From IMG/VR virus record IMGVR_UViG_2778261670_000003: a stretch of DNA of 37,551 nucleotides; one strand, 5' to 3'. How positions within the stretch are numbered: position 1 is the first letter of the stretch; every line of letters starts with the position of its first letter. The notes under the pieces were generated by a model. It ran no database searches, had not been told where the DNA came from, and was given only the letters and a program-made list of their open reading frames with translations. Shown piece after piece: positions 1-37,551 of this stretch. Made by a program: the position numbers and the translations under genes. This DNA comes from a virus. Taxonomy: Duplodnaviria > Heunggongvirae > Uroviricota > Caudoviricetes.

Positions 1-1053
1 TTACGGGGTAATGCCAACCGCTGCCGCCACTTTGTCGCCATTTGGCAGCGTTGCCAGAGGATTGAAGCGGAGCGCCGTTTCCAGATGATCCGGTGCCAGA
101 TGTGCGTAACGCATAGTCATTTTTATATCGTGGTGTCCGAGAATTTTTTGTAAGGCCAGAATGTTTCCACCCGACATCATGAAGTGCGCCGCAAACGTAT
201 GGCGCAGAACGTGTGTGAGTTGACCGCGAGGGAGCACGATAGACGTTTTTTCCATCACGGATAAAAATTGAAAATAGCAGTCTGTGAAGAAATTGAACCC
301 ATCAAGCGCCATAATCTCTTCGTAAAGCTCTTTACTGATAGGGATACTTCTGTTTTTCTTCCCCTTCGTTCTTACAAAGGTAATTCGGTATTTGGTCACC
401 TGTGAACGAGTAAGATTTACGGCTTCTCGCCAGCGTGCGCCTGTGCTTAAGCATATCTTAACTACCAGTGCCAGAATTGGGTCCTGACGTTTGCAATCAG
501 CCAGTAATTCAACAATCTGCTCATGGGTAAGCCATGCCATCTCTTTTTCTGAGATGGTGAATTTTCGCATGTTCTCCAGTGGGTTCGGATACGACCATTC
601 GCCCAGACGGGATAGTTCGCTAAAAACACTACTTAGATAGCTTTGCTCCAGGTTAATGGTGACCGGGCTTGCTCCTTTCTTCCATTTCTCGCTGAAGTAG
701 ATCTCGCCTGTCAGGCGTTTATCTCGATAGTGGGCAAACATTTTAGAGGTGAGATCGGTTGCAAGGGGATTGCCCAGAGCGTCAACCATCAACAGCAATT
801 TGTCATAGACATGCTGCCCAGCGGTTAGAGATTTACCATGTAGTTTGAACCATAGCTCAACCACGTCTTTCAGTGTTCGACGATCCACTGATTCTCCCAG
901 CCAGGGCTTTGCTTCGGTTTCTTCCATCGTATGGCGCTCAAAAGCCAGAGCTTCGCCTTTGGTGGCGAATTGTTTACGCACACGACGCCCACTACGTCCG
1001 GCGGGGTAACATTCGCAAAGCCATTTTCCTGTGGTGAGTTTTCGTACTGCCAT
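1..1053 (-). CDS. int: Tyrosine integrase (P2/186 Int family)
   Basis: 350-aa product starting MAVRKLTTGKW with C-terminal catalytic region (HVLRHTFA...MTMRYAHL). GAGGG SD 8 nt upstream of ATG at 1053. The ORF track extends to 1068, but that upstream ATG is part of the SD. Stop codon at 1-3. Confidence 0.9.
   Translation of the reverse strand: MAVRKLTTGKWLCECYPAGRSGRRVRKQFATKGEALAFERHTMEETEAKPWLGESVDRRTLKDVVELWFKLHGKSLTAGQHVYDKLLLMVDALGNPLATDLTSKMFAHYRDKRLTGEIYFSEKWKKGASPVTINLEQSYLSSVFSELSRLGEWSYPNPLENMRKFTISEKEMAWLTHEQIVELLADCKRQDPILALVVKICLSTGARWREAVNLTRSQVTKYRITFVRTKGKKNRSIPISKELYEEIMALDGFNFFTDCYFQFLSVMEKTSIVLPRGQLTHVLRHTFAAHFMMSGGNILALQKILGHHDIKMTMRYAHLAPDHLETALRFNPLATLPNGDKVAAAVGITP
19..41. 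repeat. Putative attL core (cgctgccgccaCtttgtcgccat), overlapping the 3' end of int
   Basis: Seen directly: 22 of 23 nt identical to 34697-34719. Lies inside the last codons of the integrase ORF. Confidence 0.5.
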
Positions 1054-1078
1054 AAAAAATGCCCTCATGTCAGAGGGC
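1054..1078 (-). terminator. Hairpin (GCCCTC-6nt-GAGGGC) followed by T-run on the minus strand, downstream of the cargo operon and overlapping the int RBS
   Basis: Stem 1061-1066 / 1073-1078, loop 1067-1072. Minus-strand continuation reads ATTTTTT (1054-1060). Confidence 0.4.
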
Positions 1079-1134
1079 TAAATTTAACTGTATGTTTGAC
1101 CAGTGGTCAATGTATGGTTTGTGAAATCCATACA

Positions 1135-1656
1135 TTACCTTAATTTATCAAGCTCTCGTTTATTTCTTTTATCATGTATATCATTAAGAAATAATATATT
1201 ACTAGCAATGATACTAAATAACGCTATTATTTGTAGATATACTAATAACGCTGTGATAAAAAATCCAAACTTGCAGAACACGTGCTTATGCAAGGAAATG
1301 AAATCCAGATTTGAAAATATAGGTTTCGTTAAATTTATTATAACAATAGAAAATATTACAATAGCTGAAATTATAATGGTTTTCACTATCAGCGTAATTC
1401 GCTCAATATCTTTTTCTGTTTCCTTATGATAGTTTATACTAGTTATTGTTGATGGCTTTACAATTGAACTTACAGCTGCAGGGTAAATATATGCAAGCCA
1501 AATACCTGCAATAGTGAAGATCATTGCAGAAATGTTTTGCAAGGTAGATAAAATATCTTTTATATCTGCATACGTATATTTGTCTCCGAACAAATAAGCA
1601 ATAGCTATAATTGTTAGGAGAAAACATATGTGCAAAATTTTAGGTTTTATAATCAT
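1135..1656 (-). CDS. Small integral membrane protein (about 4 predicted TM helices), unknown function; second gene of AT-rich cargo cassette
   Basis: Four long hydrophobic stretches in the translation. AGGTG SD 6 nt upstream of ATG at 1656. An alternative GTG start at 1665 overlaps the upstream gene. AT-rich relative to phage backbone. Confidence 0.7.
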   Translation of the reverse strand: MIIKPKILHICFLLTIIAIAYLFGDKYTYADIKDILSTLQNISAMIFTIAGIWLAYIYPAAVSSIVKPSTITSINYHKETEKDIERITLIVKTIIISAIVIFSIVIINLTKPIFSNLDFISLHKHVFCKFGFFITALLVYLQIIALFSIIASNILFLNDIHDKRNKRELDKLR

Positions 1657-1657
1657 A

Positions 1658-2860
1658 CTATGCACCTATTTTATGAATCTGCACTGCTGTATCATTATCA
1701 GCTTCTGGTTGTTCTATTATATCTTCATTTTTAAAACAATTCACCAAATCATTTCTATGAGCTTTTACTACACTCATTAAATATGAAGAAGAGTAATGTT
1801 TGTTTCTGTTAGAAAGGTCAACGTGAATTTCATGGCGATAAACATATTCATCTAACCAAGTAGTTGAACCATTTTTTCCATTTATTTTGAATCCGATGCG
1901 TGCGTGATCATTCCCTACATTCTCATTGTTGTTTTCTGTATCTTCTGAAATAGGATTGTGGTTTTCTATATATTCATCGATGAGTTTAGTGAACTCTTCA
2001 GGCGTAGGCGTTCCTTCGACTAATAATTCAACGCGATGTTTTTTTGATAAAATAGGAGAGCTTCTTGAGAAAACATCTCCAACTGCATCAAATAACTTCT
2101 GCCATTTTTCCCGTGTATCAGGTATGTTTGTTTCTATTACGTCATGGTAAACAATGTGAGTGATTTTTTTACACAGTTCTTCTATGTTTGCTCCACTCGT
2201 GATCATCCTTGTTTGTTTAGTCTGTACTTTAAAAACTAAACTTTCATCATCACCTTGAGAAAAAAGAACACGTTTGTAATGAACGTCTTCAGGTGAGTCA
2301 TTACGAGGACGAGTCATATCTATGACTTTTTTATTAGGATGCTCCATCCTAAAGTCAACGTATGCTTTAATATAATGACAGAAAAGATCTGTATCCGTAT
2401 TAGAACTTGGGAATCGTATGGATGCAATTTTGTTATATTCTGGAATTACCCAATAGTAGCAAGGTACGCCCCAGATATATTTACCGCCACCTTGAGTATC
2501 AGAGGCGGATACAACATTATCTGAAGTGCCGTCAATCTTACTTTCAGCATCTATACCTTGAATATTTCCAGAGTTATCACCAAGCGTTTTCCAGATAACA
2601 AATAGATAATCTCCTGTCGTACTGTCATATGAAATATTTTTACAGTATGCTTTTGTTCTTCTATTATTATCCTTTCCCCATGGAACAGATTGTTCAACTG
2701 TTCTTGAACAGATCCAGCTATGTAAGTTACACAGAACATGGGATAAGTTCTTTTCGACTAATTCCGGCGATTTACCTTGTCGTATTTTATAAAGGCCAAA
2801 CATTTCTAAATCAAAAAATGTTATAATGCCGCGTTCAGTTTTAAAGTTGGTTTTACTCAT
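1658..2860 (-). CDS. Hypothetical 400-aa soluble protein, unknown function; first gene of AT-rich cargo cassette
   Basis: Long uninterrupted ORF with ATG at 2860. No motif I can assign to a known family. AT-rich. Immediately followed by the membrane protein gene. Confidence 0.75.
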   Translation of the reverse strand: MSKTNFKTERGIITFFDLEMFGLYKIRQGKSPELVEKNLSHVLCNLHSWICSRTVEQSVPWGKDNNRRTKAYCKNISYDSTTGDYLFVIWKTLGDNSGNIQGIDAESKIDGTSDNVVSASDTQGGGKYIWGVPCYYWVIPEYNKIASIRFPSSNTDTDLFCHYIKAYVDFRMEHPNKKVIDMTRPRNDSPEDVHYKRVLFSQGDDESLVFKVQTKQTRMITSGANIEELCKKITHIVYHDVIETNIPDTREKWQKLFDAVGDVFSRSSPILSKKHRVELLVEGTPTPEEFTKLIDEYIENHNPISEDTENNNENVGNDHARIGFKINGKNGSTTWLDEYVYRHEIHVDLSNRNKHYSSSYLMSVVKAHRNDLVNCFKNEDIIEQPEADNDTAVQIHKIGA

Positions 2861-2918
2861 TGTTATTGCTTCTCTTCACCTTTTAAATCTTTCGCTTAAT
2901 ATAATCACTTCTATTAGA

Positions 2919-2937
2919 ATGACATTTGTTGAATGTC
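2919..2937. promoter_or_regulatory. Perfect palindrome TGACATT-N5-AATGTCA between the repressor stop and the cargo-operon start; possible operator or promoter element
   Basis: Seen directly. Contains a TGACAT -35-like hexamer on the minus strand with TATATT-like sequence downstream. Confidence 0.3.
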
Positions 2938-2940
2938 ACT

Positions 2941-3822
2941 TTAATTCGAAATGATTGTGCTTCTTATGCATGCAACTACCTCGATATCAGAAAATGCACA
3001 TTCAAAGTAAGTTTCTTTACTTCTGATATTTATCATACCTTTAGGTAGCCTAGTAATTTGTCTGACGGAATAGGTTCCATCAATATTAATTAACCAGTAT
3101 CCATCTAATACATCAGAAAATTTCTGATCACAGATGTATGTCACTAAACCATCCTGAACGACAATTGGTGCTGAAAGATTAGCGGGTAAAAATGACGAAT
3201 CGAAAATATATGAGCCACTCTCAACCATTTTGCCTGCATTGAGATGAAATTTAGGCAGTTCTTTTACCGATGTTGTGAGAGCATTGTGCTCGCTGCCTTG
3301 TCCAGTGGCTAGCCATAAAAGAGAATTTCCTGTTTCCAACGAACATTTTATGATCCAATCAGCCGGGAATGTGTCTCGCAAATATCTATTTGCCATAGTG
3401 CTTTTAGATACATTCAGATGGTCGGCAAGTTCTTGTCTTGTTTTAAAGCCATACGCTTTCATTAGCCTGTCTATTGCATCACGTCCGCCTGAGTCCAAAT
3501 TCAGATCGTTCCCAATTGGGGACTTCAGTGTGGTGGCTTGGGAAACGTGCTGAACCTTTGATGCAGTTGCCTTTGACATGACCGGAGCCTCAGTACTCTG
3601 AGGGAATGGTACGCCTTTTCCGAATGAGAGCCACTCGATAGATGCACCCGTTTCAATTGCACACTGAATTACCCAGTCAGCAGGAAATACGTCACGCATC
3701 CAGCGCGTGCCCATAGTGCTTGCAGATACGTTGAACTGTTCGCACAGAGCTTGCCTTGTCTTGAATCCATACGCTTCAAGCATGCGCGTTATGACTGCTT
3801 GTCCTCCGTTTTTGAAATTCAT
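2941..3822 (-). CDS. Immunity repressor, CI-like, with a tandemly duplicated N-terminal DNA-binding domain
   Basis: Two homologous about 65-aa repeats (…YGFKTRQ…STM…R…FPADW…ETG…WL…G). Position between int and cox/apl, divergent from the lytic operon. No obvious S24 Ser/Lys cleavage motif. Confidence 0.8.
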   Translation of the reverse strand: MNFKNGGQAVITRMLEAYGFKTRQALCEQFNVSASTMGTRWMRDVFPADWVIQCAIETGASIEWLSFGKGVPFPQSTEAPVMSKATASKVQHVSQATTLKSPIGNDLNLDSGGRDAIDRLMKAYGFKTRQELADHLNVSKSTMANRYLRDTFPADWIIKCSLETGNSLLWLATGQGSEHNALTTSVKELPKFHLNAGKMVESGSYIFDSSFLPANLSAPIVVQDGLVTYICDQKFSDVLDGYWLINIDGTYSVRQITRLPKGMINIRSKETYFECAFSDIEVVACIRSTIISN

Positions 3823-3947
3823 TTATTACGCCTTTGAGTAATTTTTGGTTGACTCTTCTCAAATGAAGAATTAGTGTGTGCGAAAGTGAACTGAACAGGA
3901 TTAATCACCAGTTACCACACATCTTGTTAAACGAGGAATCTTGCATC
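3823..3947. promoter_or_regulatory. Lysis-lysogeny switch region (divergent pL/pR-type promoters and operators)
   Basis: Intergenic region between divergent repressor and cox/apl genes. TTGACT at 3849-3854 with a weak -10 downstream. Operators not resolved. Confidence 0.4.
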
Positions 3948-4169
3948 ATGGCTCCACATATTTCAATCACCTTAGCTGTCCCATCTGTTTCTATTGAGAA
4001 ATACAGTGAACTGACTGGGTTATCTATCGATACTATCAATGACATGCTGGCTGATGGACGCCTTATTCGCCATCGTCTCCGTAAAGATAAAAAGCGAGAA
4101 AAGGTAATGATCAATATCGCAGCAATGACCGTTGATGCGCTCTCTGAATGCAATTTGAGTATTAACTAG
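3948..4169 (+). CDS. Cox/Apl-like excisionase / transcriptional regulator
   Basis: 74-aa product, first gene of the rightward early operon, SD acgAGGAa upstream of ATG at 3948. Size and position match P2 Cox / 186 Apl. Confidence 0.7.
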   Translation: MAPHISITLAVPSVSIEKYSELTGLSIDTINDMLADGRLIRHRLRKDKKREKVMINIAAMTVDALSECNLSIN

Positions 4170-4201
4170 TTCCATTTTGGGATACATCAGGGGGGTCGAC
4201 T

Positions 4202-4711
4202 ATGTTTGATTACCAAGTTTCCAAACATCCACATTTTGACGAAGCCTGTCGTGCATTCGCACTGCGCCACAACCTGGTGCAACTGGCAGAACGTGCAGGC
4301 ATGAATGTACAGATTCTGCGGAACAAGCTGAACCCAGCTCAACCTCATTTATTAACCGCACCAGAAATCTGGTTGCTTACCGATCTGACTGAAGATTCAA
4401 CGCTGGTAGATGGCTTTCTGGCACAGATTCACTGCCTGCCATGTGTACCGATTAATGAGGTGGCAAAAGAGAAACTGCCGCATTACGTCATGAGTGCAAC
4501 CGCAGAGATCGGGCGTGTTGCTGCAGGTGCGGTATCTGGCGATGTAAAAACCAGTGCAGGCCGTCGTGATGCGATCAGCAGCATTAACTCTGTTACACGA
4601 CTGATGGCGCTGGCCGCTGTTTCATTGCAGGCCCGTTTACAGGCTAATCCTGCGATGGCGAGTGCAGTTGATACAGTGACTGGCCTCGGTGCTTCATTCG
4701 GTTTGCTGTGA
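4202..4711 (+). CDS. cII: Phage regulatory protein CII-like (186 CII family)
   Basis: 169-aa product directly after apl/cox, as in 186-type phages. Confidence 0.7.
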
Positions 4712-4718
4712 GGTGCTT

Positions 4719-4919
4719 ATGCTGACGAAAGAACCATCATTTGCATCGCTGCTGGTAAAACAAAGCCCGGCAATGCACTACGGTCACGGCTGGATCATGG
4801 GTGAGGATGGTAAACGCTGGCATCCGTGCCGTTCACAAGATGAATTGCTGGCAGAACTATCTACGAAAAAACGGGGGAACAAATGGCTATTGAAGGCGCT
4901 GCGGCGACTGTTCCATTAA
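4719..4919 (+). CDS. Hypothetical small early protein (186 Fil-like position)
   Basis: GAGGTG SD at 4710-4715 then ATG at 4719. The ORF track start at 4689 is an upstream extension. Confidence 0.5.
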   Translation: MLTKEPSFASLLVKQSPAMHYGHGWIMGEDGKRWHPCRSQDELLAELSTKKRGNKWLLKALRRLFH

Positions 4920-5224
4920 GCCCCGGTGAACGCCTGAATGGACTTAATCACATTGCGGAGTTAAGGGCGAAAGTATTTGGCCTGAATATTGAGTCAGAGC
5001 TTGAGCGGTTTATTAAAGATATGCGTGATCCACGGGATATCAATAACGAACAAAATAAACGAGCACTGGCTGCCATATTCTTTATGGCAAAAATTCCAGC
5101 TGAACGTCATAGCATCAGCATTAATGAGCTGACCACTGACGAAAAGCGGGAGCTGATTAAAGCAATGAATCATTTTCGTGCAGTGGTGAGCTTATTTCCC
5201 AGACGGCTAACCATGCCGAATTAA
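4883..5224 (+). CDS. Hypothetical early protein
   Basis: GGGGGAA SD then ATG at 4883; 113 aa. Confidence 0.6.
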   Translation: MAIEGAAATVPLSPGERLNGLNHIAELRAKVFGLNIESELERFIKDMRDPRDINNEQNKRALAAIFFMAKIPAERHSISINELTTDEKRELIKAMNHFRAVVSLFPRRLTMPN

Positions 5225-5291
5225 CCAACTAATGAAATTAATGGCGTAAACCCGCCGGGCATCCCTTTATCTAAATACAGGAGAATTGATT

Positions 5292-5525
5292 ATGCGTAAT
5301 ATTGAAACCCTCACGACTAAAACCGGACCGGATGACGCAGGGCTTAATATTTTACTGACAGAGGCTCGTCTGGAAGAACGCCGGGCAAGGGCTGAAGCAA
5401 TGGCAGCTCGCCTTGATCGCCTGGCGTGTCATATCACATCCCGCCAGTTAAACCACGTCGAAGCGGCAGAACTGCTGCGTGTGACTGCTGAAGCAATCCA
5501 GAACGAAGCGCAGGAGATCCACTGA
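5292..5525 (+). CDS. Hypothetical early protein
   Basis: AGGAGA SD at 5278-5283, ATG at 5292. The ORF track begins at a TTG at 5286. Confidence 0.55.
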   Translation: MRNIETLTTKTGPDDAGLNILLTEARLEERRARAEAMAARLDRLACHITSRQLNHVEAAELLRVTAEAIQNEAQEIH

Positions 5526-5752
5526 TGGCTGATGCAATGGATCTCGTACAGCAGCGAGTTGAAGAAGAACGCCAACGTCATATCCGTGCTGCCCGTGCCA
5601 AAACGCCGGGCGTGTCCCGCGTGCTTTGCGTTGAGTGCGAAGCGCCAATTCCGCCAGCACGCCGTCGTGCCATTCCGGGTGTGCAGCTTTGCATTACCTG
5701 TCAGGAAATCGCAGAGCTGAAAGGCAAACATTACAACGGAGGTGCTGTATGA
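5525..5752 (+). CDS. TraR/DksA-family C4 zinc-finger protein
   Basis: CVECEAPIP…CITCQ four-cysteine motif in a 75-aa protein. Common in P2-like early regions. Confidence 0.75.
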   Translation: MADAMDLVQQRVEEERQRHIRAARAKTPGVSRVLCVECEAPIPPARRRAIPGVQLCITCQEIAELKGKHYNGGAV

Positions 5753-6606
5753 GCACCATCCTGAAATGGGCGGGAAATAAAACCGCCATAATGTCCGAAC
5801 TGAAAAAGCATCTTCCTGCTGGCCCGCGACTGGTTGAACCTTTCGCGGGATCCTGTGCAGTGATGATGGAGACGGATTACCCTAGCTATCTTGTTGCGGA
5901 TATTAATCCTGATTTAATCAACCTCTATAAAAAGGTTGCTGCTGATTGTGAGGCGTTTATATCTCGTGCCAGAGCTTTATTTGAGGAAGCAAACAGGGAG
6001 GTGGCTTATTACAACATAAGGCAGGAGTTTAATTACTCCACTGAAATTACTGATTTCATGAAAGCGGTATATTTTCTGTATCTCAATCGTCATGGTTACC
6101 GTGGGTTATGTCGCTATAACAAGAGCGGGTATTTCAACATTCCCTACGGTAATTATAAAAATCCGTATTTCCCTGAAAAAGAAATTCGCGCATTTGCAGA
6201 GAAAGCCCAGCGAGCAACGTTTATCTGCGCCAGCTTTGATGAAACGCTGGCGATGCTGCAGGTGGGGGATGTGGTGTATTGCGATCCGCCTTATGACGGT
6301 ACGTTTTCCGGTTATCACACTGACGGCTTCACTGAAGATGACCAGTATCACCTGGCATCTGTTCTTGAATATCGATCATCAGAAGGTCATCCAGTCATTG
6401 TTTCTAACAGTGACACATCCCTGATCCGTTCGCTGTATCGAAATTTCACTCACCACTACATCAAGGCAAAACGCAGCATCGGCGTGTCGGCTGGCGAGAG
6501 TAAATCTGCAACAGAAATCATTGCTGTTTCCGGAGCGCGCTGCTGGGTGGGATTTGATCCTTCGTGTGGCGTGGATAGTTCTGCTGTGTACGAGGTGCGC
6601 GTATGA
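5749..6606 (+). CDS. dam: DNA adenine methyltransferase (Dam family, N6-adenine)
   Basis: N-terminal LKWAGNK, FAGS motif and catalytic DPPY motif. ATG at 5749 overlaps the previous stop (ATGA). The ORF track start at 5635 is an out-of-context N-terminal extension. Confidence 0.9.
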
Positions 6607-9017
6607 GTCATGACGATATGAGCAACTCTAGCGGCTTTAACGAGGCCGCTGCAGCATTTTCATGGAACGGCCCGAAAAAGGCCATTAACCCTTATCTGGA
6701 CCCGGCGGAAGTTGCGCCGGAGTCTGCACTTTCAAACCTGATCACTCTGTACGCTGCCGATAATGAGCAGGAACAGCTGCGCCGCGATGCACTGAGTGAG
6801 CAGGTCTGGGAGCGTTATTTCTTTAATGAATCCCGTGATCCTGTCCAGCGCGAAATGGAGCAGGATAAGCTCATTAGCCGGGCAAAGCTGGCGCATGAGC
6901 AGCAGCGTTTTAATCCAGACATGGTCATTCTGGCTGACGTCAACGCCCAACCTTCCCATATCAGCAAGCCGCTGATGCAACGTATTGAATACTTCAGCAG
7001 CCTGGGCAGGCCAAAGGCTTATTCTCGCTATTTGCGTGAGACGATTAAGCCATGTCTGGAACGACTGGAGCATGTACGCGACAGTCAGCTATCCACTTCT
7101 TTTCGCTTTATGGCAAGCCATGAAGGGCTGGACGGCCTGCTGATCCTGCCTGAAATGAGTCAGGATCAGGTGAAACGCCTGTCTACCCTTGTCGCTGCGC
7201 ATATGAGCATGTGTCTTGATGCCGCTTGTGGTGATTTGTACGCCACCGATGATGTTAAGCCAGAAGAAATCCGCAAGACATGGGAAAAGGTGGCAGCGGA
7301 AACCCTACGTTTGGATGTCATCCCGCCTGCGTTTGAGCAACTCCGTCGGAAAAGAAACCGCCGTAAACCAGTGCCCTATGAACTCATTCCGGGCTCGCTG
7401 GCGCGTATGCTGTGCGCCGACTGGTGGTATCGGAAATTGTGGAAGATGCGTTGCGAATGGCGGGAAGAGCAGTTGCGTGCTGTCTGCCTGGTCAGCAAAA
7501 AAGCATCTCCCTATGTCAGCTATGAAGCTGTGATGCATAAACGTGAGCAGCGCCGTAAGTCGCTGGAGTTTTTCCGTTCTCATGAACTGGTGAACGAAGA
7601 CGGAGACGCGCTGGATATGGAAGATGTGGTAAACGCCAGCTGCAGCAACCCGGCGCATCGCCGCAATGAGATGATGGCCTGTGTTAAAGGTCTGGAGCTT
7701 ATCGCGGAAATGCGCGGTGACTGCGCCGTTTTCTACACCATTACCTGTCCGTCACGTTTCCATTCCACGCTCAATAACGGCAGACCCAACCCGACCTGGA
7801 AAAACGCGACGGTAAGACAAAGCAGCGATTATCTGGTCGGTATGTTTGCTGCATTTCGTAAGGCGATGCACAAAGCCGGGTTGCGCTGGTATGGCGTGCG
7901 GGTGGCTGAGCCGCATCACGACGGCACAGTTCACTGGCACCTGTTGTGTTTCATGCGCAAAAAAGACCGCCGCGCCATTACTGCATTGTTGCGTAAGTTT
8001 GCTATCCGTGAAGACCGCGAGGAGCTGGGCAATAACACTGGGCCGCGCTTTAAGTCTGAGTTGATTAACCCGCGCAAAGGTACGCCAACAAGCTACATCG
8101 CGAAATACATCAGTAAGAACATTGACGGGCGTGGTCTGGCTGGCGAGATCAGCAAGGAAACGGGGAAATCCCTGCGTGATAATGCTGAATACGTTAATGC
8201 CTGGGCGTCTCTGCATCGTGTTCAGCAATTCCGCTTCTTTGGCATTCCGGGGCGTCAGGCTTACCGTGAACTGCGATTGCTGGCTGGTCAGGCGGCAAGG
8301 CAACAGGGGGACAAAAAAGCAGGTGCGCCGGTACTGGATAACCCGCGCCTTGATGCAATCCTGGCTGCTGCTGATGCTGGTTGTTTTGCCACCTACATCA
8401 TGAAGCAGGGCGGCGTACTGGTTCCCCGCAAATATCACCTGATCAGAACCGCTTATGAAATCAACGAAGAGCCGACCGCCTATGGCGATCACGGCATTCG
8501 TATTTATGGCATCTGGTCACCCATTGCAGAGGGCAAGATCTGCACTCATGCAGTGAAGTGGAAAATGGTTCGTAAGGCCGTTGACGTTCAGGAGGCGGCA
8601 GCCGACCAGGGCGCTTGCGCCTCTTGGACTCGTGGCAATAACTGTCCCCTTGCTGAAAATTTAAACCAACAAGGGAAAGACAAATCAGCTGATGGGGACT
8701 CCAGAACGGATATTACCCGTATGAATGACAAGGAGTTGCACGATTACCTGCACAGTATGAGCAAAAAAGAGCGCCGGGAACTGGCTGCAAGGTTACGCCA
8801 GGTGAAACCGAAACGGCGTAAAGACTACAAACAGCGAATTACAGACCATCAGCGACAGCAGCTCGTCTATGAACTGAAGTCTAGGGGATTTGATGGCAGC
8901 GAGAAAGAAGTCGATTTGCTCCTTCGCGGCGGCAGTATTCCGTCAGGAGCAGGCCTGCGTATCTTCTATCGGAACCAGCGTCTGAAGGAAGATGATAAGT
9001 GGCGGAACCTGTATTAA
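6603..9017 (+). CDS. Replication initiation endonuclease (P2 gpA-like rolling-circle initiator)
   Basis: 804-aa product with HUH-type VHWHLL motif. Position downstream of early genes as in P2/186. Confidence 0.9.
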
Positions 9018-9109
9018 TTACGCGGGTTAACAATTCGTGCTCTTAATAATACCAGGCATATCAGGCCGATGAACGTAAAAAAACGTTTTACATCAGTAAG
9101 ATTATTATA

Positions 9110-9129
9110 TACTGTAAATATAAACAGTG
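9110..9129. promoter_or_regulatory. LexA (SOS) box TACTGTAAATATAAACAGTG
   Basis: CTGT-N8-ACAG with an AT-rich spacer, about 40 nt upstream of the 9170 ORF. A second degenerate half-site follows at about 9127-9146. Confidence 0.6.
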
Positions 9130-9169
9130 GTTATGTATACAGTATTGTTTTGGTGTCATAGGAGGAAAG

Positions 9170-9358
9170 ATGCAGGACTATTTTTTGGAGTCTTTGAAGC
9201 TCCAGCGCATTGATTTTTTTCTTAAGCTTGTAGCGGCTAGTGAGTGTAGTGATGAAGAGAAGGGGCTGGCTCTGCAGTGGGTTTCTGAATTGACTGATGA
9301 ACTCATGGCAAAAATCAGAAGCCACGAATACAACCGCTCAATGGATGTCATCAGCTGA
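9170..9358 (+). CDS. Small hypothetical protein, first ORF of SOS-controlled module (Tum-like N-terminal part?)
   Basis: Strong GGAGG SD at 9161-9165, ATG at 9170; 62 aa. Confidence 0.5.
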   Translation: MQDYFLESLKLQRIDFFLKLVAASECSDEEKGLALQWVSELTDELMAKIRSHEYNRSMDVIS

Positions 9359-9368
9359 GGTGACTTTT

Positions 9369-9602
9369 ATGCGCATTGAAATAATGATCGATAAAGAGCA
9401 GAAGATTAGCCAGTCTACCCTGGACGCCCTTGAATCCGAGCTTTACCGCAATCTGCGCCCCCTGTATCCCAAAACGGTAATTCGCATTCGCAAAGGTAGC
9501 TCTAACGGTGTGGAACTAACCGGACTGCAACTGGATGAAGAAAGAAAACAAGTGATGAAAATTATGCAGAAGGTGTGGGAGGACGACAGCTGGCTGCATT
9601 AA
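9369..9602 (+). CDS. dinI: DinI-family protein (186 Tum-like C-terminal antirepressor domain)
   Basis: 77-aa product MRIEIMIDKEQ…, similar in length and pattern to E. coli DinI (MRIEVTIAK…). GAGGTG SD upstream. LexA box upstream. Confidence 0.8.
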   Translation: MRIEIMIDKEQKISQSTLDALESELYRNLRPLYPKTVIRIRKGSSNGVELTGLQLDEERKQVMKIMQKVWEDDSWLH

Positions 9603-9610
9603 GAAACGTT

Positions 9611-9640
9611 GCCCCCAGGAGGATTCATTCTGATGGGGGC
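9611..9640 (+). terminator. GC-rich hairpin (GCCCCCA-16nt-TGGGGGC) after dinI-like gene
   Basis: Seen directly; weak T-tract (tagttt) follows. Confidence 0.3.
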
Positions 9641-9800
9641 TAGTTTGGGCAATGAGTGAAATAAGGCGTAAGGTGGGCGGTTATTTTGATAAGTGATCGT
9701 CCGCTTTGTGTCAGAAGCAGAAGCAGAAGTGGGAGTGTCTGAGACTCTCTAAAAGTTGATGATTCACTTACAAAACCATTTTCCTGATGGATGCTTACAC

Positions 9801-10136
9801 TTACGAATGATTATTCTGTTTAGTCTTCATGAGAAAATCCCGAATCTTTGCCAAGTTTGAGTTTTCGGGGATTGAATCCATGTACGGATCACGCTCAAAC
9901 ACTAATTGCTCAGATTCAACGAAAGCCTGCCACTCTACTGGGTCTAGCTCAAATCCCATTGCTGTCATATCACTTTCATCTTCCCCCTCGATCCAGTGGA
10001 CTAAATAAAACAATTCATCATCAGGAGAATCATCCTCACCATCGACAATATCAACATCGGTTACAGTGATACGTAGGGTGGGATCGATTTTTGAGACATA
10101 AATTCCTAACTGTGGTATAGGGGGAATATTGTTCAT
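9801..10136 (-). CDS. Small highly acidic protein (111 aa), unknown function
   Basis: AGGAG SD 5 nt upstream of ATG at 10136. Very D/E-rich (DGEDDSPDDE, EGEDESD). Divergent from the retron. Confidence 0.7.
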   Translation of the reverse strand: MNNIPPIPQLGIYVSKIDPTLRITVTDVDIVDGEDDSPDDELFYLVHWIEGEDESDMTAMGFELDPVEWQAFVESEQLVFERDPYMDSIPENSNLAKIRDFLMKTKQNNHS

Positions 10137-10588
10137 GGAAACTCCTTTTATTGGTGCTTGCTATTTGAATAAAAATACGCCAAACAGAGTGTTAACTGTG
10201 AATATGGAAAGAATCGTTGTAAGTACCCCGCTTAGGTGTCCCATTCTATTTTAGAGGTTCTCGTGCATATGGATTATGTTATCTGAAAGTTAACTTCCGC
10301 TTCCCGTTCACAGCGAACATTCATCTTTGTAAACCCGTATGATCCGTTTTTCAAGTGGCCATTCAGATACGGATTTTCACTTCCTTGACAGTGCATGACT
10401 ATGCTGCATGAAATCGCATGATCGATTGAGGATCGTCTTTGCTCAGATCCGCCAGAACTGGCGGGCTTTTGCTCATGTCATGCATGTGCATGAAAACCAC
10501 TGCATAAAGCGGGCAGGCGTGGCGGGGATACGAGCGCGCGCTGAGCTGCATTCACTTGAATAATCCGTATGTTAGTGCTAGCCTAGCT

Positions 10589-10743
10589 GTGCCCTTAGCA
10601 GGAAAGTACATTCAATATGTTACTTTCTAGTGGTTGGTGTTTAGCCAACTCGTATGGATTGCTTGGTATCTCGACACAAGTTAGCCTTGTGTCATTTATA
10701 GACACCAGGCTAACTTGTGTCTCGGGAACTCTTGTATGGGCAT
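10589..10743 (+). ncRNA. Candidate retron msr-msd non-coding RNA (boundaries approximate)
   Basis: Ec86-like GTGCCCTTA-G motif at 10589-10598 (candidate a1 plus branching G). Imperfect complement TATGGGCAT at 10735-10743 (candidate a2). Two msr-like stem-loops at 10602-10627 and 10632-10647. A perfect 14-bp inverted repeat with nested hairpin at 10673-10721 is msd-like. Lies directly upstream of the effector and RT on the same strand. Confidence 0.4.
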
Positions 10744-11669
10744 TAATTGTTATGTGGTTTAAACATCCTAGATATTTACGAGCAAAAGAAAATTTTATTT
10801 CAAGTTTTTTTCCAAGTAACTTGAATTCTTTTAATTATATCCTGCCAAAAGTATTATTTATTTGTGGAGGAGATGAGACTTATTGTTCAAATAGAGGGAT
10901 GCTGGAAAAATATATTGCTAAGCATCATAAAGAATTTGTTACTTTTCGAGCAGAATTAGCATGGGACGTAATTAGCAATTTAGGAACTCATAGTAATGTG
11001 AATGCGTTATCACTTGAAGAATGGCTTGCGGATTTTTCTGATGTGGTAATTATTCTCGTAGAGAGTTATGGCACTGTAGCTGAATTGGGCGCATTTTCAT
11101 TAAGTCCTGTTTTACGTAAAAAACTTCTTCCTATATTAGATAAAAAGTTTGAAAGTCATAAGTCATTTATCAATACAGGGCCCGTAAAATGGGTTGATAG
11201 TGAATCCAAATTTGGCCCTACAATCTATACTGAATTTGAGACAATTTTAACGTGTATGCCTAAAATAAATGAAAGGCTAAATAGGAAAGTTCAATCAAAC
11301 ATAACTAATACAAATTCAATAGGTGATTACAAATATTCACCAAAAATTTTTTTATTTTTTGTGCTCGTTGTTATATCTTCTTTAGGTCCAATAACAATTC
11401 CTGAGATTATTAATATCACAGGTAGGTTGATAAATTATAAAATTAATAAAAATATTTCATTTGTTGTTTCTATTGGAGTTGCTCTTGGGATTTTTAAGGA
11501 AAGTCGATTTGAGGGCGTGACCCATTATTCATGTGTCGATTATATTAAATTTTTTAATCATGAAAAGATGAAAGATTTAGTTGAAAGTATTCAACGAAGT
11601 AGAGCTAGATCATTATCCGATTTAATAATGATATCTAAATTCAAAGCAGAATTAGAAAGGATCATGTGA
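10617..11669 (+). CDS. Retron effector, nucleoside 2-deoxyribosyltransferase-like (NDT-like) with C-terminal hydrophobic segments
   Basis: ESYGTVAELGA resembles the NDT catalytic-glutamate motif, after a beta-strand-like KVLFICGG. Two C-terminal hydrophobic stretches. AT-rich. The 10617 ATG has an AGGAAA SD but lies inside a predicted RNA hairpin; the true start may be ATG 10752, just after the candidate a2. Confidence 0.7.
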   Translation: MLLSSGWCLANSYGLLGISTQVSLVSFIDTRLTCVSGTLVWALIVMWFKHPRYLRAKENFISSFFPSNLNSFNYILPKVLFICGGDETYCSNRGMLEKYIAKHHKEFVTFRAELAWDVISNLGTHSNVNALSLEEWLADFSDVVIILVESYGTVAELGAFSLSPVLRKKLLPILDKKFESHKSFINTGPVKWVDSESKFGPTIYTEFETILTCMPKINERLNRKVQSNITNTNSIGDYKYSPKIFLFFVLVVISSLGPITIPEIINITGRLINYKINKNISFVVSIGVALGIFKESRFEGVTHYSCVDYIKFFNHEKMKDLVESIQRSRARSLSDLIMISKFKAELERIM

Positions 11670-11670
11670 T

Positions 11671-12600
11671 ATGTTAATTGAGTATCTAGCTAAAGTTTTA
11701 CTGTTAGAAGCTGATTTTATATTAAAAGTTGCAAATGATGCTAACTCGCATTATGGTAAATTTTCTGTACCTAAAAAAGGCGGTGGGACAAGAATCGTCT
11801 ATCAGCCCTCTAAAGAATTAAAAGTTTTGCAGAGATTACTTCATGATAATGTTCTGTCGAAATTGCCGATTCATCCAAATGCTGTAGCATATCAGCAGGG
11901 TTCATCAGTGTTCAAACATGCAAGCATTCACAAAGCTAAACGTTTTATGCTTAAGATGGACTTTGAAGGTTTTTTTGATTCAATTAAGGAAAGTGATGTT
12001 GAGAGATTTATAAACGACAACAAGCATTTCTTCAGTGATGATTGGTCAAAGGATGATACTGATTTGCTGGTAAAAATAGTATGCTTTAACGGGAGACTGA
12101 CTATGGGTGCTGTTAGTTCCCCTGTGGTAAGCAATGCTATATGCTATGAATTAGATCATATATTGAATGAATTTTGTCTTTCAAAAGGTGTAACATATAC
12201 ACGCTATGCTGATGATATGTACTTCTCAACAAACGAAGAAAATGTATTGAAGCAAATACCACCTTTTTTACGCTCGAATTTAAAAACTTTAAAATACCCA
12301 TCAAAACTATGGATTAATAGAAAAAAGACACTGCATATGTCAAAGAAAAATAAAATGATGGTTACGGGTGTGACTTTGACAACAGATGGTGGAGTATCCT
12401 TAGGGAGAGATAAAAAAAGGATGGTTAAATCGCTTATTTTTAAATGGGAGGCTCTTGATGAGAAGAAAAGGCTATTTCTTCAAGGATATTTATCGTATTG
12501 CAAAAGTGTTGAGCCATTATTTATTAATAGGCTTTGTGCGAAATATTCATCAGAGCTGATTGATGAAATCCAGAGATATCAACCTGAAGTATCAGAATAA
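11671..12600 (+). CDS. Retron-type reverse transcriptase
   Basis: Motifs VYQPSKELKVLQ, LKMDFEGFFDSI, YTRYADDMYFS (YADD catalytic) and MVTGVTLT (retron VTG motif) align with Ec86 RT as I recall it. 309 aa, the typical retron RT size. Confidence 0.9.
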   Translation: MLIEYLAKVLLLEADFILKVANDANSHYGKFSVPKKGGGTRIVYQPSKELKVLQRLLHDNVLSKLPIHPNAVAYQQGSSVFKHASIHKAKRFMLKMDFEGFFDSIKESDVERFINDNKHFFSDDWSKDDTDLLVKIVCFNGRLTMGAVSSPVVSNAICYELDHILNEFCLSKGVTYTRYADDMYFSTNEENVLKQIPPFLRSNLKTLKYPSKLWINRKKTLHMSKKNKMMVTGVTLTTDGGVSLGRDKKRMVKSLIFKWEALDEKKRLFLQGYLSYCKSVEPLFINRLCAKYSSELIDEIQRYQPEVSE

Positions 12601-12606
12601 CGTGTG

Positions 12607-12637
12607 TGCGCATGAAAATTTCCATGCGCATTTTCTT
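12607..12637 (+). terminator. Rho-independent terminator (TGCGCATG-8nt-CATGCGCA then TTTTCTT) after the RT gene
   Basis: Perfect 8-bp stem followed by a T-run; sits between convergent RT and portal genes. Confidence 0.6.
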
Positions 12638-13661
12638 AAAAACAGTAGTCATTAAATGAAATAATTTCTTTTCCAGCCCAGTTATTCAGTGATTCAAAAT
12701 TCTTTTGCAATGGCATTAACTCATTCCGCACAAACACTTTGCTTGCCTTCTCCACATCCCCAAATCCCCCAACATTATTAGGCATAATCCCCATCATCTG
12801 CGGCGGCACGCGGTGTGCCGCCATCATGTCATCGCGACTAACATTTTTGATATTCAAAAACTCATCCTTCGCCGCGACTTCTGACAATGGGATGATCTGA
12901 AGCCCGTCTTTTTTGCCGTTAGGCGAGTACATAAACAGGTTGCGGAAGTTGCCTGGCCCTTTGGCGCTTTTCATCGCGTTGCGGAGGTTGTTCACATCCT
13001 CCTGGTTCTGAGCGGCATCGGTCATGTACATTATGAATCCTGCATGGCTGCCATTAATATAATATTTGCGTCGGAACAGCGTGGCGGACTCGTTGAGCAG
13101 GGCTGACGGAATGGCAGAAAGATAACCGGGCAGGCCGTAGATCTCCTGGTTGATATCGGGTTCCATCAGATGAAAGATGCTGCCTTTCGTGAACTGATAC
13201 GGCTGGGTTGTCATACTGTATTGCACAAACCAGTAGGTATCCAGGTCTAACCCGCGTCGGGTGTATTTTGCCAGTGCAGGCTCAAGGGCGATAACTTCAC
13301 CGAAGCGGTTCGTGCGTTTCTCCAGGTAGGCGTTACCAAAAACCAGATAGTCCTGCACAAAACGCGAAAAAGCCTGCTGGCTGAGCAGCGGGTGAGGGAT
13401 GTAGGTGCTGGTCAGAATGTTGCACTTCACTGCAATCGGTGAGCTGTGATGCACGGCGGCGCGGAAGGTTCGCGCCAGTCCGTCGAAACTCACAGGCGGC
13501 TCATACCAACGATCCATCTGTACGCATTCCACATAGTCCAGCAGTTCGCGGCGGTCCAGAACAGGAACGGGATCACCGAAGCTGAATGCTTCGGCTGAAG
13601 TTTGGTTTTTATGCTGGATCTGATTCGTCGCCGCAGCGCGTTTTTTCTTACTCTTTCCCAT
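12636..13661 (-). CDS. Portal protein (P2 gpQ-like)
   Basis: 341-aa product, size and position match P2 Q. ATG at 13661; the ORF track begins one codon earlier at a TTG. Confidence 0.9.
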   Translation of the reverse strand: MGKSKKKRAAATNQIQHKNQTSAEAFSFGDPVPVLDRRELLDYVECVQMDRWYEPPVSFDGLARTFRAAVHHSSPIAVKCNILTSTYIPHPLLSQQAFSRFVQDYLVFGNAYLEKRTNRFGEVIALEPALAKYTRRGLDLDTYWFVQYSMTTQPYQFTKGSIFHLMEPDINQEIYGLPGYLSAIPSALLNESATLFRRKYYINGSHAGFIMYMTDAAQNQEDVNNLRNAMKSAKGPGNFRNLFMYSPNGKKDGLQIIPLSEVAAKDEFLNIKNVSRDDMMAAHRVPPQMMGIMPNNVGGFGDVEKASKVFVRNELMPLQKNFESLNNWAGKEIISFNDYCF

Positions 13662-15427
13662 CAAAAAATCTCCACAATATTGCTGGTATTGGCGGACTCG
13701 CCCTGCAGCGGTTCGTTAAACAGTGCGTGCATGGTTGCCCAGGCCAGATCGGCATGGCTGGCTTCTTCGCTGCGGCTGGCTTCATAGGTCGGGCGGTTGC
13801 CGCTGGCGGTGGTGGCGCGACGGATTGCCATAAATGACTGCGCTATGTCGGTGTGTCCGGCGTCAAACTCCAGACGGCGGTGACTGATAATGTCGTAGGC
13901 CTTGAGTACCAGGGCGTTTTTAACGTTGGGGTTGTAGACAAACTCCCGGACGGCTGGAAAAAACGCTTTCACGTTCTCGTAAACCCCGTGGCCGACACCT
14001 GTCGAGTCGATGCCGATGTAGGTCACGTTGTACTGCTCGGTCAGTTTTTTGATGGCGTCAGCCTGGGCGCGGAAGTCCATCCCGCGCCACTGGTGACGCT
14101 CAAGAATGCGGAACTTGCCGCCCGGCACGGCTGGCGGTGCCACCACCACGCATCCGGCGCTGTCGCCGTTCTGCGTACCTTTGGCCGGGTCATAACCGAT
14201 CCACACTTCGCGCCAGCCAAACGGGCGCAGTGCCAGTGCATGAAAGTCGGTCCAGACTTCCCAGCTGTCCACCATGCACGCCTGCAGCTCGCTGAGCGGG
14301 AACACGGACGCGAGATCGTCCACGAACTCGCACATCAGCAGGTTTTGGTATTCGTCCGGGCTGTACTCCATGCGTAGCTGGTCGAGGTCGAACAGGTTAC
14401 AGCCGCCGCGCACCGCATCTTCCACGGTGACTATCTGGCGGTATTGCCCGTCAGCGCACAGCAGGCCGGGGGCCAGGTTGTTGTGGGACAGGTCGATGTC
14501 CACCTTATCGGCTTTGTTGCGTCCACGGTTGAACAGCGCACCGGACCAGAACGGATAAGCACTGTGGGTCAGGCTGGATGGCGTGGAAAAATAGGTTTGT
14601 CGCCATTTTTTGTGAATAGCCATACCGGAAGCCACTTTGCGCAGCTCCTGGAATTTCGGTATCCAGAAATATTCATCCAGATACAGGTTGCCGTGGTAAC
14701 TCTGGGCCGTGCGGGCATTGGTGCCGAGGAAGTAAAGCGTGGCCCCGTTAGGAAGCACCATCGGATCGCCTTTCAGCTCCACCTCCACTTCTTTGGCGAA
14801 GTCGATGATGTACTGCTTAAAGACGTGGGCCTGTGCCTTACTGGCGGAAAGGAAAATCTGGTTACGCCCGGTAAGCAGGGCGTCAATCAGGGCTTCACGG
14901 GCAAAGTAAAAGGTCGCGCCGATCTGGCGTGACTTCAGCAGGTTGCGGATGCGGTTGGTTTTTCCGGCTTCCCACCAGTGGCGCTGGTAGTTGAACATGG
15001 AGGAATGGAAGATTTCTTCCAGCTTCTCAATCTGCTCATCGGTGAAAACATTCTTTTCCGGCTGACGGCGTGGGCCTTTGTTGCGGTTGGCGACGTTAGG
15101 GTTTAAGTCGGCTTCGTTGCCGCCATTGTTAAACTTGCCGATCCGCGCGTGGCGCTCCGACTGGCGCGCCAGCAGGTCAATCTCTTTGAAATCTTTCCCT
15201 TCTTTGTGCTCCTTCATGATGAGCTGGCAGTAGCGTGCGGCGGTGGTGAGCTGCATCTGATCCAGCGGCCCATAGTCACCCCACTTGTCGCGTTTTTTCC
15301 AGCTGTGAACGGTTGCAACTTTCTCGCCCAGCATTTCAGCTATGCGGGCTACGCGGTATCCCTGAAAGTACAGCAGCATGGCCTGCCGACGGGGATCGAG
15401 ATCTGCGGGTGTCAGTGTGGTGTTCAT
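13661..15427 (-). CDS. Terminase large (ATPase) subunit (P2 gpP-like)
   Basis: 588 aa, co-oriented with portal. P2 P is about 590 aa. Confidence 0.9.
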   Translation of the reverse strand: MNTTLTPADLDPRRQAMLLYFQGYRVARIAEMLGEKVATVHSWKKRDKWGDYGPLDQMQLTTAARYCQLIMKEHKEGKDFKEIDLLARQSERHARIGKFNNGGNEADLNPNVANRNKGPRRQPEKNVFTDEQIEKLEEIFHSSMFNYQRHWWEAGKTNRIRNLLKSRQIGATFYFAREALIDALLTGRNQIFLSASKAQAHVFKQYIIDFAKEVEVELKGDPMVLPNGATLYFLGTNARTAQSYHGNLYLDEYFWIPKFQELRKVASGMAIHKKWRQTYFSTPSSLTHSAYPFWSGALFNRGRNKADKVDIDLSHNNLAPGLLCADGQYRQIVTVEDAVRGGCNLFDLDQLRMEYSPDEYQNLLMCEFVDDLASVFPLSELQACMVDSWEVWTDFHALALRPFGWREVWIGYDPAKGTQNGDSAGCVVVAPPAVPGGKFRILERHQWRGMDFRAQADAIKKLTEQYNVTYIGIDSTGVGHGVYENVKAFFPAVREFVYNPNVKNALVLKAYDIISHRRLEFDAGHTDIAQSFMAIRRATTASGNRPTYEASRSEEASHADLAWATMHALFNEPLQGESANTSNIVEIF

Positions 15428-15473
15428 GGCACAAACCTACAGCCTTGAATGAAGGCTTTCCCCGCCTGCGGTT

Positions 15474-15491
15474 TGTGTGGTTGTCGGTACA
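15474..15491 (+). promoter_or_regulatory. TGT-N12-ACA dyad, Ogr-dependent late promoter element (P_O-like)
   Basis: TGTgtggttgtcggtACA in the P/O divergent intergenic region. Confidence 0.45.
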
Positions 15492-15569
15492 AATACCGCG
15501 CATTGTTTCACTACCCCCATCACCGCAACCATAAGGCTCCAGTAAGTTTTTTTTAACGGAGCACGGCTC

Positions 15570-16403
15570 ATGACAGTGAAAGCAAAGCGTTTTCGCATCG
15601 GGGTGGAAGGTGCCACCACCGACGGACGCGAAATCCAGCGTGAATGGCTGGAACAGATGGCAGCCAGCTACAACCCGGCGGTGTATACCGCGCTGATTAA
15701 CCTTGAGCACATCAAGTCTTATCTGCCGGACAGCACCTTTAACCGCTACGGCAAGGTGACGGCGCTGTTTGCTGAGGAAATCACGGAAGGTCCGCTGGCA
15801 GGCAAGATGGCGCTGTATGCCGACGTTGAGCCAACGGAGTCCCTGGTGGAACTGGTGAAAAAAGGCCAGAAATTATTCACCTCTATGGAAGTCAGCCCGA
15901 AGTTCGCTGATACGGGCAAAGCCTACCTGGTCGGCCTGGCTGCCACTGATGACCCTGCCAGTCTGGGCACTGAAATGCTGACATTCAGCGCCAGTGCAGC
16001 CCATAACCCGCTGGCAAACCGCAAGCAGAATCCTGCCAATCTCTTTACCGCTGCAGAGGAAACGGTGATCGAACTGGAGGAAGTCCAGGACGACAAACCG
16101 TCCCTGTTTGCCCGCGTCACGGCGCTGTTCACCAAAAAAGAGCAGTCCGATGACGCCCGGTTCTCTGATGTGCATAAGGCCGTGGAGCTGGTCGCCACTG
16201 AGCAGCAAAACCTGAACGCGCGAACCGAAAAATCTCTGTCTGAGCAGGAAGAACGCCTGTCTGAACTGGAGTCTGCTCTGCAGAAGCAGCAAACCGCCTT
16301 TAATGAACTGGTGAATAAGCTGAGTCATGAAGACAGCCGCCAGGACTACCGCCAGCGTGCAACAGGCGGTAACGCCCCCGCTGACACTCTGACCAATTGC
16401 TGA
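15570..16403 (+). CDS. Capsid scaffolding protein (P2 gpO-like)
   Basis: 277 aa, first gene of the rightward late operon, ACGGAG SD. Confidence 0.85.
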   Translation: MTVKAKRFRIGVEGATTDGREIQREWLEQMAASYNPAVYTALINLEHIKSYLPDSTFNRYGKVTALFAEEITEGPLAGKMALYADVEPTESLVELVKKGQKLFTSMEVSPKFADTGKAYLVGLAATDDPASLGTEMLTFSASAAHNPLANRKQNPANLFTAAEETVIELEEVQDDKPSLFARVTALFTKKEQSDDARFSDVHKAVELVATEQQNLNARTEKSLSEQEERLSELESALQKQQTAFNELVNKLSHEDSRQDYRQRATGGNAPADTLTNC

Positions 16404-16419
16404 TGGAGCACAAAACCCG

Positions 16420-17478
16420 ATGAAGAAGAATACCCGCTTTGCTTTTAACGCTTACCTGCAGCAGCTGGCGCGTCTGAACGGTGTGGCAGTTGAAGAACTG
16501 TCCAGCAAGTTCACTGTAGAGCCGTCTGTACAGCAGACGCTGGAAGACCAGATCCAGCAGTCCGCCGCTTTCCTGACGCTGATTAACGTCACGCCAGTGA
16601 CTGAGCAGTCTGGTCAGTTGCTGGGTCTGGGTGTTGGCAGCACCATTGCCGGAACCACTGACACCACCGCGAAAGAGCGTGAGCCTGTCGATCCGACGCT
16701 GATGGTTGATGTGGAATATAAATGCGAGCAGACCAACTTTGACACGGTGCTGACCTACGCGAAGCTGGACCTGTGGGCGAAGTTTCAGGATTTCCAGGTG
16801 CGCATCCGTGACGCCATCGTGAAACGTCAGGCACTGGACCGCATCATGATCGGCTTTAACGGCGTGAAGCGTGCGAAAACCTCCAACCGTAGTGAAAACC
16901 CGCTGCTGCAGGATGTAAACAAAGGCTGGCTGCAGAAAATCCGTGAGGATGCACCGGATCACGTCATGGGCAGCACCACCACGGGCGGTGAAACCACTCC
17001 GGGCGTGGTGAAAGTCGGGAAAGGTGGCGAATATGCCAACCTGGACGCCGTAGTGATGGATGCCGTCAATGAGCTTATCGATGTGGTCTACCAGGACGAT
17101 GACGATCTGGTGGTGATTTGCGGTCGTGAACTGCTGTCTGACAAGTATTTCCCGCTGGTCAACAAAGAGCAGGAAAACAGTGAAAAACTGGCTGCCGATA
17201 TGATCATCAGTCAGAAACGCATGGGTGGCCTGCAGGCCGTGCGTGCGCCGTTCTTCCCGCCGAATGCGCTGCTGATCACCCGTCTGGATAACCTGTCCAT
17301 CTACTGGCAGGAAGACACCCGCCGCCGTTCAGTTATCGACAACCCGAAACGTGACCGGATTGAAAATTTTGAATCTGTTAACGAAGCCTATGTGGTTGAG
17401 GACTACCGCTGCGCCGCACTGGTGGAAAACATCCAGATTGGCGATTTCAGCGCCGCTGCAGCAGAAGCCGGAGCGTAA
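16420..17478 (+). CDS. Major capsid protein (P2 gpN-like)
   Basis: 352 aa; N-terminus …TRFAFNAYLQ… resembles P2 N. Confidence 0.9.
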   Translation: MKKNTRFAFNAYLQQLARLNGVAVEELSSKFTVEPSVQQTLEDQIQQSAAFLTLINVTPVTEQSGQLLGLGVGSTIAGTTDTTAKEREPVDPTLMVDVEYKCEQTNFDTVLTYAKLDLWAKFQDFQVRIRDAIVKRQALDRIMIGFNGVKRAKTSNRSENPLLQDVNKGWLQKIREDAPDHVMGSTTTGGETTPGVVKVGKGGEYANLDAVVMDAVNELIDVVYQDDDDLVVICGRELLSDKYFPLVNKEQENSEKLAADMIISQKRMGGLQAVRAPFFPPNALLITRLDNLSIYWQEDTRRRSVIDNPKRDRIENFESVNEAYVVEDYRCAALVENIQIGDFSAAAAEAGA

Positions 17479-17481
17479 CCC

Positions 17482-18132
17482 ATGAGCCTGAGTCCCGCAC
17501 GGCAGCATCGCCTGCGCGTTCAGGCTGAACAGGCCGCCCGCGAGGGCGGCAGCGTTCGCCACGCGTCGGGCTATGACCTGATGCTGCTGCAACTGGCGGA
17601 AGACCGCCGCCGTCTCAAGGGCGTTCAGTCCACGGTGAAAAAAGCGGAAATCAAGGTGGAGCTGCTGCCGAAATATGCCGCCTGGGCGGAGGGCGTCCTG
17701 GCTGCCGGAGGCGCTCAACAGGATGACGTGCTGATGTACGTGATGCTGTGGCGCATTGATGCCGGAGATTATGCCGGGGCGCTGGAGATCGGGCGTCATG
17801 CCCTGCGTCATGGCTGGGTGATGCCGCTGGGTAACCGCAACGTGCAGACCGTGCTGGCAGAGGAAATGGCAGACGCGGCGCAGAGCGCAATGCTTGCCGC
17901 CACCGGCTTTGATGCCGATCTGTTGCTGCAGACGCTGGAGCTGACAGACGGTCTGGATATGCCGGACCAGTCACGGGCGCGTCTGCATAAAGCGATTGGC
18001 GCTGTCCTGAGTGAAAGCAACCCGGCTTCCGCCCTTAATCATCTCAACCATGCGTTACAGCTCGATCCCCGCTGTGGCGTGAAAAAAGACAAACAGCAGC
18101 TGGAGCGCAGACTGCGCAATGACAGCCGCTGA
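17482..18132 (+). CDS. Terminase small / endonuclease subunit (P2 gpM-like)
   Basis: 216 aa following the capsid gene, as in P2. Confidence 0.8.
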   Translation: MSLSPARQHRLRVQAEQAAREGGSVRHASGYDLMLLQLAEDRRRLKGVQSTVKKAEIKVELLPKYAAWAEGVLAAGGAQQDDVLMYVMLWRIDAGDYAGALEIGRHALRHGWVMPLGNRNVQTVLAEEMADAAQSAMLAATGFDADLLLQTLELTDGLDMPDQSRARLHKAIGAVLSESNPASALNHLNHALQLDPRCGVKKDKQQLERRLRNDSR

Positions 18133-18227
18133 CAGAACGTGCCCCCGCGCACGGGCGGCACGGGGTGGCGAAAGGCACTGCCACATCAAAACCCCGTCCA
18201 CCGCCCTCTATTTCAGGAGAAAGCAGC

Positions 18228-18692
18228 ATGAAGTTTGTTGCGCCAGAACAGGCACCGGAACAGGCGGAAATCATCAGGAATACGCCGTTCTGGCCTGATG
18301 TGGACCTGTCGGAGTTTCGCAGCGTGATGCGCACTGACGGCACGGTGACGCAGCCGCGTTTAAAGCAGGTTGCGCTGTCGGCAATTTCGGAGGTCAACGC
18401 AGAGCTGTATGAGTTTCGCAGACGCCAGCAGATGCTGGGGTATGCCTCGCTGGCAGAGGTTCCGGCGGAACAGCTGGACGGCAAAAGTGAGCGCATTCAG
18501 CACTATTTCAACGCGGTTTACTGCTGGGCACGCGCCATGCTCAACGAACGTTACCAGGACTATGACGCCACGGCGTCCGGTGTGAAGCGGGGCGAGGAAC
18601 TGGCGGAAGCAAGCGGTGATTTGTGGCGTGACGCCCGCTGGGCCATCAGCCGGGTGCAGGATGCGCCGCACTGCACAGTGGAGCTTATCTGA
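18228..18692 (+). CDS. Head completion / stabilisation protein (P2 gpL-like)
   Basis: AGGAGA SD then ATG at 18228. The ORF track start at 18165 is an extension. Confidence 0.8.
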   Translation: MKFVAPEQAPEQAEIIRNTPFWPDVDLSEFRSVMRTDGTVTQPRLKQVALSAISEVNAELYEFRRRQQMLGYASLAEVPAEQLDGKSERIQHYFNAVYCWARAMLNERYQDYDATASGVKRGEELAEASGDLWRDARWAISRVQDAPHCTVELI

Positions 18693-18895
18693 TGAAAGTG
18701 CGTGCGCATCAGTATGACACGGTGGACGCGCTTTGCTGGCGTCATTACGGGCGCACGCAGGGTGTCACGGAGCAGGTACTGAAGGCAAATCCGGGGCTTG
18801 CCGAATACGGCCCCTTTTTACCTCACGGGCTGCAGGTGGAGCTGCCGGACATTCCGACCACCACCACCGTGCAGACCGTCCAGCTATGGGACTGA
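18692..18895 (+). CDS. Tail protein X (P2 gpX-like)
   Basis: 67 aa, identical length to P2 X, start overlaps the L stop. Confidence 0.8.
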   Translation: MKVRAHQYDTVDALCWRHYGRTQGVTEQVLKANPGLAEYGPFLPHGLQVELPDIPTTTTVQTVQLWD

Positions 18896-18898
18896 ATT

Positions 18899-19114
18899 AT
18901 GACGCTTGAGCGAATCAGCGCCTTTATCACGTATTGCATCGCCGTCGTGCTGGCCTGGCTGGGCGATTTGTCCATCAAGGATGCCTCAACGCTGGGCGGC
19001 CTGATGATTGGTGTGCTGATGCTGGCTATCAACTGGTACTACAAACACAAAGCCTACCAGCTTCTGCGCGACGGGCAGATCTCGCGGGAGGACTATGAAT
19101 CCATCAATCGTTAA
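18899..19114 (+). CDS. Holin
   Basis: 71-aa protein with hydrophobic TM segments and a charged C-terminus, immediately upstream of the endolysin. Confidence 0.7.
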   Translation: MTLERISAFITYCIAVVLAWLGDLSIKDASTLGGLMIGVLMLAINWYYKHKAYQLLRDGQISREDYESINR

Positions 19115-19607
19115 ACGCTGCCTTGTCGGGACCGTGCTGGCTATTGCTGCCACGCTGCCGGGTTTTCAGCAGCTTCACACCTCCGTGGAGGGGCTGAAAC
19201 TGATTGCCGATTACGAAGGCTGTCGTCTGCAGCCGTATCAGTGCAGCGCGGGTGTCTGGACCGACGGCATTGGTAATACATCGGGCGTCATTCCCGGCAA
19301 AACCATTACGGAACGACAGGCAGCGGAAGGGCTGATCTCCAACGTGCTGCGTGTGGAGCGGGCGCTGGAAAGGTGTGTGAAGCAACAGCCGCCGCAGAAG
19401 GTGTATGACGCGGTGGTGTCGTTTGCCTTCAACGTGGGAACGGGCAATGCCTGCAGTTCCACGCTGGTGAAATTACTCAACCAGCGGCGCTGGGCGGATG
19501 CGTGCCGACAGTTGCCGCGCTGGGTTTATGTGAAAGGTGTTTTTAATCAGGGGCTGGATAACCGCCGTGCGCGGGAGATGGCCTGGTGCTTACAGGGAGC
19601 AAACTGA
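19095..19607 (+). CDS. Endolysin (lysozyme family, P2 gpK-like) with N-terminal signal-anchor-like segment
   Basis: 170 aa with hydrophobic N-terminus and lysozyme-like core (…DYEGCRLQPYQCSAGVWTDGIGNT…). Confidence 0.85.
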   Translation: MNPSIVKRCLVGTVLAIAATLPGFQQLHTSVEGLKLIADYEGCRLQPYQCSAGVWTDGIGNTSGVIPGKTITERQAAEGLISNVLRVERALERCVKQQPPQKVYDAVVSFAFNVGTGNACSSTLVKLLNQRRWADACRQLPRWVYVKGVFNQGLDNRRAREMAWCLQGAN

Positions 19608-19608
19608 A

Positions 19609-19986
19609 ATGAAAAAGAAATTAATCAGCGGGCTGTTTCTGATGTTATGGATGGGGCTGTTGATCGCAACAATGATGTATCCACAGGGGATTTTTCCGGT
19701 ACTGGCAGCATCTGGTGTCTGGGTAGCCTGTCTGCTGACATGGGCAGTAATTCCGGTAGCACTGGCTGCGTTAATTAAGAACGGCCCTCTCTGGCAGGAG
19801 TTGAGGGCATCTTTGCTGAAGAGCATTACCCGAAAAGAAAACGTATTTATCAGCTGGGTGATGCGATTGCTGATTGTCGTCAGTCTCGCCTGGACGGGGT
19901 GGGCCATTACCCTGGTCTTTTATCTGCTGACCGTTATTGCCTTCTGGATCACACGTAACCAGATGGCGCAACAGGTAGCCGCATGA
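19609..19986 (+). CDS. LysA-like membrane protein (lysis timing)
   Basis: 126 aa, multiple TM helices, ATG at 19609. The ORF track start at 19537 is an extension. Confidence 0.6.
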   Translation: MKKKLISGLFLMLWMGLLIATMMYPQGIFPVLAASGVWVACLLTWAVIPVALAALIKNGPLWQELRASLLKSITRKENVFISWVMRLLIVVSLAWTGWAITLVFYLLTVIAFWITRNQMAQQVAA

Positions 19987-20411
19987 ACCGGTTGCTGCTG
20001 GTTGTGCTGGCGTTATTACTGGCGGCGCTGGGCTGGCAGACGTGGCGGCTGGCTGATGCCAGCCAGACCATCAGCACGCAGGCAGACGAGCTGCAGAGCA
20101 AAAGCCAGGAACTGGCAAAGAGCAACAGCCAGCTTATCAGCCTGTCCATTCTGGCTGAAACCAACAACCGGGAGCAGGCGCGGCTTTATGCCGACGCCGA
20201 ACAGACCAGCGCACTGCTGAGACAACGACAACGCCGGATCGAGGAACTGAAACGTGAGAACGAGGATTTACGCCGCTGGGCTGATACTCCTTTGCCTGCT
20301 GACATTATCCGGCTGCGGGAACGTCCGGTACTCACCGGAGGTGCAGCTTACCGTCAGTGGTTGTCCGCGAGTGACGCCGTGTCGGCTGGAGCAGGCAGCG
20401 CCGCGCACTAA
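19983..20411 (+). CDS. LysB / Rz-like inner-membrane spanin
   Basis: N-terminal TM anchor then coiled-coil-like charged region; 142 aa. Confidence 0.7.
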   Translation: MNRLLLVVLALLLAALGWQTWRLADASQTISTQADELQSKSQELAKSNSQLISLSILAETNNREQARLYADAEQTSALLRQRQRRIEELKRENEDLRRWADTPLPADIIRLRERPVLTGGAAYRQWLSASDAVSAGAGSAAH

Positions 20412-20544
20412 CGGTGATCTGAACGCGTTGCTGGATGAAACGGAAGCCGCCTGGGCGGTCTGTGCAGACAAAGTGGACATGATTATTGCGTGTCAGGAGC
20501 GAAACAGTGAACAAACCACAATCCCTGCGCCACACCCTCAATAA
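20254..20544 (+). CDS. LysC / Rz1-like outer-membrane lipoprotein spanin, nested out of frame in lysB
   Basis: Lipobox LTLSGC near the N-terminus; embedded in the lysB 3' half in another frame. Confidence 0.7.
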   Translation: MRTRIYAAGLILLCLLTLSGCGNVRYSPEVQLTVSGCPRVTPCRLEQAAPRTNGDLNALLDETEAAWAVCADKVDMIIACQERNSEQTTIPAPHPQ

Positions 20545-20938
20545 AGCGGTGCCTTATGTCCGTAATAACCCGGACAAACTGCATCTGTTTGTGGATAACG
20601 GTTCGCTGGTTGCCACGGGGGCCAGCTCCATGTCATGGGAGTACCGTTACACCCTGAACGTGGTGATAGAAGATTTCAGCGGCGACCAGAATCTGCTGAT
20701 GGCCCCGGTTTTGCTGTGGCTGCGGAATAACCAGCCCGATGCCATCAATAATCCGACGTTACGGGAAAAGTTATTCACCTTTGAGGTGGATATTTTGCGC
20801 AACGATATCTGTGATATCAGCCTTAACCTGCAACTGACGGAGCGTGTGCTGGTCAGCACTGACGGCAGTGTGTCGAGCGTTGAAGCGATAACGGAACCTG
20901 ATGAACCTGAAGAAATGTGGACGGTGAAACGTGGCTGA
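20507..20938 (+). CDS. Tail completion protein (P2 gpR-like)
   Basis: AGGAG SD then GTG at 20507. The ORF track begins at a TTG at 20486. Confidence 0.75.
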   Translation: MNKPQSLRHTLNKAVPYVRNNPDKLHLFVDNGSLVATGASSMSWEYRYTLNVVIEDFSGDQNLLMAPVLLWLRNNQPDAINNPTLREKLFTFEVDILRNDICDISLNLQLTERVLVSTDGSVSSVEAITEPDEPEEMWTVKRG

Positions 20939-21377
20939 ACTGCAGAAAGTGGACGACTGGCTGAGTGCCTTGCTGGCGAATCTGGAGCCAGCCGCAAGAA
21001 GCCGTATGATGCGCCAGCTGGCGCAGGAACTGCGCCGGACACAGCAGCAGAATATCAGGATGCAGCGCAATCCTGACGGCAGCAGCTATGAACCGCGACG
21101 GTTAACAGCACGCAGTAAAAAAGGCCGTATCAAACGTCAGATGTTTGCAAAGCTGCGCACCACAAAATACCTGAAAACTGCCGCCAGCGCTGATTCTTCC
21201 AGCGTACAGTTTGAAGGTAAGGTGCAGCGTATTGCCCGCGTTCATCACTACGGCTTACGTGATCGCGTCAGTCGCAAAGGACCTGAGGTCCGTTACGCAG
21301 AGCGTCGCCTTCTGGGTGTAAATGATGATGTTGAGGCAATGACCCGCGACATGATTCTGCAATGGCTGGCGGGGTGA
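20931..21377 (+). CDS. Tail completion protein (P2 gpS-like)
   Basis: 148 aa, GTG start overlapping the R stop. Confidence 0.8.
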   Translation: MAELQKVDDWLSALLANLEPAARSRMMRQLAQELRRTQQQNIRMQRNPDGSSYEPRRLTARSKKGRIKRQMFAKLRTTKYLKTAASADSSSVQFEGKVQRIARVHHYGLRDRVSRKGPEVRYAERRLLGVNDDVEAMTRDMILQWLAG

Positions 21378-21381
21378 TCTT

Positions 21382-21399
21382 TGTATCAGCACTGATACA
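21382..21399 (+). promoter_or_regulatory. TGT-N12-ACA dyad (P_V-like late promoter element)
   Basis: TGTatcagcactgatACA, a perfect dyad upstream of gene V. Confidence 0.45.
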
Positions 21400-21445
21400 A
21401 GTTGCAGCACTGCCGGCTTTCTTCCCCTGATGGCAACCTTTCCCT

Positions 21446-22024
21446 ATGAACGCACAATTAACCGAAATCATGCGCCTTATCACCAACCTGATCCGCACAG
21501 GTGTAGTCACCGAAGTGGACCGGGAAAACTGGCTTTGCCGGGTGAAAACGGGCGACCTTGAAACCAACTGGATCAGCTGGCTGACGCTGCGTGCCGGGAA
21601 TGCCCGCACATGGTGGCGACCATCGGAAGGTGAACAGGTTGTGCTGCTGAGTCTGGGCGGCAATCTTGAAACCGCCTTTGCGTTGCCCGCTGTCTATTCG
21701 AATCAGTTCGCTCCACCGTCGACGTCGGCGGACGCCTGCGTGACAGAACATCCTGACGGTGGCTGGTTTGAATACGAACCCGCCACCGGGCGCTGGTATG
21801 TCAGGGGCATCAAATCAATGGTCATTGAGGCCGCTGACAACATCACCATGAAAACCACTGAGTTTGTACTGGAGGCTGACCGCACGCGCATTAACAGCGA
21901 AGTGGTGATCAATGGTGGCGTTACCCAGGGCGGCGGAGCGATGAGTTCTAACGGGATCGTGGTTGATGCGCATCAGCATACTGGCGTCCTGAAAGGCGGC
22001 GATACAACCGGAGGCCCGGTATGA
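21446..22024 (+). CDS. Baseplate spike / assembly protein (P2 gpV-like)
   Basis: 192 aa at the start of the baseplate cluster. Confidence 0.85.
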   Translation: MNAQLTEIMRLITNLIRTGVVTEVDRENWLCRVKTGDLETNWISWLTLRAGNARTWWRPSEGEQVVLLSLGGNLETAFALPAVYSNQFAPPSTSADACVTEHPDGGWFEYEPATGRWYVRGIKSMVIEAADNITMKTTEFVLEADRTRINSEVVINGGVTQGGGAMSSNGIVVDAHQHTGVLKGGDTTGGPV

Positions 22025-22380
22025 CGCTTTATAGCGGGATGAACAATACCAGCGGCAAAGTCATTACTGATATTGATCATCTGCGCCAGTCTGTGCGGGA
22101 CATTCTGCTGACACCGCAGGGCAGCCGCATTGCCCGCCGGGAATATGGTTCCCTGCTGTCGGCACTGATAGACCAGCCACAAAATCCGGCGTTACGCCTG
22201 CAGGTCATGTCGGCAGTGTATGTGGCGCTGAGTCGCTGGGAGCCACGGCTGACGCTGGATTCCATCACCATTAACGGCAATTTTGACGGTTCAATGGTGG
22301 TGGAGCTGACCGGGCGGCGTAATAACGGTGTGCCTGTTTCCCTTTCCGTATCAACAGGAGTAGAGAATGGCAGTGATTGA
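22021..22380 (+). CDS. Baseplate protein (P2 gpW-like, gp25 family)
   Basis: 119 aa, overlapping start/stop with neighbours. Confidence 0.85.
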   Translation: MTLYSGMNNTSGKVITDIDHLRQSVRDILLTPQGSRIARREYGSLLSALIDQPQNPALRLQVMSAVYVALSRWEPRLTLDSITINGNFDGSMVVELTGRRNNGVPVSLSVSTGVENGSD

Positions 22381-23275
22381 TCTTTCGCAGTTGCCTGCGC
22401 CGCAGATTGTGGATGTGCCTGACTTTGAGACGCTGCTTGCCGAACGCAAGGCAGAATTTGTGGCGCTTCATCCGAAAGATGAGCAGGAAGCCGTGATCCG
22501 CACGCTGGAACTGGAATCTGAACCCGTCACCAAATTGTTGCAGGAGAACGCTTACCGTGAGTTGCTTCTGCGCCAGCGCATTAACGAAGCCGCGCAGGCG
22601 GTGATGGTGGCTTACGCGATGGGCGGCGATCTGGACCAAATCGCTGCCAACTACAACGTGAAACGCCTGACGGTGACGCCTGCTGATAATGACGTTGTGC
22701 CACCCGTTGCGGCTGTGATGGAAAGTGATGAAGCGTTACGCCTGCGTGTGCCTGCAGCCTTTGAAGGGCTTTCAGTTGCGGGGCCAACTGCAGCTTATGA
22801 GTTTCATGCACGAAGCGCTGACGGTCGGGTGGCGGATGCCAGTGCAACCAGCCCGGCACCTGCAGAGGTGGTGCTGACTGTCCTTAGCCGCGAAGGCGAT
22901 GGAACTGCAGAAAAAGACCTGCTGGATGTGGTGGAGAAAGCCCTGAACAGTGAGAACGTCCGCCCGGTGGCTGACCGTCTGACGGTTCGCAGCGCAGAAA
23001 TCATCCCGTACCGCGTGGAAGCCACCATTTTTCTCTATCCGGGGCCGGAAGCAGAGCCGGTAATGGCAGCGGCAAAAGCCAGCCTGCAGAGGTACATCGC
23101 CAGTCAGACGCGGCTGGGTCGGGATATTCGCCGTAGCGCCATTTTTGCCGCCCTGCATGTGGAGGGTGTGCAGCGTGTGGAACTGGCTTCCCCGCTGGCG
23201 GATGTGGTCCTGAACAAAACGCAGGCGGCATCATGTACGCAGTGGAGCGTGACCAACGGGGGAACGGATGAATAG
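22367..23275 (+). CDS. Baseplate protein (P2 gpJ-like)
   Basis: 302 aa, same length as P2 J. Confidence 0.85.
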   Translation: MAVIDLSQLPAPQIVDVPDFETLLAERKAEFVALHPKDEQEAVIRTLELESEPVTKLLQENAYRELLLRQRINEAAQAVMVAYAMGGDLDQIAANYNVKRLTVTPADNDVVPPVAAVMESDEALRLRVPAAFEGLSVAGPTAAYEFHARSADGRVADASATSPAPAEVVLTVLSREGDGTAEKDLLDVVEKALNSENVRPVADRLTVRSAEIIPYRVEATIFLYPGPEAEPVMAAAKASLQRYIASQTRLGRDIRRSAIFAALHVEGVQRVELASPLADVVLNKTQAASCTQWSVTNGGTDE

Positions 23276-23873
23276 TCTGCTGCCACCGGGTTCAACACCA
23301 CTGGAGCGCCGACTGGCGCACACCTGCAGCGGGATTTCTGATCTGCAGGTGCCACTGCGTGACTTGTGGAATCCGGCGACCTGTCCGGTCAGTTTCCTGC
23401 CTTATCTCGCCTGGGCGTTCTCTGTGGATCGCTGGGACGAGAGCTGGACGGAAAGCGTCAAGCGCCAGGTGGTGAAGGATGCTTTTTATATTCATCAGCA
23501 TAAAGGGACCACCAGTGCCGTGCGGCGGGTGGTGGAGCCGTTCGGCTTTCTGATCCGCATTATTGAGTGGTGGCAGACCGGAGAGGCACCGGGCACGTTT
23601 CGCCTGGATATCGGCGTGCAGGACCAGGGCATCACTGAAGATACCTATCTAGAACTTGAGCGACTGATAAGCGATGCCAAACCATGTAGCCGCCACATGA
23701 TCGGCATGTCCATCAATCTGCAGACCAGCGGCCCGCATTGGGTGGGAGCCGCCAGCTATCTTGGCGAAGAAATCACGATCTATCCGTATATCAACGAAAC
23801 GATTATTTCCGGTGGCACCGCGCATGAAGGCGGGGCGGTCCATGTTATTGACACAATGAGAGTGAATCCATGA
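23268..23873 (+). CDS. Baseplate / tail protein (P2 gpI-like)
   Basis: 201 aa between J and the tail fibre. Confidence 0.8.
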   Translation: MNSLLPPGSTPLERRLAHTCSGISDLQVPLRDLWNPATCPVSFLPYLAWAFSVDRWDESWTESVKRQVVKDAFYIHQHKGTTSAVRRVVEPFGFLIRIIEWWQTGEAPGTFRLDIGVQDQGITEDTYLELERLISDAKPCSRHMIGMSINLQTSGPHWVGAASYLGEEITIYPYINETIISGGTAHEGGAVHVIDTMRVNP

Positions 23874-25411
23874 GCACAAAATTTTATACCCTGCTGACGG
23901 ATATTGGCGCGGCGAAACTTGCCAGCGCCGCCGCGCTCGGTGTGCCGCTAAAAATTACCCATATGGCGGTGGGCGATGGCGGCGGAGTATTGCCAACGCC
24001 GGACGCAAAGCAGACGGCACTGGTAAATGAGAAACGCCGGGCTGCGCTGAATATGCTTTATATCGACCCGCAGAATAGCAGCCAGATTATTGCTGAACAG
24101 GTGATCCCTGAAAACGAGGGCGGTTGGTGGATACGTGAAGTGGGCCTGTTTGATGAGTCCGGGGCATTGATTGCCGTGGGCAACTGCCCGGAAAGCTATA
24201 AGCCGCAACTGGCTGAAGGCAGCGGGCGCACCCAGACCGTGCGCATGGTGCTGATTACCAGCAGTACGGACAATATCACCCTGAAAATCGACCCTGCTGT
24301 AGTGCTGGCAACCCGCAAGTATGTGGATGACAAGGTACTGGAGCTGAAGGTGTACGTGGATGACCTGATGGCAAAACATCTTGCTGCACAGGACCCACAT
24401 TCACAGTACGCGCCAAAAGCCAGCCCGACATTTACCGGAACCCCCAAAGCGCCAACGCCAGCGGCGGGGAATAATACCACGCAGGTTGCGACCACTGCGT
24501 TTGTACAGGCGGCACTGACGGCCCTTATTAATGGTGCGCCAGCCACGCTGGACACGCTGAAAGAAATAGCCGCAGCCATTAACAATGATCCGAATTTCAG
24601 TACCACCATTAACAATGCGCTGGCACTAAAAGCACCGTTGTCGAGTCCGGCACTCACCGGAACGCCAACAGCCCCCACGGCGGCGCAGTCGGTCAACAAT
24701 ACACAGATTGCCACTACGGCTTTTGTGAAATCGGCGATTGCGGCAATGGTGGGTTCTGCACCTGCGGCACTGGATACACTGAACGAACTGGCGGCGGCGC
24801 TGGGGAATGATCCGAACTTTGCCACGACAATGCTTAATGCGCTGGTAGGTAAACAACCGCTGGACAATACGCTGACTAATTTGAGTGGAAAGGATGTAGC
24901 TGGTCTTCTCGCATACCTTGGTTTGGGAGAAGGCTCTGCATTACCTGTTGGTGTGCCTGTTCCGTGGCCTTCCGCCACTCCGCCGACAGGCTGGCTGAAA
25001 TGCAATGGTGCGGCTTTTTCTGCTGAAGAATACCCGGAACTGGCAAAGGCTTACCCGACAAATAAATTGCCTGATTTACGCGGTGAGTTTATTCGTGGCT
25101 GGGATGACGGACGTGGAGTGGATAACGGAAGGGGATTATTAACGCTTCAGGACGGTGCGATTGTCAGTCATAACCACTATTGGGGAATCTGGACTTCACG
25201 AACTAACGACCAGACTCTGGAAAGTTTTACAGGCACCACGATTTTAAAACAAATCACGCCCCTGTCTCCGGCCATTGACTTCGATAATTACCCAATTCCC
25301 AACCCGGCTATTACAGAGGGTGGTGTTGTTGCGGCAACGACTAAACCTGCAGGTGCGAATGAAACACGCCCACGAAATGTCTCTTTTAACTATATTGTGA
25401 GGGCTGCATAA
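23870..25411 (+). CDS. Tail fibre protein (P2 gpH-like); C-terminal part lies inside an invertible segment
   Basis: 513 aa with conserved N-terminus MSTKFYTLLTDIGAAK…, internal repeats and a variable C-terminus. Confidence 0.85.
   Translation: MSTKFYTLLTDIGAAKLASAAALGVPLKITHMAVGDGGGVLPTPDAKQTALVNEKRRAALNMLYIDPQNSSQIIAEQVIPENEGGWWIREVGLFDESGALIAVGNCPESYKPQLAEGSGRTQTVRMVLITSSTDNITLKIDPAVVLATRKYVDDKVLELKVYVDDLMAKHLAAQDPHSQYAPKASPTFTGTPKAPTPAAGNNTTQVATTAFVQAALTALINGAPATLDTLKEIAAAINNDPNFSTTINNALALKAPLSSPALTGTPTAPTAAQSVNNTQIATTAFVKSAIAAMVGSAPAALDTLNELAAALGNDPNFATTMLNALVGKQPLDNTLTNLSGKDVAGLLAYLGLGEGSALPVGVPVPWPSATPPTGWLKCNGAAFSAEEYPELAKAYPTNKLPDLRGEFIRGWDDGRGVDNGRGLLTLQDGAIVSHNHYWGIWTSRTNDQTLESFTGTTILKQITPLSPAIDFDNYPIPNPAITEGGVVAATTKPAGANETRPRNVSFNYIVRAA
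24471..24862 (+). repeat. Two diverged tandem copies of an about 170-bp unit inside the tail-fibre gene
   Basis: Protein-level repeat …NNTxQxATTAFVxxAxxAxxxxAPAxLDTLxExAAAxxNDPNFxTTxxNAL… occurs twice. Confidence 0.5.
24918..24931. repeat. Left recombination (crossover) site of invertible tail-fibre segment (TTGGTTTGGGAGAA)
   Basis: Exact inverted copy at 26760-26773; resembles gix/hix half-site GGTTTTGGATAA. Confidence 0.55.
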
Positions 25412-26013
25412 TGAATAACGCAGAATTAAACAGTGAATTAATTGCCACTATGGCAGGAGAAATTACTGTTTATAACTTTGATGTCATGAGTCGGGAATAT
25501 ATTTCAGCTTCAACTGAATATCTTGCTATTGGTGTCGGCATTCCGGCATATTCCTGTTTAGATGCTCCAGGTGCATACAAAGCTGGTTATGCAATCTGCC
25601 GTTCTGCAGATTTTAACTCATGGGAATATGTGCCAGACCATCGCGGTGAAATCGTCTTTAGCACCGAAACAGGAGAATCAAAAGAAATCACAGCTCCGGG
25701 TGATTACCCTGAAAATACGACCACTATCGCCCCGTTAACGCCTTACGATAAATGGGATGGTGAGAAATGGGTGACGGATACTGAAGCACAACACGGTGCC
25801 GCAGTAGAAGCGGCAGAAGCACAGCGACAGTCACTAATTGATACTGCAATGGCTTCCATTAGTCTGATTCAACTGAAATTACAGGCCGGGAGGAAGCTGA
25901 CGCAGACAGAAACCACCCGACTAAACGCTGTGCTGGATTACATTGACGCGGTGGCGGCAACAGATACCAGCACCGCGCCGGATGTCATCTGGCCTGAACT
26001 GCCGGAGGCGTAG
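25411..26013 (+). CDS. Tail fibre assembly protein (P2 gpG-like)
   Basis: 200 aa directly after H. Confidence 0.75.
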   Translation: MNNAELNSELIATMAGEITVYNFDVMSREYISASTEYLAIGVGIPAYSCLDAPGAYKAGYAICRSADFNSWEYVPDHRGEIVFSTETGESKEITAPGDYPENTTTIAPLTPYDKWDGEKWVTDTEAQHGAAVEAAEAQRQSLIDTAMASISLIQLKLQAGRKLTQTETTRLNAVLDYIDAVAATDTSTAPDVIWPELPEA

Positions 26014-26422
26014 GCCATTCAATATCTGGAGCACTGGAGGTATCAATCAGTTCCAGTGCGTCCAGATAATCCAGCCACAAATTATATTGCGCCAGTTCCT
26101 CATCTTTCAGACGACCAATAGCGGCTTTACCGGGCCATTGTTTACTGTTCATGTATTCGTTGGCCTGATTAAGCAATAATTGCCTTTCTGATTCTGCCTG
26201 TTGAATAAGTTCTTCATATGATGGTGGAGGTATTTGAGCCCATGTGGGTAATCCATTTTCTCCTGCAACACGAATTTTGCCATCTGGGGGCGTATTGATT
26301 GCAAATTCATTATAAACATCATCACTGACAGCCAGAGCATCATCTGGCCATGAATTTGCATTAATGTAATCATCCTTAAGCACAGGATTTACAAAAATGT
26401 TTAAAGATGGACTATAAAACAT
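25985..26422 (-). CDS. Alternative tail fibre assembly protein (inverted-orientation cassette)
   Basis: 145 aa, C-terminus similar to G (…LDYIDA/LDYLDA…TSxAPDxxWPxxP…), convergent with G. Confidence 0.7.
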   Translation of the reverse strand: MFYSPSLNIFVNPVLKDDYINANSWPDDALAVSDDVYNEFAINTPPDGKIRVAGENGLPTWAQIPPPSYEELIQQAESERQLLLNQANEYMNSKQWPGKAAIGRLKDEELAQYNLWLDYLDALELIDTSSAPDIEWPTPPAVQAR

Positions 26423-26423
26423 G

Positions 26424-26813
26424 TTAAACCCCTATAGCGATATAACGACCTAATACAGCATTTGCAGAAGTCGCTATGCTTGAAAAACCGCGGAACTGAT
26501 TTGATGTAATTGCAGAAGCCGACAGGATTCCTGCGCCTGAAGGTGTATGCCCCACATGACTAACTATCATCCCATAACATGCTGACGGAAAGGCAAAAGG
26601 AAAATCATTAAGATATCCGGCATCTTCACCACCAGACCCACCAAATCTCGCCTGCCCCCACTGAATAATCAGTGTTCTCCGGGAACCTGAAATAATTAAC
26701 GGAATCGTTACATACCCATTCAGACCAATGACACCCGATGCAGTGCCAGCCAGAGATAATTCTCCCAAACCAACGTTTATGAAAATGCAGAGATAACGGC
26801 TAACTGGCATCAT
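26424..26813 (-). CDS. Alternative tail-fibre C-terminal cassette (H'), expressed only after inversion
   Basis: Minus-strand ORF shares LGLGE at the crossover with H. Has no credible independent start; the functional part begins at about 26773. Confidence 0.6.
   Translation of the reverse strand: MMPVSRYLCIFINVGLGELSLAGTASGVIGLNGYVTIPLIISGSRRTLIIQWGQARFGGSGGEDAGYLNDFPFAFPSACYGMIVSHVGHTPSGAGILSASAITSNQFRGFSSIATSANAVLGRYIAIGV
26760..26773. repeat. Right recombination (crossover) site of invertible segment (inverted copy of 24918-24931)
   Basis: Seen directly: TTCTCCCAAACCAA is the reverse complement of TTGGTTTGGGAGAA. Confidence 0.55.
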
Positions 26814-26840
26814 CCCCGGTTTTTATTCAGGGGATTGATC

Positions 26841-27407
26841 ATGCTTATTGGCTATGTACGCGTGTCAACAAATGACCAGAACACCGATTTGCAACGTAAT
26901 GCACTGAACTGCGCGGGATGTGAGCGGATTTTTGAGGACAAAATCAGTGGCACTAAGTCCGACAGACCGGGACTGAAAAAACTGCTCAGGACATTATCGG
27001 CAGGTGACACTCTGGTTGTCTGGAAGCTGGACAGGTTGGGGCGCAGTATGCGGCATCTCGTTACGCTGATAGAAGAGCTGCGCCAGCGTGGCGTGAATTT
27101 CCGAAGCCTGACTGACAGTATTGATACCAGTACCCCAATGGGCCGTTTCTTTTTTCATGTCATGGGGGCCCTGGCTGAAATGGAGCGCGAACTGATAGTT
27201 GAACGTACCAGGGCGGGGCTGGCTGCAGCTCGCGCCAAAGGCAGAGTAGGTGGACGCCGTCCTAAGTTGATCACCGAACAGTGGGCACAGATTGGACGTT
27301 TACTCGAGGCCGGAGAATCAAGACAGCGTATTGCACTGATTTTTGATGTAGGTGTTTCCACAATTTATAGAAAATTTCCGGCAAATAAGAGCAATGAATC
27401 CCCCTGA
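26841..27407 (+). CDS. Site-specific DNA invertase, serine recombinase (Hin/Gin/Pin/Cin family)
   Basis: N-terminal …GYVRVSTNDQ… catalytic serine motif and C-terminal HTH; 188 aa. Adjacent to the invertible segment. Confidence 0.9.
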   Translation: MLIGYVRVSTNDQNTDLQRNALNCAGCERIFEDKISGTKSDRPGLKKLLRTLSAGDTLVVWKLDRLGRSMRHLVTLIEELRQRGVNFRSLTDSIDTSTPMGRFFFHVMGALAEMERELIVERTRAGLAAARAKGRVGGRRPKLITEQWAQIGRLLEAGESRQRIALIFDVGVSTIYRKFPANKSNESP

Positions 27408-27455
27408 ATCAGCATTATGTTGATTATCCCTGCAAGCAGACAAATACCGTCATTT

Positions 27456-27473
27456 TGTATGAATAACGGTACA
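27456..27473 (+). promoter_or_regulatory. TGT-N12-ACA dyad (P_F-like late promoter element)
   Basis: TGTatgaataacggtACA upstream of the sheath gene. Confidence 0.45.
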
Positions 27474-27549
27474 ACTGCGCTTAGCTGTTTGTCAGGCACA
27501 ATCACTTCAACATAGGGCGAAGCCTAATCCAATCAGGAGGTTCGCCACT

Positions 27550-28722
27550 ATGGCTCAGGATTACCACCACGGGGTGCGCGTTGTTGAAGTCAACGAAGGC
27601 ACCCGATCCATTACCACGGTGAGCACCGCCATCGTGGGTATGGTCTGCACGGGCGATGATGCCGATGCAAAAATGTTTCCTCTTAATAAACCCGTGCTGA
27701 TCACTGATGTGCTGACTGCCAGCGGTAAAGCGGGTGAGTCCGGTACTCTGGCCCGTTCGCTGGATGCCATCGCTGACCAGGCAAAACCCGTGACCGTTGT
27801 TGTGCGTGTGCCGCAGGGTGAAACGGAAGACGAAACCACGACCAATATCATCGGCGCAGTGACTGCTGAAGGTAAAAAAACAGGTATGAAAGCCCTGTTA
27901 TCTGCCCAGTCACAGCTCGGCGTTAAACCGCGCATTCTCGGCGTGCCAGGCCACGATAACAAAGCCGTTGCGACTGAGTTGCTGAGCGTGGCGCAAAGCC
28001 TGCGTGGGTTTGCTTACCTGTCAGCGTATGGCTGCAAGACGGTACAGGAGGCGATCACTTACCGTGAAAACTTCAGCCAGCGCGAAGGGATGCTGATCTG
28101 GCCTGACTTTACGGGCTGGGACACGGTGCTGAATGCCGAAGCAACGGCATATGCCACCGCCCGTGCGCTCGGTCTGCGCGCCAAAATTGATGAGCAGACC
28201 GGATGGCACAAAAGCCTGTCCAACGTGGGCGTGAACGGTGTCACCGGAATTTCTGCTGATGTGTTCTGGGATCTGCAGGACCCGGCAACCGATGCAGGTC
28301 TGCTTAACCAGAACGACGTTACCACGCTTATCCGCAAAGACGGTTTCCGCTTCTGGGGTTCCCGCTGTCTGAGCGATGACCCGCTCTTTGCCTTCGAAAA
28401 CTACACCCGCACGGCGCAGGTACTGATGGACACGATGGCAGAAGCGCACATGTGGGCAGTGGACAAACCGCTGAATCCGTCGCTGGCCCGCGACATTATC
28501 GAAGGTATCCGCGCCAAAATGCGCAGCCTGGTCAGTCAGGGGTATCTCATTGGTGGTGATTGCTGGCTGGACGAGTCGGTGAACGACAAAGACACTCTGA
28601 AAGCCGGGAAACTCACTATCGACTACGACTACACGCCAGTGCCGCCACTTGAAAACCTGATGCTGCGTCAGCGCATCACCGATCAGTACCTGGTGAATTT
28701 CGCCAGCCAGGTCAGCGCGTAA
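27550..28722 (+). CDS. Tail sheath protein (P2 gpFI-like)
   Basis: 390 aa, AGGAGG SD. Confidence 0.9.
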
Positions 28723-28731
28723 GGGGACAAC

Positions 28732-29247
28732 ATGGCTTTACCACGCAAATTAAAACACCTGAACCTGTTTAACGACGGGAACAACTGGCAGGGGATCGTT
28801 GAGTCGCTGACGCTGCCGAAATTCACCCGCAAATATGAGAAGTATCGCGGCGGCGGAATGCCGGGGGCGGTGGATGTGGATCTGGGGCTTGATGACAGTG
28901 CTCTGGACACAGAATTTTCCATTGGTGGTACTGAACTGCTGCTGTTTAAGCAGATGGGCAAAGCCACTGTGGATGGCATCCAGCTGCGCTTTACTGGCTC
29001 TATCCAGCGTGACGATACCGGGGAAGTGCAGGCTGTGGAGCTTGTGGTGCGAGGACGTCACAAAGAAGTGGATTCCGGCGAGTGGAAGACGGGCGAAAGC
29101 AACACCACCAAAGTGACCAGTACCAACAGCTACGCGAAGCTGACCATCAATGGTGAGGTGCTCTATGAAGTGGACCTTATCAACATGGTGGAAATTGTGG
29201 ACGGTGTGGACCTGATGGAAGCGCACCGCAACGCCCTCGGCCTCTGA
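28732..29247 (+). CDS. Tail tube protein (P2 gpFII-like)
   Basis: 171 aa, follows sheath. Confidence 0.9.
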   Translation: MALPRKLKHLNLFNDGNNWQGIVESLTLPKFTRKYEKYRGGGMPGAVDVDLGLDDSALDTEFSIGGTELLLFKQMGKATVDGIQLRFTGSIQRDDTGEVQAVELVVRGRHKEVDSGEWKTGESNTTKVTSTNSYAKLTINGEVLYEVDLINMVEIVDGVDLMEAHRNALGL

Positions 29248-29301
29248 TGTATCTGAACGGCGCGGGATACCGCGCCAGAACCCAATTTACAGGACAATAA
29301 A

Positions 29302-29604
29302 ATGAGCGATAAGCAGACTGAAAAGACCATTCAACTGGATACCCCCATCATGCGCGGTAAAACAGAAATTACCGAAATTGTGCTGCGTAAACCGCAGTCC
29401 GGTGCGCTGCGCGGTATACGCCTGCAGGCCATTATGGATATGGATGTGAACGCGATGATGACCGTGATCCCCCGCATTTCCAGTCCGGCACTGACCGCAC
29501 AAGAAATTGCAGAGATGGACCCGGCAGATCTCACCGCTATGTCGGTTGAGGTTGTCACTTTTTTGTTGAAGAAGTCGGTGCTTGCCGGTTTACCGACAGC
29601 CTGA
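29302..29604 (+). CDS. Tail assembly chaperone (P2 gpE-like)
   Basis: 100 aa upstream of the tape measure gene; contains slippery site. Confidence 0.8.
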   Translation: MSDKQTEKTIQLDTPIMRGKTEITEIVLRKPQSGALRGIRLQAIMDMDVNAMMTVIPRISSPALTAQEIAEMDPADLTAMSVEVVTFLLKKSVLAGLPTA

Positions 29605-29738
29605 CGGTTGACGATCTGGTGGCTGATATCGCCACCATCTTTCACTGGCCGCCATCCGTTACTGACGTTATGCCGCTGACCGAAGTGCTGGAATGGCGGT
29701 ATAAAGCGATTCAGAGAAGCGGGGCTAACGATGAGTGA
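29302..29738 (+). CDS. E+E' frameshift fusion product (tail assembly chaperone long form)
   Basis: -1 frame after the slippery site reads through to TGA at 29736-29738, overlapping the start of T. Confidence 0.5.
29559..29565 (+). other. Programmed -1 ribosomal frameshift slippery heptamer T TTT TTG
   Basis: Seen directly; same heptamer type used by P2 E/E'. The -1 frame stays open to 29738. Confidence 0.55.
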
Positions 29739-32700
29739 TAATAACCTGCGCCTGCAGGTCATTCTTAATGCGGTTGACAAACTCACCCGCCCATTCCGTG
29801 CTGCACAGGCCAGTTCGAAAGAGCTGGCTGGCGCAATCAGAAACTCCCGTGACGCATTAAAGCAACTCAATCAGGCGGGTAACAGCCTGGAAAAATTTCG
29901 CAAGCTGCAGGCCGATAACAAAAAGTTAGGCGACAGGCTGAACTATGCCAGACAGAAGGCAAATTTGCTTAGTTCTGAGCTGGAAGCGATGGAACAACCA
30001 TCACAACGGCACCTTGTGGCTTTAGGTCGGCAAACGCTGGCAGTCCAACGCCTGGAAGAACAACAAAAATATTTGCAGAAGCAAACGGCGCTTGTGCGTG
30101 CAGAACTGTACCGGGCGGGAATTTCTGCGAAAGATGATGCGGGAGCAACTGCCCGTTTAGCCCGTGAAACATCACGTTATAACCAGGAACTGTCGAAACA
30201 GGAGGCGCGGCTGAAGCGACTGGGGGAAGCTCAGCGCAGGATGAATGCAGCGCGTGCCAGTTATGCCCGTTCGCTGGAGGTGCGCGATCGCATCGCAGGA
30301 GCCGGAGCCACCACCACGGCGGCAGGGCTGGCAATGGGGACGCCAGTGATGGCGGCAGTAAAAAGCTATACCAGCATGGAAGATGCCATGAAAGGTGTGG
30401 CAAAGCAGGTCAATGGTCTGCGTGACGATAATGGCAACCGCACTGCACGTTTTTATGAAATGCAGGATGCCATCAAAGCTGCCAGCGAACAGTTGCCGAT
30501 GGAAAACGGTGCGGTGGACTTCGCTGCACTGGTTGAAGGTGGTGCGCGTATGAACGTTGCAAACCCTGACGACAGCTGGGAGGACCAGAAACGTGACCTG
30601 CTGGCCTTCGCCAGTACGGCAGCAAAGGCGGCAACAGCCTTTGAGCTGCCAGCGGATGAACTGTCAGAAAGTCTGGGGAAAATCGCCCAGCTCTACAAAA
30701 TCCCTACCCGCAATATTGAACAGCTCGGTGATGCGCTGAACTATCTGGATGATAACGCCATGTCGAAAGGGGCAGACATCATTGATGTCATGCAACGCCT
30801 GGGCGGTGTGGCTGATCGTCTGGATTATCGTAAAGCGGCGGCGCTGGGTTCCACCTTCCTGACACTGGGCGCTGCGCCAGAGGTTGCAGCCAGTGCAGCA
30901 AACGCGATGGTGCGTGAATTGTCCATTGCCACCATGCAGAGCAAGAGTTTCTTTGAAGGGATGAATCTGCTGAAACTCAATCCTGAAGTGATTGAAAAGC
31001 AGATGACGAAGGATGCGATGGGAACCATCCAGCGCGTGCTGGAGAAGGTGAACGCACTGCCGCAGGATAAGCGCCTGTCTGCCATGACCATGTTGTTTGG
31101 TAAAGAGTTTGGCGATGACGCAGCGAAACTGGCAAACAACCTTCCGGAACTGCAGCGCCAGCTAAAACTGACAGCGGGCAATGATGCGCTCGGTTCCATG
31201 CAGAAAGAATCCGACATCAACAAGGACTCACTTTCTGCTCAGTGGTTGCTGGTCAAAACCGGAGCGCAGAACACCTTCAGCAGCCTGGGCGAAACGCTGC
31301 GCCAGCCGCTGATGGATATTCTGTTCACGGTGAAAAGCGTCACAGGGGCGTTGCGTCGCTGGGTGGAAGCTAACCCGGAACTGACAGGCACACTGATGAA
31401 AGTAGCCGCTGTGGTGGCTGCCGTTACCGTGGGCCTCGGCACCTTAGCGGTGGCGCTGGCTGCAGTGCTGGGGCCGCTGGCAGTGATCCGTCTGGGATTC
31501 TCTGTGCTGGGTATCAAAATGTTACCTTCCGTTACGGCAGCAGTAACTCGAACCAGCAGCGCGTTGTCCTGGCTGGCTGGCGCACCACTGGCACTGCTGC
31601 GACGCGGGCTTGCTTCATCGGGCAACGCCGCAGGTTTACTTACTGCGCCGTTGTCGTCTTTGCGCCGCACGGCATCACTGACGGGAAATGTCCTGAAAAC
31701 GGTAGCAGGTGCGCCGGTTGCACTTTTGCGGTCTGGATTATCCGGGTTACGTGCGGTTGCTGTGATGTTTATGAATCCACTGGCAGCACTACGCGGTGGA
31801 CTGGCTGCCGCAGGCGCGGTGCTGCGTGTGCTGGCATCCGGTCCGCTGGCGATGCTGCGCGTTGCCCTGTATGCCGTATCTGGTCTGTTAGGTGCTCTGC
31901 TCAGTCCGATAGGTCTTGTGGTTACTGCACTGGCGGGCGTGGCGCTGGTTGTCTGGAAATACTGGCAACCCATCACCGCATTTCTCGGTGGCGTGGTGGA
32001 AGGATTCAAAGCGGCGGCAGGTCCCATCAGTGCTGCATTCGAACCGCTTAAGCCCGTGTTTCAGTGGATTGGCGACAAAGTACAGGCGCTGTGGGGCTGG
32101 TTTACTGATCTGCTGACGCCCGTTAAGTCGACCTCTGCCGAACTGCAGAGTGCAGCGGCAATGGGGCGGCGATTCGGGGAGGCACTGGCGGAAGGGCTGA
32201 ATATGGTCATGCATCCGCTGGACTCCCTGAAATCCGGCGTTTCCTGGTTGCTGGAGAAACTCGGCATTGTCAGTAAAGAGGCCGCAAAGGCAAAACTACC
32301 GGAAAGCGTGACGCGTCAGCAACCTGCGACGGTGAATGCAGACGGTAAAGTGATGATGCCATCGGGTGATTTTCCGTCATGGGGATATGGCTTTGCGGGT
32401 ATGTATGACAGCGGCGGCTATATCCCGCGTGGGCAGTTTGGCATCGTCGGTGAAAACGGGCCGGAAATTGTTAACGGCCCGGCAAACGTGACCAGCCGGA
32501 GAAATACAGCTGCACTGGCTGCCGTTGTCGCCGGAATGATGGGCGTTGCTGCCGCGCCAGCAGAGCTTCCACCGTTGCATCCTTTGGCGCTTCCCGCGAA
32601 AGGCGGTGAAGCGATGGTGAGTCGTGCAGCTACTGTGCCGCCCATTTACCGGATTGAAGCACCGACGCAGATCATCATCCAGACACAGCCAGGACAAAAT

Positions 32701-32808
32701 GCGCAGGATATTGCGCGGGAGGTGGCCCGCCAGCTTGATGAACGTGAACGCAGGTTGAAGGCAAAAGCCAGGAGTAACTACAGCGATCAGGGGGGATACG
32801 ACGCATGA
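29731..32808 (+). CDS. Tail tape measure protein (P2 gpT-like)
   Basis: 1025 aa, Ala/Leu-rich central region. Confidence 0.9.
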   Translation: MSDNNLRLQVILNAVDKLTRPFRAAQASSKELAGAIRNSRDALKQLNQAGNSLEKFRKLQADNKKLGDRLNYARQKANLLSSELEAMEQPSQRHLVALGRQTLAVQRLEEQQKYLQKQTALVRAELYRAGISAKDDAGATARLARETSRYNQELSKQEARLKRLGEAQRRMNAARASYARSLEVRDRIAGAGATTTAAGLAMGTPVMAAVKSYTSMEDAMKGVAKQVNGLRDDNGNRTARFYEMQDAIKAASEQLPMENGAVDFAALVEGGARMNVANPDDSWEDQKRDLLAFASTAAKAATAFELPADELSESLGKIAQLYKIPTRNIEQLGDALNYLDDNAMSKGADIIDVMQRLGGVADRLDYRKAAALGSTFLTLGAAPEVAASAANAMVRELSIATMQSKSFFEGMNLLKLNPEVIEKQMTKDAMGTIQRVLEKVNALPQDKRLSAMTMLFGKEFGDDAAKLANNLPELQRQLKLTAGNDALGSMQKESDINKDSLSAQWLLVKTGAQNTFSSLGETLRQPLMDILFTVKSVTGALRRWVEANPELTGTLMKVAAVVAAVTVGLGTLAVALAAVLGPLAVIRLGFSVLGIKMLPSVTAAVTRTSSALSWLAGAPLALLRRGLASSGNAAGLLTAPLSSLRRTASLTGNVLKTVAGAPVALLRSGLSGLRAVAVMFMNPLAALRGGLAAAGAVLRVLASGPLAMLRVALYAVSGLLGALLSPIGLVVTALAGVALVVWKYWQPITAFLGGVVEGFKAAAGPISAAFEPLKPVFQWIGDKVQALWGWFTDLLTPVKSTSAELQSAAAMGRRFGEALAEGLNMVMHPLDSLKSGVSWLLEKLGIVSKEAAKAKLPESVTRQQPATVNADGKVMMPSGDFPSWGYGFAGMYDSGGYIPRGQFGIVGENGPEIVNGPANVTSRRNTAALAAVVAGMMGVAAAPAELPPLHPLALPAKGGEAMVSRAATVPPIYRIEAPTQIIIQTQPGQNAQDIAREVARQLDERERRLKAKARSNYSDQGGYDA

Positions 32809-33290
32809 TGATGGTGCTGGGATTGTACGTGTTTATGCTGCGCACCGTGCCGTATCAGGAACTGCAGTATCAACGCAGCTGGCGACATGCGGCTAACAGC
32901 CGGGTAAATCGTCGTCCGTCCACGCAGTTTCTGGGACCGGACAACGACATGCTGACGCTTTCCGGTGTTCTTATGCCGGAGATAACAGGCGGCAGGCTGT
33001 CGTTGCTGGCACTTGAGCAGATGGCAGAACAGGGGAAAGCATGGCCCCTGATTGAAGGCAGCGGCACGATTTACGGCATGTATGTGATTGAGGGACTGAA
33101 TCAGACTAAAACGGAGTTTTTCCGCGACGGTATGCCGCGCCGGATTGAGTTCACCCTGTCGCTCAAACGGGTGGATGAATCCCTGTCCGATATGTTCGGT
33201 GATCTCAGTGCGCAGCTGAATAATCTGCAGGACACGGCAACATCTGCATTAAGCGATATCAGTAAAACGGTGGGAGGGCTGCTGTCGTGA
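32805..33290 (+). CDS. Tail protein (P2 gpU-like)
   Basis: 161 aa, overlapping start with T stop. Confidence 0.85.
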   Translation: MMMVLGLYVFMLRTVPYQELQYQRSWRHAANSRVNRRPSTQFLGPDNDMLTLSGVLMPEITGGRLSLLALEQMAEQGKAWPLIEGSGTIYGMYVIEGLNQTKTEFFRDGMPRRIEFTLSLKRVDESLSDMFGDLSAQLNNLQDTATSALSDISKTVGGLLS

Positions 33291-34387
33291 ATTTCAGCTC
33301 TGAACTGCTTAACAAAGGCAACAAAACTCCTGCATTCAGCATCAGTATTGAGGGCAGGGATATCACTACTGTGCTGGATAACCGCCTGATGAGTCTGACG
33401 CTGACGGACAATCGGGGATTTGAAGCGGACCAGCTTGATCTGGAGCTGGACGACGCCGACGGAAAAATCGTGCTGCCGCGCCGTGGTGCGGTCATTACGC
33501 TGGCGCTGGGGTGGAAGGGGCAGCCGCTTTTCCCGAAAGGGGCATTCACGGTGGACGAGATTGAACACACTGGCGCACCGGACCGCCTGACTATCCGGGC
33601 GCGAAGTGCTGATTTTCGTGAAACGCTGAATACCCGCCGTGAAAAATCGTGGCACAAGACCACCGTTGGGGAAGTCGTGAAGGAAATATCTGCGCGGCAC
33701 AAACTGAAGATGGCATTGGGTGAAGACCTGTCGGATAAACCCGTGGAGCATATAGACCAGACCAATGAGAGTGACGGCAGTTTTCTGATGCGGCTGGCGC
33801 GCCAGTACGGTGCTATTGCGTCGGTGAAAAATGGCAATCTGTTATTCATCCGGCAGGGACAGGGTAAAAGCGCCAGCGGTAAACCACTACCGGTTATCAC
33901 TATCACACGTAAGGACGGCGACAGTCACCGCTTTACCCTGGCAGATCGCGGAGCCTACACGGGCGTAATTGCCAGCTGGTTGCATACCCGCGAACCCGCG
34001 AAGAAAGAAAGCACCACGGTGAAGCGTAAGCGCAGGACTAAGAAGCAGAAGAAAGAGCCGGAAGCGAAGCAGGGCGATTACCTGGTGGGTACGGATGAAA
34101 ACGTGCTGGTACTTAATCGCACTTATGCCAACCGGAGCAACGCCGAACGAGCGGCGAAAATGCAGTGGGAACGCCTGCAACGCGGCGTTGCGTCATTCTC
34201 GTTACAACTGGCGGAAGGGCGGGCAGATCTCTACACGGAAATGCCAGTGAAAGTCAGTGGCTTTAAACAGCCGATAGATGATGCGGAATGGACCATTACG
34301 ACTCTGACGCATACCGTAAGCCCGGATAATGGTTTTACGACCAGTCTGGAGCTTGAAGTGAGGATTGATGATTTCGAAATGGAATGA
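33287..34387 (+). CDS. Tail protein D (P2 gpD-like)
   Basis: 366 aa, GTG start overlapping U stop. Confidence 0.85.
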   Translation: MNFSSELLNKGNKTPAFSISIEGRDITTVLDNRLMSLTLTDNRGFEADQLDLELDDADGKIVLPRRGAVITLALGWKGQPLFPKGAFTVDEIEHTGAPDRLTIRARSADFRETLNTRREKSWHKTTVGEVVKEISARHKLKMALGEDLSDKPVEHIDQTNESDGSFLMRLARQYGAIASVKNGNLLFIRQGQGKSASGKPLPVITITRKDGDSHRFTLADRGAYTGVIASWLHTREPAKKESTTVKRKRRTKKQKKEPEAKQGDYLVGTDENVLVLNRTYANRSNAERAAKMQWERLQRGVASFSLQLAEGRADLYTEMPVKVSGFKQPIDDAEWTITTLTHTVSPDNGFTTSLELEVRIDDFEME

Positions 34388-34477
34388 TTCTTCGCAATGG
34401 AGAACTTTTAAGTTTGCAAAATGGAATAATGCGGTATCATTATTGTGAATTTAGCAAAAATGGGGAGAACTCGAAAA

Positions 34478-34696
34478 ATGATGATTTGCCCACTGTGTGG
34501 AAGTGCCGCCCATACTCGCAGCAGTTTTCAGGTATCTTCATTGACCAAAGAGCGTTACAACCAGTGCCAGAACATTAACTGCAGCCATACTTTTGTTACC
34601 CATGAAACTTTTGTTCGTTCGATTGCAACGCCAAAAGAGTCAAATCCGGTTCAGCCGCATCCAATGAAATCAGGACAGGTGGCGCTCTCTCTTTGA
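34478..34696 (+). CDS. ogr: Ogr/Delta-family zinc-finger late-gene activator
   Basis: 72 aa with CPLCG…CQNINC zinc-binding motif. GGGGAGA SD. The ORF track start at 34445 is an extension. Confidence 0.85.
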   Translation: MMICPLCGSAAHTRSSFQVSSLTKERYNQCQNINCSHTFVTHETFVRSIATPKESNPVQPHPMKSGQVALSL

Positions 34697-34719
34697 CGCT
34701 GCCGCCATTTTGTCGCCAT
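34697..34719. repeat. Putative attR core (cgctgccgccaTtttgtcgccat)
   Basis: 22 of 23 nt identical to 19-41; immediately follows the ogr stop. Confidence 0.5.
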
Positions 34720-34770
34720 CGTTAAAAAACAGTGCTTCTAACATCATGATTTTAAACAGCTTAAATTTCA

Positions 34771-34819
34771 GGCAACAAAAAACCCATCAACCTTGAACCG
34801 AAATGGCGGGGTTGATGGG
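34771..34819 (-). terminator. Rho-independent terminator downstream of ybjL (minus strand)
   Basis: Inverted repeat CCCATCAACC / GGTTGATGGG (34783-34792 / 34810-34819) followed on the minus strand by a TTTTTTGTTG run. Confidence 0.5.
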
Positions 34820-34931
34820 CTCCACAAAATGGGGACATCAAAGAAAAGCAGTGGCACTAATTAAGACTGATGCCCTGCGGAAAAGTTCTGCGGTTGTGCA
34901 AAAAAATTTCATTTTCAGGGCAACTTCAGTT

Positions 34932-36617
34932 TTATCCTAATCCTGGCCATACCATGACGATGATTGTCCCTGCCAGCGTCAGCAGGACGTTGGCGATTGC
35001 GTAGGTGCCCGCATAGCCCAGCGCAGGGATGTTACTGCGAGCTGTATCACTGATGATCTCCATTGCCGGCGCGCAGGTGCGTGCGCCCATCATTGCGCCG
35101 AACAACAGTGCGCGGTTCATTCGCAATACATAAGCACCGAACAAGAAACAGATAACCACGGGCACAAGACTGACAATTAATCCGGCAATCAACATCTGAC
35201 CGCCAATCGCGCCCAGGCCGTTATTAATACCGCTACCGGCGCTCAGACCAACGCCTGCCATAAACACCATCAAGCCGAACTCTTTCACCATGCTTAATGC
35301 ACCTTGCGGAATGTAACCGAAGGTCGGGTGGTTAGCACGCATAAAGCCCAGCATAATTCCGGCGAATAACAACCCGGCAGCGTTCCCCATGCCGAAACTG
35401 AATGTGCTGAACTGGAAGGTGATCATCCCGATCATCAGCCCAATAACAAAGAAGGCGCAAAATGCCAGCAGGTCAGTGACCTGGCTGTGAATCGAGATAA
35501 AGCCGATGCGATCGGCGATGGTTTTTACGCGACGGGCATCACCGCTGACTTGTAAAACGTCACCTTTGTTAAGCACGACGTTGTCATCTATCGGCATCTC
35601 AATCTGGCTACGAATGACGCGGTTAAGGAAGCAACCGTGATCGGTCAACTTCAGTTGTGCGAGACGTTTACCTACAGCGTTATGGTTTTTAACGACCACT
35701 TCTTCAGTGACGATACGCATGTCGAGAAGGTCACGATCGAAAACTTCTTTACCGTTACGGAAGCTGGGATCGAGTCGGGCATGGGCGTCGGGATAGCCTA
35801 CCAACGCTATTTCATCGCCCATTTGTAGCACGGCATCACCGTCTGGATTTGCCAGAATCCCGTTACGTCGAATACGTTCAATGTAGCAGCCGGTTTGTCG
35901 ATAAATACCCAGTTCACGCAGATTTTTGCCGTCGGTCCAGGCCACCAGCTCCGGGCCGACGCGATAGGCGCGGATCACCGGTAAATAAACCTTACGGTTG
36001 GCATCAGTGTCCAGGCCACGTTCGCGGGCGATTTGCTGGGCGCTGGTCTGTAAGTCCTGATGCTGCAATTTCGGCAAGTAACGCGCACCAACAATCAAAC
36101 TCACCAGACCGATTAAATAGGTTAAGGCATACCCGAGGCTCAGATTATCCAGTGCCAGTGAGAGCTGCCTGCTTTCCATGCCGGAATGACGCAGTGTATC
36201 GCCAGCACCGACCAGAACCGGTGTCGACGTCATAGAGCCTGCTAACATACCGGCCGTCAGGCCAATATCCCAGCCAAACAGCTTACCTAACCCTAAGGCG
36301 ATCACCAGCGCACTGCCAACCATCACCAGTGCTAACATTAGGTAATTTTTCCCATCGCGAAAAAAAATGGAAAAAAAGTTCGGTCCGGCTTCGACCCCGA
36401 CGCAGAAAATAAACAGCATAAAGCCAAGATTAAGCGCATCGGTGTTAATGCTGAAATGTTGTTGGCCTAATAACAGCGATACGACTAAAACGCCAATGGA
36501 ATTACCCAGTTGGATCGAACCAAGTCGTAACTTTCCGAGACATAGCCCAAGCGCGAGGACCACAAATAATAACAGAATGTAATTCCCATTTAACAATTCG
36601 GCGACGTTTATATTCAC
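34932..36617 (-). CDS. ybjL: Putative transport protein YbjL (host chromosomal gene)
   Basis: 561-aa polytopic membrane protein with central soluble domains. Recognised as E. coli YbjL by size and by synteny with ybjM and grxA. Confidence 0.85.
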
Positions 36618-36886
36618 GGAGGCTAACTTCTTGTTTACTAGTAAGCTGTTGAAAGAAATGGTAATTTACGATAATGTTTTTTACCAGAATTCAGGGCGCA
36701 GATTCATTCAGCGCACCTAAACGATAGTAAAGTAACAATATATTTTACTAGTGTAATCACATTAGGTATCAACGGCTATATGAATTGCGTTGGCCTATAT
36801 TAGCATGGAATGCGAAGCGGCTTTATCTTACTGAACGCCACACTGGCGAAAAATGTGTTCGATAGACGCAGTGTCAGGAGGAACGA

Positions 36887-37264
36887 GTGAAACATAAACA
36901 ACGTTGGGCGGGGGCAATCTGCTGTTTTGTCCTCTTCATTGTGGTGTGCCTTTTTCTGGCGACGCACATGAAAGGCGCTTTTCGGGCTGCCGGGCATCCT
37001 GAAATCGGCTTGCTATTTTTCATTCTTCCTGGAGCAGTCGCCAGCTTCTTTTCACAGCGTAGAGAAGTCCTGAAACCTCTGTTTGGCGCAATGCTGGCGG
37101 CACCCTGTTCGATGCTCATTATGCGGCTGTTTTTTTCACCGACGCGCTCATTCTGGCAAGAGCTGGCATGGTTACTAAGCGCGGTGTTCTGGTGTGCGCT
37201 GGGGGCACTGTGTTTCTTATTTATCAGTAGTTTGTTTAAACCACAGCACAGAAAAAATCAGTAA
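36887..37264 (+). CDS. ybjM: Inner membrane protein YbjM (host)
   Basis: 125-aa hydrophobic protein, AGGAGG SD, GTG start. Confidence 0.8.
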   Translation: MKHKQRWAGAICCFVLFIVVCLFLATHMKGAFRAAGHPEIGLLFFILPGAVASFFSQRREVLKPLFGAMLAAPCSMLIMRLFFSPTRSFWQELAWLLSAVFWCALGALCFLFISSLFKPQHRKNQ

Positions 37265-37293
37265 AGCCCTCAACGCGAGGGCTTGTCAGACGA

Positions 37294-37551
37294 TCAGGCG
37301 TCCAGATTTTCTTTCACCCATGCAGCAAAATCGGTATAGCCGCCGATATGTTGCTGATCGACAAAAATCTGCGGCACGGTTTCTACGGGTTTACCTGCCT
37401 TTTGTTGTAGATCTTCTTTAGTGATCCCTTCCGCACGAATATCTACATACTGATACTGAAAATCATCGCGTTCATTGCTCAATTTCTCAGCCAGATCTTT
37501 TGCACGCACACAGTAAGGGCAACCCGAACGACCAAAAATAACGGTTTGCAT
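37294..37551 (-). CDS. grxA: Glutaredoxin 1 (host)
   Basis: 85 aa with CPYC active site; matches E. coli GrxA as recalled. Confidence 0.9.
   Translation of the reverse strand: MQTVIFGRSGCPYCVRAKDLAEKLSNERDDFQYQYVDIRAEGITKEDLQQKAGKPVETVPQIFVDQQHIGGYTDFAAWVKENLDA

Follow-up and report, generated by a model that had tools for sequence, protein, structure and literature searches.

Outside transcripts that read into IS10 are kept from producing transposase by fold-back inhibition: in the read-through RNA an upstream arm pairs with the ribosome-binding site, while transcripts from the element's own promoter start inside or after that arm, rendering an mRNA that can be translated. This protection of IS10/Tn10 from external promoters is reportedly the subject of work by Davis, Simons and Kleckner (Cell, 1985; PMID 2416461, cited in PMC13181058). 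Phage lambda limits the read-through expression of int in another way, by sib retroregulation at the 3′-end of the gene, not by a 5′ hairpin complementary to the Shine-Dalgarno (SD) sequence. In lambda, CII activates integrase expression (PMC7708051), and the promoters of integron integrase genes are LexA-controlled (Guerin et al. 2009; PMC3108266; PMC3323433). The locus described below, which precedes the int gene of an Escherichia coli prophage, resembles each of these systems in some respect.

The window analysed (the whole stretch of DNA studied, 37,551 nt) is a 186/P2-type E. coli prophage, 100% identical to NZ_LR778148 over 4.2 kb; the positions of its relevant features are collected in Table 1. 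A first-pass annotation had proposed that a cargo insertion separates int from the repressor operon, and 1.9 kb of cargo do lie between int and cI with its promoters. In PADLOC this cargo (1135..2860) was assigned to PDC-M18, a candidate defence system, with both of its components represented; it rendered no Pfam match, and is AT-rich (30–37% GC, as against 45–50% in the flanks). The integrase-primase interval of P2-like phages is recorded as holding 8% of their defence systems (2026 survey, PMC13586616). The window's cargo was found at this site in only 12 complete E. coli genomes; the same flanks with other cargo were found in more than 1100. The cI product has two tandem Phage_CI_repr helix-turn-helix domains and one C-terminal domain, and is longer than that of 186 (192 aa); similarly long cI genes are present in the 4LV2017, CFT073 and GPEC60 prophages, and the duplicated DNA-binding domain may alter operator recognition. 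Beyond cI, on the opposite strand, come cII and the remainder of the switch. Elsewhere in the window, an ORF at 5635..6606 (+) contains a DPPY motif and reads, by eye from its translation, like a Dam-type N6-adenine DNA methyltransferase.

Table 1. Features of the int region and of related control elements in the window
Feature	Position	Strand	Remarks
int, tyrosine integrase, 350 aa (MAVRKLTTGKW...)	1..1053	-	ATG 1053..1051, stop 1..3; Pfam Int_N and Phage_integrase
A + U6 tract between stem and ATG	1054..1060	-	A1060, TTTTTT 1059..1054; terminator tail and SD-ATG spacer
Stem-loop GCCCTC/TGACAT/GAGGGC	1061..1078	-	5′ arm 1078..1073, anti-SD; loop 1072..1067; 3′ arm 1066..1061, contains SD GAGG
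Predicted -10 hexamer TTAAAT	1082..1087	-	alternative frame TAAATT, 1086..1081
Predicted LexA (SOS) box CACTGGTCAAACATACAGTT	1086..1105	-	CTG-N10-CAG; about -30..-11, in the -35/-10 spacer
Predicted -35 hexamer TTGACC	1105..1110	-	TTGACC, TTGACA or TTTACA in relatives
Inverted repeat ATGTATG-N12-CATACAT, CII-type operator	1110..1135	-	begins on the final base of the cargo stop codon
Cargo gene B, 176 aa, membrane-like	1135..1665	-	PADLOC PDC-M18B, E 5e-24; GC ~30%
Cargo gene A, 400 aa	1658..2860	-	PADLOC PDC-M18A, E 2e-36
cI repressor, 293 aa	2941..3822	-	two CI HTH domains; heads the operon upstream of the hairpin
CII operator at the pE of the window, ATGTTTG-N13-CAAACAT	4202..4228	-	overlaps the cII start
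cII	4202..4711	+	cognate CII gene
Tandem predicted LexA boxes	9110..9144	+	PWM 24.1 and 15.7; upstream of tum-like ORFs 9170..9602

The terminator-like structure that the first-pass annotation had placed at 1054–1078 corresponds exactly, in its coordinates, to a stem-loop plus U-run. On the minus strand the leader reads TTAAATTTA-GCCCTC-TGACAT-GAGGGC-ATTTTTT-ATG, with a stem of 6 bp (five of them G-C) and a loop of 6 nt; the element sits 57 nt past the cargo stop codon and 0 nt from the int ATG. The 25-mer folded with an energy of −12.9 kcal/mol (z = −4.83), a stability equalled by none of 200 dinucleotide shuffles, and in a consensus scan the hairpin ranked first among the terminator-like sites of the first 4.4 kb. 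It has the anatomy of a Rho-independent terminator, a stable GC-rich stem-loop with a U-rich tract directly after it. The same annotation had also taken the 3′ arm of the stem to be the int SD, which agrees with the present analysis: the arm contains GAGG(G) 8–9 nt before the ATG and no other SD-like sequence lies at a usable distance, making this the sole plausible int SD. The start codon itself is the MAVRK ATG, as in the RefSeq annotation of homologous int genes. An in-frame ATG at 1068, within the loop, was considered as the start of int or of a leader peptide and discarded, since relatives with other types of hairpin do not share it. A scan of positions 800–1400 against Rfam rendered a single match, to RyhB (22 bits, the gathering score being 55; E 0.11), which was dismissed as a chance terminator-like resemblance.

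To place the hairpin in context, 77 loci with relatives of the window integrase (48–99% identity) were taken from species-representative genomes. The window and 37 of these 77 loci, which belong to many enterobacterial genera, share one order of elements in the 90 nt upstream of the ATG: ATGTWTG-N12/13-CAWACAT, a -35 hexamer, CTG-N10-CAG, T(T/A)AAAT, the SD hairpin and the ATG. The 111-nt region that holds this cassette matches 1121 of the 5426 complete E. coli genomes, including derivatives of BL21(DE3) and CFT073. Phages and prophages with different cargo share homology with the window from about position 1136, at the cargo stop codon (or from 1115 in some), and this homology continues through the hairpin into int. 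The cargo carried elsewhere includes an ATPase (Klebsiella phage KP12), an AAA ATPase with a DUF4276 protein (E. coli GPEC60), other hypothetical genes (EC16, CFT073, 4LV2017) and an ORF of 63 aa resembling YdcA (BL21). By this boundary of homology, the hairpin is part of a conserved int-proximal cassette and not of the cargo.

The distribution of the cassette follows the genomic context of int. All 16 loci in which cI abuts int (gap of 5–28 nt, as in 186) lack it, while every locus bearing it has either a cI-int gap of 410–3307 nt occupied by cargo or no match to cI or cII in the 4 kb upstream. Six loci with a cI-int gap of 559–2110 nt (L040, L043–L046 and L048) have no cassette, so the cassette is not the sole solution to such a gap, and two cassette loci (L030 and L049) have no hairpin. 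Thirteen cassette loci, from Rahnella, Ewingella, Pantoea, Pectobacterium and relatives, have no cI or cII within 4 kb upstream; gpD-ogr was confirmed upstream of int in two of them (L038 and L034), and no cII was found within the 9 kb fetched for the loci with this ogr context. In those two (Rahnella and Pantoea prophages; L038, 3300..4010; L034, 2790..4010) the int cassette lies downstream of gpD-ogr and a canonical terminator, at the end of the prophage map opposite to that of cI. Since the cassette precedes int behind gpD-ogr as well, cassette and int together appear to form a relocatable unit. In BL21 Star(DE3) (L084, 1939..4576) and CFT073 (L085, 1586..4614) the cassette is found at the rcdA-ybjJ locus; in the BL21 prophage a deletion fuses cII with a replication gene (both annotated as pseudogenes), and cI, the short YdcA-like ORF, the cassette and int are retained.

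The pairing of the two arms was examined across these loci. In a MAFFT alignment of 22 leaders the arms of the different clades fell out of register, which rendered a column-wise count of covariation meaningless; leaders were instead folded one by one, and cognate arm halves were compared with chimeric ones in a permutation test. Of 32 distinct leaders, 28 had z < −2, with a median z of −5.0, and the SD bases were paired in 35 of the 38 leaders (read-through fold; at least two bases of the 4-nt SD-like motif). The arms came in some 12 sequence versions, all pairing with the SD, which is always contained in the 3′ arm: GCCCTC/GAGGGC, GCTCTCC/GGAGGGC, AAACTCTCCTAA/TTAGGAGAGTTT, GTAGCCC/GGGCTAC, ACCCCCTT/AAGGGGGT, CACATTCTC/GGAGGATGTG, CCTCCATT/AATGGAGG and ACAGTCCTC/GGGGGCTGT, among others. 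For the 12 hairpin types, cognate halves folded with −12.3 kcal/mol as compared with −6.0 kcal/mol for the chimeras, and none of 20,000 permutations reached the cognate mean. By these tests the hairpin is under selection and, since the arms vary while complementarity to the SD stays, the selected feature would be the pairing with the SD and not a sequence bound by a protein. This bears on the idea that the palindrome works as DNA, as an operator to which Int, Apl, Cox or some other protein binds at the promoter or start. Its overlap with the predicted transcription start is a common position for an operator. However, the stems differ between loci whose Int proteins are 99% identical (the window as compared with L007 and BL21), and the 3′ arm is always SD-like while the 5′ arm merely complements it; an operator function of this kind is accordingly held to be very improbable. 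In a second hairpin type (L007, L014, L018, BL21 and CFT073), the A-run of the -10 hexamer (TAAAAAT) is complementary to the U-run that follows the stem, which extends the helix to 13–14 bp and makes it symmetric, like a bidirectional terminator.

The U-run, in contrast to the SD hairpin, is restricted to the window's clade (Int at least 77% identical), occurring in 19 of the 38 cassette sequences, with U5–U8 in the relatives. In that clade no other terminator was detected within 400 nt upstream, except for a weak match in L011. In 11 of the 13 loci that have no cI before int, a strong canonical terminator stands just ahead of the CII-type repeat and the U-run is absent. Hairpins that cover the SD but lack the U-run are found in Yersinia, Serratia, Kluyvera, Brenneria, Rahnella, Ewingella and Pantoea; in the loci of the first four genera that have the order cI-cargo-int, the SD hairpin is present alone, with no terminator. 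As far as predicted terminators go, these are distributed in a complementary way, the U-run being present where nothing else ends upstream transcription. It could be argued that the element is simply the Rho-independent terminator of the cI-cargo operon and that the inclusion of the SD is incidental, given its canonical anatomy, its location shortly after the cargo stop codon and the lack of any other terminator there. Such an account seems improbable, since the SD hairpin persists at the same place in clades devoid of the U-run, sits behind a separate terminator in the members with an ogr context (Rahnella, Ewingella, Pantoea), and always contains the SD in a 3′ arm that co-varies with the 5′ arm.

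The region between the cargo and the hairpin contains a predicted promoter. The spacer between its -35 and -10 hexamers is of the canonical 17 nt; in every clade T(T/A)AAAT is accompanied, at a distance of 17 ± 1 nt, by TTGAC(C/A) or TTTACA, and the relatives reach TTGACA-16-TATAAA. The first-pass annotation, which had suggested that int expression is coupled to that of the cargo, had named an independent int promoter at 1079–1134 as the observation that would speak against its suggestion; a predicted promoter does lie there, conserved in 38 sequences.

The promoter spacer is occupied by a predicted LexA box. A position weight matrix (PWM) built from 22 known LexA sites of E. coli gave this box a score of 18.0, known sites scoring 12.8–27.5 and the 99th percentile of the background (random 153-nt windows) being 10.3. 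The boxes of the relatives scored 15–27; that of the window, with CTGG instead of CTGT, is mid-range. Loci without the cassette scored less than 8. In the cassettes the box was always 47–54 nt before the ATG, its CAG being invariant (38/38 sequences) and its CTG nearly so (37/38), while the inner bases drift. Apart from this box, LexA matches were found at a single place in the 37.5-kb window, as a tandem pair near 9110. These two boxes overlap, and precede ORFs 9170..9358 and 9297..9602 (+), the second of which has a DinI-like end. The tum gene of 186-like phages is LexA-controlled (PMC12055606), and the boxes and ORFs of the window correspond to the p95/tum antirepressor unit of phage 186, which is under LexA control; the tandem boxes mark this phage as one wired to the SOS response.

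The upstream edge of the promoter is formed by a CII-type inverted repeat. Repeats of this type occur only twice in the window, at pE and before int, and each half-site of the int repeat differs from the annotated 186 CII site (ATGTTTG-N13-CAAACAT) by one change at a W position. As in CII promoters of the 186 type, the proximal half-site ends at about -35; the distance from it to the -10 hexamer is 22 nt at int, 21 nt in the pE of 186 and 22 nt in that of the window. The spacing between half-sites is 13 nt at every pE, but 12 nt at int and in most relatives (13 nt in some), so that the 13-nt spacing characteristic of 186-type CII promoters (20 bp centre to centre) is not found at the int gene of the window. 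The proximal half-site is kept in the relatives, while the distal one is degenerate in some loci. This repeat (1110–1135) was also considered as an RNA hairpin that might terminate the cargo transcript. That possibility was rejected because conservation is limited to the outer half-sites of 7 bp, the sequence between them varying freely, because there is no U-run, and because the half-sites are those of a CII operator.

Two independent geometries place the predicted transcription start (+1) at about 1075, inside the 5′ arm of the hairpin: counting 7 nt from the -10 hexamer, and aligning the CII half-site that ends at -35 with that of the annotated 186 pE. Whatever the clade, the end of the 5′ arm lies 13–16 nt past the CAG of the LexA box, which corresponds to the predicted +1 to +4. 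If the RNA begins at the predicted start, the stability of the leader drops from about −13 kcal/mol to between about −2 and −6 kcal/mol; for the window, the RNA from 1075 has no significant structure (z −1.2), while from 1079 the stem still forms. A start of int transcription at about 1075, within the 5′ arm, is therefore what these geometries predict, although the candidate start bases at 1076–1073 are all pyrimidines, which counts against a start at 1075. In RNA without the 5′ arm, the U6 run (1054..1060) can pair with the A-rich int codons 9–11 (1018..1027, minus strand; AGGAAAAUGG), a structure that is not significant (z −1.2) and may be fortuitous.

An alternative -10 hexamer, TACAGT, lies within the LexA box and would direct initiation at A1079 or G1078, with the whole hairpin included in the transcript. 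The hairpin would then be part of int's own mRNA, acting as an attenuator or brake that keeps Int levels low; the brake might be relieved by some factor, or the hairpin might stabilise the 5′-end. In favour of this reading, the conservation of TACAGT equals that of the LexA box, a purine lies at the distance from it that is best for initiation, the stem still forms with a start at 1079, hairpins that occlude the SD are common at 5′-ends, and the expression of P2 Int is regulated post-transcriptionally. Nevertheless, TACAGT has no -35 partner, unlike the T(T/A)AAAT present in every clade, and the geometry of the 186 pE also gives +1 at 1075. A terminator 25 nt into the transcript would moreover abort most int mRNA, and the dependence of the U-run on the upstream context fits insulation from outside transcription better. 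For these reasons it is considered rather unlikely that int attenuates its own mRNA in this way.

The explanation preferred here, to which a little more than even confidence is given, is that the hairpin insulates int from read-through of the operon that contains cI and the defence genes, while int is driven by its own promoter with a start within the 5′ arm. Transcripts from pL or pE would run through cI and the defence cargo and would contain both arms; in this read-through RNA the stem would form and hide the int SD and, in the window's clade, the stem and U6 would also terminate transcription just before the int ATG. With the SD hidden and the transcript ended, the lysogenic and defence operon, which is transcribed constitutively, would yield no Int, although termination may be partial, given that the stem is short (6 bp) and that an A separates it from the U-run. 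The int gene would instead be transcribed from its own sigma-70 promoter, whose spacer is the LexA box and whose upstream edge is the repeat of the 186-CII type. As the start would lie at about 1075, within the 5′ arm, this mRNA would lack the anti-SD arm and have a free SD and a short leader. Repression by LexA and help from CII, both predicted, would make Int available at the establishment of lysogeny, when CII is high, or upon SOS induction and excision, when LexA is cleaved. Promoter activity, the binding of LexA and CII, the start site and the efficiency of termination are all predicted here from sequence. Counting against this model are the mid-range score of the LexA box, the 12-nt spacing and the partly degenerate distal half-site of the CII-type repeat, the two cassette loci that have no hairpin and the six loci with a cI-int gap but no cassette. 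A further point against it is that LexA, sitting in the int spacer, might keep CII from activating the promoter in a cell that is newly infected and uninduced.

The opposite arrangement, derived from the suggestion of the first-pass annotation, is that int lacks a promoter of its own and relies on cI-cargo transcripts that read through the hairpin or melt it, which would couple Int synthesis to transcription of the cargo. The proposal has some foundation, since int follows cI on the same strand at a distance of 1.9 kb and no other terminator intervenes, a 6-bp stem may terminate only partially, and in phage 186 int is co-transcribed and translationally coupled with cI. It does not fit well, however, with the canonically spaced predicted promoter that is conserved, together with its LexA box and CII-type operator, in the stretch from the cargo to the hairpin in 38 sequences, nor with the presence of the same cassette before int genes that lie behind gpD-ogr and a strong canonical terminator, far from any cI operon. 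In addition, the hairpin is common to phages with unrelated cargo, and the loci that do rely on cI-int coupling are those without the cassette. With a predicted promoter of its own, a cassette that also occurs behind ogr and a hairpin that lies outside the cargo, the evidence points to uncoupling rather than coupling, and the coupled arrangement is judged improbable.

A broader interpretation, advanced tentatively and with somewhat less than even confidence, is that the cassette works as a compact logic gate for the integrase, (CII OR SOS) AND NOT read-through. The autonomy so gained would free int from cI, open the cI-int junction as a hotspot for defence cargo and let int relocate behind ogr, and would place int directly in the LexA regulon of about one-fifth of complete E. 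coli genomes, BL21(DE3) and CFT073 among them. If this were true, the cassette would represent a second and widespread solution beside the textbook picture of 186, in which int rides on the cI transcript, and would account for the insertion of defence genes between cI and int with integration and excision still under control. Int would be absent from stable lysogens, appearing only on induction or infection, and a prophage integrase would join the LexA regulon in many E. coli and Klebsiella strains. From an engineering standpoint, the cassette would be a 90-bp module able to insulate a gene from upstream transcription and yet leave it inducible.

A search of the open-access literature rendered no published description of the int cassette, and no report of a LexA- or CII-controlled int promoter, or of such box sequences, in P2/186-like phages. 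Every component of the cassette is nevertheless of a known kind. Neither P2 nor 186 served as a direct model: in P2 the spacer between C and int contains an SD (GGAGGG) with neither a comparable hairpin nor a comparable promoter, and in 186 cI overlaps int, which is also why 186 has no such CII site before int. With the pE operator of 186 (NC_001317) the int repeat shares the 7-bp inverted half-sites ATGTWTG...CAWACAT, the proximal one ending at about -35; it differs in its spacing (12 nt instead of 13) and in its position before int, the 186 pE serving cI. The likeness to the pI promoter of lambda, a separate int promoter that answers to an establishment activator, is one of design; the CII proteins and their operators are unrelated. 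Integron integrases offer a further parallel, with an SOS box within the promoter of a tyrosine-recombinase gene, although here the LexA box is combined with a CII-type operator and a putative insulating hairpin. As for the hairpin, it resembles a Rho-independent terminator in its GC-rich 6-bp stem, its 6-nt loop, its A+U6 tail and its position after the last gene of an operon, but it holds the SD of the next gene and its homologues elsewhere have no U-run. The logic proposed for the int cassette is that of the fold-back inhibition of IS10/Tn10 and IS50, where the gene of a recombinase is likewise guarded against transcription from outside; as in those elements, the ribosome-binding site of int is predicted by folding to be paired with an upstream complementary segment in transcripts that come from outside. 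The differences with IS10 are that the protected gene is not that of a transposase but that of a phage tyrosine integrase, that in the window's clade the stem would also serve as a Rho-independent terminator, that the promoter carries putative LexA and CII-type operators, and that the start within the arm is in this case a predicted one.

Follow-up and report, generated by a model that had tools for sequence, protein, structure and literature searches.

The window, i.e., the whole stretch of 37,551 nucleotides that was analyzed, showed a 186-like gene order: int, two cargo genes, cI, the switch region, apl, cII, and fil. The cI gene faces apl and cII across predicted convergent promoters, pR and pL, and heads a leftward lysogenic operon upstream of int. 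It is an open reading frame of 293 amino acids with an ATG start, and the same sequence is present in RefSeq for Escherichia coli SC475 (WP_001009714.1), where it is labeled "phage repressor protein CI." The features of the locus are as follows.

2941 to 3822, minus strand: cI gene, encoding a two-HTH 186-type immunity repressor (open reading frame, Pfam, match to 2fjr, RefSeq).
2950 to 3267, minus strand: C-terminal oligomerization domain (CTD) of the 186 CI type, residues ~186 to 291 (PF16452, Foldseek).
3289 to 3492, minus strand: D2, the second HTH domain, residues 111 to 178, in the canonical place adjoining the CTD (PF07022, likeness to the single-HTH CI P0005).
3493 to 3606, minus strand: disordered interdomain linker, residues 73 to 110 (pLDDT, no Pfam family, dN/dS, alignment with the P0005 tail).
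3607 to 3810, minus strand: D1, the N-terminal HTH domain and apparent added module, residues 5 to 72 (PF07022, N-terminal domain of 2fjr, likeness to the single-HTH CI P0113).
3459 to 3933: immunity cassette made up of the linker, D1, and the operator region around pR/pL, lacking an equivalent in L100, a single-HTH locus that is otherwise related (blastn).
3508 to 3523: GTTCCCAATTGGGGAC, candidate relic operator palindrome in linker-coding DNA, encoding SPIGN (match to an operator consensus).
3573 to 3579: TTGACAT, putative relic of a pR -35 box overlapping an ancestral cI start, CAT being Met82 (comparison with L009 and L010).
3826 to 3841: TTACGCC-TT-TGAGTAA, candidate left operator, a 5/7 dyad at a distance of 30 bp from the central site.
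3849 to 3877, plus strand: predicted pR, with -35 TTGACT (3849 to 3854), a 17-nt spacer, and -10 TAGTGT (3872 to 3877), from sequence reading.
3856 to 3871: CTTCTCA-AA-TGAAGAA, candidate central operator in the pR spacer, a weak 4/7 dyad.
3938 to 3966, minus strand: predicted pL, facing pR, with -35 TTGAAA (complement of 3961 to 3966) and -10 CAAGAT (complement of 3938 to 3943), placed by position.
3948 to 4169, plus strand: apl-like gene, 73 amino acids, first of the lytic operon (open reading frame, RefSeq coding sequence).
4202 to 4711, plus strand: cII, 169 amino acids (PF06892, Phage_CP76, E = 3.2e-42).
9112 to 9602, plus strand: SOS module, with a LexA box, CTGTAAATATAAACAG (9112 to 9127), followed by Tum/DinI-like open reading frames (tblastn, pattern search).

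The apl-like gene had no Pfam match, and the homologous 73-amino-acid gene of L006 had a weak Phage_Cox match. In the SOS module, residues 71 to 145 of 186 Tum were matched by tblastn at 41% identity (E = 1e-19), with the coding sequence split over two frames (9170 to 9602). The 186 record annotates Tum as "inhibits CI DNA binding." By analogy with 186, the repressor of the window is probably induced through the LexA-controlled Tum-like antirepressor at 9112 to 9602 and not by RecA-mediated cleavage.

The whole CI protein matched PF07022 (Phage_CI_repr) in two stretches (E = 4.6e-59) and PF16452 (Phage_CI_C) at residues 189 to 285 (E = 6.7e-26). When scanned singly, D1 and D2 each matched PF07022 (E = 1.3e-26 and 3.8e-32, respectively), and the 29-amino-acid middle of the linker matched no Pfam family. 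A first-pass annotation, made from the sequence alone, had proposed an immunity repressor with two paralogous N-terminal repeats, in stretches that correspond to residues 14 to 70 and 120 to 176. The repeats were borne out by a BLASTP comparison of residues 1 to 101 with residues 102 to 293, which gave 38 identities in 70 gap-free positions (54%, E = 8e-32). At the DNA level the repeat is old, with 73% identity over 59 nt and the copies 318 nt apart. The assignment as an immunity repressor also held, for a prophage that is 186-like rather than P2 C-type.

The AlphaFold2 model contains two five-helix bundles (helices at residues 7 to 67 and 113 to 173, pLDDT of ~90), which together with the separate PF07022 matches confirmed the expectation that both repeats are HTH domains. 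Residues 75 to 105 had a pLDDT below 50, and a beta C-terminal domain follows D2. The model is a monomer with a pTM of 0.55, in which the relative placement of the domains is unreliable. D1 alone matched the solved N-terminal domain of 186 CI (2fjr residues 10 to 78, E = 5e-12). Against the whole protein, 2fjr gave an E value of 2.4e-27 and aligned with residues 114 to 284 only, in agreement with the first-pass statement that 186 CI has a single DNA-binding domain. The modeled CTD is a close structural match of the 186 CI CTD (2fkd; Foldseek TM score of 0.94, rmsd of 1.3 Å, E = 4.7e-11). The architecture of the repressor is thereby confirmed as two HTH domains, a disordered linker of ~40 amino acids, and a 186-CI-type CTD.

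The N-terminal domain had been called tandemly duplicated in the first-pass annotation. This part of the claim was not supported by comparison with single-HTH repressors, by which the extra domain appears to derive from a different repressor lineage and not from duplication in place. Residues 1 to 76 were 84% identical to the N terminus of P0113, and the closeness of D1 to the HTH of another phage (84 to 87%) stands against 54% identity to D2. Residues 97 to 293, that is, D2 and the CTD, were 74% identical end to end to the entire single-HTH CI P0005 (198 amino acids), including its N-terminal tail. The nearest single-HTH domains of D2 were those of P0089, P0083, and P0108 (79%). A neighbor-joining (NJ) tree showed the D1 domains of two-HTH proteins to be polyphyletic: they formed at least four clades, with single-HTH domains in between. 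From these comparisons, D1 is in this lineage a heterologous fused module rather than a recent internal copy.

The boundaries of the module were visible in the DNA. Homology to the cI gene of L006, a P0113-type locus whose attachment site (rcdA/ybjJ) is the window's own, stopped just past codon ~70 (blastn, 3614 to 4277 at 71%). The single-HTH locus L100 matched at 2943 to 3458 (75%) and at 3934 to 4874 (89.5%), and only paralogous HTH matches were found between these flanks. In the window, ~475 bp of linker, D1, and pR/pL stand where the single-HTH relative has a switch of ~160 bp. The D1-linker-D2 module with its switch was found on three different CTDs (P0001, P0002, and P0003). Judged from these alignments, D1 and the pR/pL region were shown to belong to one ~475-bp cassette, which is related to a different immunity group (P0113 type) and is joined in frame to the start of a single-HTH cI gene that was already resident. 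On this evidence the window protein is an in-frame fusion of a P0113-type HTH and a P0005/P0089-type CI. Phage ESSI2_ev129 was dropped as a P0113-type reference, as its genome organization differs.

Purifying selection on both HTH domains is strong, with a dN/dS of 0.06 for D1 and 0.11 for D2 over 25 unique two-HTH loci, and the selection on D1 was stronger than that on D2 with the HTH helices included. Compared with L002, L092, and L003, D1 of the window had 0 to 1 nonsynonymous and 5 to 12 synonymous changes; compared with L002 and L092, D2 had 0 nonsynonymous and 10 to 11 synonymous changes. In helix 3 of D2, residues S139, S141, T142, R146, and Y147 did not vary among the 44 two-HTH proteins that were aligned. 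The linker is relaxed and in near-free evolution, with a dN/dS of 0.45 to 0.63 in the window lineage.

The linker also seems to retain parts of an older switch. Residues 97 to 110 align with the N-terminal tail of P0005. In the single-HTH loci L009 and L010, the cI ATG overlaps the -35 box of pR, as GTTGACAT. The window reads ATG TCA A..CA TCA AAG..CCA ATT GGG and contains in-frame insertions when set against L009; from this comparison we infer with moderate confidence that positions 3573 to 3579 are a relic of the ancestral -35 box and start codon. Farther into the linker-coding DNA, the palindrome at 3508 to 3523 was the sole match without mismatches in 37.5 kb to GTNCCCANNTGGGNAC, the consensus for operators in D2-like single-HTH phages. 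Its position is homologous to that of GTCCCCA-AT-TGGGTAC, the operator in L009, and this perfect dyad of the old type sits 340 bp left of pR, inside cI; it is probably a relic operator. The palindrome is perfect in the window only and has two mismatches in L002, L092, and L003. It seems dispensable, since L002 and L092 carry these mismatches despite a D2 that is 99% identical to that of the window. The linker as a whole may, with moderate confidence, be read as a translated remnant of the old N-terminal tail, its start codon and -35 box, and one operator. Internal initiation at Met82 (ATG at 3577 to 3579, GAGG 8 nt upstream), which would yield a single-HTH isoform, was downgraded to a low-probability idea because the methionine is missing in the sister lineage L003 and is not conserved across the other two-HTH clades.

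The predicted pR is placed relative to the cI start as is the annotated pR of 186, and it aligns with the TTGACA of L006 and L009. The predicted pL corresponds in position to the pL annotated for 186 around the apl start. A stringent sigma-70 consensus scan called neither promoter, and both were assigned solely by positional homology with 186. The candidate central operator is copositional with TCTCTCA-AT-TGGGAGA of 186 and CTTTCCA-AA-TGGAAAG of L006, and its right arm equals an arm of an internal site in L006. The candidate left operator aligns with the half-sites GGGAAAGT of L006 and TGGGTAC of L009.

The single-HTH relatives 186, L006, L009, and L010 carry pR dyads of the form xxxxxCA-NN-TGxxxxx (6 to 7/7), whereas the window pR has no strong dyad and only weak ones (4 to 5/7). 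A CA-NN-TG dyad of at least 5/7 was found in none of 16 unique two-HTH switches versus 15 of 71 single-HTH switches. This trend is supportive and is informative for close relatives only, as the majority of distant single-HTH loci (Xenorhabdus and Photorhabdus) were also without the dyad. With up to two mismatches allowed, the D2-type site GTNCCCANNTGGGNAC was absent from the switches of all 33 two-HTH loci versus present in 27 of 116 single-HTH loci. The candidate half-sites of the window (TGAGTAA, TGAAGAA, and CTTCTCA) differ from the TGGAAAG of the P0113-type relative, which indicates that D1 did not just inherit its specificity. Single-HTH repressors whose switches lack CA-NN-TG dyads also have the "recognition helix" SKST[LM]A[NT]RY, and helix identity is therefore not enough to fix the target of D2. 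Altered operator recognition, as the first-pass annotation had proposed, is possible and consistent with a pR lacking strong dyads.

Several other candidate sites were considered. In 186, three dyad-symmetric operators at pR are accompanied by distal FL and FR sites; in the window, no flanking sites of the 186 type, ATTCAC-N5-GTGAAT, were recognized. 186 CI represses pB, and AAATGGAAT repeats resembling the P0113-type half-site lie upstream of the B homolog (34478 to 34693). CI sites at this late-activator promoter were rejected: phages hardly differ in the 160 bp preceding B, whether their repressor is window-type, main-clade two-HTH, or single-HTH, and the region is therefore not immunity specific. 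Between apl and cII, the FR-like site AGTTCCATTTTGGGATAC (4168 to 4185) resembles a D2-type operator but was uninformative, its conservation being nearly family-wide whatever the repressor type; it may be part of pE. A 13-nt inverted repeat symmetric about pR (3668 to 3680 and 4011 to 4023) was also rejected, as chance alone would give ~0.4 pairs of this kind and coding accounts for each arm (PADWVI in D1 and ELTGLS in apl).

The two-HTH layout was present in 46 of the 120 best clusters at 90% identity and in 41 of 170 fetched loci; at 50% identity, at least 14 full-length clusters had it. GenBank also contains Klebsiella phage genomes that carry it. The condition under which the first-pass annotation would fall, namely, many characterized P2-like repressors with this duplication, thus holds by half: the architecture is common in P2/186-like prophages and phage genomes, but a literature search found no paper describing a two-HTH 186-type repressor. 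The layout is frequent in enterobacterial prophages yet seemingly uncharacterized experimentally. NCBIfam has no model covering two-HTH CI proteins, and their PHROGs label is only the generic "transcriptional repressor." In the alignment of these proteins, KxPIExxINxNQGG, which duplicates the N-terminal tail of single-HTH CI, is conserved before D2.

The other two-HTH CI proteins (290 to 330 amino acids) come from the Klebsiella phages 4LV2017 and ST437-OXA245phi4.2 and from many prophages of E. coli, Salmonella, Citrobacter, and Enterobacter. They share the HTH-linker-HTH-CTD order and the tail copy before D2 with the window protein and are 43 to 48% identical to it overall. D1 of these proteins falls in another clade and begins with a 22-amino-acid N-terminal extension (MSTxKxTFRH...). 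Their switch, in which three direct TGTGA-like motifs replace dyads, is like the one in P0089-type phages. They are annotated only as "repressor protein CI."

Compared with 186 CI (2fjr and 2fkd), the window protein has the same HTH family, C-terminal fold, and gene position, a Tum-like module predicted to be LexA controlled is present in the window, and the candidate central operator is located within the pR spacer, like its 186 equivalent. In contrast, 186 CI has one HTH per chain and the window protein has two plus a 40-residue disordered tether, the two proteins are only 31 to 36% identical, and the window is without strong pR dyads. The single-HTH CI proteins of 186-like enterobacterial prophages (197 to 198 amino acids for the P0005/P0089 type and 206 for the P0113 type) come from phages that share the backbone and the att site with the window, but they have one HTH and clear 7-2-7 dyads, GTnCCCA-NN-TGGGnAC or CTTTCCA-NN-TGGAAAG. 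The immunity repressor P2 C, from the same family Peduoviridae, likewise adjoins convergent promoters. It is, however, a small (99-amino-acid) single-domain protein of a different family, and it binds direct repeats, not dyads, in which it resembles the direct motifs of the main-clade two-HTH switches. The window phage instead has 186-type domains and the 186 features cII, fil, and tum; the PF07022/PF16452 content and this gene context point to the 186 type and not to P2 C. Engineered single-chain repressors made of linked 434 DNA-binding domains, as well as POU factors, also have two HTH domains per chain with a flexible linker and can read nonpalindromic or mixed half-sites without an oligomerization domain. 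In the window protein the CTD is retained, and the tandem heads would add to dimer-based recognition, not replace it.

The reading that we favor, with a probability of roughly 0.55, is that a D1 cassette was fused onto a complete single-HTH CI, that D1 reads pR/pL, that D2 keeps the ancestral specificity, and that the CTD oligomerizes. The CTD would dimerize and probably form higher oligomers as in 186, giving four HTH heads per dimer; a 14-mer wheel is assumed from the similarity of the CTD fold only. D1, having arrived together with the operators, would be the main reader of the weakly symmetric pR/pL sites and would set the immunity of the prophage itself. We infer this assignment from co-inheritance and from the absence of D2-type dyads. 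D2 would keep the ancestral specificity with its dyad operators gone from pR, and it may bind the leftover site at 3508 to 3523, add avidity at pR, or read the operators of the widespread single-HTH relatives.

A true tandem duplication yielding a single-chain pseudodimer, as the first-pass annotation had it, would let D1 and D2 fill the two halves of asymmetric operators and thereby change immunity. Such a protein would account for two intact HTHs in one chain, the unlike arms of CTTCTCA-AA-TGAAGAA, and the lack of strong dyads in every two-HTH switch examined, and the second tail copy before D2 in the main clade fits an old in-place duplication of tail and HTH. We nevertheless consider it unlikely. 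D1 is nearer to another phage's HTH than to D2 and came with its own switch DNA; a linker of ~40 residues that is disordered and poorly conserved imposes no fixed geometry; and with a dimerizing and oligomerizing CTD retained, a single-chain dimer is not needed for two-headed binding. Since the linker is disordered and fast evolving and the 186-type oligomerization domain is kept, the protein is, on the structural model, better described as a four-headed dimer, possibly forming a wheel, and less well as a single-chain dimer of compact shape.

D2 might instead be the operator reader and D1 an accessory, for example, a decoy or sensor for Tum-like antirepressors from this phage or others, or a modulator of oligomerization. 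The canonical place of D2 next to the CTD and its invariant helix-3 residues agree with such a role, as does the presence of a Tum-like SOS module, 186 Tum being annotated as an inhibitor of CI DNA binding. This division of labor is quite unlikely, as no D2-type site with up to two mismatches was found in the 33 two-HTH switches, purifying selection is even stronger on D1 than on D2, and D1 was co-inherited with the operator region. That one HTH is a decaying, functionless remnant of a recombination accident would suit a fast-evolving linker with putative relics of an old start codon and operator, but it is highly improbable, being largely refuted by the low dN/dS of both domains at 25 unique loci (~0.06 to 0.11) and by the 0 to 1 amino acid versus 5 to 12 silent changes per HTH in the window lineage, with the architecture also persisting in at least 14 clusters.

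Beyond the favored fusion of a D1 cassette to a single-HTH CI, the two-HTH proteins could be dual-specificity immunity proteins in general, in which D1 confers a new self-immunity while the old head D2 stays functional. Cassette fusion would then be a way to evolve new immunity, with a new set of operators and its cognate HTH arriving as one and being placed ahead of the resident repressor. This extension is possible but doubtful. If it is true, D2, whose own operators have been removed from pR, could act on distal sites or repress single-HTH relatives as they enter the cell (cross-immunity or exclusion), and dual specificity would explain why the reading helix of D2 is invariant across two-HTH lineages.

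The wheel of 186 CI is the textbook alternative to the lambda switch, and to our knowledge, the mechanistic work on 186 CI all assumes one DNA-binding head per subunit. Two unlike HTH heads per subunit are a natural and widespread variant of the 186-type CI. This variant raises the questions of how a wheel reads operators that have lost dyad symmetry, whether two specificities can coexist in one repressor, and how new immunity types arise without a nonfunctional intermediate. The putative start codon, promoter, and operator relics in the linker form an unusually clear record of the fusion. Annotation pipelines call these proteins simply "CI," and predictions of immunity group and superinfection exclusion would be wrong unless the two heads are treated separately.

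The immunity repressor (CI) is encoded on the minus strand at 2941-3822 (293-codon ORF). Residues 1 to 70 aligned with residues 106 to 175 without gaps and at 54% identity (internal alignment, E = 8e-32), and Pfam assigned two Phage_CI_repr helix-turn-helix (HTH) domains and one Phage_CI_C domain to the whole protein, indicating that the internal repeat noted in the first-pass annotation is real. When scanned alone, the first HTH domain (D1) and the second (D2) matched Pfam with E values of 1.3e-26 and 3.8e-32, respectively, while the middle of the linker gave no Pfam match. D1 alone matched the solved N-terminal domain of coliphage 186 CI, and the full-length 186 CI chain aligned to residues 114 to 284 only. 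In the AlphaFold2 model, which was based on an alignment of 44 two-HTH homologues, D2 is an HTH fold like D1: the model contains two five-helix bundles (pLDDT about 90) plus a beta C-terminal domain (CTD), and the segment 75 to 105 has a pLDDT below 50. The modelled CTD was superposed on that of 186 CI with a TM of 0.94. An identical CI sequence in Escherichia coli SC475 is labelled "phage repressor protein CI" in RefSeq, and this copy has a phage integrase as well as the host genes rcdA and ybjJ as neighbours.

Among 25 unique two-HTH loci, dN/dS had a median of 0.06 for D1 and 0.11 for D2, and the window differed from its closest lineages by 0 to 1 nonsynonymous and 5 to 12 synonymous changes per HTH. 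A vestigial head is therefore ruled out, and the substitution pattern indicates that both heads are maintained. The linker showed 14 to 23 nonsynonymous and 8 to 14 synonymous changes in the same comparison (dN/dS 0.45 to 0.63) and thus behaves as a tether. These results show that the window CI is a 186-type repressor whose two HTH heads, both under selection, are held by a flexible tether.

The proposed tandem duplication is not supported: the heads are not sister copies, and D1 matches one single-HTH CI whereas D2 plus the CTD matches another. Residues 97 to 293 correspond end to end to the complete 198-aa single-HTH CI P0005 (74%), and the match takes in the N-terminal tail of P0005 (MSTSKYPNEIKINPNKGG against ..TTLKSPIGNDLNLDSGG). 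Residues 1 to 76 are 84% identical to the N terminus of P0113, a 206-aa single-HTH CI; a P0113-type prophage is integrated at the same rcdA/ybjJ site as the window prophage, and DNA homology with the P0113-type locus ends near codon 70, just past the FGKG motif. Compared with L100, a backbone relative carrying a P0005-type repressor, the window was 75% identical over the CTD and D2 (2943-3458) and 89.5% over apl-cII (3934-4874). The intervening 475 bp (linker, D1, and pR/pL) have no counterpart in L100 and match the P0113-type locus at 71%. In a neighbor-joining tree of 164 HTH domains, which rests on 68 residues and is trusted for its coarse picture alone, two-HTH D1s were spread over at least four clades, with single-HTH domains interspersed between them, and the window D1 nested among the 206-aa single-HTH proteins. 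These comparisons show that the window CI arose when a cassette of operators plus an HTH was fused to a complete repressor.

The cI start codon of single-HTH relatives shares bases with the pR -35 (GTTGACAT), and the DNA of the N-terminal tail includes an operator dyad, e.g., GTCCCCA-AT-TGGGTAC in locus L009. Two elements lie in the linker DNA of the window:

3573-3579: probable relic TTGACAT, in which CAT is Met82
3508-3523: operator-like site GTTCCCAATTGGGGAC

The linker sequence ATG TCA A..CA TCA AAG..CCA ATT GGG fits L009 once two in-frame insertions are assumed. The site at 3508-3523 is the sole perfect match in the 37.5-kb window to the operator consensus of D2-like phages, GTNCCCANNTGGGNAC, and all weaker matches were at chance level. 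Because it carries two mismatches in sister lineages whose D2 is 99% identical, it is regarded as a relic, whether or not it is still in use. A Shine-Dalgarno-like GAGG (3588-3591, coding strand) lies 8 nt upstream of the preserved ancestral start codon (Met82 ATG, 3577-3579), so internal initiation giving a 212-aa single-HTH isoform is conceivable. Met82 is absent in lineage L003 and is not conserved in other clades.

The switch is 186-like, not P2-like. The gene order is int (1-1068), two cargo genes, cI, an intergenic region of about 125 bp, a 73-aa apl-like gene, cII (PF06892), and fil; a LexA box and a Tum/DinI-like ORF follow beyond the replication gene, the same arrangement as in 186. 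A consensus promoter scan of the window called neither pR nor pL, and both were placed by positional comparison with the annotated 186 record.

3849-3877: predicted pR, TTGACT-17-TAGTGT
3966-3938, strand opposite pR: predicted pL, TTGAAA-17-CAAGAT
9112-9127: canonical LexA box CTGTAAATATAAACAG, preceding the Tum-like region
9170..9358: Tum-like ORF 1, 62 aa, resembling the N-terminal part of Tum
9297..9602: Tum-like ORF 2, 101 aa, 41% identical to 186 Tum 71-145
1658..2860, minus strand: cargo ORF, 400 aa, between cI and int
1135..1665, minus strand: cargo ORF, 176 aa, between cI and int

The two Tum-like ORFs (within 9112-9602) overlap in different frames and could represent an antirepressor with a frameshift, a form that naturally consists of two genes, or nested starts as annotated for 186 tum. 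No Pfam family was found for the cargo pair (1135-2860), which matched the PADLOC candidate anti-phage system PDC-M18 (A, E = 2e-36; B, E = 5e-24). The same slot holds an AAA ATPase and a DUF4276 protein in locus L002, which we take to be PARIS-like, two other hypothetical proteins in L003, and a single 349-aa protein in Klebsiella phage 4LV2017. Since the cargo differs among related prophages, the cI-int slot looks like a defence hotspot.

Strong 7-2-7 dyads (xxxxxCA-NN-TGxxxxx) are present at pR in 186 and in P0113-type and P0089/P0005-type single-HTH loci, with the central dyad in the -35/-10 spacer. The candidate sites of the window and of the main clade, a large separate group of two-HTH phages, are as follows:

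Window, pR spacer: candidate central operator CTTCTCA-AA-TGAAGAA, arms matching at 4/7
Window, 30 bp left of the central site: candidate left site TTACGCC-TT-TGAGTAA, arms matching at 5/7
Main clade, upstream of -35: motif 1, GGCGAAATGTGA, also encoding the conserved TFRH of a 22-aa N-terminal extension
Main clade, spacer: motif 2, TTATG(C/T)GAAC
Main clade, after -10: motif 3, CCGTTTTGTGAAG

A CA-NN-TG dyad of at least 5/7 was found in none of 16 unique two-HTH switches, compared with 15 of 71 single-HTH switches. The weak or absent dyads fit the first-pass idea of altered operator recognition; no half-site could be assigned to either head. One main rival, the single-chain pseudo-dimer, would read composite sites. 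The other main rival makes D2 the true operator reader and D1 an accessory or decoy; a D2-type site was present in the switch of no two-HTH locus, compared with 27 of 116 single-HTH loci. Main-clade phages have three direct TGTGA-like motifs, spaced about 29 and 20 bp apart, in place of the dyads of their single-HTH relatives, and this pR region is conserved upstream of cI in loci L004, L014, L016, and L122-L146.

Head-specific sites at pB and at the apl-cII junction were rejected, as both sequences are invariant across repressor types. Over the 160 bp upstream of the B/ogr-like late activator gene (34478-34693), 80 IMG/VR phages whose cI types differ widely have almost the same sequence; in contrast to 186 pB, the promoter therefore seems to be without immunity-specific CI sites. 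The region (34318-34480) contains two AAATGGAAT(G/A)AT repeats about 41 bp apart and the palindrome AATAATG-N6-CATTATT. The apl-cII element, (T)AGTTC(C/G)AT(T/A)TTG(G/A/C)GA (4168-4185), is conserved at this position in about 120 related loci, whatever the genus or repressor type, and is positioned as FR/pE in 186; it may be the core of a CII-dependent pE promoter.

In the preferred reading of two separate heads, D1 would read the co-inherited pR/pL sites, and D2 would provide a conserved second specificity, its candidate roles being to bind the relic site, to add avidity at pR, or to recognise the operators of related phages. The CTD would drive oligomerisation as in 186, and induction would proceed via the Tum-like antirepressor.

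Two HTH domains were present in 46 of the best 120 clusters at 90% identity (about 1,780 member sequences; hosts E. coli, Salmonella, Klebsiella, Citrobacter, Enterobacter, Kosakonia, and Edwardsiella) and in 41 of 170 fetched loci. An exhaustive profile search gave at least 14 full-length two-HTH clusters at 50% identity and no credible three-HTH form. With one genome sampled per species, two-HTH CIs were rare (2 of 80 loci), and the exact window type occurred in about 18 of 5,426 complete E. coli genomes. Deposited phage genomes, e.g., Klebsiella phage 4LV2017, carry two-HTH CIs labelled plainly "repressor protein CI," and our literature search found no description of a two-HTH 186-type CI. 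The architecture therefore seems to be uncharacterised, and it is not unique to the window.

Recombination breakpoints were located at 3302, the D2/CTD boundary, and at 2983 (versus L002 and L003). In P0003-type relatives, D1-linker-D2, the switch, apl, and cII correspond to those of the window (rightwards of 3302, at 91% DNA identity), but the CTD is unrelated; in P0002-type relatives, divergence is confined to the last approximately 14 codons and the DNA downstream. The D1-linker-D2 module with its switch is found on three different CTDs and therefore moves as a unit. Exchange of CTDs is thus independent of exchange of the double-head module.

Follow-up and report, generated by a model that had tools for sequence, protein, structure and literature searches.

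The region directly downstream of replication gene A in the DNA analysed here (the window, a stretch of 37,551 nucleotides taken at its full length) can be identified with high confidence as the SOS induction operon of a Fels-2-like prophage of the P2/186 family, in the form that has tumA and tumB as separate genes. The window represents such a Fels-2-type prophage, and the operon consists of a LexA box that overlaps a putative promoter, followed by two genes on the plus strand: tumA (ORF1, 9170-9358, 62 aa), a homologue of the N-terminal half of phage 186 Tum, and tumB (ORF2, 9369-9602, 77 aa, with its ATG at 9369 and its stop codon ending at 9602), a member of the DinI family. The box, the promoter geometry, the open reading frames, their homologies, their arrangement as separate cistrons and the purifying selection upon them can be read directly in the sequence. 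Experimental evidence, which applies to the window by analogy, comes from the E. coli HS prophage DuoHS, where TumA and TumB are identical to those described here and induction was shown to need both tumA and a cleavable LexA. Thus, the proposal of an earlier note on this DNA, that an SOS-controlled, LexA-repressed induction module of the Tum type lies here, is borne out.

The biology of this module is not new. It is already known, namely, as 186 tum, as PSP3 tumA/tumB, and from Fels-2 and DuoHS, and it is very common: the same module, with identical proteins, has been published and genetically tested, and about one fifth of complete E. coli genomes carry it. What our analysis changes is the annotation, as the 62-aa 'hypothetical protein' is most likely the Tum antirepressor and the DinI-like gene its accessory partner.

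Prophage setting and the putative LexA-controlled promoter

The window carries genes for an integrase, a CI of the 186 type, and Cox/Apl-like and CII-like products, as well as replication gene A (6603-9017), after which come the tum module and the late genes, and the placement of the tum module directly 3' of gene A is shared by 186, Fels-2, PSP3 and DuoHS. The host genes ybjL and ybjM lie at the right end of the prophage (34932-37264), and therefore the DNA is almost certainly of E. coli chromosomal origin; the ybjL-side locus is also the integration locus of DuoHS in E. coli HS and of the defective P2-like prophage of BL21. Between 9000 and 9600 the sequence is 96-98% identical to Fels-2, to many Klebsiella P2-like phages and to E. 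coli phages, and of 5426 complete E. coli genomes, 1125 (~21%) contain a stretch similar to the tum module. The likeness to relatives stops at about 9600-9612, directly after tumB, which is where variable cargo starts.

The canonical LexA box pointed out by the earlier note, TACTGTAAATATAAACAGTG at 9110-9129 (no strand assigned), matches the consensus TACTGTATATATATACAGTA at 17 of 20 positions. This 20-mer is the sole site in the 37.5 kb with at most three mismatches from the consensus, and none of 100 shuffles yielded any site of that quality. The bare CTGT-N8-ACAG motif, in contrast with the full 20-mer, is common enough by chance, with one occurrence in the window against 0.56 expected. We compared ten sequences, namely, the window, DuoHS, Fels-2, SopEphi, Klebsiella phage ST512-KPC3phi13.6, PSP3, 186, ESSI-2, ev015 and vB_YenM, which span six Peduoviridae genera. 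In all ten a LexA box with 16-19 of 20 matches lies upstream of a TumA-like ORF although the flanks have diverged, a conservation that, judging from these relatives, is beyond chance expectation. The box of the window is the same as those of DuoHS and Fels-2, and LexA presumably binds it.

A p95-like SOS promoter can be assigned to 9087-9115 (plus strand) by homology to phage 186. Read by analogy with that phage, the sequence offers a putative -35 hexamer, TTTACA (9087-9092), a spacer of 17 nt, and a putative -10 hexamer, TACTGT (9110-9115), which lies within the LexA box. In the annotated record of 186, the p95 promoter has TTCACA as its -35, an 18-nt spacer and the same TACTGT as its -10, a hexamer with which the LexA site begins. 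TTTTACA is invariant in five sequences of the Fels-2 group, and TACTGT is invariant in the relatives. A generic sigma-70 scan of 8900-10300 reported no promoter, because the -10 hexamer TACTGT agrees with the consensus at only three of six positions. LexA sitting on the -10 hexamer would then be the mechanism of repression, as the 186 arrangement suggests.

Directly 3' of the LexA box lies a second conserved element, GGTTATGTATACAGTA (9130-9144, plus strand), in which the right-hand portion, ATACAGTA, matches a LexA half-site perfectly. The pattern GGTTAT-N3/4-TACAGT is invariant across the Fels-2 group, whereas the remainder of the 5' UTR diverges. The 20-mer at 9125-9144, which overlaps the LexA box by 5 nt, scores 15 of 20 to the LexA consensus by hand count and has a poor left half. 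This element could be a second, weak LexA contact or an element of the 5' UTR.

The two genes of the module and their boundary

The 62-aa ORF with a strong Shine-Dalgarno sequence that had been noticed earlier is tumA, which is preceded by AGGAGG (9160-9165, plus strand) at 4 nt from its ATG at 9170, a signal kept in the relatives. Its product is difficult to place by standard means: it has no Pfam match at E≤0.01, no BLASTP alignment to 186 Tum, no sequence relative in the PDB and no PADLOC model. Profile searches are more telling. TumA matches the PHROG profiles phrog_698 (5.9e-38), phrog_8554 (1e-8) and phrog_1993 (0.002), and residues 1-70 of 186 Tum match the same three at equivalent positions (6.7e-6, 3.3e-12 and 2e-23, respectively). 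In agreement with this, a Smith-Waterman alignment pairs residues 7-41 of TumA with residues 7-41 of the 186 Tum N-terminal part at z=8.8, and none of 2000 shuffles was as good. We conclude from these comparisons that TumA is homologous to the non-DinI, N-terminal half of 186 Tum. The AF2 model of TumA is an all-helical, two-helix hairpin (pLDDT 88.7), for which Foldseek returned generic helical hairpins only, all at E>1. A literature search for the names TumA and TumB retrieved unrelated papers only.

The second ORF, described earlier as a 77-aa DinI-like frame in a different register, is confirmed as such; it lies in the +1 frame relative to tumA and begins 10 nt after the tumA stop codon. 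TumB matches Pfam DinI (PF06183) over the whole profile (positions 1-63 of 63) with E=6.6e-23 and 81.3 bits, the cutoff being 24.2. It shares 41% identity with residues 71-145 of 186 Tum, covers positions 71-148 of phrog_189, and matches the E. coli DinI structures 1GHH and 7YWA at 2.7e-6. Alignment with 186 Tum, proposed at the outset as a check, thus divides that protein between the two window genes. The earlier description of both ORFs as a DinI-family unit has to be narrowed, as only ORF2 belongs to that family, ORF1 being the Pfam-negative helical hairpin described above. TumB and E. coli DinI (1GHH, 7YWA) align at full length and share a C-terminal acidic W-E-D-D-W motif, but TumB is phage-borne and shares a transcript with an antirepressor. 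Its family membership, together with the 186 record, where a product with the DinI part only is annotated as modulating SOS induction, leads us to think that TumB, like DinI, most likely tunes RecA filaments and does not act on CI.

The p95-tum region of 186 resembles the window in having a LexA box that includes a -10 TACTGT, in its place after gene A and in a hairpin after the gene; moreover, the N-terminal antirepressor and C-terminal DinI parts are homologous, the DinI part is separately translated, and the CI is of the non-self-cleaving 186 type. It differs in encoding one 146-aa fused protein with nested internal starts, followed in the operon by orf97, whereas the window has two genes in different frames and unrelated cargo in the place of orf97. 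The stop codon at 9356-9358 and the frame offset part tumA from tumB, and so no single fused Tum of the 186 subtype is present; the module is of the split tumA/tumB subtype, as in PSP3 and Fels-2. According to Lemire et al. (2011, PMC3121763), in a statement that cites Bunny et al. (2002), the tum genes of Fels-2 and PSP3 are split in two by a stop codon.

The earlier note had left it unclear whether the two ORFs are separate or joined by a frameshift, and comparison of the junctions answers this in favour of separate cistrons, because the frame offset varies among the relatives and each tumB has its own Shine-Dalgarno sequence and ATG. First, the offset from tumA to tumB is +1 with a 10-nt gap in the window, HS and Fels-2. 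Second, SopEphi and Klebsiella phage ST512-KPC3phi13.6 have an offset of +2 and a gap of 11 nt. Third, the offset is 0 in PSP3, where an in-frame stop codon and a 3-nt gap separate the genes, and in 186 both parts are fused. In the window, the Shine-Dalgarno sequence of tumB, GAGGTG (9357-9362, plus strand), lies 6 nt before the ATG and overlaps the tumA stop codon.

The alternative that both frames form one gene, expressed by a programmed +1 ribosomal frameshift near 9297-9358 as an active, 186-like antirepressor of about 140 aa, would agree with 186 Tum being a single 146-aa fusion of both parts and with the DinI frame being open from 9297, which leaves an overlap of about 60 nt between the two frames. 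We regard it as exceedingly improbable. With offsets of +1, +2 and 0, no single frameshift mechanism could be conserved, and neither the frame relation nor a slippery signal is conserved, whereas a ribosome-binding site and ATG of its own are found on every tumB compared; at the point in question, ATC AGC TGA G, no prfB-like +1 signal was seen. Furthermore, 186 also makes its DinI part separately, from an internal GTG. Phages with TumA only also exist: ESSI-2, ev015 and the Yersinia vB_YenM phages have the LexA box and a TumA-like ORF but no DinI ORF. Finally, a phmmer search with TumA against 1.8 billion representative proteins gave 67 clusters, the gene calls in which are nearly all of 50-100 aa, and none of these 67 clusters contains a fusion to DinI or links TumA to the fused form in 186. 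We also considered the sole terminator-like match of the scan, a hairpin at 9347-9364 by which the tumB Shine-Dalgarno sequence would be hidden; its z of -1.16 is not significant, and it is absent from the SopEphi and ST512-KPC3phi13.6 junctions, so that we rejected it as a conserved regulatory element.

Separate cistrons might also have arisen by decay, that is, the split could mark a formerly fused tum that was pseudogenised by a stop codon or frameshift, in a prophage that is no longer SOS-inducible. The reading frame is indeed interrupted relative to 186, and some carriers are defective prophages, for instance that of BL21. We give this scenario almost no credence, since purifying selection on both genes is strong, dN/dS being 0.06-0.12 for tumA and 0.04-0.07 for tumB (0.04-0.12 over both halves, at dS of about 1). 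The split form is, in addition, kept in Fels-2, SopEphi, Klebsiella phages and PSP3 and in the 1125 E. coli genomes mentioned above, and DuoHS, with the same proteins, is fully inducible in a tum-dependent manner. We therefore retain the reading of two intact, separately translated genes.

In PSP3 and ST512-KPC3phi13.6 the TumB proteins are nearly alike, although the TumA proteins differ widely, and in some phages TumA occurs by itself. On these comparisons, the tumA/tumB junction resembles a recombination joint, with tumA and tumB as two modules that can be exchanged independently.

The probable antirepressor and its presumed CI target

The correspondence between the window and DuoHS is close enough for published genetics to be mapped onto it. 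The TumA and TumB of the window have the same amino acid sequences (100% identity) as WP_001154431 and WP_001217575, respectively, of E. coli HS, and the DNA from 9018 to 9600, LexA box included, is identical at 567 of 585 positions (97%). DuoHS thus shares with the window both proteins, the LexA box, the place after gene A and the ybjL-side chromosomal locus, but its CI is of another immunity type (189 versus 293 aa, 49% identical). Fels-2 (STM2728/STM2726.1) is similarly close, with 60 of 62 residues of TumA and 77 of 77 of TumB conserved, the same LexA box, and again a place after gene A.

The Phollow paper (PMC12055606) describes a Δtum strain of DuoHS made with primers NHR24/NHR28, which join the ATG to TGAGGTGACTTTTATGCGCATTG. 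The two halves of NHR28 match the window at 9158-9172 and 9356-9378 with no mismatches. Since the primer halves join the ATG and the TGA of the 62-aa ORF, the published 'tum' of DuoHS is exactly this ORF, and the Δtum mutation removes only tumA, leaving the Shine-Dalgarno sequence, ATG and coding sequence of tumB intact. In DuoHS, mitomycin C elicits neither lysis nor virion formation (virion foci) in a Δtum or a lexA(Ind-) background (PMC12055606). Induction that proceeds independently of the module, an outcome that would have spoken against the original proposal, is thus not what was seen in this prophage, and neither of the two tests, run on a module that encodes identical proteins, spoke against the model.

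Which of the two products is the antirepressor can be addressed on this basis. In phage 186, Tum binds CI and prevents its binding to operators (Shearwin et al., 1998, as reported in PMC3121763). The earlier note had assigned this function to a DinI-like protein; the homology of TumA with 186 Tum and the genetic results in HS instead make ORF1, TumA, the most likely antirepressor, and not the DinI-like ORF. The annotation of PSP3 and the existence of relatives with TumA alone favour the same assignment. The PSP3 record describes tumA as 'similar to 5' end 186 tum; UV induction of prophage' and tumB as 'similar to dinI and 3' end of 186 tum', and a personal communication quoted second-hand by Lemire et al. 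(2011, PMC3121763) places the antirepressor activity of PSP3 in the upstream gene.

The opposite assignment, with the DinI-like ORF2 as the real antirepressor and ORF1 as an accessory or leader peptide, draws on the fact that 186 Tum, the best-known member of the family, includes a DinI-like part and has inhibition of CI binding to DNA as its annotated function, and on the possibility that the HS Δtum mutation is polar or loses translational coupling to tumB. This remains a quite unlikely reading, because the HS deletion spares ORF2 and yet abolishes induction, and because the 186 record gives CI inhibition to the full-length product only and modulation of SOS to the product with the DinI part only. 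It is also at odds with the PSP3 'UV induction' annotation of tumA and with the placement of the activity upstream in that phage as relayed by Lemire et al. (2011, PMC3121763), with the several relatives in which a LexA box and TumA are retained and a DinI ORF is lacking, and with the near identity of TumB in PSP3 and ST512-KPC3phi13.6 despite their greatly differing TumA. In principle, the HS Δtum mutation may lower tumB expression through lost coupling, and in this respect the two genes are not formally separated. PSP3 offers a close parallel in layout: it has two cistrons, a small non-DinI gene followed by a DinI homologue, which lie between an upstream LexA box (19/20) and a downstream hairpin. 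Its TumA shows only a marginal likeness to that of the window (z=2.4, equalled in 59 of 2000 shuffles), and its genes share a frame, in contrast with the +1 offset found here.

A comparable logic is known from the Gifsy and Fels-1 operons, in which a small LexA-repressed antirepressor (GfoA, GftA, FsoA) binds a non-cleavable repressor (Lemire et al., 2011, PMC3121763). These operons share with the window the LexA-antirepressor logic and a dinI homologue within the operon, but their antirepressors and repressors belong to unrelated families and the dinI homologue comes first.

The presumed target of TumA is the 186-type CI repressor (2941-3822, minus strand, 293 aa), which has two Pfam Phage_CI_repr domains and one Phage_CI_C domain. 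Consistent with the earlier remark that the repressor has no obvious self-cleavage motif, no Peptidase_S24 match to this protein was found in Pfam at E≤0.1, and therefore antirepression, rather than RecA-mediated cleavage, is the expected route of induction. The CI of the window is 31% identical to 186 CI, and both of its N-terminal copies align to the single helix-turn-helix (HTH) domain of the latter. These tandem HTH domains, at residues ~10-79 and ~115-177, precede the C-terminal domain of CI; in the shorter repressors of 186 (192 aa) and E. coli HS (189 aa), there is a single HTH domain. Long CI forms (290-330 aa) are common throughout Enterobacterales and among Klebsiella P2-like phages, all annotated just as 'phage repressor protein CI', and we found no characterisation of the tandem-HTH architecture. 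The action of TumA on this CI is an extrapolation from HS, because the window CI is of another immunity type, with 49% identity and an extra HTH domain; we infer the contact between the two proteins.

TumA proteins of at least 98% identity accompany at least four different types of 186-type CI, exemplified by those of HS (189 aa), vB_EcoM-813R9 (~197 aa), Klebsiella (287 aa) and the window (293 aa). This association suggests that TumA may not be specific for one immunity type, and it is tempting to speculate that it is a broad-spectrum antirepressor, an idea that we put forward tentatively and consider rather doubtful. If it were true, and if TumA sees a conserved surface of CI, one SOS pulse, or the TumA of a single prophage, could induce P2-like prophages across immunity types. 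The tandem-HTH CI and the conserved half-box beside the LexA site would then be further putative layers of the switch.

Taken together with the known systems, the operon can be envisaged to work as follows. In the lysogen, host LexA would occupy 9110-9129 and cover the -10 of the p95-type promoter (TTTACA-17-TACTGT), keeping it shut. After DNA damage, activated RecA would stimulate the self-cleavage of LexA, the promoter would be turned on, and one bicistronic mRNA would be made. TumA, the predicted helical hairpin, would then bind the 186-type CI and block its binding to operators, such that the early lytic promoter would be derepressed and the prophage induced. TumB, translated from its own Shine-Dalgarno sequence and ATG, would bind RecA filaments and tune the strength or duration of the SOS signal.

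The hairpin after tumB and the cargo of the prophage

Directly 3' of tumB, a stem-loop of the form GCCCCCA...TGGGGGC (9611-9640, plus strand) marks the border to the variable cargo. It has a minimum free energy of -20.4 kcal/mol (z=-2.3), and hairpins with differing stem sequences lie at the equivalent place in SopEphi, ST512-KPC3phi13.6, PSP3 and 186, that of 186 being the annotated partial terminator t95a. The hairpin of the window is probably a partial terminator or an RNA-end structure, although its T-run is weak.

The cargo that follows tumB is a retron in the window and consists of other genes in HS and Fels-2. Just after the hairpin there is an ORF of 111 aa on the minus strand (9801-10136) that matches phrog_17127, of unknown function, at 7e-70. 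The same protein (WP_001059831) is found in BL21 and in strain 2014C-3307 ahead of different defence cargo, and therefore it travels with the slot and not with the cargo. In the slot itself, a type II-A retron (10617-12600, plus strand) comprises the gene for an NDT-like effector (PADLOC NDT_II-A, 8.6e-54), directly followed by that for a reverse transcriptase (RT_II-A, 5.3e-105; Pfam RVT_1). The retron ncRNA probably lies around 10260-10600, with the msr-msd perhaps bounded by inverted repeats at 10360-10375 and 10562-10577; when 8900-12800 was scanned against Rfam, there was no credible match, and no retron ncRNA model matched. In the equivalent slot, BL21 has a retron of the St85 family, behind an identical tum module, and strain 2014C-3307 has ParA and SIR2.

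As the induction switch of the prophage, the module predicts SOS inducibility through TumA, and herein lies its practical relevance, since the defence cargo, that is, the retron and a PDC-M18 pair, would be mobilised when the prophage is induced. This second item, a candidate defence pair, lies between integrase and CI on the minus strand (1135-2860) and consists of two genes that match PDC-M18A (400 aa, 2.1e-36) and PDC-M18B (176 aa, 5.1e-24). The interval between integrase and CI is a second cargo hotspot of the prophage; E. coli HS has a 63-aa ORF only at the position of the PDC-M18 pair.

Follow-up and report, generated by a model that had tools for sequence, protein, structure and literature searches.

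Background

Ocr (T7 gp0.3) and ArdA are DNA mimics: small proteins of very low pI, without enzymatic motif, carried by mobile elements near the genome end. Ocr is a helical dimer imitating bent B-DNA, ArdA is an elongated three-domain protein. Charge by itself is a weak predictor of DNA mimicry. Another mimic, the antirepressor CarS of Myxococcus xanthus, is a small acidic protein with SH3 topology that imitates operator DNA and occupies the DNA-recognition surface (PMC2926617).

In P2-like phages, the region between gpA and gpQ is a hotspot of anti-phage genes, which directly adjoins cos (PMC9122126). The slot between gene A, or the Tum-DinI region, and cos houses tin and old in P2 and orf97 in 186 ('blocks 186 infection'). 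These genes are non-essential, variable and prophage-carried, and their large products have known or suspected exclusion activity. Anti-defence genes were found in only 28 of the 1511 P2-like prophages of a recent survey. The St85 retron has been studied in a genome-wide overexpression screen (Bobonis TIC/TAC), which took in the BL21 clones B21_00836 to B21_00839, and its effector can be blocked by RacC and other small proteins of prophage origin (bioRxiv 10.1101/2020.06.22.160242).

Here we analyse a gene for a small acidic protein in a stretch of 37,551 nucleotides of viral DNA (IMG/VR record IMGVR_UViG_2778261670_000003, Caudoviricetes), called the window in the following. An initial annotation, made from the letters alone, had regarded the product as a possible DNA mimic or anti-defence factor, and its gene as either independent of the neighbouring retron or regulating it. 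We propose that it is an autonomous prophage accessory gene, coding for a stoichiometric acidic binder or inhibitor, with the retron as a separate module; for this reading as a whole we see the chances as even.

A conserved gene for a strongly acidic protein

The ORF at 9801-10136 is a genuine conserved gene and not a chance ORF, because it has 61 homologue clusters, matches the profile phrog_17127 (E 7e-70, positions 1-111 of 111), shows low dN/dS and belongs to a family that is negatively charged throughout. Pairwise dN/dS values of 0.12-0.19, obtained for orthologues at dS 0.3-1.6, indicate purifying selection. The strong Shine-Dalgarno sequence and the dense Asp/Glu clusters described in the initial annotation of this 111-aa ORF are both there: AAGGAG is placed 5 nt before the ATG, and the acidic stretches DIVDGEDDSPDDELFY and EGEDESDM were found in the product. 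The protein contains 14 Asp and 11 Glu against 7 Lys and Arg, which gives a net charge of -18 and a pI of about 4.05, and its gene occupies a slot of a 186/P2-like prophage; the description as a small acidic protein in a phage accessory locus was thus accurate.

No catalytic motif or nucleotide-binding signature was seen in the protein. Scans with a copy of Pfam that lacks the PF26332 model and with the anti-phage defence profiles of PADLOC-DB returned 0 families each at E <= 0.1, and no NCBIfam family was matched. In keeping with the initial annotation, no homology to a housekeeping family was found. Membership in the DinI family was considered and rejected, as the DinI profile matches only the neighbouring ORF (9297/9370-9602).

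The DUF8087 family and its predicted fold

All 61+ homologues of the protein carry a precomputed PF26332 assignment, which places them in DUF8087, and RefSeq names some of them 'DUF8087 domain-containing protein'. The family is small: when 1.84 billion representative proteins were searched exhaustively with an HMM, no more than 34 clusters at 50% identity were retrieved. It is already catalogued, and we found neither a function nor a publication for it: no paper came up for DUF8087, PF26332, phrog_17127 or its WP accessions, and in the locus arrangements of Rousset et al. the gene appears only as 'hypothetical'.

Close members (50-97% identical, about 108-111 aa) all come from Enterobacterales. 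Distant members, from metagenomes, Nitrosospira and Pantoea, have 68-106 aa, and their similarity is confined to the first 80 residues or so. P8, G11 and W69 are invariant family-wide; Y13, V28, V46 and E63 are nearly so. An ELDPxEW motif is conserved as well. The length of the first acidic loop differs between members (about 0 to 12 residues), and in one environmental subgroup the N-terminus is extended by a basic stretch, MGQAKLRGSKEERIAQ. A net charge of -8 to -19 is retained in every member, even at 30-45% identity.

An AlphaFold2 model built from 36 sequences (mean pLDDT 77.7, pTM 0.62) contains strands at residues 11-15, 22-32, 42-50, 61-64 and 78-82 and helices at 66-76, 84-87 and 94-108. 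According to this model of moderate confidence, the fold is a small SH3-like beta-barrel followed by helices, and the acidic stretches form two loops, at residues 33-41 between strands 2 and 3 (low pLDDT) and at residues 51-57 between strands 3 and 4.

Foldseek comparison of the model with the PDB and with the viral models of BFVD gave nothing below E = 0.1, and the family profile found nothing at E <= 10 among all PDB sequences. These searches provide no structural or sequence support for Ocr, ArdA or a characterised anti-defence family. Structure prediction, which the initial annotation had recommended, gave a fold unlike that of Ocr or ArdA. The dense negative charge is an Ocr-like trait, as are the small size, the very low pI, the lack of an enzymatic motif, the carriage on mobile elements and the position near a genome end, but sequence similarity and structural match to either protein are missing. 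As for fold, an Ocr-like protein was rejected because the all-helical bent-B-DNA mimic is not matched by the model, and ArdA because there is neither an ArdA profile match nor an elongated three-domain fold. For the way in which the protein is proposed to act, CarS may be the most fitting precedent, as it is likewise small, acidic and, compared with our model, SH3-like; the likeness would be one of analogy, not of homology.

On these features rests the first of the alternatives, in which DUF8087 would mimic DNA in the way of Ocr or ArdA and, on entry of the element to a new cell, inhibit a host defence directed at DNA, such as restriction-modification or BREX. We hold this to be possible, if doubtful. 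The small size, the charge kept by the whole family, the acidic loops of variable length and the CarS precedent for an acidic DNA mimic of SH3 topology all argue for it; the beta-rich model, unlike Ocr and ArdA and with no significant neighbour in PDB or BFVD, and the failure to match Ocr, ArdA or any Pfam profile in the scan described above argue against it.

Two accessory slots flanking cos

The window is a 186/P2-like prophage (Table 1), with the gene order gpA, LexA box, phrog_698 ORF, DinI/Tum-like ORF, DUF8087 gene (on the opposite strand), gap, retron, portal gene Q and terminase. The LexA box and the two ORFs that follow it are the counterpart of the p95-tum SOS antirepressor operon of 186. 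The DUF8087 gene is convergent with this LexA-controlled operon. Since the interval between them showed no strong terminator, transcription that reads through during the SOS response could run antisense to the DUF8087 gene.

Table 1. Coordinates of features in the right-end region, cos and retron of the window
Feature	Position	Strand	Remarks
gpA	6603-9017		
Perfect LexA box, CTGTAAATATAAACAG	9112-9127		The only one in the window
phrog_698 ORF	9170-9358		Follows the LexA box
DinI/Tum-like ORF	9370-9602		Follows the phrog_698 ORF
Whole swap unit (cassette), right-end accessory slot	9724..10312	-	From comparison with loci L033 and L001
Conserved 3' flank of cassette	9765..9800	-	Homology to non-P2 copies stops at 9765
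DUF8087 CDS, 111 aa, acidic	9801..10136	-	ATG start; PF26332, phrog_17127; dN/dS, charge, AF2 model
Conserved upstream region, about 175 nt	10137..10312	-	Kept in Serratia, Symbiopectobacterium, Lonsdalea, Proteus and E. coli island copies
Shine-Dalgarno sequence AAGGAG	10142..10147	-	Kept in all cassette copies (alignment)
Conserved cos-flanking segment	10393..10545		Found in phages whether or not they carry DUF8087 or the retron
Phage cos, GGCGTGGCGGGGATACGAG (cohesive-end sequence)	10516..10534	+	Agrees with 186 cosL at 15/19 and with P2 cosL at 14/19 positions; cut positions inferred
Type II-A (St85-family) retron	10546..12600	+	Module of its own, left genome end, in the cos-to-Q interval
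Retron RT	11671-12600	+	NDT effector in the same retron

The 480-bp gap between the DUF8087 gene and the retron contains the phage cos site. In the window, GGCGTGGCGGGGATACGAG is followed by CGCGCGCTGA; the corresponding sequences are ggcgaggcggggaaagcac-tgcgcgctga for P2 cosL and ggcgtggcggggaaagcat for 186, and GCGCGCTGA after cos is common to all three. The cassette slot lies 380 nt from cos. Among 27 IMG/VR loci of this kind, the distance between cos and the DUF8087 gene is fixed in 23 and deviates by no more than about 50 nt in the other 4. Synteny with other P2-like prophages breaks at 10541-10545, 6-10 nt past cos.

Since cos is situated between the two modules, in packaged DNA the DUF8087 gene comes last at the right end and reads inward, and the retron is the first module at the left end. 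A position at the extreme end of virion DNA, together with an upstream region of its own, would suit a counter-defence protein. The gpA-gpQ hotspot of this prophage thus consists of two slots that flank cos, a right-end slot with the DUF8087 gene and a cos-to-Q slot with the retron. The two-slot arrangement corrects the local map and is consistent with the published cos-adjacent hotspot (PMC9122126). Because cos splits the hotspot in this manner, the adjacency of the DUF8087 gene and the retron carries no functional weight. The initial annotation had placed the gene directly upstream of the retron and divergent from it; this is right on the prophage map, but the cos site in between had been missed.

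The right-end slot has variable contents. In E. coli PRO_A-1496 (locus L033), whose retron is identical, two other small genes are present at 1263-1995, and one of them has a weak match to Lar (restriction alleviation), with an E of 1.2e-3 that is below the cut-off. Phage 186 has orf97 in this slot (L032) and P2 has tin/old.

Independence from the retron

For the analysis of linkage, 5,426 complete E. coli genomes were searched with window positions 9000-10650, and 1,317 of them match parts of this segment. In 131 of these 1317 genomes, identity of about 99% runs from 9000 to 10541-10545 and is then lost. Only one of the 131, strain Combat13F7, continues past cos into the retron of the window. 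Other continuations include GmrSD (E. coli W), a TIGR02391 protein and retron Ec86 (BL21(DE3) and REL606); the DUF8087 protein adjoining Ec86 in the latter two strains and GmrSD in E. coli W is WP_001059831. A similar picture was obtained with the 27 IMG/VR P2-like loci, in which DUF8087 is 95-99% identical: their cos-to-Q intervals hold about 18 different cargo arrangements (among others ShosTA, an RT-Toprim retron, AbiU, PDC-S06, an Old-like ATPase, NsnA/GmrSD-like and SIR2-like genes), and one locus has no cargo at all in an interval of 194 bp.

The retron of the window, in turn, was found in 8 E. coli genomes, with a contiguous DUF8087 gene in Combat13F7 only. Two of the other 7 genomes were inspected; their right-end slots contain two small genes (PRO_A-1496) and IS100 (E300010). 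In Klebsiella phage 4LV2017 the retron is present and the DUF8087 gene absent. There is accordingly no conserved co-occurrence of DUF8087 with the RT or ncRNA, and no common transcription unit or module, as the two are divergent with cos and the synteny break at 10541-10545 between them. Judged from these sequence comparisons, the DUF8087 gene is independent of the retron, which constitutes a separate module. Of the two options offered by the initial annotation, independence was thus upheld, some 18 cargo arrangements being found beside a nearly identical gene; regulation of the retron was contradicted by the comparative data and by the position of cos, and the suggested co-occurrence in related prophages came down to one strain of the 8 retron-bearing E. 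coli genomes.

A role as regulator, antitoxin or blocker of the NDT effector of the adjacent type II-A retron would be in line with the divergent neighbourhood in the window, with the occurrence of the gene beside Ec86 in BL21/REL606 and beside a retron in loci L048/L049, and with the RacC-type blockers of the St85 (Sen2) toxin, which are also small prophage proteins near a retron-type toxin. In contrast to those blockers, DUF8087 is distributed independently of retrons: it is found in elements without any retron, and the same gene stands beside so many other cargoes or none. Clone B21_00837, which probably carries the DUF8087 gene, is absent from the listed blockers in the Bobonis TIC/TAC tables and is flagged there as unreliable in TAC. 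A retron-linked role can therefore be given hardly any credence; it appears very unlikely and largely refuted by the distribution. The separation by cos and the missing tie to the retron make DUF8087 a reasonable candidate for an accessory protein of the inhibitor type.

With respect to the retron itself, the annotated NDT effector ORF starts at 10617, but matches to family profiles do not begin before residue 57-76, and translation probably starts further downstream, for example at M46 (position 10752). A hairpin at 10673-10721, with 21-nt arms that are 95% complementary, falls inside the annotated 5' end of this ORF and is probably the msd stem. The retron ncRNA would then probably lie between cos and the true effector start; Rfam gave no match for the hairpin or ncRNA.

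A small mobile cassette

The DUF8087 gene is part of a conserved cassette of about 0.55 kb, which comprises the upstream region of about 175 nt, the Shine-Dalgarno sequence, the 336-nt CDS and, on the 3' side, 36 nt of flank. From 9765 to an upstream edge at 10258-10314, the sequence is also preserved outside P2-like phages, with 84-88% nucleotide identity, in Serratia, Symbiopectobacterium, Lonsdalea, Proteus and 82 complete E. coli genome records. Comparison within P2-like prophages delimits the same unit. L033, which has the same retron and no DUF8087 gene, is homologous to 9000-9723 and 10292-10900 only, and L001 to 9000-9600 and 10393-10900, which sets the swap boundaries at 9723/10292 and 9600/10393, respectively. 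The edges of the cassette coincide between P2-like and non-P2 contexts.

The 175-nt upstream region is retained in every copy and, with a divergence of about 10%, compared with pS of 0.26-0.32 in the CDS, has changed less than synonymous sites. It presumably holds the promoter and 5'UTR. Within it no consensus sigma-70 promoter, LexA box or Ogr-type TGT-N12-ACA site was recognised and RNA structure was not significant (z = 0.18); Rfam gave chance-level matches only on 9550-11000. Taken together, the alignments show that the DUF8087 gene is the payload of a self-contained mobile cassette, i.e. an autonomous accessory gene.

Occurrence in other elements

DUF8087 genes were found in five kinds of genomic context. 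The first is the right-end slot of 186-like prophages of E. coli. In the second, which is seen in P2-like prophages of Klebsiella, Enterobacter and Buttiauxella, the gene belongs to the lysogeny operon, of the order cI, Flk_N-like gene, DUF8087 gene and int, with gaps of 10-25 nt; in Klebsiella and Enterobacter it overlaps the start of int by 4-14 nt. The third consists of small integrative elements with an integrase, an HTH_17 protein and a GPA-type replication protein, in which DUF8087 precedes variable genes (SRA-HNH, SMEK_N, a membrane protein) and is found beside RM, TIR-NLR and helicase genes. In the fourth, the gene is located on islands beside PD-T7-1, helicase-PLD (Mokosh-like), Sacsin-helicase, DUF4365-TPR and Mrr-like/Imm42 genes, and also in an inovirus region. 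The last is an orphan copy at the pgsA-uvrC attachment site of Pantoea. Some of the islands have no GPA, cI or int within 7 kb. No cos-like sequence was found near the DUF8087 gene in the contexts outside E. coli, so the adjacency to cos is specific to a lineage rather than functional.

By tblastn, the gene is absent from all 50,697 genomes of isolated phages, virulent and temperate, and on plasmids it was found in one phage-like replicon only, conjugative plasmids having none. In this, DUF8087 differs from Ocr and ArdA, and the finding weighs against counter-defence on entry, as does the place in the cI-int operon of Klebsiella and Enterobacter prophages, which is more typical of genes expressed from a prophage. 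Points on the other side are the carriage by mobile elements irrespective of neighbouring genes, a Morganella island in which DUF8087 is accompanied by a PF03230 'Antirestrict' gene, and the weak Lar-like match of the alternative slot occupant in L033.

A second possibility is lysogenic conversion or exclusion, in which DUF8087, produced by the prophage, would bind a protein of the superinfecting phage or a host factor needed by it and so prevent infection, alone or with a membrane partner. Like P2 tin/old and 186 orf97, the gene occupies the right-end slot, within a region known for anti-phage genes (PMC9122126); all its known occurrences are in integrated elements; elsewhere among P2-like prophages it stands in the cI-int operon beside a tail-anchored Flk_N-like protein; and its island neighbours include PD-T7-1, helicase-PLD, DUF4365-TPR and Sacsin-helicase. 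On the other hand, DUF8087 has no PADLOC match and no effector domain, unlike the much larger and unrelated products of tin, old and orf97 (the last being transcribed in the opposite direction), and it is not listed as a system in the searched part of the tables of Rousset et al. The window moreover has no membrane partner, and such neighbours occur without DUF8087. We consider exclusion to be about equally likely as counter-defence, that is, likewise a doubtful candidate.

The membrane-associated neighbours deserve a description of their own. Flk_N-like proteins of 211-247 aa are encoded between cI and DUF8087 (loci L017-L026, L078-L079, L009 and L071-L074), and the Klebsiella protein has a clear C-terminal transmembrane anchor; possibly it is an exclusion factor acting at the membrane. 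In phage 520873 the Flk_N-like gene is decayed and DUF8087 is absent. Some 200 nt downstream of DUF8087, four island loci (L007, L008, L035 and L069) encode a conserved protein of 127 aa that is hydrophobic near its N-terminus and matches no Pfam family; about 50 E. coli plasmids of 77-102 kb also have its gene but lack DUF8087. With multi-TM proteins of 282 and 312 aa in addition, membrane or hydrophobic neighbours are found in several contexts, and DUF8087 could normally work with a partner that is absent here. An obligatory partnership with the Flk_N-like or the 127-aa protein was rejected, both occurring without DUF8087. With regard to an antitoxin function, the window contains no toxin partner; in the other contexts the genes next to DUF8087 are of several kinds (Flk_N-like, 127-aa, SRA-HNH, SMEK_N) and are also seen in its absence.

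The synteny with int, cI and HTH_17-GPA genes, repeated in distant elements, also brings up a regulator of the life cycle of P2-family and GPA-type elements, either an acidic antirepressor-like protein or a modulator of Int or Rep, with a logic as in P4 epsilon, 186 Tum and CarS. The overlap with the int start codon in Klebsiella and Enterobacter prophages, the convergence with the Tum/DinI-like operon in the window and the CarS-like SH3 topology would all agree with such a function. Nevertheless, only about 10% of the E. coli prophages sharing the flanks carry DUF8087 (131/1317 genomes), some islands have the gene and none of GPA, cI and int nearby, and the same protein is encoded at two unrelated positions in P2-like genomes. 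We regard this function as improbable.

The small integrase/HTH_17 (AlpA-like)/GPA elements (L027 and L037-L039), from Nitrosospira and metagenomes, encode GPA-type proteins of 576-646 aa and carry SRA-HNH, SMEK_N, BglII RM and TIR-NLR-like genes and large helicases as cargo. They may represent an undescribed kind of P2-related satellite or island.

Proposed function

Our preferred reading remains that of an autonomous accessory gene for an acidic binder or inhibitor. DUF8087 would act stoichiometrically, by binding and blocking a basic, probably nucleic-acid-binding surface of another protein, and its mode of action would be that of a nucleic-acid mimic or decoy. It would be made in the integrated, lysogenic state, because homologues are located in the cI-int operon and in variable regions of integrated elements, and because the gene has the slot of tin/old and orf97. 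As no promoter was identified, we infer expression from this particular prophage from position only; it is probable. The target might be an immune protein of the host or of a rival element (counter-defence) or a protein of a superinfecting phage (exclusion), between which our expectation is split about evenly. The anti-defence or DNA-mimic reading put forward by the initial annotation is possible, its basis being charge and size only.

A more far-reaching version, which we find unlikely as it stands, is that DUF8087 represents a new structural class of nucleic-acid-mimic inhibitor, spread on a mobile 0.55-kb promoter-plus-gene cassette among P2-family phages, small GPA-type integrative elements, ICE-like islands and defence islands, where it would neutralise a widespread DNA- or RNA-binding immune effector or serve the prophage as a decoy against rival phages. 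Should DUF8087 prove to be an inhibitor, the short list of acidic proteins that serve as mimics or decoys when mobile elements and hosts are in conflict would gain a new fold, and the very small number of known counter-defence or exclusion factors from the P2 family a new entry.

These possibilities are readily testable, because WP_001059831 is present in BL21(DE3), REL606 and E. coli W. In BL21(DE3), the P2-like prophage with retron Ec86 (874344-882888, L036) is defective, its CII and replication-endonuclease genes being truncated, and the DUF8087 gene within it is intact.

Follow-up and report, generated by a model that had tools for sequence, protein, structure and literature searches.

A predicted type II-A1 (Sen2/St85-kind) retron whose msr-msd RNA gene overlaps the annotated start of its effector gene

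The window analysed here, a single stretch of 37,551 nt from a virus of the Caudoviricetes, contains an effector gene to which RefSeq assigns 350 aa and a start at ATG 10617. A preliminary description of the locus had suggested that the first 45 codons of this gene may be msd template and that the effector may start at ATG 10752, raising the question of whether 10617-10751 encodes protein or structured RNA. From the sequence comparisons below we conclude with high confidence that a retron cassette of type II-A1, the Sen2/St85 kind, lies complete within 10545-12640 and that it occupies the variable hotspot of a P2-like E. coli prophage; the P2 hotspot is known to hold retrons (PMC9122126). The RNA gene (10589-10743), which has no public annotation, is followed by the effector (10752-11669) and the reverse transcriptase (RT; 11671-12600), and the individual features are listed in Table 1.

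Table 1. Positions of the predicted elements of the retron cassette in the window
Feature	Position	Strand	Remarks
-35 hexamer TTGAAT	10556..10561	+	TT invariant, TTGA in most of 11 aligned loci
Extended -10 TGcTAGCCT	10576..10584	+	TGnTAnnnT nearly invariant in 11 loci
a1 inverted repeat GTGCCCTTA	10589..10597	+	partner 10735-10743; conserved core 10591-10597
Branching (priming) G, predicted	10598	+	directly 3' of a1; TAG invariant in aligned loci
msr stem-loop 1	10602..10627	+	GAAAGTACAT (10602-10611) pairs with ATGTTACTTTC (10617-10627)
msr stem-loop 2 (GGTTGGTGTTTAGCCAACT)	10632..10650	+	GTTGG-N7-CCAAC at 10633-10649
Conserved ATTG in linker	10658..10661	+	just 5' of predicted reverse-transcription stop
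msd template, predicted	10664..10733	+	msDNA of ~70 nt is its reverse complement
msd long hairpin	10673..10721	+	21-nt arms, 7-nt loop, one mismatch T10688·C10706
CCAGG (CCTGG as read in msDNA stem)	10705..10709	+	Dcm-type methylation motif with the stem's only mismatch
Opposing G (oG)	10734	+	immediately 5' of a2; invariant in 17 loci
a2 inverted repeat TATGGGCAT	10735..10743	+	core 10735-10741
Effector gene, corrected start (305 aa)	10752..11669	+	NDT-like, St85/STM3845 family
Retron reverse transcriptase (309 aa)	11671..12600	+	RVT_1 6e-23; PADLOC RT_II-A 5e-105; NCBIfam retron_St85_RT 2e-97
Terminator-like hairpin and T-run	12606..12641	+	closes retron operon

The plus-strand interval 10589-10743 is best read as the msr-msd RNA gene of the retron, and the analysis supports the preliminary description in this interpretation. 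The a1 and a2 repeats pair at eight of nine positions, as had been described, with a G·U pair at 10589/10743 and a U·U mismatch at 10595/10737. The hairpin that had been drawn around the annotated ATG 10617 is present as 10 bp with a 1-nt bulge. The second proposed hairpin exists too, but its GTTGG-N7-CCAAC motif does not lie at 10632-10647 as first given; counting wobble pairs, the stem has 7 bp (10632-10638 / 10644-10650). The perfect 14-bp repeat of the msd (10673-10686 / 10708-10721), also noticed earlier, sits within a 21-nt inverted repeat (10673-10693 / 10701-10721) with 95% complementarity. For the msd template, the 3' limit was taken as the base preceding the opposing G, and the 5' limit (~10664) was placed by analogy with termination in Ec86. 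The fold exceeds chance: the folding energy of the 164-nt stretch was -65.8 kcal/mol compared with -39.6 ± 4.1 in shuffled sequences (z = -6.4), and none of the 200 shuffles folded as well. The predicted msDNA, folded as DNA, gives a 20-bp hairpin (z = -8.7). Rfam covariance models run against 9000-13000 returned chance-level matches only (E ~0.8-5, far under the gathering scores).

For the examination of conservation we used 25 loci of other species together with two further loci, L028 and L029, and the bounds of each RNA gene were set by TAG...TA anchors and then checked by folding. All 25 ncRNAs extracted from the former loci fold singly into the architecture of the window, which comprises a 7-bp a1/a2 core, an invariant branching G and opposing G, two msr hairpins, the ATTG and a long, variable msd hairpin. 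In the alignment, 80.4% of the cells at paired positions are paired versus 35-50% when the partners are slid, 36 of the 47 pairs carry changes on both sides, and the observed values were reached by none of 500 shuffles; folding and covariance across homologous loci, proposed earlier as a check, reveal a shared fold. Compensatory changes occur in five of the seven a1/a2 core pairs (the remaining two never vary), in all nine pairs of the main helix of msr stem-loop 1 (alignment helix 2), where the sequence varies and the structure is kept, and in 18 of the 21 pairs of the msd hairpin across the family. The core takes forms such as CCCTTA/TAAGGG, CTCCTA/TAGGAG and TCTTTTA/TAAAAGA, and conservation of a1/a2 across the family appears limited to the seven inner pairs. 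The TAG at the branching G does not vary in either of two alignments, of 17 and of 19 loci; in the linker ATTG the TTG is invariant in one alignment (A3) and T-G in another (A7). No part of the family is better conserved than msr stem-loop 2, in which 97.5% of the cells are paired and which forms the core of the only match in the window (10587-10667, plus strand, 63 bits, E ~1e-10) to an msr-only covariance model from which the window and its close relatives had been left out. A full-length covariance model was set aside because a2 was off by one column in six of its sequences. Applied to the full-length alignment, RNAalifold found a1/a2, hairpin 2 and the base of hairpin 1 but missed the msd hairpin, because the length of the msd is too variable for MAFFT; the msd stem was assessed by projecting the pairs of the window onto the alignment and by single-sequence folds.

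Changes among the closest sequences also follow the pairing. In the nearest relatives T10590-A10742 is replaced by A-T and the U·U mismatch by U-A, and L029 carries a compensatory change of the msd pair T10682/A10712 to G/C. Klebsiella phage 4LV2017 and the two E. coli copies that were compared, L001 and L002, have the same RNA gene as the window, letter for letter. In L028 this gene has hardly changed, although the adjoining coding sequence differs by 15%; the pattern indicates purifying selection.

Upstream of the RNA gene, a weak promoter of the form TTGAAT-N18-TAGCCT had been suggested. Both hexamers are conserved, but TTGAAT is placed one base further downstream than first given, the spacer is 17 nt rather than 18, and TAGCCT (10579-10584) is preceded by a TG at 10576-10577. 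Across the 11 aligned loci the distance from -35 to -10 is fixed and the extended -10 always ends 13 nt ahead of the branching G. The -10 hexamer matches the consensus at only three of six positions, and because of this weakness the retron promoter was not listed by a generic sigma-70 promoter scan; judged by its conservation across loci in place of such a scan, it is evidently real and conserved. At the other end of the cassette, the RT contains YADD at residue 179 and VTG at residue 231, and has HASIH in the expected region with no exact NAxxH motif. The RT and the effector both match retron II-A/St85 family models over their full length.

We then consider where the effector begins. The protein matches PADLOC NDT_II-A (8.6e-54) and the NCBIfam equivalog STM3845_fam (1.1e-52; 179.5 bits, cut-off 100), and these family models start at residues 57-76 of the 350-aa form. 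Nearly all homologous effectors have 305-316 aa, and their first residues, MW(F)KHP, correspond to ATG 10752. The segment 10617-10751 does not appear to evolve as coding sequence: relative to L029, substitutions by codon position number 7/4/3, with no third-position bias, compared with 54/30/156 in real coding sequence, and relative to L028 there are ~3 substitutions compared with 136 in the adjacent coding sequence. Conservation of the segment at the amino-acid level, which the preliminary description had set against its own reading, was looked for; the segment is not conserved as protein, and its base pairing is kept instead. From the starts of the homologues and this non-coding pattern, the RefSeq effector is very probably ~45 codons too long, as had been proposed. 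ATG 10752 has no good Shine-Dalgarno element; in relatives, the TAAGGG core of a2 is the best Shine-Dalgarno-like element for the effector.

The annotated 350-aa effector could nevertheless be real if 10617-10751 served both as RNA template and as coding sequence, for which the coding sequence within the retron RNA of type VI retrons is a precedent. The frame stays open in the window, L028 and the copies from E. coli and a Klebsiella phage, a 3-nt deletion in L028 preserves it, and AGGAAAG stands 10 nt upstream of ATG 10617. However, a hybrid RNA of this type would be expected to hold conserved coding sequence within its structure, and the ORF through 10617-10751 is not conserved: the N-terminal extension is absent from almost all homologues, 1-nt and 4-nt indels disrupt the frame in L029 (whose effector is 80% identical), two loci (L003, L006) have a stop codon directly upstream of the effector start, and a third (L008) has one or more stops in the equivalent region. 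The position at which the family models begin, a nucleotide conservation far above that of neighbouring synonymous sites, and the burial of ATG 10617 in the stem of msr hairpin 1 likewise speak against this dual reading, which we regard as very improbable. That the inverted repeats are a terminator or a regulatory hairpin of the phage, with no part in reverse transcription, is more improbable still, to the point of being negligible. Terminators can also be long perfect hairpins and the region lies between phage modules, but no T-run follows the msd hairpin, the frame of a1-G and G-a2 co-occurs with RT and effector in several bacterial phyla outside phage contexts, and the msr part is matched by the family covariance model. 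It is somewhat easier to imagine, though unlikely, that a genuine retron RNA gene has decayed and the cassette is a relic making little or no msDNA. Among 17 loci the U·U mismatch in a1/a2 occurs in the window and L028 only, the -10 and the ribosome-binding site are weak, with the change of TAAGGG to TATGGG a2 has also become a poorer Shine-Dalgarno-like element, and in one E. coli copy (strain A37) the effector has lost single nucleotides at three places. Against decay, neither the effector gene nor the RT gene of the window is truncated or interrupted, the a1/a2 core keeps six of its seven pairs, and the sequence conservation described above indicates purifying selection on the RNA gene.

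Having preferred an intact retron, we compared it with characterised ones. Type II-A1 retrons (Sen2/St85, Eco3/Ec73, Vch2/Vc81, Vmi1/Vm85; Mestre et al. 2020) have the same order of msr-msd, effector and RT, the effector of the window belongs to the NDT-like St85/STM3845 family, and its RT matches the St85 family model. Vm85, as described, has two RNA stem-loops and a promoter a few bases upstream of the msr, as does the window. The likeness to Sen2 and Ec73 is drawn from descriptions and family models. The retrons differ in msDNA length (predicted ~70 nt in the window versus 85, 73 and 81), in msd sequence, in the msDNA stem motif (CCTGG versus GATC in Sen2) and in location, since Sen2 is chromosomal and Ec73 lies on a P4-like element whereas the window retron occupies the P2-like prophage hotspot. 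By its match scores to models and structures, the RT belongs to the clade that II-A1 has in common with type I-A: among PADLOC models RT_II-A ranks first and RT_I-A second, the top solved RT is 22et_A, a chain titled only 'Retron' (6e-54), and the closest named solved RTs are those of type I-A, Eco7 (Ec78) and Ec83 (1e-44 to 1e-49), compared with 5e-32 for the Ec86 RT. The RT of the window thus appears to group with Ec78/Ec83-type RTs, not with Ec86. Types I-A and II-A1 have been assigned one ncRNA structure class (Mestre et al. 2020). In Eco7 the branching G lies across from an opposing G where a1:a2 ends, and G10734 of the window corresponds to G127 of Eco7 (PMC12673091); the type I-A effectors (Eco7, Ec83) differ in being a PtuA ATPase and a PtuB HNH nuclease, not NDT-like.

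The a1 and branching G had been called Ec86-like. The elements are indeed at 10589-10598, but what they have in common with Ec86 (Retron-Eco1, II-A3) is limited to CCCTTA-G and a weak similarity of the msr, on which the family msr model gives 16 bits only. Elsewhere, an ATTG stands 3-4 nt before the last templated base of Ec86, matching the one that precedes the predicted RT stop in the window, and the msDNA stem of Ec86 likewise pairs CCTGGT with ACAAGG, the 1x1 loop containing the same G. The NDT-like N-domains of the effectors are 42% identical over 116 aa, with no detectable similarity in the C-terminal half, and in E. coli B Ec86 occupies the same P2 hotspot slot with identical flanking genes. 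MAFFT alignment with Ec86 was unreliable past a1. Membership in the Ec86 lineage (II-A3) was rejected because the RTs are just 31% identical and the gene order of Ec86 is effector, ncRNA and RT; on these two grounds the retron of the window is most probably of the Sen2/St85 (II-A1) kind and not especially Ec86-like.

We infer the branch point, the transcript start, the msDNA ends and the trigger from characterised retrons. The operon transcript would start at ~10590-10592, and pairing of a1 with a2 would set G10598 opposite G10734, in keeping with the bG/oG geometry at the a1:a2 end and the RT termination seen in the Retron-Eco7 structure (PMC12673091). The RT would prime from the 2'-OH of G10598, copy the msd from 10733 to ~10664 and halt just after the conserved ATTG, and removal of the template by RNase H would leave a branched msDNA of ~70 nt with a 20-bp DNA stem. 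In Sen2, RT-msDNA is the antitoxin of the toxin RcaT; here, RT and msDNA would restrain the NDT-like toxin, and a change made to the msDNA by a phage factor would free it to abort infection. Dam and Dcm are known to trigger retrons via msDNA methylation (Dcm in Ec86: bioRxiv 10.1101/2023.08.16.553469), and CCTGG with its mismatch is arranged in the msDNA stem of the window as in the Dcm-sensing site of Ec86 msDNA. The site may act as a methylation sensor here too, and the shared arrangement predicts a specific trigger, most plausibly a phage Dcm-type cytosine methylase acting on the stem CCTGG.

The retron of the window leaves the general understanding of retrons unchanged. Its practical consequence is that WP_192827751.1 (E. 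coli) and YP_009789833.1 (Klebsiella phage 4LV2017) very probably carry ~45 spurious N-terminal residues from the retron RNA gene, so that effector clones or models based on these records would begin with a false leader and would cut into the ncRNA. As a delimited II-A1 retron, with promoter, a1/a2, priming G and a predicted msDNA of ~70 nt, it lends itself to direct cloning, whether to study defence or to supply templates for editing. A more tentative idea, which we consider possible though rather doubtful, is that trigger specificity resides in a one-armed methylase motif holding the mismatch of the msd stem, the lineage of the window having acquired the CCTGG/G·A site with which the distantly related Ec86 senses phage Dcm, where its enterobacterial sister lineages have GATC on one arm in the corresponding position, resembling Sen2, which senses Dam. 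If that is so, the sensor site is moved between retron clades, or reached by convergence, without being tied to the RT and msr, and a retron's trigger could be predicted from its sequence.

The RNA gene at 10589–10743 (+) is an ordinary retron RNA gene of the Sen2/St85 kind, previously undelimited. All of the sequence elements that the preliminary description had named when proposing a retron there are present, and the second hairpin is found at slightly different coordinates from those it had given (see the table). The minimum-energy fold of 10585–10748 is the structure it had drawn, at −65.8 kcal/mol compared with −39.6 ± 4.1 in shuffles (z = −6.4). The two msd hairpin arms are themselves near-palindromic (GACACAAG-N5-CTTGTGTC), which allows an alternative fold into two short hairpins; by eye, the same ACACAAG-N5-CTTGTGT pattern occurs in the msd of an Amphritea locus (L009).

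Coordinates of the retron operon and its neighbors in the window
Feature	Position	Strand	Remarks
Replication gene A	6603–9017
−35	10556–10561	+	TTGAAT
Extended −10	10576–10584	+	TGcTAGCCT
a1 and branching G	10589–10598	+	GTGCCCTTA-G
msr hairpin 1	10602–10627	+	10 bp, one bulge; ATG 10617 inside
msr hairpin 2	10633–10649	+	7 bp, 10632–10638 / 10644–10650, wobble pairs included
Effector ORF	10617–11669 as annotated		PADLOC NDT_II-A 8.6e-54; NCBIfam STM3845_fam 1.1e-52
msd hairpin	10673–10693 / 10701–10721	+	21-nt inverted repeat, one mismatch, 7-nt loop; includes 14-bp perfect repeat
a2	10735–10743	+	TATGGGCAT; 8/9 positions pair with a1
RT ORF	11671–12600		RVT_1 6e-23; PADLOC RT_II-A 5e-105; NCBIfam retron_St85_RT 2e-97
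Terminator-like hairpin closing the operon	12606–12631
Portal and large terminase genes	12636–15427	−

We collected 25 loci from other species (Yersinia, Pantoea, Pectobacterium, Amphritea, Vibrio, Shewanella, Colwellia, Geomesophilobacter, Acidobacteriota and others) as well as the two nearest relatives of the window, L028 and L029. When the 25 extracted ncRNAs were folded singly, all of them gave one common plan, which consists of an a1/a2 closing stem, hairpin 1 with variable sequence, hairpin 2 (GGTTGGTGTATAGCCGACC), an ATTG linker, a long hairpin that varies in sequence and length, and finally GTAAGG. In a 17-locus alignment, the TAG ending a1, parts of hairpin 2, the linker TTG and the GTA opening a2 are invariant. 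The window's pairs projected on this alignment are standard pairs in 80.4% of the cells, whereas 35–50% are paired when the partners are slid by 1–3 columns; 36 of the 47 pairs have changed on both sides, and none of 500 shuffles reached any of the observed measures. RNAalifold independently recovered a 7-bp a1/a2 stem (10591–10597 / 10735–10741), the hairpin 1 base and hairpin 2. This 7-bp core of the proposed a1/a2 pairing is conserved; the outer two pairs that the preliminary description had counted are not. The nearest relatives show compensation in a1/a2 (T10590–A10742 to A–T, U·U 10595/10737 to U–A) and in the msd stem (T10682/A10712 to G/C). An msr covariance model made from 19 loci, with the window, L028 and L029 left out, has one match in the 37.5-kb window, 10587–10667 (+) (63 bits, E about 1e-10), and matches the true Ec86 msr weakly (16 bits). 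The folding and covariance comparison, which the preliminary description had suggested as a check, bears out its retron model, whose main points are all right and whose coordinates are now sharpened, and these alignments argue firmly that the RNA gene shares both homology and structure with retron msr-msd genes.

The RefSeq effector start is ATG 10617 (350 aa), in E. coli and the Klebsiella phage alike. Among the best 120 of 324 effector homologues, nearly all are 305–316 aa long, covering 87% of the query, and the first residues in their alignment, MW(F)KHP, correspond to ATG 10752. Matches to the family models start at residues 57 and 76 of the long form, and the in-frame open codons upstream of the conserved start number 0, 0, 4 and 15 in L003, L006 and L008 (sister enterobacterial loci) and L029, respectively. 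In L029, whose effector is 80% identical and which likewise sits in a P2-like phage, 1-nt and 4-nt deletions break the frame within 10617–10751, and the 14 substitutions there are distributed 7/4/3 by codon position, compared with 54/30/156 in the effector coding sequence. L028 differs by about 3 substitutions in 10617–10751 and by 136 in the coding sequence, 107 of them in the third position. The frame breaks and the substitution patterns imply that this segment is constrained as nucleotides and not as protein, the opposite of what the preliminary description had named as evidence against itself. The homologue starts, the family models, the upstream stops and the substitution pattern all speak against a 350-aa effector from ATG 10617. 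These four lines of evidence agree with the earlier claim for ATG 10752, and we conclude from sequence comparison that the effector starts there and that the ATG 10617 start is an annotation error, not biology.

The proposed promoter is real and conserved in 11 loci, which keep TT(GA) of the −35 and TGnTAnnnT of the extended −10; its spacing had been slightly mis-measured, with 17 nt between the −35 and TAGCCT, and the window's −10 hexamer is weak. The −10 end is always 13 nt from the branching G in these loci, and from this relative position the transcript would start at 10590–10592, in agreement with the 7-bp conserved a1. A good Shine-Dalgarno element was not found upstream of ATG 10752. 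In 13 of 23 loci, the best Shine-Dalgarno-like element is the a2 core (GUAAGGG or UAGGAG), 4–10 nt upstream of the effector start, and pairing of a1 with a2 would thus sequester the ribosome-binding site of the toxin; translational control by retron RNA is known in type VI retrons. Where a2 lies at least 26 nt upstream, most loci have another Shine-Dalgarno-like element closer to the start. In the window (10735–10751), a2 carries a weakened TATGGG. The effector stop and the RT start are one base apart (11667–11673), which suggests that toxin and RT may be translationally coupled.

Sen2 (St85), Eco3 (Ec73) and Vch2 (Vc81) are type II-A1, with an NDT-like effector, an RT clade common with type I-A and a joint I-A/II-A1 RNA structure, whereas Ec86 is type II-A3 (Mestre et al., PMC7736814). 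The window has the order RNA gene, effector, RT, as do Sen2, Eco3, Vch2 and Vmi1 (PMC11701397), while the Ec86 order is effector, ncRNA, RT. RT_I-A is the second-best PADLOC RT model, and among solved RTs the nearest are of the Ec78/Ec83 type (1e-44 to 1e-54; Ec86 RT, 5e-32). The Ec86 RNA sequence, confirmed by exact match in E. coli B strains, shares CCCTTA-G with the window, where the preliminary description had noted an Ec86-like a1 and branching G. This likeness does not extend to membership, which is Sen2/St85: the RTs are 31% identical, and between the effectors 42% identity is confined to the N-terminal 116 aa. The Ec86 effector gene as annotated in E. coli B (L031 1591–2514) extends 14 bases into the start of the Ec86 ncRNA (L031 2501–2670), so the window is not alone in such tight packing of effector and RNA genes.

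The window is a P2-like prophage of E. coli in which the RT and effector ORFs sit between gene A and the portal/terminase genes. More than 1,200 genomes match the first 144–145 bases of the query only, placing the beginning of variable cargo at about 10545. The P2 locus is a retron-holding hotspot (Rousset et al., PMC9122126), and Ec86 of E. coli B occupies exactly this slot, flanked by identical genes. Of 5426 complete E. coli genomes, 8 contain the 2.25-kb cassette at 99–100% identity, and the retron also occurs in Klebsiella phage 4LV2017 and its relatives (effector 98.7% identical). The U·U mismatch in the a1/a2 stem is confined to this lineage, and the RT has HASIH in place of the expected NAxxH. 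The E. coli copies examined and the Klebsiella phage have one identical RNA gene sequence, and L028 has almost the same one despite 15% divergence of the adjacent genes, a pattern that counts against decay. The effector of E. coli A37 (L002), annotated as a truncated hypothetical protein, has three 1-nt deletions (equivalent to window 11118, 11439 and 11448), which reflect inactivation of the toxin or else errors of assembly. A second cassette copy, 99.6% identical, lies in strain Combat13F7 on a separate 45-kb record (NZ_CP019246.1 4504–6762), with the effector as the sole annotated part; the record may represent an extrachromosomal P2-like element or may be an artefact of assembly.

In established retron biochemistry, a1 pairs with a2, the branching G faces an opposing G, and RT primes from the branching-G 2'-OH (PMC12673091). 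By analogy, a1 would pair with a2 here and bring G10598 opposite G10734, and RT would prime at the 2'-OH of G10598 and copy the msd. The last templated base in Ec86 lies 3–4 nt past the G of ATTG; the same rule would place the stop at about 10664 and give an msDNA of 69–71 nt, predicted as DNA to form a hairpin of 20 bp interrupted by a single 1x1 loop (−21.5 kcal/mol, z = −8.7). RT and msDNA of Sen2 neutralise its toxic effector (bioRxiv 10.1101/2020.06.22.160168), and those of the window would likewise neutralise theirs. The Ec86 effector, whose structure has been solved, hydrolyses NAD(P)+ as an N-glycosidase.

The predicted msDNA stem holds 5'-CCTGG-3' (window 10705–10709), and the only mismatched position of the stem is the fourth base, G, of this motif (T10688·C10706). 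The Ec86 msDNA (L031 2573–2657) is arranged in the same way, with CCTGGT facing ACAAGG and the same G unpaired, and there phage Dcm methylation of CCTGG activates defence and motif mutation abolishes it (bioRxiv 10.1101/2023.08.16.553469). L028 and L029 keep the motif. The sister loci L003–L008 instead have a single GATC in one stem arm only, the arm differing between loci, and hand checking of two of these stems (L004, L008) placed a mismatch inside the duplex of the motif; the Sen2 trigger is Dam methylation of GATC in the msDNA hairpin (bioRxiv 10.1101/2020.06.22.160242). CCTGG with its mismatch could predict a trigger as in Ec86, a likeness that was noticed post hoc and may be coincidence. 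As read from its sequence, the window's element would work like Ec86 but is a member of the Sen2/St85 kind.

Follow-up and report, generated by a model that had tools for sequence, protein, structure and literature searches.

A probable P2-family cos site beside a retron in a 186/Fels-2-like prophage

In the P2 family of phages, the cos sites have GC-rich 5′ ends of 19 nt, and a cos region of ~55 bp that is conserved among P2, P4, 186, and their relatives is needed for packaging, according to the statements in PMC3931495 and PMC9594776 that cite Ziermann & Calendar (1990). The satellite P4 is packaged by the terminase of P2 and is reported to share with P2 little beyond this ~55-bp cos core (PMC9122126, PMC9594776). 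A defence hotspot has been described in P2-like phages at the variable gpA-gpQ (portal) locus directly beside cos, and retrons are among its contents (Rousset et al., 2022, PMC9122126).

In this work, we analysed a stretch of 37,551 nt of viral DNA (IMG/VR record IMGVR_UViG_2778261670_000003; the window hereafter) and, within it, the segment 10380-10560 upstream of a retron. The initial annotation had described this segment as a structured, GC-rich spacer that could be a regulatory leader, an insulating terminator, or a second small RNA. Sequence comparison now makes it very probable that a 186/Fels-2-like prophage of the P2 family (Peduoviridae) has its cos site at 10391-10541. As such, the segment represents a familiar type of element at its familiar location, namely a P2-family cos beside a known defence hotspot, and it belongs to the phage backbone, being neither a leader nor a regulator of the retron.

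Gene context and the candidate cohesive end

The window is a P2-family (186/Fels-2-like, Peduoviridae) prophage, and an identical locus is present in E. coli Combat13F7. A second copy of the locus, on the 'plasmid' pCombat13F7-1, was left out of the evidence because it is chromosomal DNA copied with many frameshifts and no independent replicon. In the gene order of the window, a Dam methylase gene comes first, ahead of the gene for a gpA-type replication endonuclease (6603-9017, + strand), a small ORF together with a DinI/Tum-like gene (stop of the DinI-like gene at 9602; DinI confirmed by Pfam), and a hypothetical gene (9801-10136, − strand). Beyond the segment and the retron lie the gpQ/W-like portal gene (12636-13664, − strand), identified by Pfam Phage_portal and annotated as such by RefSeq in the identical E. 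coli locus, and the gene for the gpP-like large terminase (13661-15427, − strand), identified by Terminase_6N/6C and Terminase_5 (PF03237, PF17289, PF06056) and by annotation. The scaffold and capsid genes separate the latter from the gene for the gpM-like small terminase/endonuclease subunit (17482-18132, + strand; PF05944 Phage_term_smal, E = 2e-40), an identical copy of which is annotated as 'terminase endonuclease subunit'. Intact gpM-, gpP-, and portal-type genes were thus found by Pfam within the window, that is, the cognate terminase is encoded by the same element as the segment.

The candidate cohesive end, GGCGTGGCGGGGATACGAG, occupies 10516-10534 on the + strand, between the gpA-like gene and the portal gene, and reads toward the portal as in the P2 and 186 records. 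It agrees with the annotated cos of 186 (NC_001317, 1-19) in 15/19 positions, with cosL of P2 (NC_001895, 1-19) in 14/19, with the Smp131 ends quoted in PMC3931495 in 18/19, and with bases 1-19 of Salmonella phage SEN8 (NC_047753), annotated there as 'putative cos site', in 19/19. The sequence fits the P2/186/P4-type form GGCG(A/T)GGCGGGG-N7, the last six bases of the overhang being TACGAG here versus AAGCAT/C in 186 and P2. The window has a single copy of it, and shuffled sequences have none, even when three mismatches are allowed. In the SEN8 record, the last 125 bases align to 10391-10515 of the window and the break of the record falls exactly at 10515/10516. 

For the comparison of the surrounding sequence, the annotated cos ends in the records of 186 and P2 were joined right-to-left and then set against the window. 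The joined ends of 186 read ...GTGCATGCAAC-AGGTGCATTG-TTTTGCATGCG...CGCCAGAGCTGGCG...TCATGCAACTGCATTAAAACCGACCCATAAAGTGGGCA, followed by the cohesive end GGCGTGGCGGGGAAAGCAT and by TGCGCGC; the window reads, collinearly, ...GTGCATGAC-TATGCTGCATGAA-ATCGCATGATC...CCGCCAGAACTGGCGG...TCATGCATGTGCATGAAAACCACTGCATAAAGCGGGCA, followed by the 19-mer and by CGCGCGC. The flanks therefore align along with the cohesive end, from the TGCAT boxes through a CGCCAG-AG-CTGGCG dyad and AAAACC..CATAAAG(T/C)GGGCA to the closing yGCGCGC. This collinear homology to the joined ends of 186 and P2 indicates that 10516-10534 is the counterpart of the 19-nt cohesive end, and the cut positions in this phage are predicted, by analogy with 186, to lie at its two borders.

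Conserved island, repeated boxes, and variable cargo

A scan of IMG/VR with the pattern GGGCRGGCGWGGCGGGGA yielded at least 120 loci. After reference loci had been added and duplicates had been dropped together with three chance matches in unrelated GC-rich DNA, there were 118 distinct P2/186/P4-type cos regions among the matches listed, comprising 47 with the cos type of the window (…GGGGATACGA…; window-type loci) and 71 of other P2/186/P4 types. The core, which can be written as ATGCA-nn-TGCAT-k-AAAAC ... AAGCGGGC, the 19-mer, and yGCGCGC, aligned without gaps with 186, P2, and P4 and with the 118 loci among the matches listed. The flank directly to the left of the predicted top-strand cut, AAAGCGGGCA (10506-10515, + strand), was invariant or nearly so in 118/118 of these listed loci.

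When identity to the window was followed position by position over the 47 window-type loci among the matches listed, it fell sharply, within one or two bases, at 10390/10391 and at 10541/10542, which delimits the cos module as an island of 151 bp (10391-10541). Blastn searches against SopEPhi, Yersinia MLG42, and Klebsiella ST15-OXA48phi14.1 gave an isolated match at exactly 10390/1-10541; for these three elements, the matches to the window cover the gpA/DinI region, the 151-bp island, and the portal gene, and nothing in between. In the E. coli W-type prophages, homology ends at ~10544. The check proposed in the initial annotation, to set the locus beside that of related prophages with different cargo, thus exposed a cos island between unrelated cargo. 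To the right of the island there is a GmrSD gene in E. coli W, a TIR-domain gene in Klebsiella phage ST15-OXA48phi14.1, two unknown ORFs in SopEPhi, hypothetical and HNH endonuclease genes in SEN8, nothing in MLG42, and a retron in Klebsiella phage 4LV2017 and in the window. On this portal side, the only conserved bases are CGCGCGC (10535-10541, + strand), and variable cargo starts at 10542. The left flank of the island (9613-10390) is a second variable slot. Among the matches listed, the median distance from cos to the portal gene was 1794 nt in the window-type loci, with values below 300 nt in 4/31, versus 174 nt in the remaining loci of P2/186 type, in which the spare DNA is on the gpA side; in P2 itself, the old/tin cargo is on the gpA side of cos. 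Taken as a natural 'deletion series', the 47 listed window-type loci, which keep only 10391-10541, support the view, short of proving it, that the module may be sufficient for packaging.

The base composition of the segment was also reconsidered. It is correct that the segment differs from the retron genes, with a GC content of 53% for 10380-10560 versus 33% for the retron (10542-12635). However, the GC content of the phage backbone is 50.5% over the whole window, 55% in the portal/terminase genes, and 53-55% in the neighbouring phage genes. The segment therefore has the composition of the backbone, and it is the retron, not the segment, that is the compositional outlier.

Within the island, five boxes occupy fixed positions (10392, 10405, 10415 in the form CGCATG, 10480/81, and 10487). 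The three distal boxes, TGCATG at 10392-10397, TGCATG at 10405-10410, and CGCATG at 10415-10420 (all + strand), have conserved GCAT positions. The proximal boxes, TCATGCA-TG-TGCATG followed by AAAAC (10478-10497, + strand), are part of the core common to P4, and TGCATGAAAAC in this stretch is invariant across the window-type cos clade among the matches listed. GCAT was found at the distal box positions in 44-45/47 window-type loci and in 35-60/71 of the others; counted over the 118 loci, it was present at 10488 in 118/118, at 10416 in 105, at 10406 in 99, and at 10393 in 79 (again among the matches listed). On the + strand, TGCAT occurs five times in 131 nt versus 0.15 expected (P about 5e-7), and this is the densest cluster in the 37.5 kb of the window. 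The boxes are visible in the right ends of 186, P2, and the satellite P4, the last of which shows the same boxes, dyad, and core as the window. The presence of the boxes in both P2 and P4, two elements that are reported to have essentially nothing but cos in common, makes recognition by the terminase their most likely role. On the model of lambda cosB, the TGCAT boxes may be the recognition repeats of the gpM-like terminase, and the dyad, together with the boxes, would be part of the terminase-binding region.

The retron next to the island appears to be a self-contained unit. Its predicted promoter (+ strand) consists of a −35 element, TTGAAT, at 10556-10561, a spacer of 17 nt to the hexamer, and an extended −10 element, TGc-TAGCCT, at 10576-10584; TTGAAT/TTGAAC/TTGAGA and TGnTAnnnT/TATAGT are found at the same spacing upstream of the retrons of Pectobacterium, Yersinia, and Amphritea. 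These chromosomal homologues have no cos nearby and align with the window from 10553 on. No alignment to the non-phage retron homologues was obtained upstream of 10553, and the retron unit therefore stops short of the cos module. The msr-msd ncRNA (10591-10741, + strand) comprises a1, GCCCTTA, at 10591-10597, a2, TATGGGC, at 10735-10741, and an msd stem at 10673-10721, and its branching G is probably at 10598. A consensus fold of four ncRNA homologues contained 42 pairs, and compensatory changes were seen in 12 of these. The msd stem was strongly covarying, and the a1/a2 stem was kept with one compensatory CG-to-UA change. Downstream are the genes for the retron St85-family effector (10752-11669, + strand), with a start (ATG at 10752; MWFKHPKY) that is conserved in homologous retrons and with a RefSeq annotation in the identical E. 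coli locus, and for the reverse transcriptase (11671-12600, + strand; RVT_1, E = 6e-23; RefSeq annotation). Judged by these comparisons, the retron carries a conserved promoter and an ncRNA of its own, downstream of cos.

Other readings of the segment

The elements noted in the initial annotation are all present where it had placed them, namely TTGACA (10385-10390) and, after a spacer of 18 nt, TGAAAT (10409-10414), an 8-bp inverted repeat (TGCATGAC at 10392-10399 and GTCATGCA at 10477-10484), a 9-bp inverted repeat (ATACGGATT at 10367-10375 and AATCCGTAT at 10562-10570), and a hairpin with a T-tract (10449-10470). The first of these could make the segment a promoter and regulatory 5′ leader for the retron, given a perfect −35 hexamer that is under-represented in the window (8 occurrences versus 24 expected) and a −10-like hexamer 18 nt downstream. 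However, TTGACA lies five bases outside the island and is found in 2/47 window-type loci and 0/71 others among the matches listed, and TGAAAT, which belongs to TGCATG box 2 as its tail, is present in 9/47 listed window-type loci and is TGAGAT in most relatives. TGAAAT matches TATAAT in 4/6 positions and has no A at position 2, for which reason the consensus scan rejects the pair; consensus promoter scans of 8900-11200 called no promoter. We therefore judged the pair (10385-10414, + strand) to be fortuitous. In addition, the terminator-like hairpin and the packaging cut site would intervene between such a promoter and the retron, Klebsiella phage 4LV2017 has the retron (96.5% identity) without this left flank, the same module precedes unrelated cargo in other prophages, and the retron has its own promoter (10556-10584), conserved in non-phage relatives. 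The proposal of a retron promoter or leader was accordingly abandoned as highly improbable. It is no more credible that the inverted repeats hold a structured RNA or mark an independent small RNA. Although several such repeats exist, a scan of 9000-13000 against Rfam 15 with E up to 10 gave no match in 10380-10560, folding was no better than that of dinucleotide shuffles (MFE z +0.24 for the + strand and +0.60 for the − strand), and covariation was essentially nil, and neither the description of the segment as structured, in the sense of RNA, nor the suggestion of a second small RNA could be upheld. The 8-bp repeat keeps only its palindromic TGCATG core across relatives, with the six inner pairs kept and the two outer pairs unpaired in 27-29/48 sequences; it is a by-product of the palindromic TGCATG boxes. 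The 9-bp repeat is specific to the window, its arms being found in 2/47 and 1/47 loci among the matches listed, and its left arm has nearer local partners. The Rfam matches listed elsewhere in the scan were far below gathering scores.

The 9-bp repeat had also been put forward as an alternative a1/a2 pair of the retron. This candidate was rejected: both arms lie upstream of msr and are absent from Klebsiella 4LV2017, which carries the same retron (96.5%), and the a1/a2 pair at 10591-10597 and 10735-10741 is backed by a compensatory change. Two short ORFs run across the segment (10408-10563 on the + strand and 10399-10551 on the − strand), and equivalents are annotated as 'hypothetical protein' in Yersinia MLG42 and Klebsiella ST15-OXA48phi14.1. 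That they encode small proteins is nevertheless extremely unlikely. Of the 44 listed window-type loci that keep the start of the + strand ORF, 22 have a stop within 22 codons. Packaging would split this ORF, whose 3′ end lies inside variable cargo, and substitutions show no codon periodicity in either frame (182/177/170 for the + and 178/182/205 for the − frame). Since these cos-spanning ORFs are neither conserved nor periodic in their codons, the 'hypothetical protein' annotations are probably spurious.

The hairpin requires a different assessment, as a role in termination is compatible with the cos identity of the module. The dyad CCGCCAG-AA-CTGGCGG (10449-10464) is followed by G-CTTTTGCTC (to 10470, + strand), and both terminator scans called the site. 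In the clade, the consensus is a GC-rich stem of 7-9 bp, with 93% of cells paired in an alignment of 48 sequences, and CTTTT comes next in ~40/47 window-type loci among the matches listed; one-sided changes are compatible with G-U pairing more often on the + than on the − strand (12 versus 7). It is, moreover, the only + strand terminator-like site between the stop of the DinI-like gene (9602) and the retron, and it may therefore terminate rightward transcripts, those of the SOS/DinI-like operon or of the left cargo, before cos and the portal-side cargo. On the other side, the tract is short, with just four T's, and a sub-group of the clade carries GCTTTCCGGCC in its place. The dyad, GCCAG-N-CTGGCG, is older than the tract, as the homologous dyads of 186 and P4 have no T's (the tract is absent from P2 as well), and in 186 a separate terminator, t95b, is annotated upstream of the boxes. 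Covariation in the stem is almost nil (4 cells) and thus uninformative, so that a dyad conserved at the DNA level fits the data equally well. What stands of the proposed insulating terminator is therefore a conserved hairpin and T-tract; a working intrinsic terminator, as a secondary function of the cos module, is a possibility that we regard with some doubt.

Two GATC (Dam) sites at 10420-10423 and 10431-10434 are a further feature of the clade, being present in 44/47 and 45/47 window-type loci and at these positions in 0/71 of the others among the matches listed. The T-tract and this GATC pair, both inside the cos module, are specific to the clade and absent from P2, 186, and P4, and they are its least ordinary residue. 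Homologues of Dam are encoded upstream in 13/16 window-type loci versus 3/25 others (among the matches listed), an association that is confounded by shared ancestry. In phage P1, Dam methylation of the pac site gates packaging. It is conceivable, but on the present comparisons unlikely, that the cos of the Fels-2/SopEPhi-like clade gained two regulatory layers, an embedded terminator and a GATC pair working with the phage Dam, which would make packaging Dam-gated or shielded from transcription, while its defence cargo moved to the portal side. The terminator of such a module would sit between the distal and the proximal boxes.

Packaging model and comparison with known cos sites

On the reading of 10391-10541 as cos, we propose that during lytic growth the module would be recognized by the gpM-like small and the gpP-like large terminase, which would bind the box/dyad region on the gpA (replication-gene) side; the protein that reads the module is probably the gpM-like product of 17482-18132. 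Two nicks 19 bp apart, one in the top strand 5′ of 10516 and one in the bottom strand after 10534, would give the virion DNA 5′-protruding cohesive ends of the sequence GGCGTGGCGGGGATACGAG, which would anneal and be ligated after injection so that the site is formed again. With nicks at these positions, the virion DNA would start with the 19-nt overhang and seven conserved base pairs, the retron promoter beginning 22 bp in, and its other end would be the box region. On the portal side, only the 7 bp CGCGCGC would be needed. Because the module must stay intact, it would survive as a conserved island of backbone GC content between two slots for cargo, and the retron would be an occupant of the portal-side slot that brought its own promoter and ncRNA.

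These results leave the current understanding of such phages unchanged, and their use lies mainly in annotation. The segment should be annotated as a prophage cos site, neither as part of the retron nor as a gene; ORFs spanning cos have been entered in some public phage records. The left edge of the retron cargo can be set at 10542, and the retron promoter starts 22 bp from the predicted left terminus of the packaged DNA. The limits of the cos unit, 151 bp reaching from −125 to +26 as counted from the first overhang base, follow from natural variation and could be of help in designing cosmids or transducing particles suited to these phages. The notion of a hotspot next to cos is refined to two slots flanking an invariant island. 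The clade-specific T-tract, the GATC sites, and the association with Dam may hint at a control of packaging linked to methylation or transcription, with the reservation that this association is confounded by ancestry.

The cos of phage lambda comprises a nicking site, cosN, and cosB with its R sites, and its ends are 12 nt long. The window may be likened to it in that the putative nicking site has several short repeats to one side, which would bind the small terminase subunit, and it differs in having no sequence similarity to lambda and ends of 19 nt versus 12 nt. The cos sites of 186, P2, and P4 occupy the equivalent place, with the replication region on one side and the portal gene on the other, and have the same orientation as in the window and the same flanks, TGCA-nn-TGCAT-k-AAAAC...AAGCGGGC on one side and yGCGCGC on the other. 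They also share with the window the three distal TGCAT boxes, the GCCAG/CTGGC dyad, and a cognate terminase of the gpM/gpP type, and over its first 13 bases (GGCGTGGCGGGGA) the cohesive end of 186 is identical to that of the window. The clade of the window differs from 186, P2, and P4 by the addition of a T-tract after the dyad and of two invariant GATC sites, and from 186 and P2 in holding its cargo mostly on the portal side, whereas the others hold it on the gpA side. In SEN8 (Felsduovirus; NC_047753), the 19-mer is identical to that of the window and the record breaks exactly at the predicted top-strand cut. SopEPhi, RE2010, Klebsiella 4LV2017, and Yersinia MLG42 have the same type of cos as SEN8 and the window. 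The modules of the SEN8 type are 83-91% identical to 10391-10541 of the window and differ in their cargo, apart from that of Klebsiella 4LV2017, which has the same retron. Finally, the hotspot of Rousset et al. (2022, PMC9122126) is the same cos-adjacent variable locus with defence systems that include retrons. In that description the whole gpA-gpQ interval is one hotspot, whereas here it is resolved into two slots split by the 151-bp island.

Retron promoter, ncRNA and effector start

The retron promoter comprises a -35 element, TTGAAT (10556-10561), and an extended -10 element, TGc-TAGCCT (10576-10584), and is followed by the ncRNA, with a1 at 10591-10597, a putative branching G at 10598, the msd stem at 10673-10721 and a2 at 10735-10741. 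A consensus fold built with homologues revealed compensatory changes in 12 of the 42 consensus pairs of the ncRNA, and an Rfam scan of the promoter/ncRNA stretch (10556-10741) returned no family match. The RefSeq start of the St85-family retron effector (10617) gives 350 aa, and over 10617-10752 the reading frame from there crosses the msr-msd ncRNA, whereas the ATG at 10752 (MWFKHPKY), which gives 305 aa, is the start kept in the Pectobacterium, Yersinia and Amphritea homologues. The operon is ended by a terminator-like plus-strand hairpin, GTGCGCATGAAAATTTCCATGCGCAT followed by TTTCTT (12606-12631), which stops 5 nt short of the portal stop codon; no recognisable counterpart of the tQ/tW terminator, annotated between the portal gene and cos in P2 and 186, was found in the window.

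Database annotations over the locus

'Hypothetical protein' ORFs are annotated over the cos modules of two public phage records (2518-2661 in L011 and 2519-2728 in L012). These ORFs are probably spurious, because a coding test across cos detected neither conservation nor codon periodicity. The 45-kb 'plasmid' pCombat13F7-1 (NZ_CP019246.1) consists of a second prophage copy together with the chromosomal genes potFGHI, artPIQMJ and rimK. It carries many frameshifted or partial CDSs, its retron effector is shortened and no RT CDS is annotated after the effector; the record resembles a product of misassembly more than a replicon.

Sequence motifs and variable slots around cos

Two GATC sites at 10420-10434 (further coordinates given with them, 10446-10449) are kept in 44-45 of the 47 cos modules of the ATACGAG clade, the loci sharing the cos type of the window, and GATC is absent at these two positions from the 71 other P2/186/P4 cos sites (both among the matches listed). 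Of the clade loci, 13 of 16 have a Dam methylase homologue upstream, compared with 3 of 25 others, an association confounded by common ancestry. The hexamer TTGACA, which the initial annotation had picked out at 10385-10390 as a perfect -35, is scarcer than expected in the whole window (eight on both strands, against 24 +/- 5 from shuffles).

The stretch 9613-10390, on the gpA side of cos, is a second variable cargo slot. It contains a 111-aa minus-strand ORF (9801-10136) that is common to the window and E. coli W-type prophages and has no Pfam match, as well as a local hairpin (~10335-10379) contributing the left arm of the 9-bp repeat (10367-10375/10562-10570) that had been proposed as an alternative a1/a2 pair. 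The cargo side of cos varies by clade in the 118 cos loci compared (L013-L132 and references, among the matches listed). Among these matches, the ATACGAG clade has a median of 1794 nt between cos and the portal gene and of 798 nt between gpA and cos; in other P2/186-type loci the corresponding medians are 174 and 1965 nt.

Follow-up and report, generated by a model that had tools for sequence, protein, structure and literature searches.

[quoted passage not shown] An ncRNA, a toxin-like effector gene and a reverse transcriptase (RT) gene follow one another on the + strand (Table 1), and these are the three components of a retron, to which a defence role can be assigned by analogy. Their coordinates bear out the order ncRNA-effector-RT proposed in the initial annotation, which had been made from the letters of the window and a list of its open reading frames (ORFs). 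Both ORFs on which that annotation relied were found, at 11671-12600 (+, 309 aa) and 10617-11669 (+, 350 aa as listed). All five of the motif strings that it quoted were present in their translations: VYQPSKELKVLQ, LKMDFEGFFDSI, YTRYADDMYFS and MVTGVTLT in the RT and ESYGTVAELGA in the effector. The GC content was 0.30-0.34 over 11001-12500, compared with 0.51-0.55 across the gene for gpA and 0.54-0.63 across those for portal and terminase, in agreement with the earlier remark that the cargo is AT-rich relative to its flanks.

Table 1. Features of the retron locus and its surroundings, in window coordinates
Feature	Position	Strand	Remarks
Variable cargo segment	10545..12702	.	2.16 kb; retron plus the last ~22 portal-gene codons
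Putative sigma-70 promoter	10556..10584	+	TTGAAT-17 nt-TAGCCT; candidate read from the sequence
Retron ncRNA (msr-msd)	10588..10745	+	Covariance model R1
a2 inverted repeat	10590..10597	+	TGCCCTTA; pairs with a1 (helix 1 of the model)
Predicted branching guanosine	10598	+	2'-OH primer for msDNA; the G in TTAG, just 3' of a2
msr stem-loop 1	10601..10628	+	In the minimum free energy (MFE) folds of all ten orthologous ncRNAs
msr stem-loop 2	10632..10650	+	GGTTGGT-GTTTA-GCCAACT; most conserved ncRNA element
msd stem-loop, msDNA hairpin template	10665..10731	+	Core arms 10673-10693 and 10701-10721
a1 inverted repeat	10735..10742	+	TATGGGCA; pairs with a2; family consensus TAAGGG
Effector gene, RcaT/STM3845 family	10752..11669	+	305 aa from the predicted true start, ATG 10752
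Retron RT gene	11671..12600	+	309 aa; ATG 1 nt past the effector stop codon
Intrinsic terminator-like hairpin and T-run	12606..12641	+	Just past the RT stop; consensus scan

The borders of the cargo were evident from related genomes. In E. coli 1008S19 (L015), a sister P2-like prophage matches the window at 98% identity as far as 10544 and at 95% from 12703 on, with a gene for a 519-aa hypothetical protein in place of the retron between these two points. Many E. coli genomes match the query up to its position 144-145 only, which corresponds to 10543-10544 of the window, and an 80%-identical relative (P0002) occupies the same slot in another P2-like prophage. Cargo is swappable at gpA-gpQ, and the placement of the retron in the A-Q variable locus by the initial annotation stands, given that gpA and gpQ flank it and that the sister prophage exchanges its cargo at the same breakpoints. 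Compared with old/tin, the cargo of P2 itself, the retron lies at the same position near cos and is likewise AT-rich and swappable, with nothing different in kind. This particular retron is rare in E. coli. The gpA-gpQ hotspot has been described, with retrons included among its cargo (Rousset et al. 2022).

The RT carries both YADD and VTG, the motif pair by which the retron lineage is recognized. It scored 325.7 bits against the NCBIfam model NF038233 (retron_St85_RT; cut-off, 235 bits) and spanned nearly the entire profile (3-289/289). In PADLOC, RT_II-A was the best model for the RT ORF (5e-105) and RT_I-A the second, with retron RT models throughout the best 25 matches. The closest solved structures were clade-1 retron RTs (22et, Ec78, and Ec83; 150-187 bits), and retron RTs accounted for 14 of the 14 top-scoring solved relatives. 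Judged by these profile scores and structure matches, the RT is a member of the St85 family, in the clade shared with type I-A. That the enzyme instead belongs to another class of RT (group II intron, Abi/DRT, or diversity-generating retroelement [DGR]), with the upstream hairpins being incidental, might be argued from its Pfam match, which is the generic RVT_1 alone (6e-23), and from weak matches to group II intron, Drt2, and AbiA models. However, in NCBIfam these matches were far under the curated cut-offs (38.3 bits versus 300 for group II intron, 28.4 versus 390 for Drt2, and 19.5 versus 250 for AbiA), whereas that of the retron St85 model was passed, and a DGR RT model was absent among the PADLOC and NCBIfam matches. 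Along with the uniform retron identity of the best PADLOC models and solved relatives and the conserved, covarying ncRNA upstream, this makes a non-retron RT vanishingly improbable, and such an assignment is already refuted within the reach of sequence analysis. The initial annotation had named a placement with group II intron, DGR or Abi RTs among the findings that would overturn its retron claim; in the profile searches, the group II intron and Abi families fell below their cut-offs and no DGR RT model matched.

The subtype given at that time requires correction. In Table 1 of Mestre et al. 2020, Retron-Sen2 (St85) is type II-A1 with a clade 1 RT, and Ec86 is type II-A3; the label "Sen2-type (II-A3)" is therefore wrong because it mixed the two subtypes. 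Membership of type II-A3, with its Ec86-like clade 9 RT, also fails for the window, whose RT gave 114 bits with the Ec86 RT versus 150-187 bits with the clade-1 RTs.

An Rfam scan of 9000-13500 (E<=1) returned no retron msr family and only a chance snoRNA match; the ncRNA was therefore established by comparison. The covariance model R1, built from eight loci of other species with the window excluded, gave a single match over both strands of the 37.5 kb, at full length (1-156/156; 97 bits; E 8e-22). Its start is within 1 nt of 10589, where the initial annotation had put it. Across 12 aligned ncRNAs, 89.9% of cells were paired, as opposed to 36-48% in slid controls. Compensatory changes were found at 28/40 pairs, values reached by 0/500 shuffles, and independent folds of ten orthologous ncRNAs displayed the same architecture.

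The individual elements followed this pattern. In a2, CCTTA is conserved and compensatory changes occurred across species at 4/8 pairs. The equivalent of G10598 in the TTAG motif is invariant across all aligned loci, and its position is analogous to that of the branching G in characterised retrons; a branching-G mutant of Sen2 has been described in published work. Every pair of msr stem-loop 1 (9/9) had a compensatory change, whereas stem-loop 2 is nearly invariant family-wide and 95% paired, its counterpart in type I-A and Ec86 structures being the element gripped by the RT. The msd inverted repeat is 21 nt long and 95% complementary; 14/14 of its modelled pairs covary between species despite changing sequence and length, as in the compensatory replacement of TTAGCC/GGCTAA by TGAGCC/GGCTCA at locus L013. 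On this comparative evidence, a2, the branching G, the two msr stem-loops, the msd hairpin, and a1 form a conserved, covarying retron architecture. An outer pairing of AAUCCGUAUG with CGUAUGGAUU, suggested by a single-sequence MFE fold of 10545-10770, was rejected because it is unconserved and the family alignment supports the pairing of a2 (10590-10597) with a1 (10735-10742). A covariance-model match was absent from loci L010 (Vibrio caribbeanicus) and L012 (Myxococcales; effector 31% identical). The ncRNA class may stop short of the most distant effector relatives, or R1 may be too narrow.

The effector passed the NCBIfam model NF038232 (179.5 bits versus a cut-off of 100; profile coverage, 8-274/277) and matched PADLOC NDT_II-A at 8.6e-54, and a precomputed PF28093 (STM3845) annotation was present on every effector homologue listed. 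In the profile-HMM search of both proteins, proposed in the initial annotation as a check, the cut-offs of the St85 RT and St85 effector families were passed. The homologues, of 305-316 aa, begin with MWxxHP at the position of ATG 10752, and W47, H50, and P51 (numbering of the long ORF) are invariant among them. By this comparison, the true start of the effector is ATG 10752, not 10617. The 350-aa ORF starting at 10617, which is also the RefSeq annotation, overlaps the ncRNA and was dropped; the RefSeq model is ~45 codons too long because the msr-msd region is read through. The over-long start is probably also present in other records of the family.

An AlphaFold2 (AF2) model of the effector (pLDDT 86) consists of an N-terminal flavodoxin/NDT-like domain and a C-terminal domain of three helices plus a beta-hairpin, from which an NDT-like N-glycosidase domain followed by a winged-helix domain is predicted. 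Its best structural matches were the chains of the Ec86 effector, which the model resembles over its full length (E 2e-11; TM, 0.56; 21% identity in the structural alignment). Foldseek also returned winged-helix proteins such as BlaI, MarR, and ROQ. The NDT-like domains of the two effectors are homologous (4e-18), and the catalytic-type glutamate appears to be kept (E111). The family models and the structural match are consistent with an NDT-like domain, as proposed from the sequence motif.

Hydrophobic segments at the C-terminus had been noted in the initial annotation as a possible mark of a variant. One strong hydrophobic peak is indeed present (Kyte-Doolittle mean 2.3, residues 199-217 in true-start numbering), but it does not mark a variant, because it is conserved across the family and falls within the NCBIfam and PADLOC profile matches; K198, L201, F202, G212, and P213 are invariant or nearly so among 59 effector sequences. 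A toxin that acts on membranes and is anchored by this segment, instead of a soluble N-glycosidase held in an RT-msDNA complex, would be consistent with the strong hydrophobicity of 19-27 residues at 196-222 (Kyte-Doolittle mean up to 2.3) and with the one possible transmembrane helix predicted in the same protein cluster by Mestre et al. 2020. However, the stretch is modelled with confidence (block pLDDT 90-95) as helix 197-211, followed by two helices and a beta-hairpin in a winged-helix layout, as the Foldseek matches to BlaI, MarR, and ROQ also indicate. The model can be superposed over its full length on the Ec86 effector (TM, 0.56), which has been solved in retron complexes and filaments, and the segment is no addition but is shared through the family. 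We therefore regard a membrane-acting toxin as highly unlikely and favor a soluble effector.

The sequences bordering the three components resemble transcription signals. The putative promoter would start transcription at ~10590, at the start of a2. Its geometry is kept in related loci (TTGAGT-17-TAGCCT at L014; TTGAGC-17-TATCTT at L013), and it is weak by consensus, with 10556-10584 falling under the threshold of a consensus scan. In the terminator-like element, a stem of 9 pairs (5 G-C) is followed by TTTCTTAAAA.

The a1 arm may have a second role. In 9/12 family loci its conserved purine run (UAAGGG; in the window, UAUGGG) stops 7-11 nt short of the start codon of the effector, with no other Shine-Dalgarno-like sequence in between, and once the ncRNA folds the run is sequestered in the a1/a2 stem. 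The spacing raises the possibility, which we consider rather doubtful, that the toxin gene also uses a1 as its Shine-Dalgarno sequence. If so, toxin translation would be gated by ncRNA folding and by the use of the ncRNA in msDNA synthesis. The toxin-antitoxin balance would then have a further, cis-acting level of regulation, of which we found no description in the literature on Sen2-type retrons.

The whole cargo occurs in 8/5,426 complete E. coli genomes and the retron also in 13 records of Klebsiella phages, among them 4LV2017, in which the cargo is 98% identical; conservation between E. coli prophages and Klebsiella phages is 98-100%. Rarity of the element in E. coli, the weak promoter, and a U.U mismatch (10595 with 10737) in the 8-bp a1/a2 stem could point to a decaying or inactive remnant, in which the mismatch blocks msDNA priming and the cassette is neutral baggage or its effector is otherwise silenced. 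The mismatch is missing from 10/12 aligned family members. It does, however, recur in the related copy L014, whose effector protein is only 92% identical and which has one more pair flanking the stem on its outside; this suggests that the mismatch is tolerated. Moreover, both ORFs are full length relative to their profiles (3-289/289 and 8-274/277), the ncRNA matches its model end to end at 97 bits, the cargo is conserved between host genera as given above, and selection would be expected to act against an RcaT-type toxin left unneutralised. Decay of the cassette is therefore unlikely in our view.

Collectively, the locus is very probably an intact retron of type II-A1 (St85/Sen2 family), built as a self-contained cassette with its own promoter-like site and terminator, within an Elveevirus-type P2-like prophage. 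The curated family models, the ncRNA covariance model, the structure prediction, and the sister prophage agree on a retron of the Sen2/St85 kind, as the initial annotation had proposed from the gene order. The gene order is that of Retron-Sen2 (msDNA-St85; msrmsd-rcaT-rrtT) from Salmonella Typhimurium, and both proteins of the window pass NCBIfam models seeded on the St85 family. The St85 ncRNA class is shared with type I-A (Mestre et al. 2020), which matches the next-best affinity of the RT of the window, to type I-A RTs. The member found here has nevertheless diverged from Sen2, judged by its effector profile score (179.5 bits on a 277-position profile). It resides at a hotspot of a P2-like prophage and also occurs among Klebsiella phages, whereas Sen2 occupies a Salmonella chromosomal locus.

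Two further retrons are informative. Retron-Eco9 (E. coli NILS-16), a Sen2-like element, belongs to the same family with the same order, and its RcaT-type toxin is neutralised by the cognate RT and msDNA. In an indirect comparison by reported phosphosites (S155, S181, S254, and S292 in RcaT-Eco9), identity with Eco9 was not supported, with serine at 0/4 of the sites when counted from the true start (305 aa). In the numbering of the 350-aa ORF, only position 254 is a serine, and no constant offset gives four serines; all 120 homologues listed likewise fail the four-serine match at any constant offset. The two retrons are probably not the same element. Retron-Eco1 (Ec86), of type II-A3, is also found on a P2-like prophage (E. 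coli B/BL21), and it differs in RT clade and in the low identity of its effector, as described above. In Ec86, the RT gene precedes the effector gene. Its effector is nonetheless the best mechanistic template, being an NAD(P)+ N-glycosidase in RT-msDNA-effector assemblies that are activated by msDNA methylation.

By analogy, the mechanism is expected to follow that of Sen2 and Eco9, in which RcaT acts as toxin and RT-msDNA as antitoxin. The RT would prime from the 2'-OH of G10598 and copy the msd leftward from about 10734, yielding an msDNA hairpin some 75-85 nt long. Together, the RT and msDNA would then bind the effector and keep it inactive, forming a toxin-antitoxin system of three parts. 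If a superinfecting phage degraded, modified, or titrated the msDNA, for example with a RecE-type exonuclease or a methylase, the effector would be released and might arrest or kill the lysogen before that phage could finish its cycle; such abortive infection would protect the host clone of the prophage. RecE, Dam, and RT-Eco1 are reported triggers in Sen2/Eco9, with RecE and RT-Eco1 acting on Eco9, a retron that protects against phages T2 and T7. The effector of the window probably exerts its toxicity by cutting an N-glycosidic bond in NAD(P)+ or in a nucleotide, by analogy with the Eco1 effector, an N-glycosidase acting on NAD(P)+; published work calls the biochemical target of RcaT-type effectors unclear. 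One difference from Sen2 concerns the trigger. GATC, which lets Dam trigger Sen2, is absent from 10589-10743 of the window, including its msd, and the Dam-methylation trigger should therefore not apply here. The absence fits a phage encoding its own adenine methylase, and an msDNA without GATC may be selected to ignore the Dam-type methylase of the prophage itself.

The retron is real but ordinary, with a role as anti-phage cargo that rests on analogy. Because the system type, family, outline of the mechanism, and hotspot have been published, the locus is already known in kind, and both proteins are named by standard annotation (RefSeq PGAP names them likewise on a 100%-identical copy), its value as a discovery is small. 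For annotation, it provides exact ncRNA coordinates and a correction of the RefSeq effector model. One cargo at 98% identity is common to E. coli prophages and a P2-like prophage first deposited from epidemic K. pneumoniae ST307, and such spread between species is relevant to host range in phage therapy. A natural Sen2-type retron without GATC could also help to separate trigger specificities. The retron is unmentioned in the papers depositing or analysing Klebsiella prophage 4 (KY271398), and the msd and protein strings of the window are absent from the supplement of a retron census. One K. pneumoniae II-A1 retron is listed in that supplement. Among the homologues of the effector, most of which are proteins of 305-316 aa, close ones of 349, 360, and 371 aa also occur.

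The locus is an intact but ordinary retron, and the initial annotation identified it correctly: both the reverse transcriptase (RT) and the effector passed the cut-offs of their families, and the noncoding RNA (ncRNA) was recovered by a covariance model. The two open reading frames (ORFs) on which that annotation relied, one of 309 aa and a preceding one ending at 11669 (both on the plus strand), were present, their translations containing all the motifs it listed, and its remark on AT-richness agreed with a GC content of 0.30-0.34 over 11001-12500 versus 0.51-0.55 in gpA and 0.54-0.63 in the portal and terminase genes. The proposed A-Q variable locus was borne out by the sister prophage of E. 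coli strain 1008S19, which is 98% identical up to position 10544, carries a single 519-aa hypothetical gene as its own cargo, and is 95% identical again from 12703, as well as by the cos-proximal gpA-gpQ hotspot, where P2 carries old and tin and retrons are among the known cargo (Rousset et al. 2022). From these breakpoints, the cargo spans 10545-12702. The RT gave its best PADLOC match to RT_II-A (5e-105), with RT_I-A second, both end to end, and scored 325.7 bits on the NCBIfam model retron_St85_RT (cut-off, 235); in Pfam, it matched only the generic RVT_1. Assignment to group II intron, Drt2, or AbiA enzymes was rejected at 38, 28, and 19.5 bits against NCBIfam cut-offs of 300, 390, and 250, respectively. 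The effector matched PADLOC NDT_II-A (8.6e-54) and NF038232, the St85/STM3845 effector equivalog (179.5 bits; cut-off, 100). The retron family, the hotspot, and the outline mechanism have been published, and the RefSeq names of the two proteins ("retron St85 family ...") are correct in the copy from E. coli Combat13F7, which is 100% identical; new here are the coordinates and structure of the ncRNA, a corrected effector start, a corrected subtype label, the cargo breakpoints, and the sharing between E. coli and Klebsiella.

Coordinates of the retron, its flanks, and other features of the prophage
Feature	Position	Strand	Basis or remark
Integrase gene	1-1068	-	
AT-rich gene	1135-1665	-	GC ~0.31; overlaps the next gene
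AT-rich gene	1658-2860	-	GC ~0.31
CI repressor gene	2941-3822	-	
DNA adenine methylase gene			Left flank
gpA	6603-9017		Left flank
Two small genes, one leftward small gene			Left flank
cos-like sequence GGCGTGGCGGGGATACGAG	10516-10534		~10 nt left of cargo breakpoint
Putative promoter, TTGAAT-17-TAGCCT	10556-10584	+	Predicted transcription start ~10590
Retron ncRNA (msr-msd)	10588-10745	+	Covariance model, 97 bits
Effector gene, 305 aa	10752-11669	+	Homologue alignment
RT ORF, 309 aa	11671-12600	+	ORF list of the window
Terminator-like hairpin	Directly 3' of RT stop		Consensus scan
Portal gene	12636-13664	-	Right flank
Terminase, scaffold, capsid genes			Right flank, after portal
Serine invertase/resolvase gene	26835-27407	+	
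Asp-Al_Ex family permease gene	34932-36617	-	Host
YbjM gene	36887-37264	+	Host

Upstream of the ATG at 10752, the sequence TGCCCTTA-G-CAGGAAAG... resembled the a2 repeat and branching-G start of known retron ncRNAs; in the same region, 10673-10693 and 10701-10721 form an inverted repeat of 21 nt with 95% complementarity, and the closing sequence, TATGGGCA, is able to pair with TGCCCTTA. Among 11 other-species loci encoding effector relatives, nine carried the same blocks just 5' of the effector start (CCTTAG, GTGGTTGGTGTATAGCCGACC, and TAAGGG before the ATG), with a hairpin of variable sequence between the conserved blocks. Folded individually by minimum free energy (MFE), these nine sequences and that of the window gave one layout, comprising an a2/a1 closing stem, stem-loop 1, a conserved stem-loop 2, and a long msd hairpin. 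A covariance model built from eight other-species sequences, with the window left out, had its sole match on either strand of the 37.5-kb window at this site (full length; E-value, ~8e-22) and none in the sister prophage that lacks the retron; an Rfam scan returned no match at the ncRNA. Across 12 aligned sequences, standard pairs filled 89.9% of cells, falling to 36-48% when the 3' partners were slid by 1-3 columns as a control, and compensatory changes occurred in 28 of 40 pairs (14/14 in the msd stem; 9/9 in stem-loop 1), values equalled in none of 500 shuffles. Fitting the alignment to the covariance model favoured the structure; that the covariation signal is nonetheless real is supported by the slid controls and by the MFE folds, which were independent. 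The window a1 reads TATGGG against TAAGGG in the family, leaving one U·U mismatch in an 8-bp stem, which we read as a tolerated lineage feature because L014, a diverged copy of this retron whose effector is only 92% identical, has the same base (plus an additional outer pair).

The effector ORF as listed, and likewise its RefSeq model, starts at 10617 and encodes 350 aa; we rejected this start, because the 45 codons it adds upstream are a translation of the msr-msd region. Profiles of the family (PADLOC, NCBIfam) begin to match the 350-aa ORF only near residue 57-76, and most homologues are 305-316 aa long and aligned, in a protein search, over 100% of a query begun at ATG 10752, exactly where they open with MW(F/S/I)xHP(K/R)Y (W47, H50, and P51 invariant in a 20-sequence alignment). 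The RT ATG lies 1 nt past the effector stop. RefSeq WP_192827751.1 (350 aa) and, among metagenomic gene calls, several of 349-371 aa (homologues P0001, P0010, and P0017) also begin 5' of the conserved MWxxHP, corresponding to 10617-10751 in the window, and such early starts through the msr-msd appear to be a recurring annotation error in the St85 effector family. In nine of 12 family loci, the a1 purine run (UAAGGG; UAUGGG in the window) has its 3' end 7-11 nt upstream of the start codon of the effector (10735-10754 in the window; equivalents in L002-L006, L008, L013, and L014), with no other Shine-Dalgarno-like run between a1 and that codon, so the a1/a2 stem may sequester the ribosome-binding site of the toxin gene.

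An AlphaFold2 model of the effector run with a 59-sequence alignment (pLDDT, 86.4; pTM, 0.85) gave three significant Foldseek matches, all spanning the whole length of Ec86 (Retron-Eco1) effector chains (E-value, 2e-11 to 2e-10; TM-score, 0.56; 21% identity), followed by weaker matches to DNPH1, the CMP N-glycosidase BcmB, nucleoside 2'-deoxyribosyltransferases (NDTs), and several winged-helix proteins. Judged by this list, the modeled fold is compatible with an NDT but does not by itself identify one. The basis for the NDT-like reading is sequence homology to the Ec86 effector (4e-18) together with a kept catalytic-type glutamate, E111, which is invariant in 59 homologues and whose counterpart is replaced by alanine in 8qbl, an entry with an inactive effector (E106A). 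The hydrophobic C-terminal stretch (residues 196-222; Kyte-Doolittle mean up to 2.3), initially suspected to mark a variant, is instead a family trait: it was kept across 20- and 59-sequence alignments, formed helix one of a winged-helix domain made of three helices and a β-hairpin in the model (block pLDDT, 90-95), and agrees with the C-terminal "winged helix" and possible single transmembrane helix described for this protein cluster (Mestre et al. 2020). The label "Sen2-type (II-A3)" held for family and gene order but not for subtype, given that Retron-Sen2 (St85), Vc81, and Ec73 are type II-A1 (RT clade 1; same ncRNA class as I-A) and Ec86 is type II-A3 (RT clade 9) (Mestre et al. 2020, Table 1); a 2025 paper likewise calls Eco1 "type II-A3". 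The solved structures closest to the RT were 22et (187 bits), Ec78 (~170), and Ec83 (152), of the retron clade common to types I-A and II-A1, whereas the Ec86 RT reached 114 bits. By its RT affinities and ncRNA, the window retron fits II-A1. No constant offset placed the four phosphoserines of RcaT-Eco9 (155, 181, 254, and 292) on serines in the window protein, nor did the same test over all 120 listed homologues give a coincidence; by this indirect test, the element is probably a member other than Retron-Eco9.

GGCGTGGCGGGGATACGAG is cos-like by its resemblance to the cohesive ends of P2 and 186; it agrees with a degenerate, 19-position P2 plus 186 pattern at 16 positions, a match that is not significant alone (16 of 100 shuffles gave one). 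If it is cos, the retron would be flanked by cos on one side and the portal gene on the other. The putative promoter keeps its geometry in two diverged copies (L013 and L014). An 80%-identical relative occupies the same slot in another P2-like prophage. On a 3152-bp contig (Logan SRR27876785), the 92%-identical retron of L014 is preceded by a different cos-like flank, and a GIY-YIG gene takes the place of a portal gene after it; the same lineage may also travel in an element of another kind, and a P4-like satellite hotspot is one possibility. Of 5,426 complete genomes of E. coli, eight had the whole cargo, and it was present at 98.3% identity in 13 Klebsiella phage records. One of these is phage 4LV2017 (KY271398; Peduoviridae, genus Elveevirus), whose deposited sequence is that of prophage 4 in the K. 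pneumoniae ST307 clone; two publications on that prophage make no mention of a retron. In E. coli Combat13F7, the prophage region recurs at 99.6% identity on a 45-kb record labelled plasmid (NZ_CP019246.1, pCombat13F7-1), with many frameshifted genes and no annotated RT gene; rather than a true plasmid, this record may represent excised or replicating phage, misrendered by sequencing or assembly.

In Sen2 and Eco9, RcaT is a toxin that is bound by the RT and neutralised only by the RT with mature msDNA; its release leads to abortive infection, and phage triggers degrade the msDNA (RecE), methylate it at a GATC in the hairpin (Dam), or titrate it (foreign RT). Eco9 gives modest protection against T2 and, as long as RcaT is not phosphorylated by the T7 kinase, against T7, and the homologous Eco1 effector is an N-glycosidase hydrolysing NAD(P)+. 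By analogy, the same toxin/antitoxin logic would be expected of the window retron; Dam should not trigger it, since its ncRNA contains no GATC, and such insensitivity fits a phage carrying its own adenine methylase next to gpA. A GATC is found on the msd 5' arm in L002, L004, and L006 (Yersinia and Pectobacterium chromosomal relatives), facing a GCTC-type sequence in the 3' arm that is not complementary to it, whereas the msd hairpins of the phage-borne copies (window, L013, and L014) have none, a contrast that may be tied to Dam triggering.

Elsewhere in the prophage, the two overlapping AT-rich genes flanked by the integrase and CI repressor genes matched the PADLOC candidate defence system PDC-M18 (M18B, 5e-24; M18A, 2e-36), with no Pfam domain in either. 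This stretch appears to be another cargo slot of the prophage, occupied by a candidate system that is uncharacterised. The serine invertase/resolvase gene adjoins the tail-fibre region and presumably serves as a tail-fibre inversion switch. Host genes at the right end of the window place the prophage end near 34.4-34.9 kb.

Follow-up and report, generated by a model that had tools for sequence, protein, structure and literature searches.

The locus described here is very probably a site-specific inversion switch of the Pin/Gin/Cin type, acting on the tail fibre of a P2/186-like (Peduoviridae) Escherichia coli prophage. It lies within a window of 37,551 nucleotides, the whole stretch of DNA that was analysed. 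A tail-fibre switch of this kind is an ordinary, already known and well-described means of changing phage host range, and its mechanism is textbook knowledge that dates back to Mu G, P1 C, e14 P and Salmonella Hin. As a discovery it carries little weight: the presence of such modules in the Z/fun hotspot of P2-like phages is already annotated publicly and their inversion has been measured experimentally.

In the proposed mechanism, dimers of the invertase would bind two 26-bp sites (24906-24931 and 26760-26785), cleave at the shared TT core by way of Ser9 and exchange strands by subunit rotation, which would flip the 1.85-kb segment between them. Only the cassette downstream of the constant part of the fibre gene H would be transcribed and translated, within the late tail operon that contains H. 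As presently oriented, H would end in a Collar-domain, StfE-like tip and be made with a TfaE-like chaperone, G; once inverted, it would end in a gp53-like tip (465 aa in total) and be made with a TfaP/U'-like chaperone, G'. A lysogen population would be expected to release two virion types that differ in receptor specificity.

Crossover sites and the segment between them

An earlier note on this DNA had reported a pair of 14-bp inverted repeats at the borders of the segment, and these are indeed exact and present in two copies: TTGGTTTGGGAGAA occurs at 24918-24931 on the plus strand and at 26760-26773 on the minus strand, and the whole window still holds just these two occurrences when two mismatches are allowed. 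Each repeat is the conserved portion of a longer, 26-bp crossover site. The left site (24906-24931, plus strand; TTCTCGCATACC-TT-GGTTTGGGAGAA) is located inside H, has its TT core at 24918-24919 and encodes the LGLGE junction. The right site (26760-26785, minus strand) reads TTTTCATAAACG-TT-GGTTTGGGAGAA on the minus strand, and the ATG of the invertase gene follows 55 bp beyond its end. Each site is an imperfect dyad of 12-2-12 layout, the two being inverted with respect to one another, with a shared, non-palindromic TT core and identical inner half-sites, and the imperfect 26-nt arms are 81% complementary. This layout is that of hix sites, Mu gix, P1 cix and e14 pix, and the right site matches the e14 pix site adjoining pinE at 26 of 26 positions. 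The half-site pattern occurs a third time within the terminase gene (13974-13999), but there the outer half does not match, and this occurrence was set aside as due to chance.

The length of the repeat is not what distinguishes it. Exact 14-mer inverted seed pairs number 15 in the window, seven of them within 3 kb (five distinct repeats), and at least one such pair within 3 kb is present in 36% of Markov-1 random sequences; significance drawn from the 14-bp length alone was rejected, as this comparison places it at chance level. These counts are what speaks for a reading in which the repeat reflects chance or the LGLGE coding sequence that is shared, with differences in orientation arising from homologous recombination or assembly error. 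That reading is effectively refuted and retains hardly any probability. The repeat forms part of a 26-bp site built 12-2-12, as are gix, cix and pix, and adjoins a Pin-like invertase gene, the TT core is invariant in 54 of 80 relatives despite their differing cassettes, and in two independent same-strain pairs the breakpoint is exact, with 6.5 kb otherwise free of differences. Homologous recombination is further disfavoured in that 14 bp is too short for efficient RecA-dependent exchange. The repeat pair is significant through its position, the structure of the 26-bp sites and their conservation.

From core to core, the invertible segment spans 1852 bp (24920-26771) and carries two convergent cassettes, and the ORFs and Pfam matches confirm what the note had described between the repeats, namely a tail-fibre C-terminus and an assembly gene in each of the two orientations. 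In its present orientation, the tail-fibre gene H (23870-25411, plus strand; 513 aa) displays a Pfam Phage_tail_fib domain at residues 1-150 (E 7e-65) and a Collar domain at residues 361-408. The constant part of H extends to about 24916, and the expressed variable C-terminus, Hv (24917-25411), is 57% identical to the C-terminus of e14 StfE. Paired with Hv is the assembly gene G (25411-26013, plus strand; 200 aa, Caudo_TAP, E 8e-33), the start of which overlaps the stop codon of H (TAATG) and the product of which is 86.5% identical to e14 TfaE. The alternative assembly gene G' (25985-26422, minus strand; 145 aa, Caudo_TAP, E 2e-34) is silent as the segment now lies and has 29 bp in common with the 3' end of G. 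It shares 52% identity with e14 TfaP and 37.5% with the matching minus-strand frame of Mu (L005 3318-3740), a frame that overlaps the gene annotated for tail-fibre assembly in the G segment of Mu. The alternative tail-fibre C-terminus, Hv' (26424-26774, minus strand; Pfam Gp53-like_C, E 9e-13), comprises 116 codons when counted from the (L/V)GLGE junction, lacks an N-terminal part of its own and is likewise silent at present, and it is met in expressed orientation, at 98-99% DNA identity, in three related loci (L009, L015 and L086). For annotation, this means that a minus-strand ORF labelled "gp53-like domain-containing protein" is a silent C-terminal cassette and not a free-standing gene.

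Inversion preserves the reading frame. When the segment is flipped in silico, an uninterrupted 465-aa H' is obtained, followed 1 nt later by G', and the silent cassette is an intact open frame accompanied by an intact chaperone gene. The proposal that the repeats lie in frame at the same LGLGE peptide position in both cassettes stands as far as the frame and the continuity of H' are concerned, but the silent minus-strand frame itself reads V-GLGE, the Leu codon of LGLGE being supplied from the H side after inversion. The Pfam families of the two tips, one Collar-containing and the other Gp53-like_C, are unrelated, which makes it likely that the two orientations differ in receptor or host specificity; inversion in this prophage would then be expected to alter its host range, and host-range prediction for such prophages must take in two fibre tips. 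Searches of NCBIfam returned no family for any fibre or chaperone part, and between G and G' there is no terminator-like site beyond chance level. At gathering thresholds, Rfam finds nothing in or near the locus, its only match being RybB at 34774-34852.

The serine invertase and its candidate enhancer

Just outside the right repeat, where a serine invertase had been predicted, stands an intact gene (26841-27407, plus strand) that encodes 188 aa from an ATG at 26841 and bears the Pfam Resolvase (E 2e-53) and HTH_7 domains. Both sequence identity and structural matches place the enzyme in the Gin/Hin/Cin/Pin group. Its entire length aligns to the Gin crystal structures (3UJ3/4M6F; E 5e-92), with bit scores of 305-310 against the Gin structures compared to 102-122 against the gamma-delta/Tn3 resolvases, and its identity is 86% with e14 PinE, 79% with P1 Cin and 74% with Mu Gin. 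The enzyme of Klebsiella phage KP12 is 98.9% identical to it, while NCBIfam gave sub-threshold matches only. The catalytic motifs are intact in the alignment to Gin (Ser9, Arg7 and D64-R65-x-x-R68), and the stretches GYVRVSTNDQ and KLDRLGRS are the same as those of Gin in the 3UJ3/4M6F alignment. The nucleophile of this group is Ser9 in Gin and Ser10 in Hin. Position 114 is occupied by Met, whereas the crystallised 3UJ3/4M6F chains have Val; Met is the wild-type residue, and M114V is the mutation that makes Gin independent of Fis.

The enzyme also carries K46, K47 and R50, along with an ...AQIGRLL... stretch that provides Q, R and L residues in the DNA-binding domain. These are presumed to be the counterparts of Hin 47/48/51 and 151/154/155, a correspondence obtained by a hand count against the Hin sequence. 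[quoted passage not shown]

A candidate recombinational (Fis) enhancer occupies 26862-26925, inside the 5' end of the invertase gene, and is composed of two 15-mers, GTGTCAACAAATGAC, with its centre at +29 of the gene, and GCGCGGGATGTGAGC, with its centre at +78. The 15-mer at +78 fits the Fis consensus GNNYRNNWNNYRNNC and is conserved in gin and cin; by the strict consensus it is the sole conserved site, whereas the 15-mer at +29 fits only G-N13-C. The two lie 49 bp apart, compared to a presumed spacing of 48 bp for hin, and the centre of the +29 15-mer is 97 bp from that of the right crossover site. In systems of this family a Fis-bound enhancer acts in cis from within the 5' part of the invertase gene, some 100 bp away from the closer crossover site. 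Among 74 unique invertase genes, third-codon (synonymous) diversity is near zero at codons 9-14, 26 and 28-31, a pattern that bears on enhancer conservation with the caveat that low synonymous variation at gene 5' ends can also have translational causes. The enhancer was approached solely through its motif and synonymous-site conservation, a literature search for published Fis-site coordinates in gin, cin and hin, and likewise in pin, having found none. This sequence conservation may mark a Fis-dependent enhancer at the 5' end of the invertase gene, in which case inversion in this prophage would depend on Fis.

Inversion among close relatives

Real inversion at homologous sites is shown in close relatives of this prophage. 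In E. coli ATCC 8739, two records (NZ_CP033020 and NC_010468) differ across 6539 bp in one respect only, an exact inversion of 1831 bp with TTGGTTTGGGAGA at its borders, and the chromosome of strain 13TMH22 likewise differs from its 36-kb circular copy by an exact inversion, in this case of a 1822-bp segment. The breakpoint in both record pairs is exactly these repeats, and both loci are about 96.5% identical to that of the window. Same-strain assemblies can, as a consequence, legitimately differ at this locus.

A wider survey, in which the sequences are phylogenetically related and not independent, found 42 records of complete E. coli genomes (at least 80% query coverage) in the orientation of the window versus 23 that match the version flipped in silico; among 80 related IMG/VR viral contigs, 54 hold exactly one inverted site pair at the same position, with the TT core at 108 of 108 sites. 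The distance between the 26-bp sites in related loci ranges from 1074 to 3427 bp (median 1812). The same cassettes are met in both orientations among the IMG/VR relatives, and cassettes differ between loci. Inversion has also been measured by whole-genome sequencing in the P2-like prophages of EPEC E2348/69 (PMC4272514).

These relatives suggest that the segment inverts in this particular prophage as well. It is very improbable that the locus is instead a relic that once inverted and is now locked, by a weak or unexpressed invertase or a missing enhancer, such that only the present H/G pair is made. The window itself does not demonstrate activity, no convincing sigma-70 promoter for the invertase gene turned up in a scan of the plus strand, and the closest relative, e14, is a defective prophage. 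Against this, the invertase ORF is intact with all of its catalytic motifs, both sites retain identical cores and inner half-sites, the silent cassette is open and its chaperone gene intact, and loci about 96.5% identical flip within single strains. Even e14, although defective, still flips roughly 1:1 in MG1655 derivatives (PMC4272514).

Since the sites are so close to those of e14, another resident invertase could flip the segment even if its own were inactive. That the segment inverts mainly in this way, through an enzyme acting in trans (e14 PinE or that of a second P2-like prophage) with the adjacent gene dispensable, is extremely unlikely. The identity of the right site to e14 pix at all 26 positions and the identical inner half-sites would permit it, as would the number of places with homologous DNA in an E. 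coli genome (median 2, at most 9-11), and Gin, Cin, Pin and Hin are known to cross-complement. The adjacent invertase is intact, however, and nearly all of the 80 relatives have it at one fixed spacing from the right site, which speaks for its being the cognate enzyme. The near-identity of the sites to those of e14 and other P2-like prophages, with several homologous places per genome, also makes recombination between prophages possible. It is nevertheless improbable that resident invertases occasionally join sites of different prophages to yield cassette exchange or large chromosomal inversions or deletions, and the need for an enhancer in cis and a defined synapse topology argues that any such events would be rare. 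If they do occur, these modules would constitute a genome-wide, cross-talking network and not isolated switches.

Relation to e14, Mu, P1 and the P2-like phages

The likeness to the Mu G, P1 C and e14 Pin architecture that the note had drawn is supported by the identity of the invertase, the 26-bp sites and the paired cassettes. Judged from sequence comparison, the closest characterised system is the e14 Pin/P segment rather than Mu G, because the right site is identical to that of e14 and G is so similar to TfaE. The e14 module of E. coli K-12 (pinE, with stfP/ycfK-tfaP facing tfaE-stfE) has an identical layout, in which a fibre gene is followed by a C-terminus and its chaperone, then by a second chaperone and C-terminus in the opposite orientation and finally by the invertase, which in both cases is transcribed away from the segment. 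The left site differs from its e14 counterpart in the outer half alone, and Hv' is 36% identical to e14 StfP. Whereas e14 is a lambdoid element, defective and with its fibre gene truncated, the window represents an apparently complete P2/186-like genome, in which the module is fused to a P2-type H N-terminus (Phage_tail_fib) and the tips have diverged from those of e14.

The Mu G/Gin system likewise features two 26-bp inverted sites, one within fibre gene S and the other a short way upstream of the invertase, with a gap between the right site and the invertase start of 54 bp (gixR-gin) compared to 55 bp in the window, and both segments contain two cassettes of a C-terminus plus a chaperone. 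The core dinucleotide of Mu gix is GA instead of TT, however, the fibre parts of the window other than G' have no significant Mu match, and Mu is a transposable myovirus and not P2-like. The P1 cix site (CAATCCTAAACC-TT-GGTTTAAGAGAA) shares the TT core and 12-2-12 layout of the window sites but is found at the 3' end of cin, where the window has its site upstream of the invertase, in a comparison that covers cin and cix.

The surrounding ORFs follow the late-gene order of P2, V-W-J-I-H-G ... FI-FII, with cargo between G and FI. The module fills this G-FI interval, which holds fun(Z) in P2, and no fun(Z) homologue is found in the window, in agreement with the earlier view that the module replaces Z/fun. 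P2 (NC_001895) has the flanking late genes in common with the window, in the order H-G-...-FI-FII; its FI is 68% identical to that of the window, and a TGT-N12-ACA motif lies 94 nt upstream of the window FI, compared to 97 nt for the annotated activator site of P2. P2 itself, by contrast, lacks an invertase and has its G-FI gap occupied by fun(Z) and a terminator, and the fibre tip and chaperone of the window are unrelated to the H C-terminus and G of P2. At the Z/fun hotspot of P2, a DNA invertase accompanied by inverted neighbouring genes is a frequent finding (bioRxiv 10.1101/2024.10.15.618418). An invertase at this hotspot is common to Escherichia phage 500465-1 (Wadgaonvirus), Klebsiella phage KP12 and the P2-like prophages of EPEC E2348/69, and the nearest classified phage, a member of Wadgaonvirus in the Peduoviridae, has the same layout. 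These P2-like invertase phages display the gene order of the window (J-I-H-G, then G'-Hv', then invertase-FI-FII), with the gene annotated as "DNA invertase", and differ from it only in their combination of variable cassettes. The best phage records reach a query coverage of at most 76%; a coverage of 100%, at 96.6% identity, is attained by one complete E. coli genome.

Gene anatomy and crossover sites

The tail-fibre gene H (23870-25411; 513 aa) joins a P2-type Phage_tail_fib N-terminus to a distal Collar domain, and its stop codon is overlapped by the ATG of G (25411-26013; 200 aa), which encodes a Caudo_TAP assembly protein. Convergent with G, and overlapping it by 29 bp, is a second Caudo_TAP gene, G' (25985-26422, minus strand; 145 aa), beside the alternative fibre C-terminus Hv' (26424-26774, minus strand), a Gp53-like_C cassette without a fibre N-terminus, which can be extended upstream by no more than 13 codons, to an ATG at 26813. 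The 14-mer TTGGTTTGGGAGAA is present in exactly two copies in the 37.5-kb window, at 24918-24931 (plus strand) and 26760-26773 (minus strand), with no third copy in the window when 2 mismatches are allowed. Both the repeats and the genes are thus as the earlier note described them, and its reading of an invertible tail-fibre segment is supported by the 12-2-12 architecture of TT sites, a Gin-like invertase and same-strain inversions in relatives.

The length of the 14-bp repeat was rejected as significant on its own, since the counts in random sequence and in the window are too high: at least one exact 14-mer inverted pair within 3 kb occurs in 36% of Markov-1 random sequences, and the window holds 15 exact inverted seed pairs. 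Seven of these, representing 5 distinct repeats, have arms within 3 kb of each other, where random sequence would be expected to give 0.53 seed pairs; several further exact inverted pairs of 14-15 bp with this spacing are found at 30886/32509, 28668/30726 and 13953/15290. Extension of the TTGGTTTGGGAGAA pair by a repeat finder gives 26-nt arms at 24906-24931 and 26760-26785 that are 81% complementary. Written in the same sense, the left site (24906-24931, plus strand) is TTCTCGCATACC-TT-GGTTTGGGAGAA and the right site (26760-26785, minus strand) is TTTTCATAAACG-TT-GGTTTGGGAGAA, an alignment that makes both of them imperfect 12-2-12 dyads around a common non-palindromic TT core. The left site falls at codons 346-354 of H (...LAYLGLGE) and the right site at the start of Hv'. 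Inversion of 24932-26759 in silico yields an uninterrupted 465-aa fibre, H', ending in the gp53-like domain, with G' beginning one nucleotide past its stop codon. The proposal that both repeats lie in frame at a shared LGLGE peptide therefore holds for H and for the frame of H', but the silent minus-strand frame reads VGLGE, the Leu of the inverted product being supplied by the H side.

The same pattern search recovered Mu gix as TTCCTGTAAACC-GA-GGTTTTGGATAA, with one copy within the fibre gene and one just upstream of gin, and P1 cix as CAATCCTAAACC-TT-GGTTTAAGAGAA. The pix sites of e14 are CTCTCGAAAACC-TT-GGTTTGGGAGAA and TTTTCATAAACG-TT-GGTTTGGGAGAA; the one adjoining pinE matches the right site of the window at 26/26 positions, and the left site differs from e14 in the outer half only. 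The right site is separated from the invertase ATG by 55 bp, compared with 54 bp from gixR to gin in Mu. The nearest characterized relative is the Pin/P-segment module of e14, here grafted onto a P2-type H gene. Because a nearly identical set of sites is found in e14 and other prophages, inversion of the segment could be driven in trans by another invertase, and an inactive cognate invertase, listed in the earlier note among the grounds for refutation, would therefore not by itself refute the switch model.

Both orientations among relatives

As the window itself offers only one orientation snapshot, flipping was assessed in relatives. Among complete E. coli genomes, the region in the window orientation is covered to at least 80% in 42 records and its in-silico flipped version in 23. 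The ATCC 8739 strain is represented in both states, with NZ_CP033020 in the window orientation and NC_010468 and NZ_CP022959 flipped, as is 13TMH22, whose chromosome differs in orientation from a 36-kb circular record in the same assembly. By direct comparison, each same-strain pair is identical over ~6.5 kb apart from a block of 1831 or 1822 bp that is an exact reverse complement and is flanked at both ends by TTGGTTTGGGAGA(A); these loci are ~96.5% identical to the window over the shared parts only. The 13TMH22 records are NZ_CP019256 and NZ_CP019257; the circular one, a 36,172-bp 'plasmid' named p13TMH22-1, matches the prophage of the chromosome exactly throughout the compared 6.5 kb, barring the flipped segment, and probably represents a phage genome, excised or replicating, that the assembly kept as a replicon of its own.

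Scanning IMG/VR with the invertase as query brought up 80 loci at 85-99% protein identity, and 54 of them contain exactly one inverted pair of sites. The 26-bp sites of these 54 loci are spaced 1074-3427 bp apart (median 1812), all 108 of them carry the TT core, and the left and right outer half-sites are each conserved separately. The Hv'/G' cassette of the window is in the expressed orientation in three related loci (L009, L015 and L086) and silent in another (L032). Four related viral contigs (L026, L027, L058 and L069) bear 3 or 4 crossover sites rather than 2, and could be tandem prophages or multi-inversion (shufflon-like) variants, a kind already reported from one P2-like prophage of EPEC (PMC4272514).

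Reproducible inversion in clonal cultures has been reported by Goldberg et al. at e14 in an MG1655 derivative, and also for EPEC E2348/69, where two variants were seen in one P2-like prophage and four variants, with three inverted repeats, in a second (PMC4272514). A 2024 preprint on phage hotspots further describes a DNA invertase with inverted adjacent genes as a frequent occupant of the P2 Z/fun hotspot (10.1101/2024.10.15.618418). On account of these two studies, systems of this type, their place in P2-like phages and their activity are already documented.

The invertase and a candidate enhancer

The serine invertase (26841-27407; 188 aa from the ATG) consists of Resolvase and HTH_7 domains and can be aligned over its full length with both Mu Gin crystal structures (3UJ3, E 5e-92; 4M6F, E 1e-90), with resolvases scoring far below these in the same comparison. 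It shares with Gin the motifs GYVRVSTNDQ (Ser9) and KLDRLGRS. Its identity is 98.9% with the DNA invertase annotated in Klebsiella phage KP12, and 86%, 79% and 74% with e14 PinE, P1 Cin and Mu Gin, respectively. Position 114 is Met in the window and Val in the crystallized Gin chains; Met114 is the wild-type Gin residue and M114V the Fis-independent mutation. The enzyme also carries K46, K47, R50 and a ...Q-I-G-R-L... stretch at positions that presumably correspond to Hin residues 47, 48 and 51 and Gln151, Arg154 and Leu155, as counted by hand against the Hin sequence. [quoted passage not shown]

For Hin, the Fis-bound enhancer is situated towards the 5' end of the invertase gene, ~100 bp from the nearest site (PMC3798978). 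Gin and Cin have theirs at a similar place and distance. The window invertase gene contains a 15-mer, GCGCGGGATGTGAGC, that fits the Fis consensus GNNYRNNWNNYRNNC, is centred at +78 and is kept in gin and cin, together with a second G-N13-C 15-mer, GTGTCAACAAATGAC, centred at +29, a distance of 97 bp from the midpoint of the right site. In a set of 74 unique invertase genes, diversity at third codon positions falls almost to zero at codons 9-14, 26 and 28-31. The synonymous pairwise difference among these mutually related genes, 0.25 gene-wide, drops to 0.09-0.11 for codons 1-15 and to 0.16 for codons 26-35. This pattern fits two constrained DNA elements ~48-50 bp apart but is not proof of them, as constraint at the start of a gene can have causes other than an enhancer. 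The 5' end of the gene is thus put forward as a candidate Fis enhancer on the strength of its sequence.

Prophage setting and other cargo

The module is flanked by P2-type late genes, FI being 68% identical to that of P2. Neither the fibre tip nor the chaperone of the module is related to its P2 counterpart. Escherichia phage 500465-1 (Peduoviridae, Wadgaonvirus), the nearest classified phage, has the same order of J-I-H-G / G'-Hv' / invertase - sheath - tube, with a DNA invertase annotated at the matching place. Since the G-FI interval of P2 holds a terminator and fun(Z), and the window contains no fun(Z) homologue, the module occupies the Z/fun hotspot, as had been proposed. Downstream of the invertase gene, TGTATGAATAACGGTACA (TGT-N12-ACA; 27456-27473) precedes the FI start by 94 nt and is positioned as is the annotated binding site of the activator (Ogr) in the P2 pF late promoter, and the F operon promoter seems, from this motif, to be retained.

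The host sRNA gene rybB (34774-34852, minus strand; Rfam 105 bits) directly follows the right end of the prophage, and is itself followed by ybjL, ybjM and grxA (within 34932-37551), a flank 100% identical to E. coli. As rybB adjoins this end and no tRNA is found in the window, the prophage appears to be integrated beside rybB.

A type II-A retron-like pair (10617-12600, plus strand) occupies the old/tin hotspot, which is bounded by gpA (6603-9017) and the portal gene (12636-13664, minus strand). The pair consists of an effector gene (NDT_II-A, PADLOC E 9e-54, the match starting at residue 57) and a reverse transcriptase of 309 aa (RT_II-A E 5e-105; Pfam RVT_1). No msr/msd was found by Rfam at gathering score; a 15-bp perfect inverted repeat (10673-10687/10707-10721; hairpin 10673-10721), which falls inside the effector ORF at its nominal 5' end, could contribute to the msd stem. 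A 400-aa gene (1658-2860, minus strand), between the integrase (1-1068, minus strand) and a 186-type CI repressor (2941-3822, minus strand; Phage_CI_repr and Phage_CI_C domains), has no Pfam domain. In PADLOC it hits the candidate defence family PDC-M18A (E 2e-36), and it may represent the cargo carried at a third hotspot of the P2 family. The regulatory region (2941-3822, minus strand; 5635-6606 and 9297-9602, plus strand) looks 186-like rather than P2-like: besides the CI repressor, it includes a D12 methyltransferase of the Dam type and a DinI-like ORF, possibly encoding a Tum-type antirepressor.
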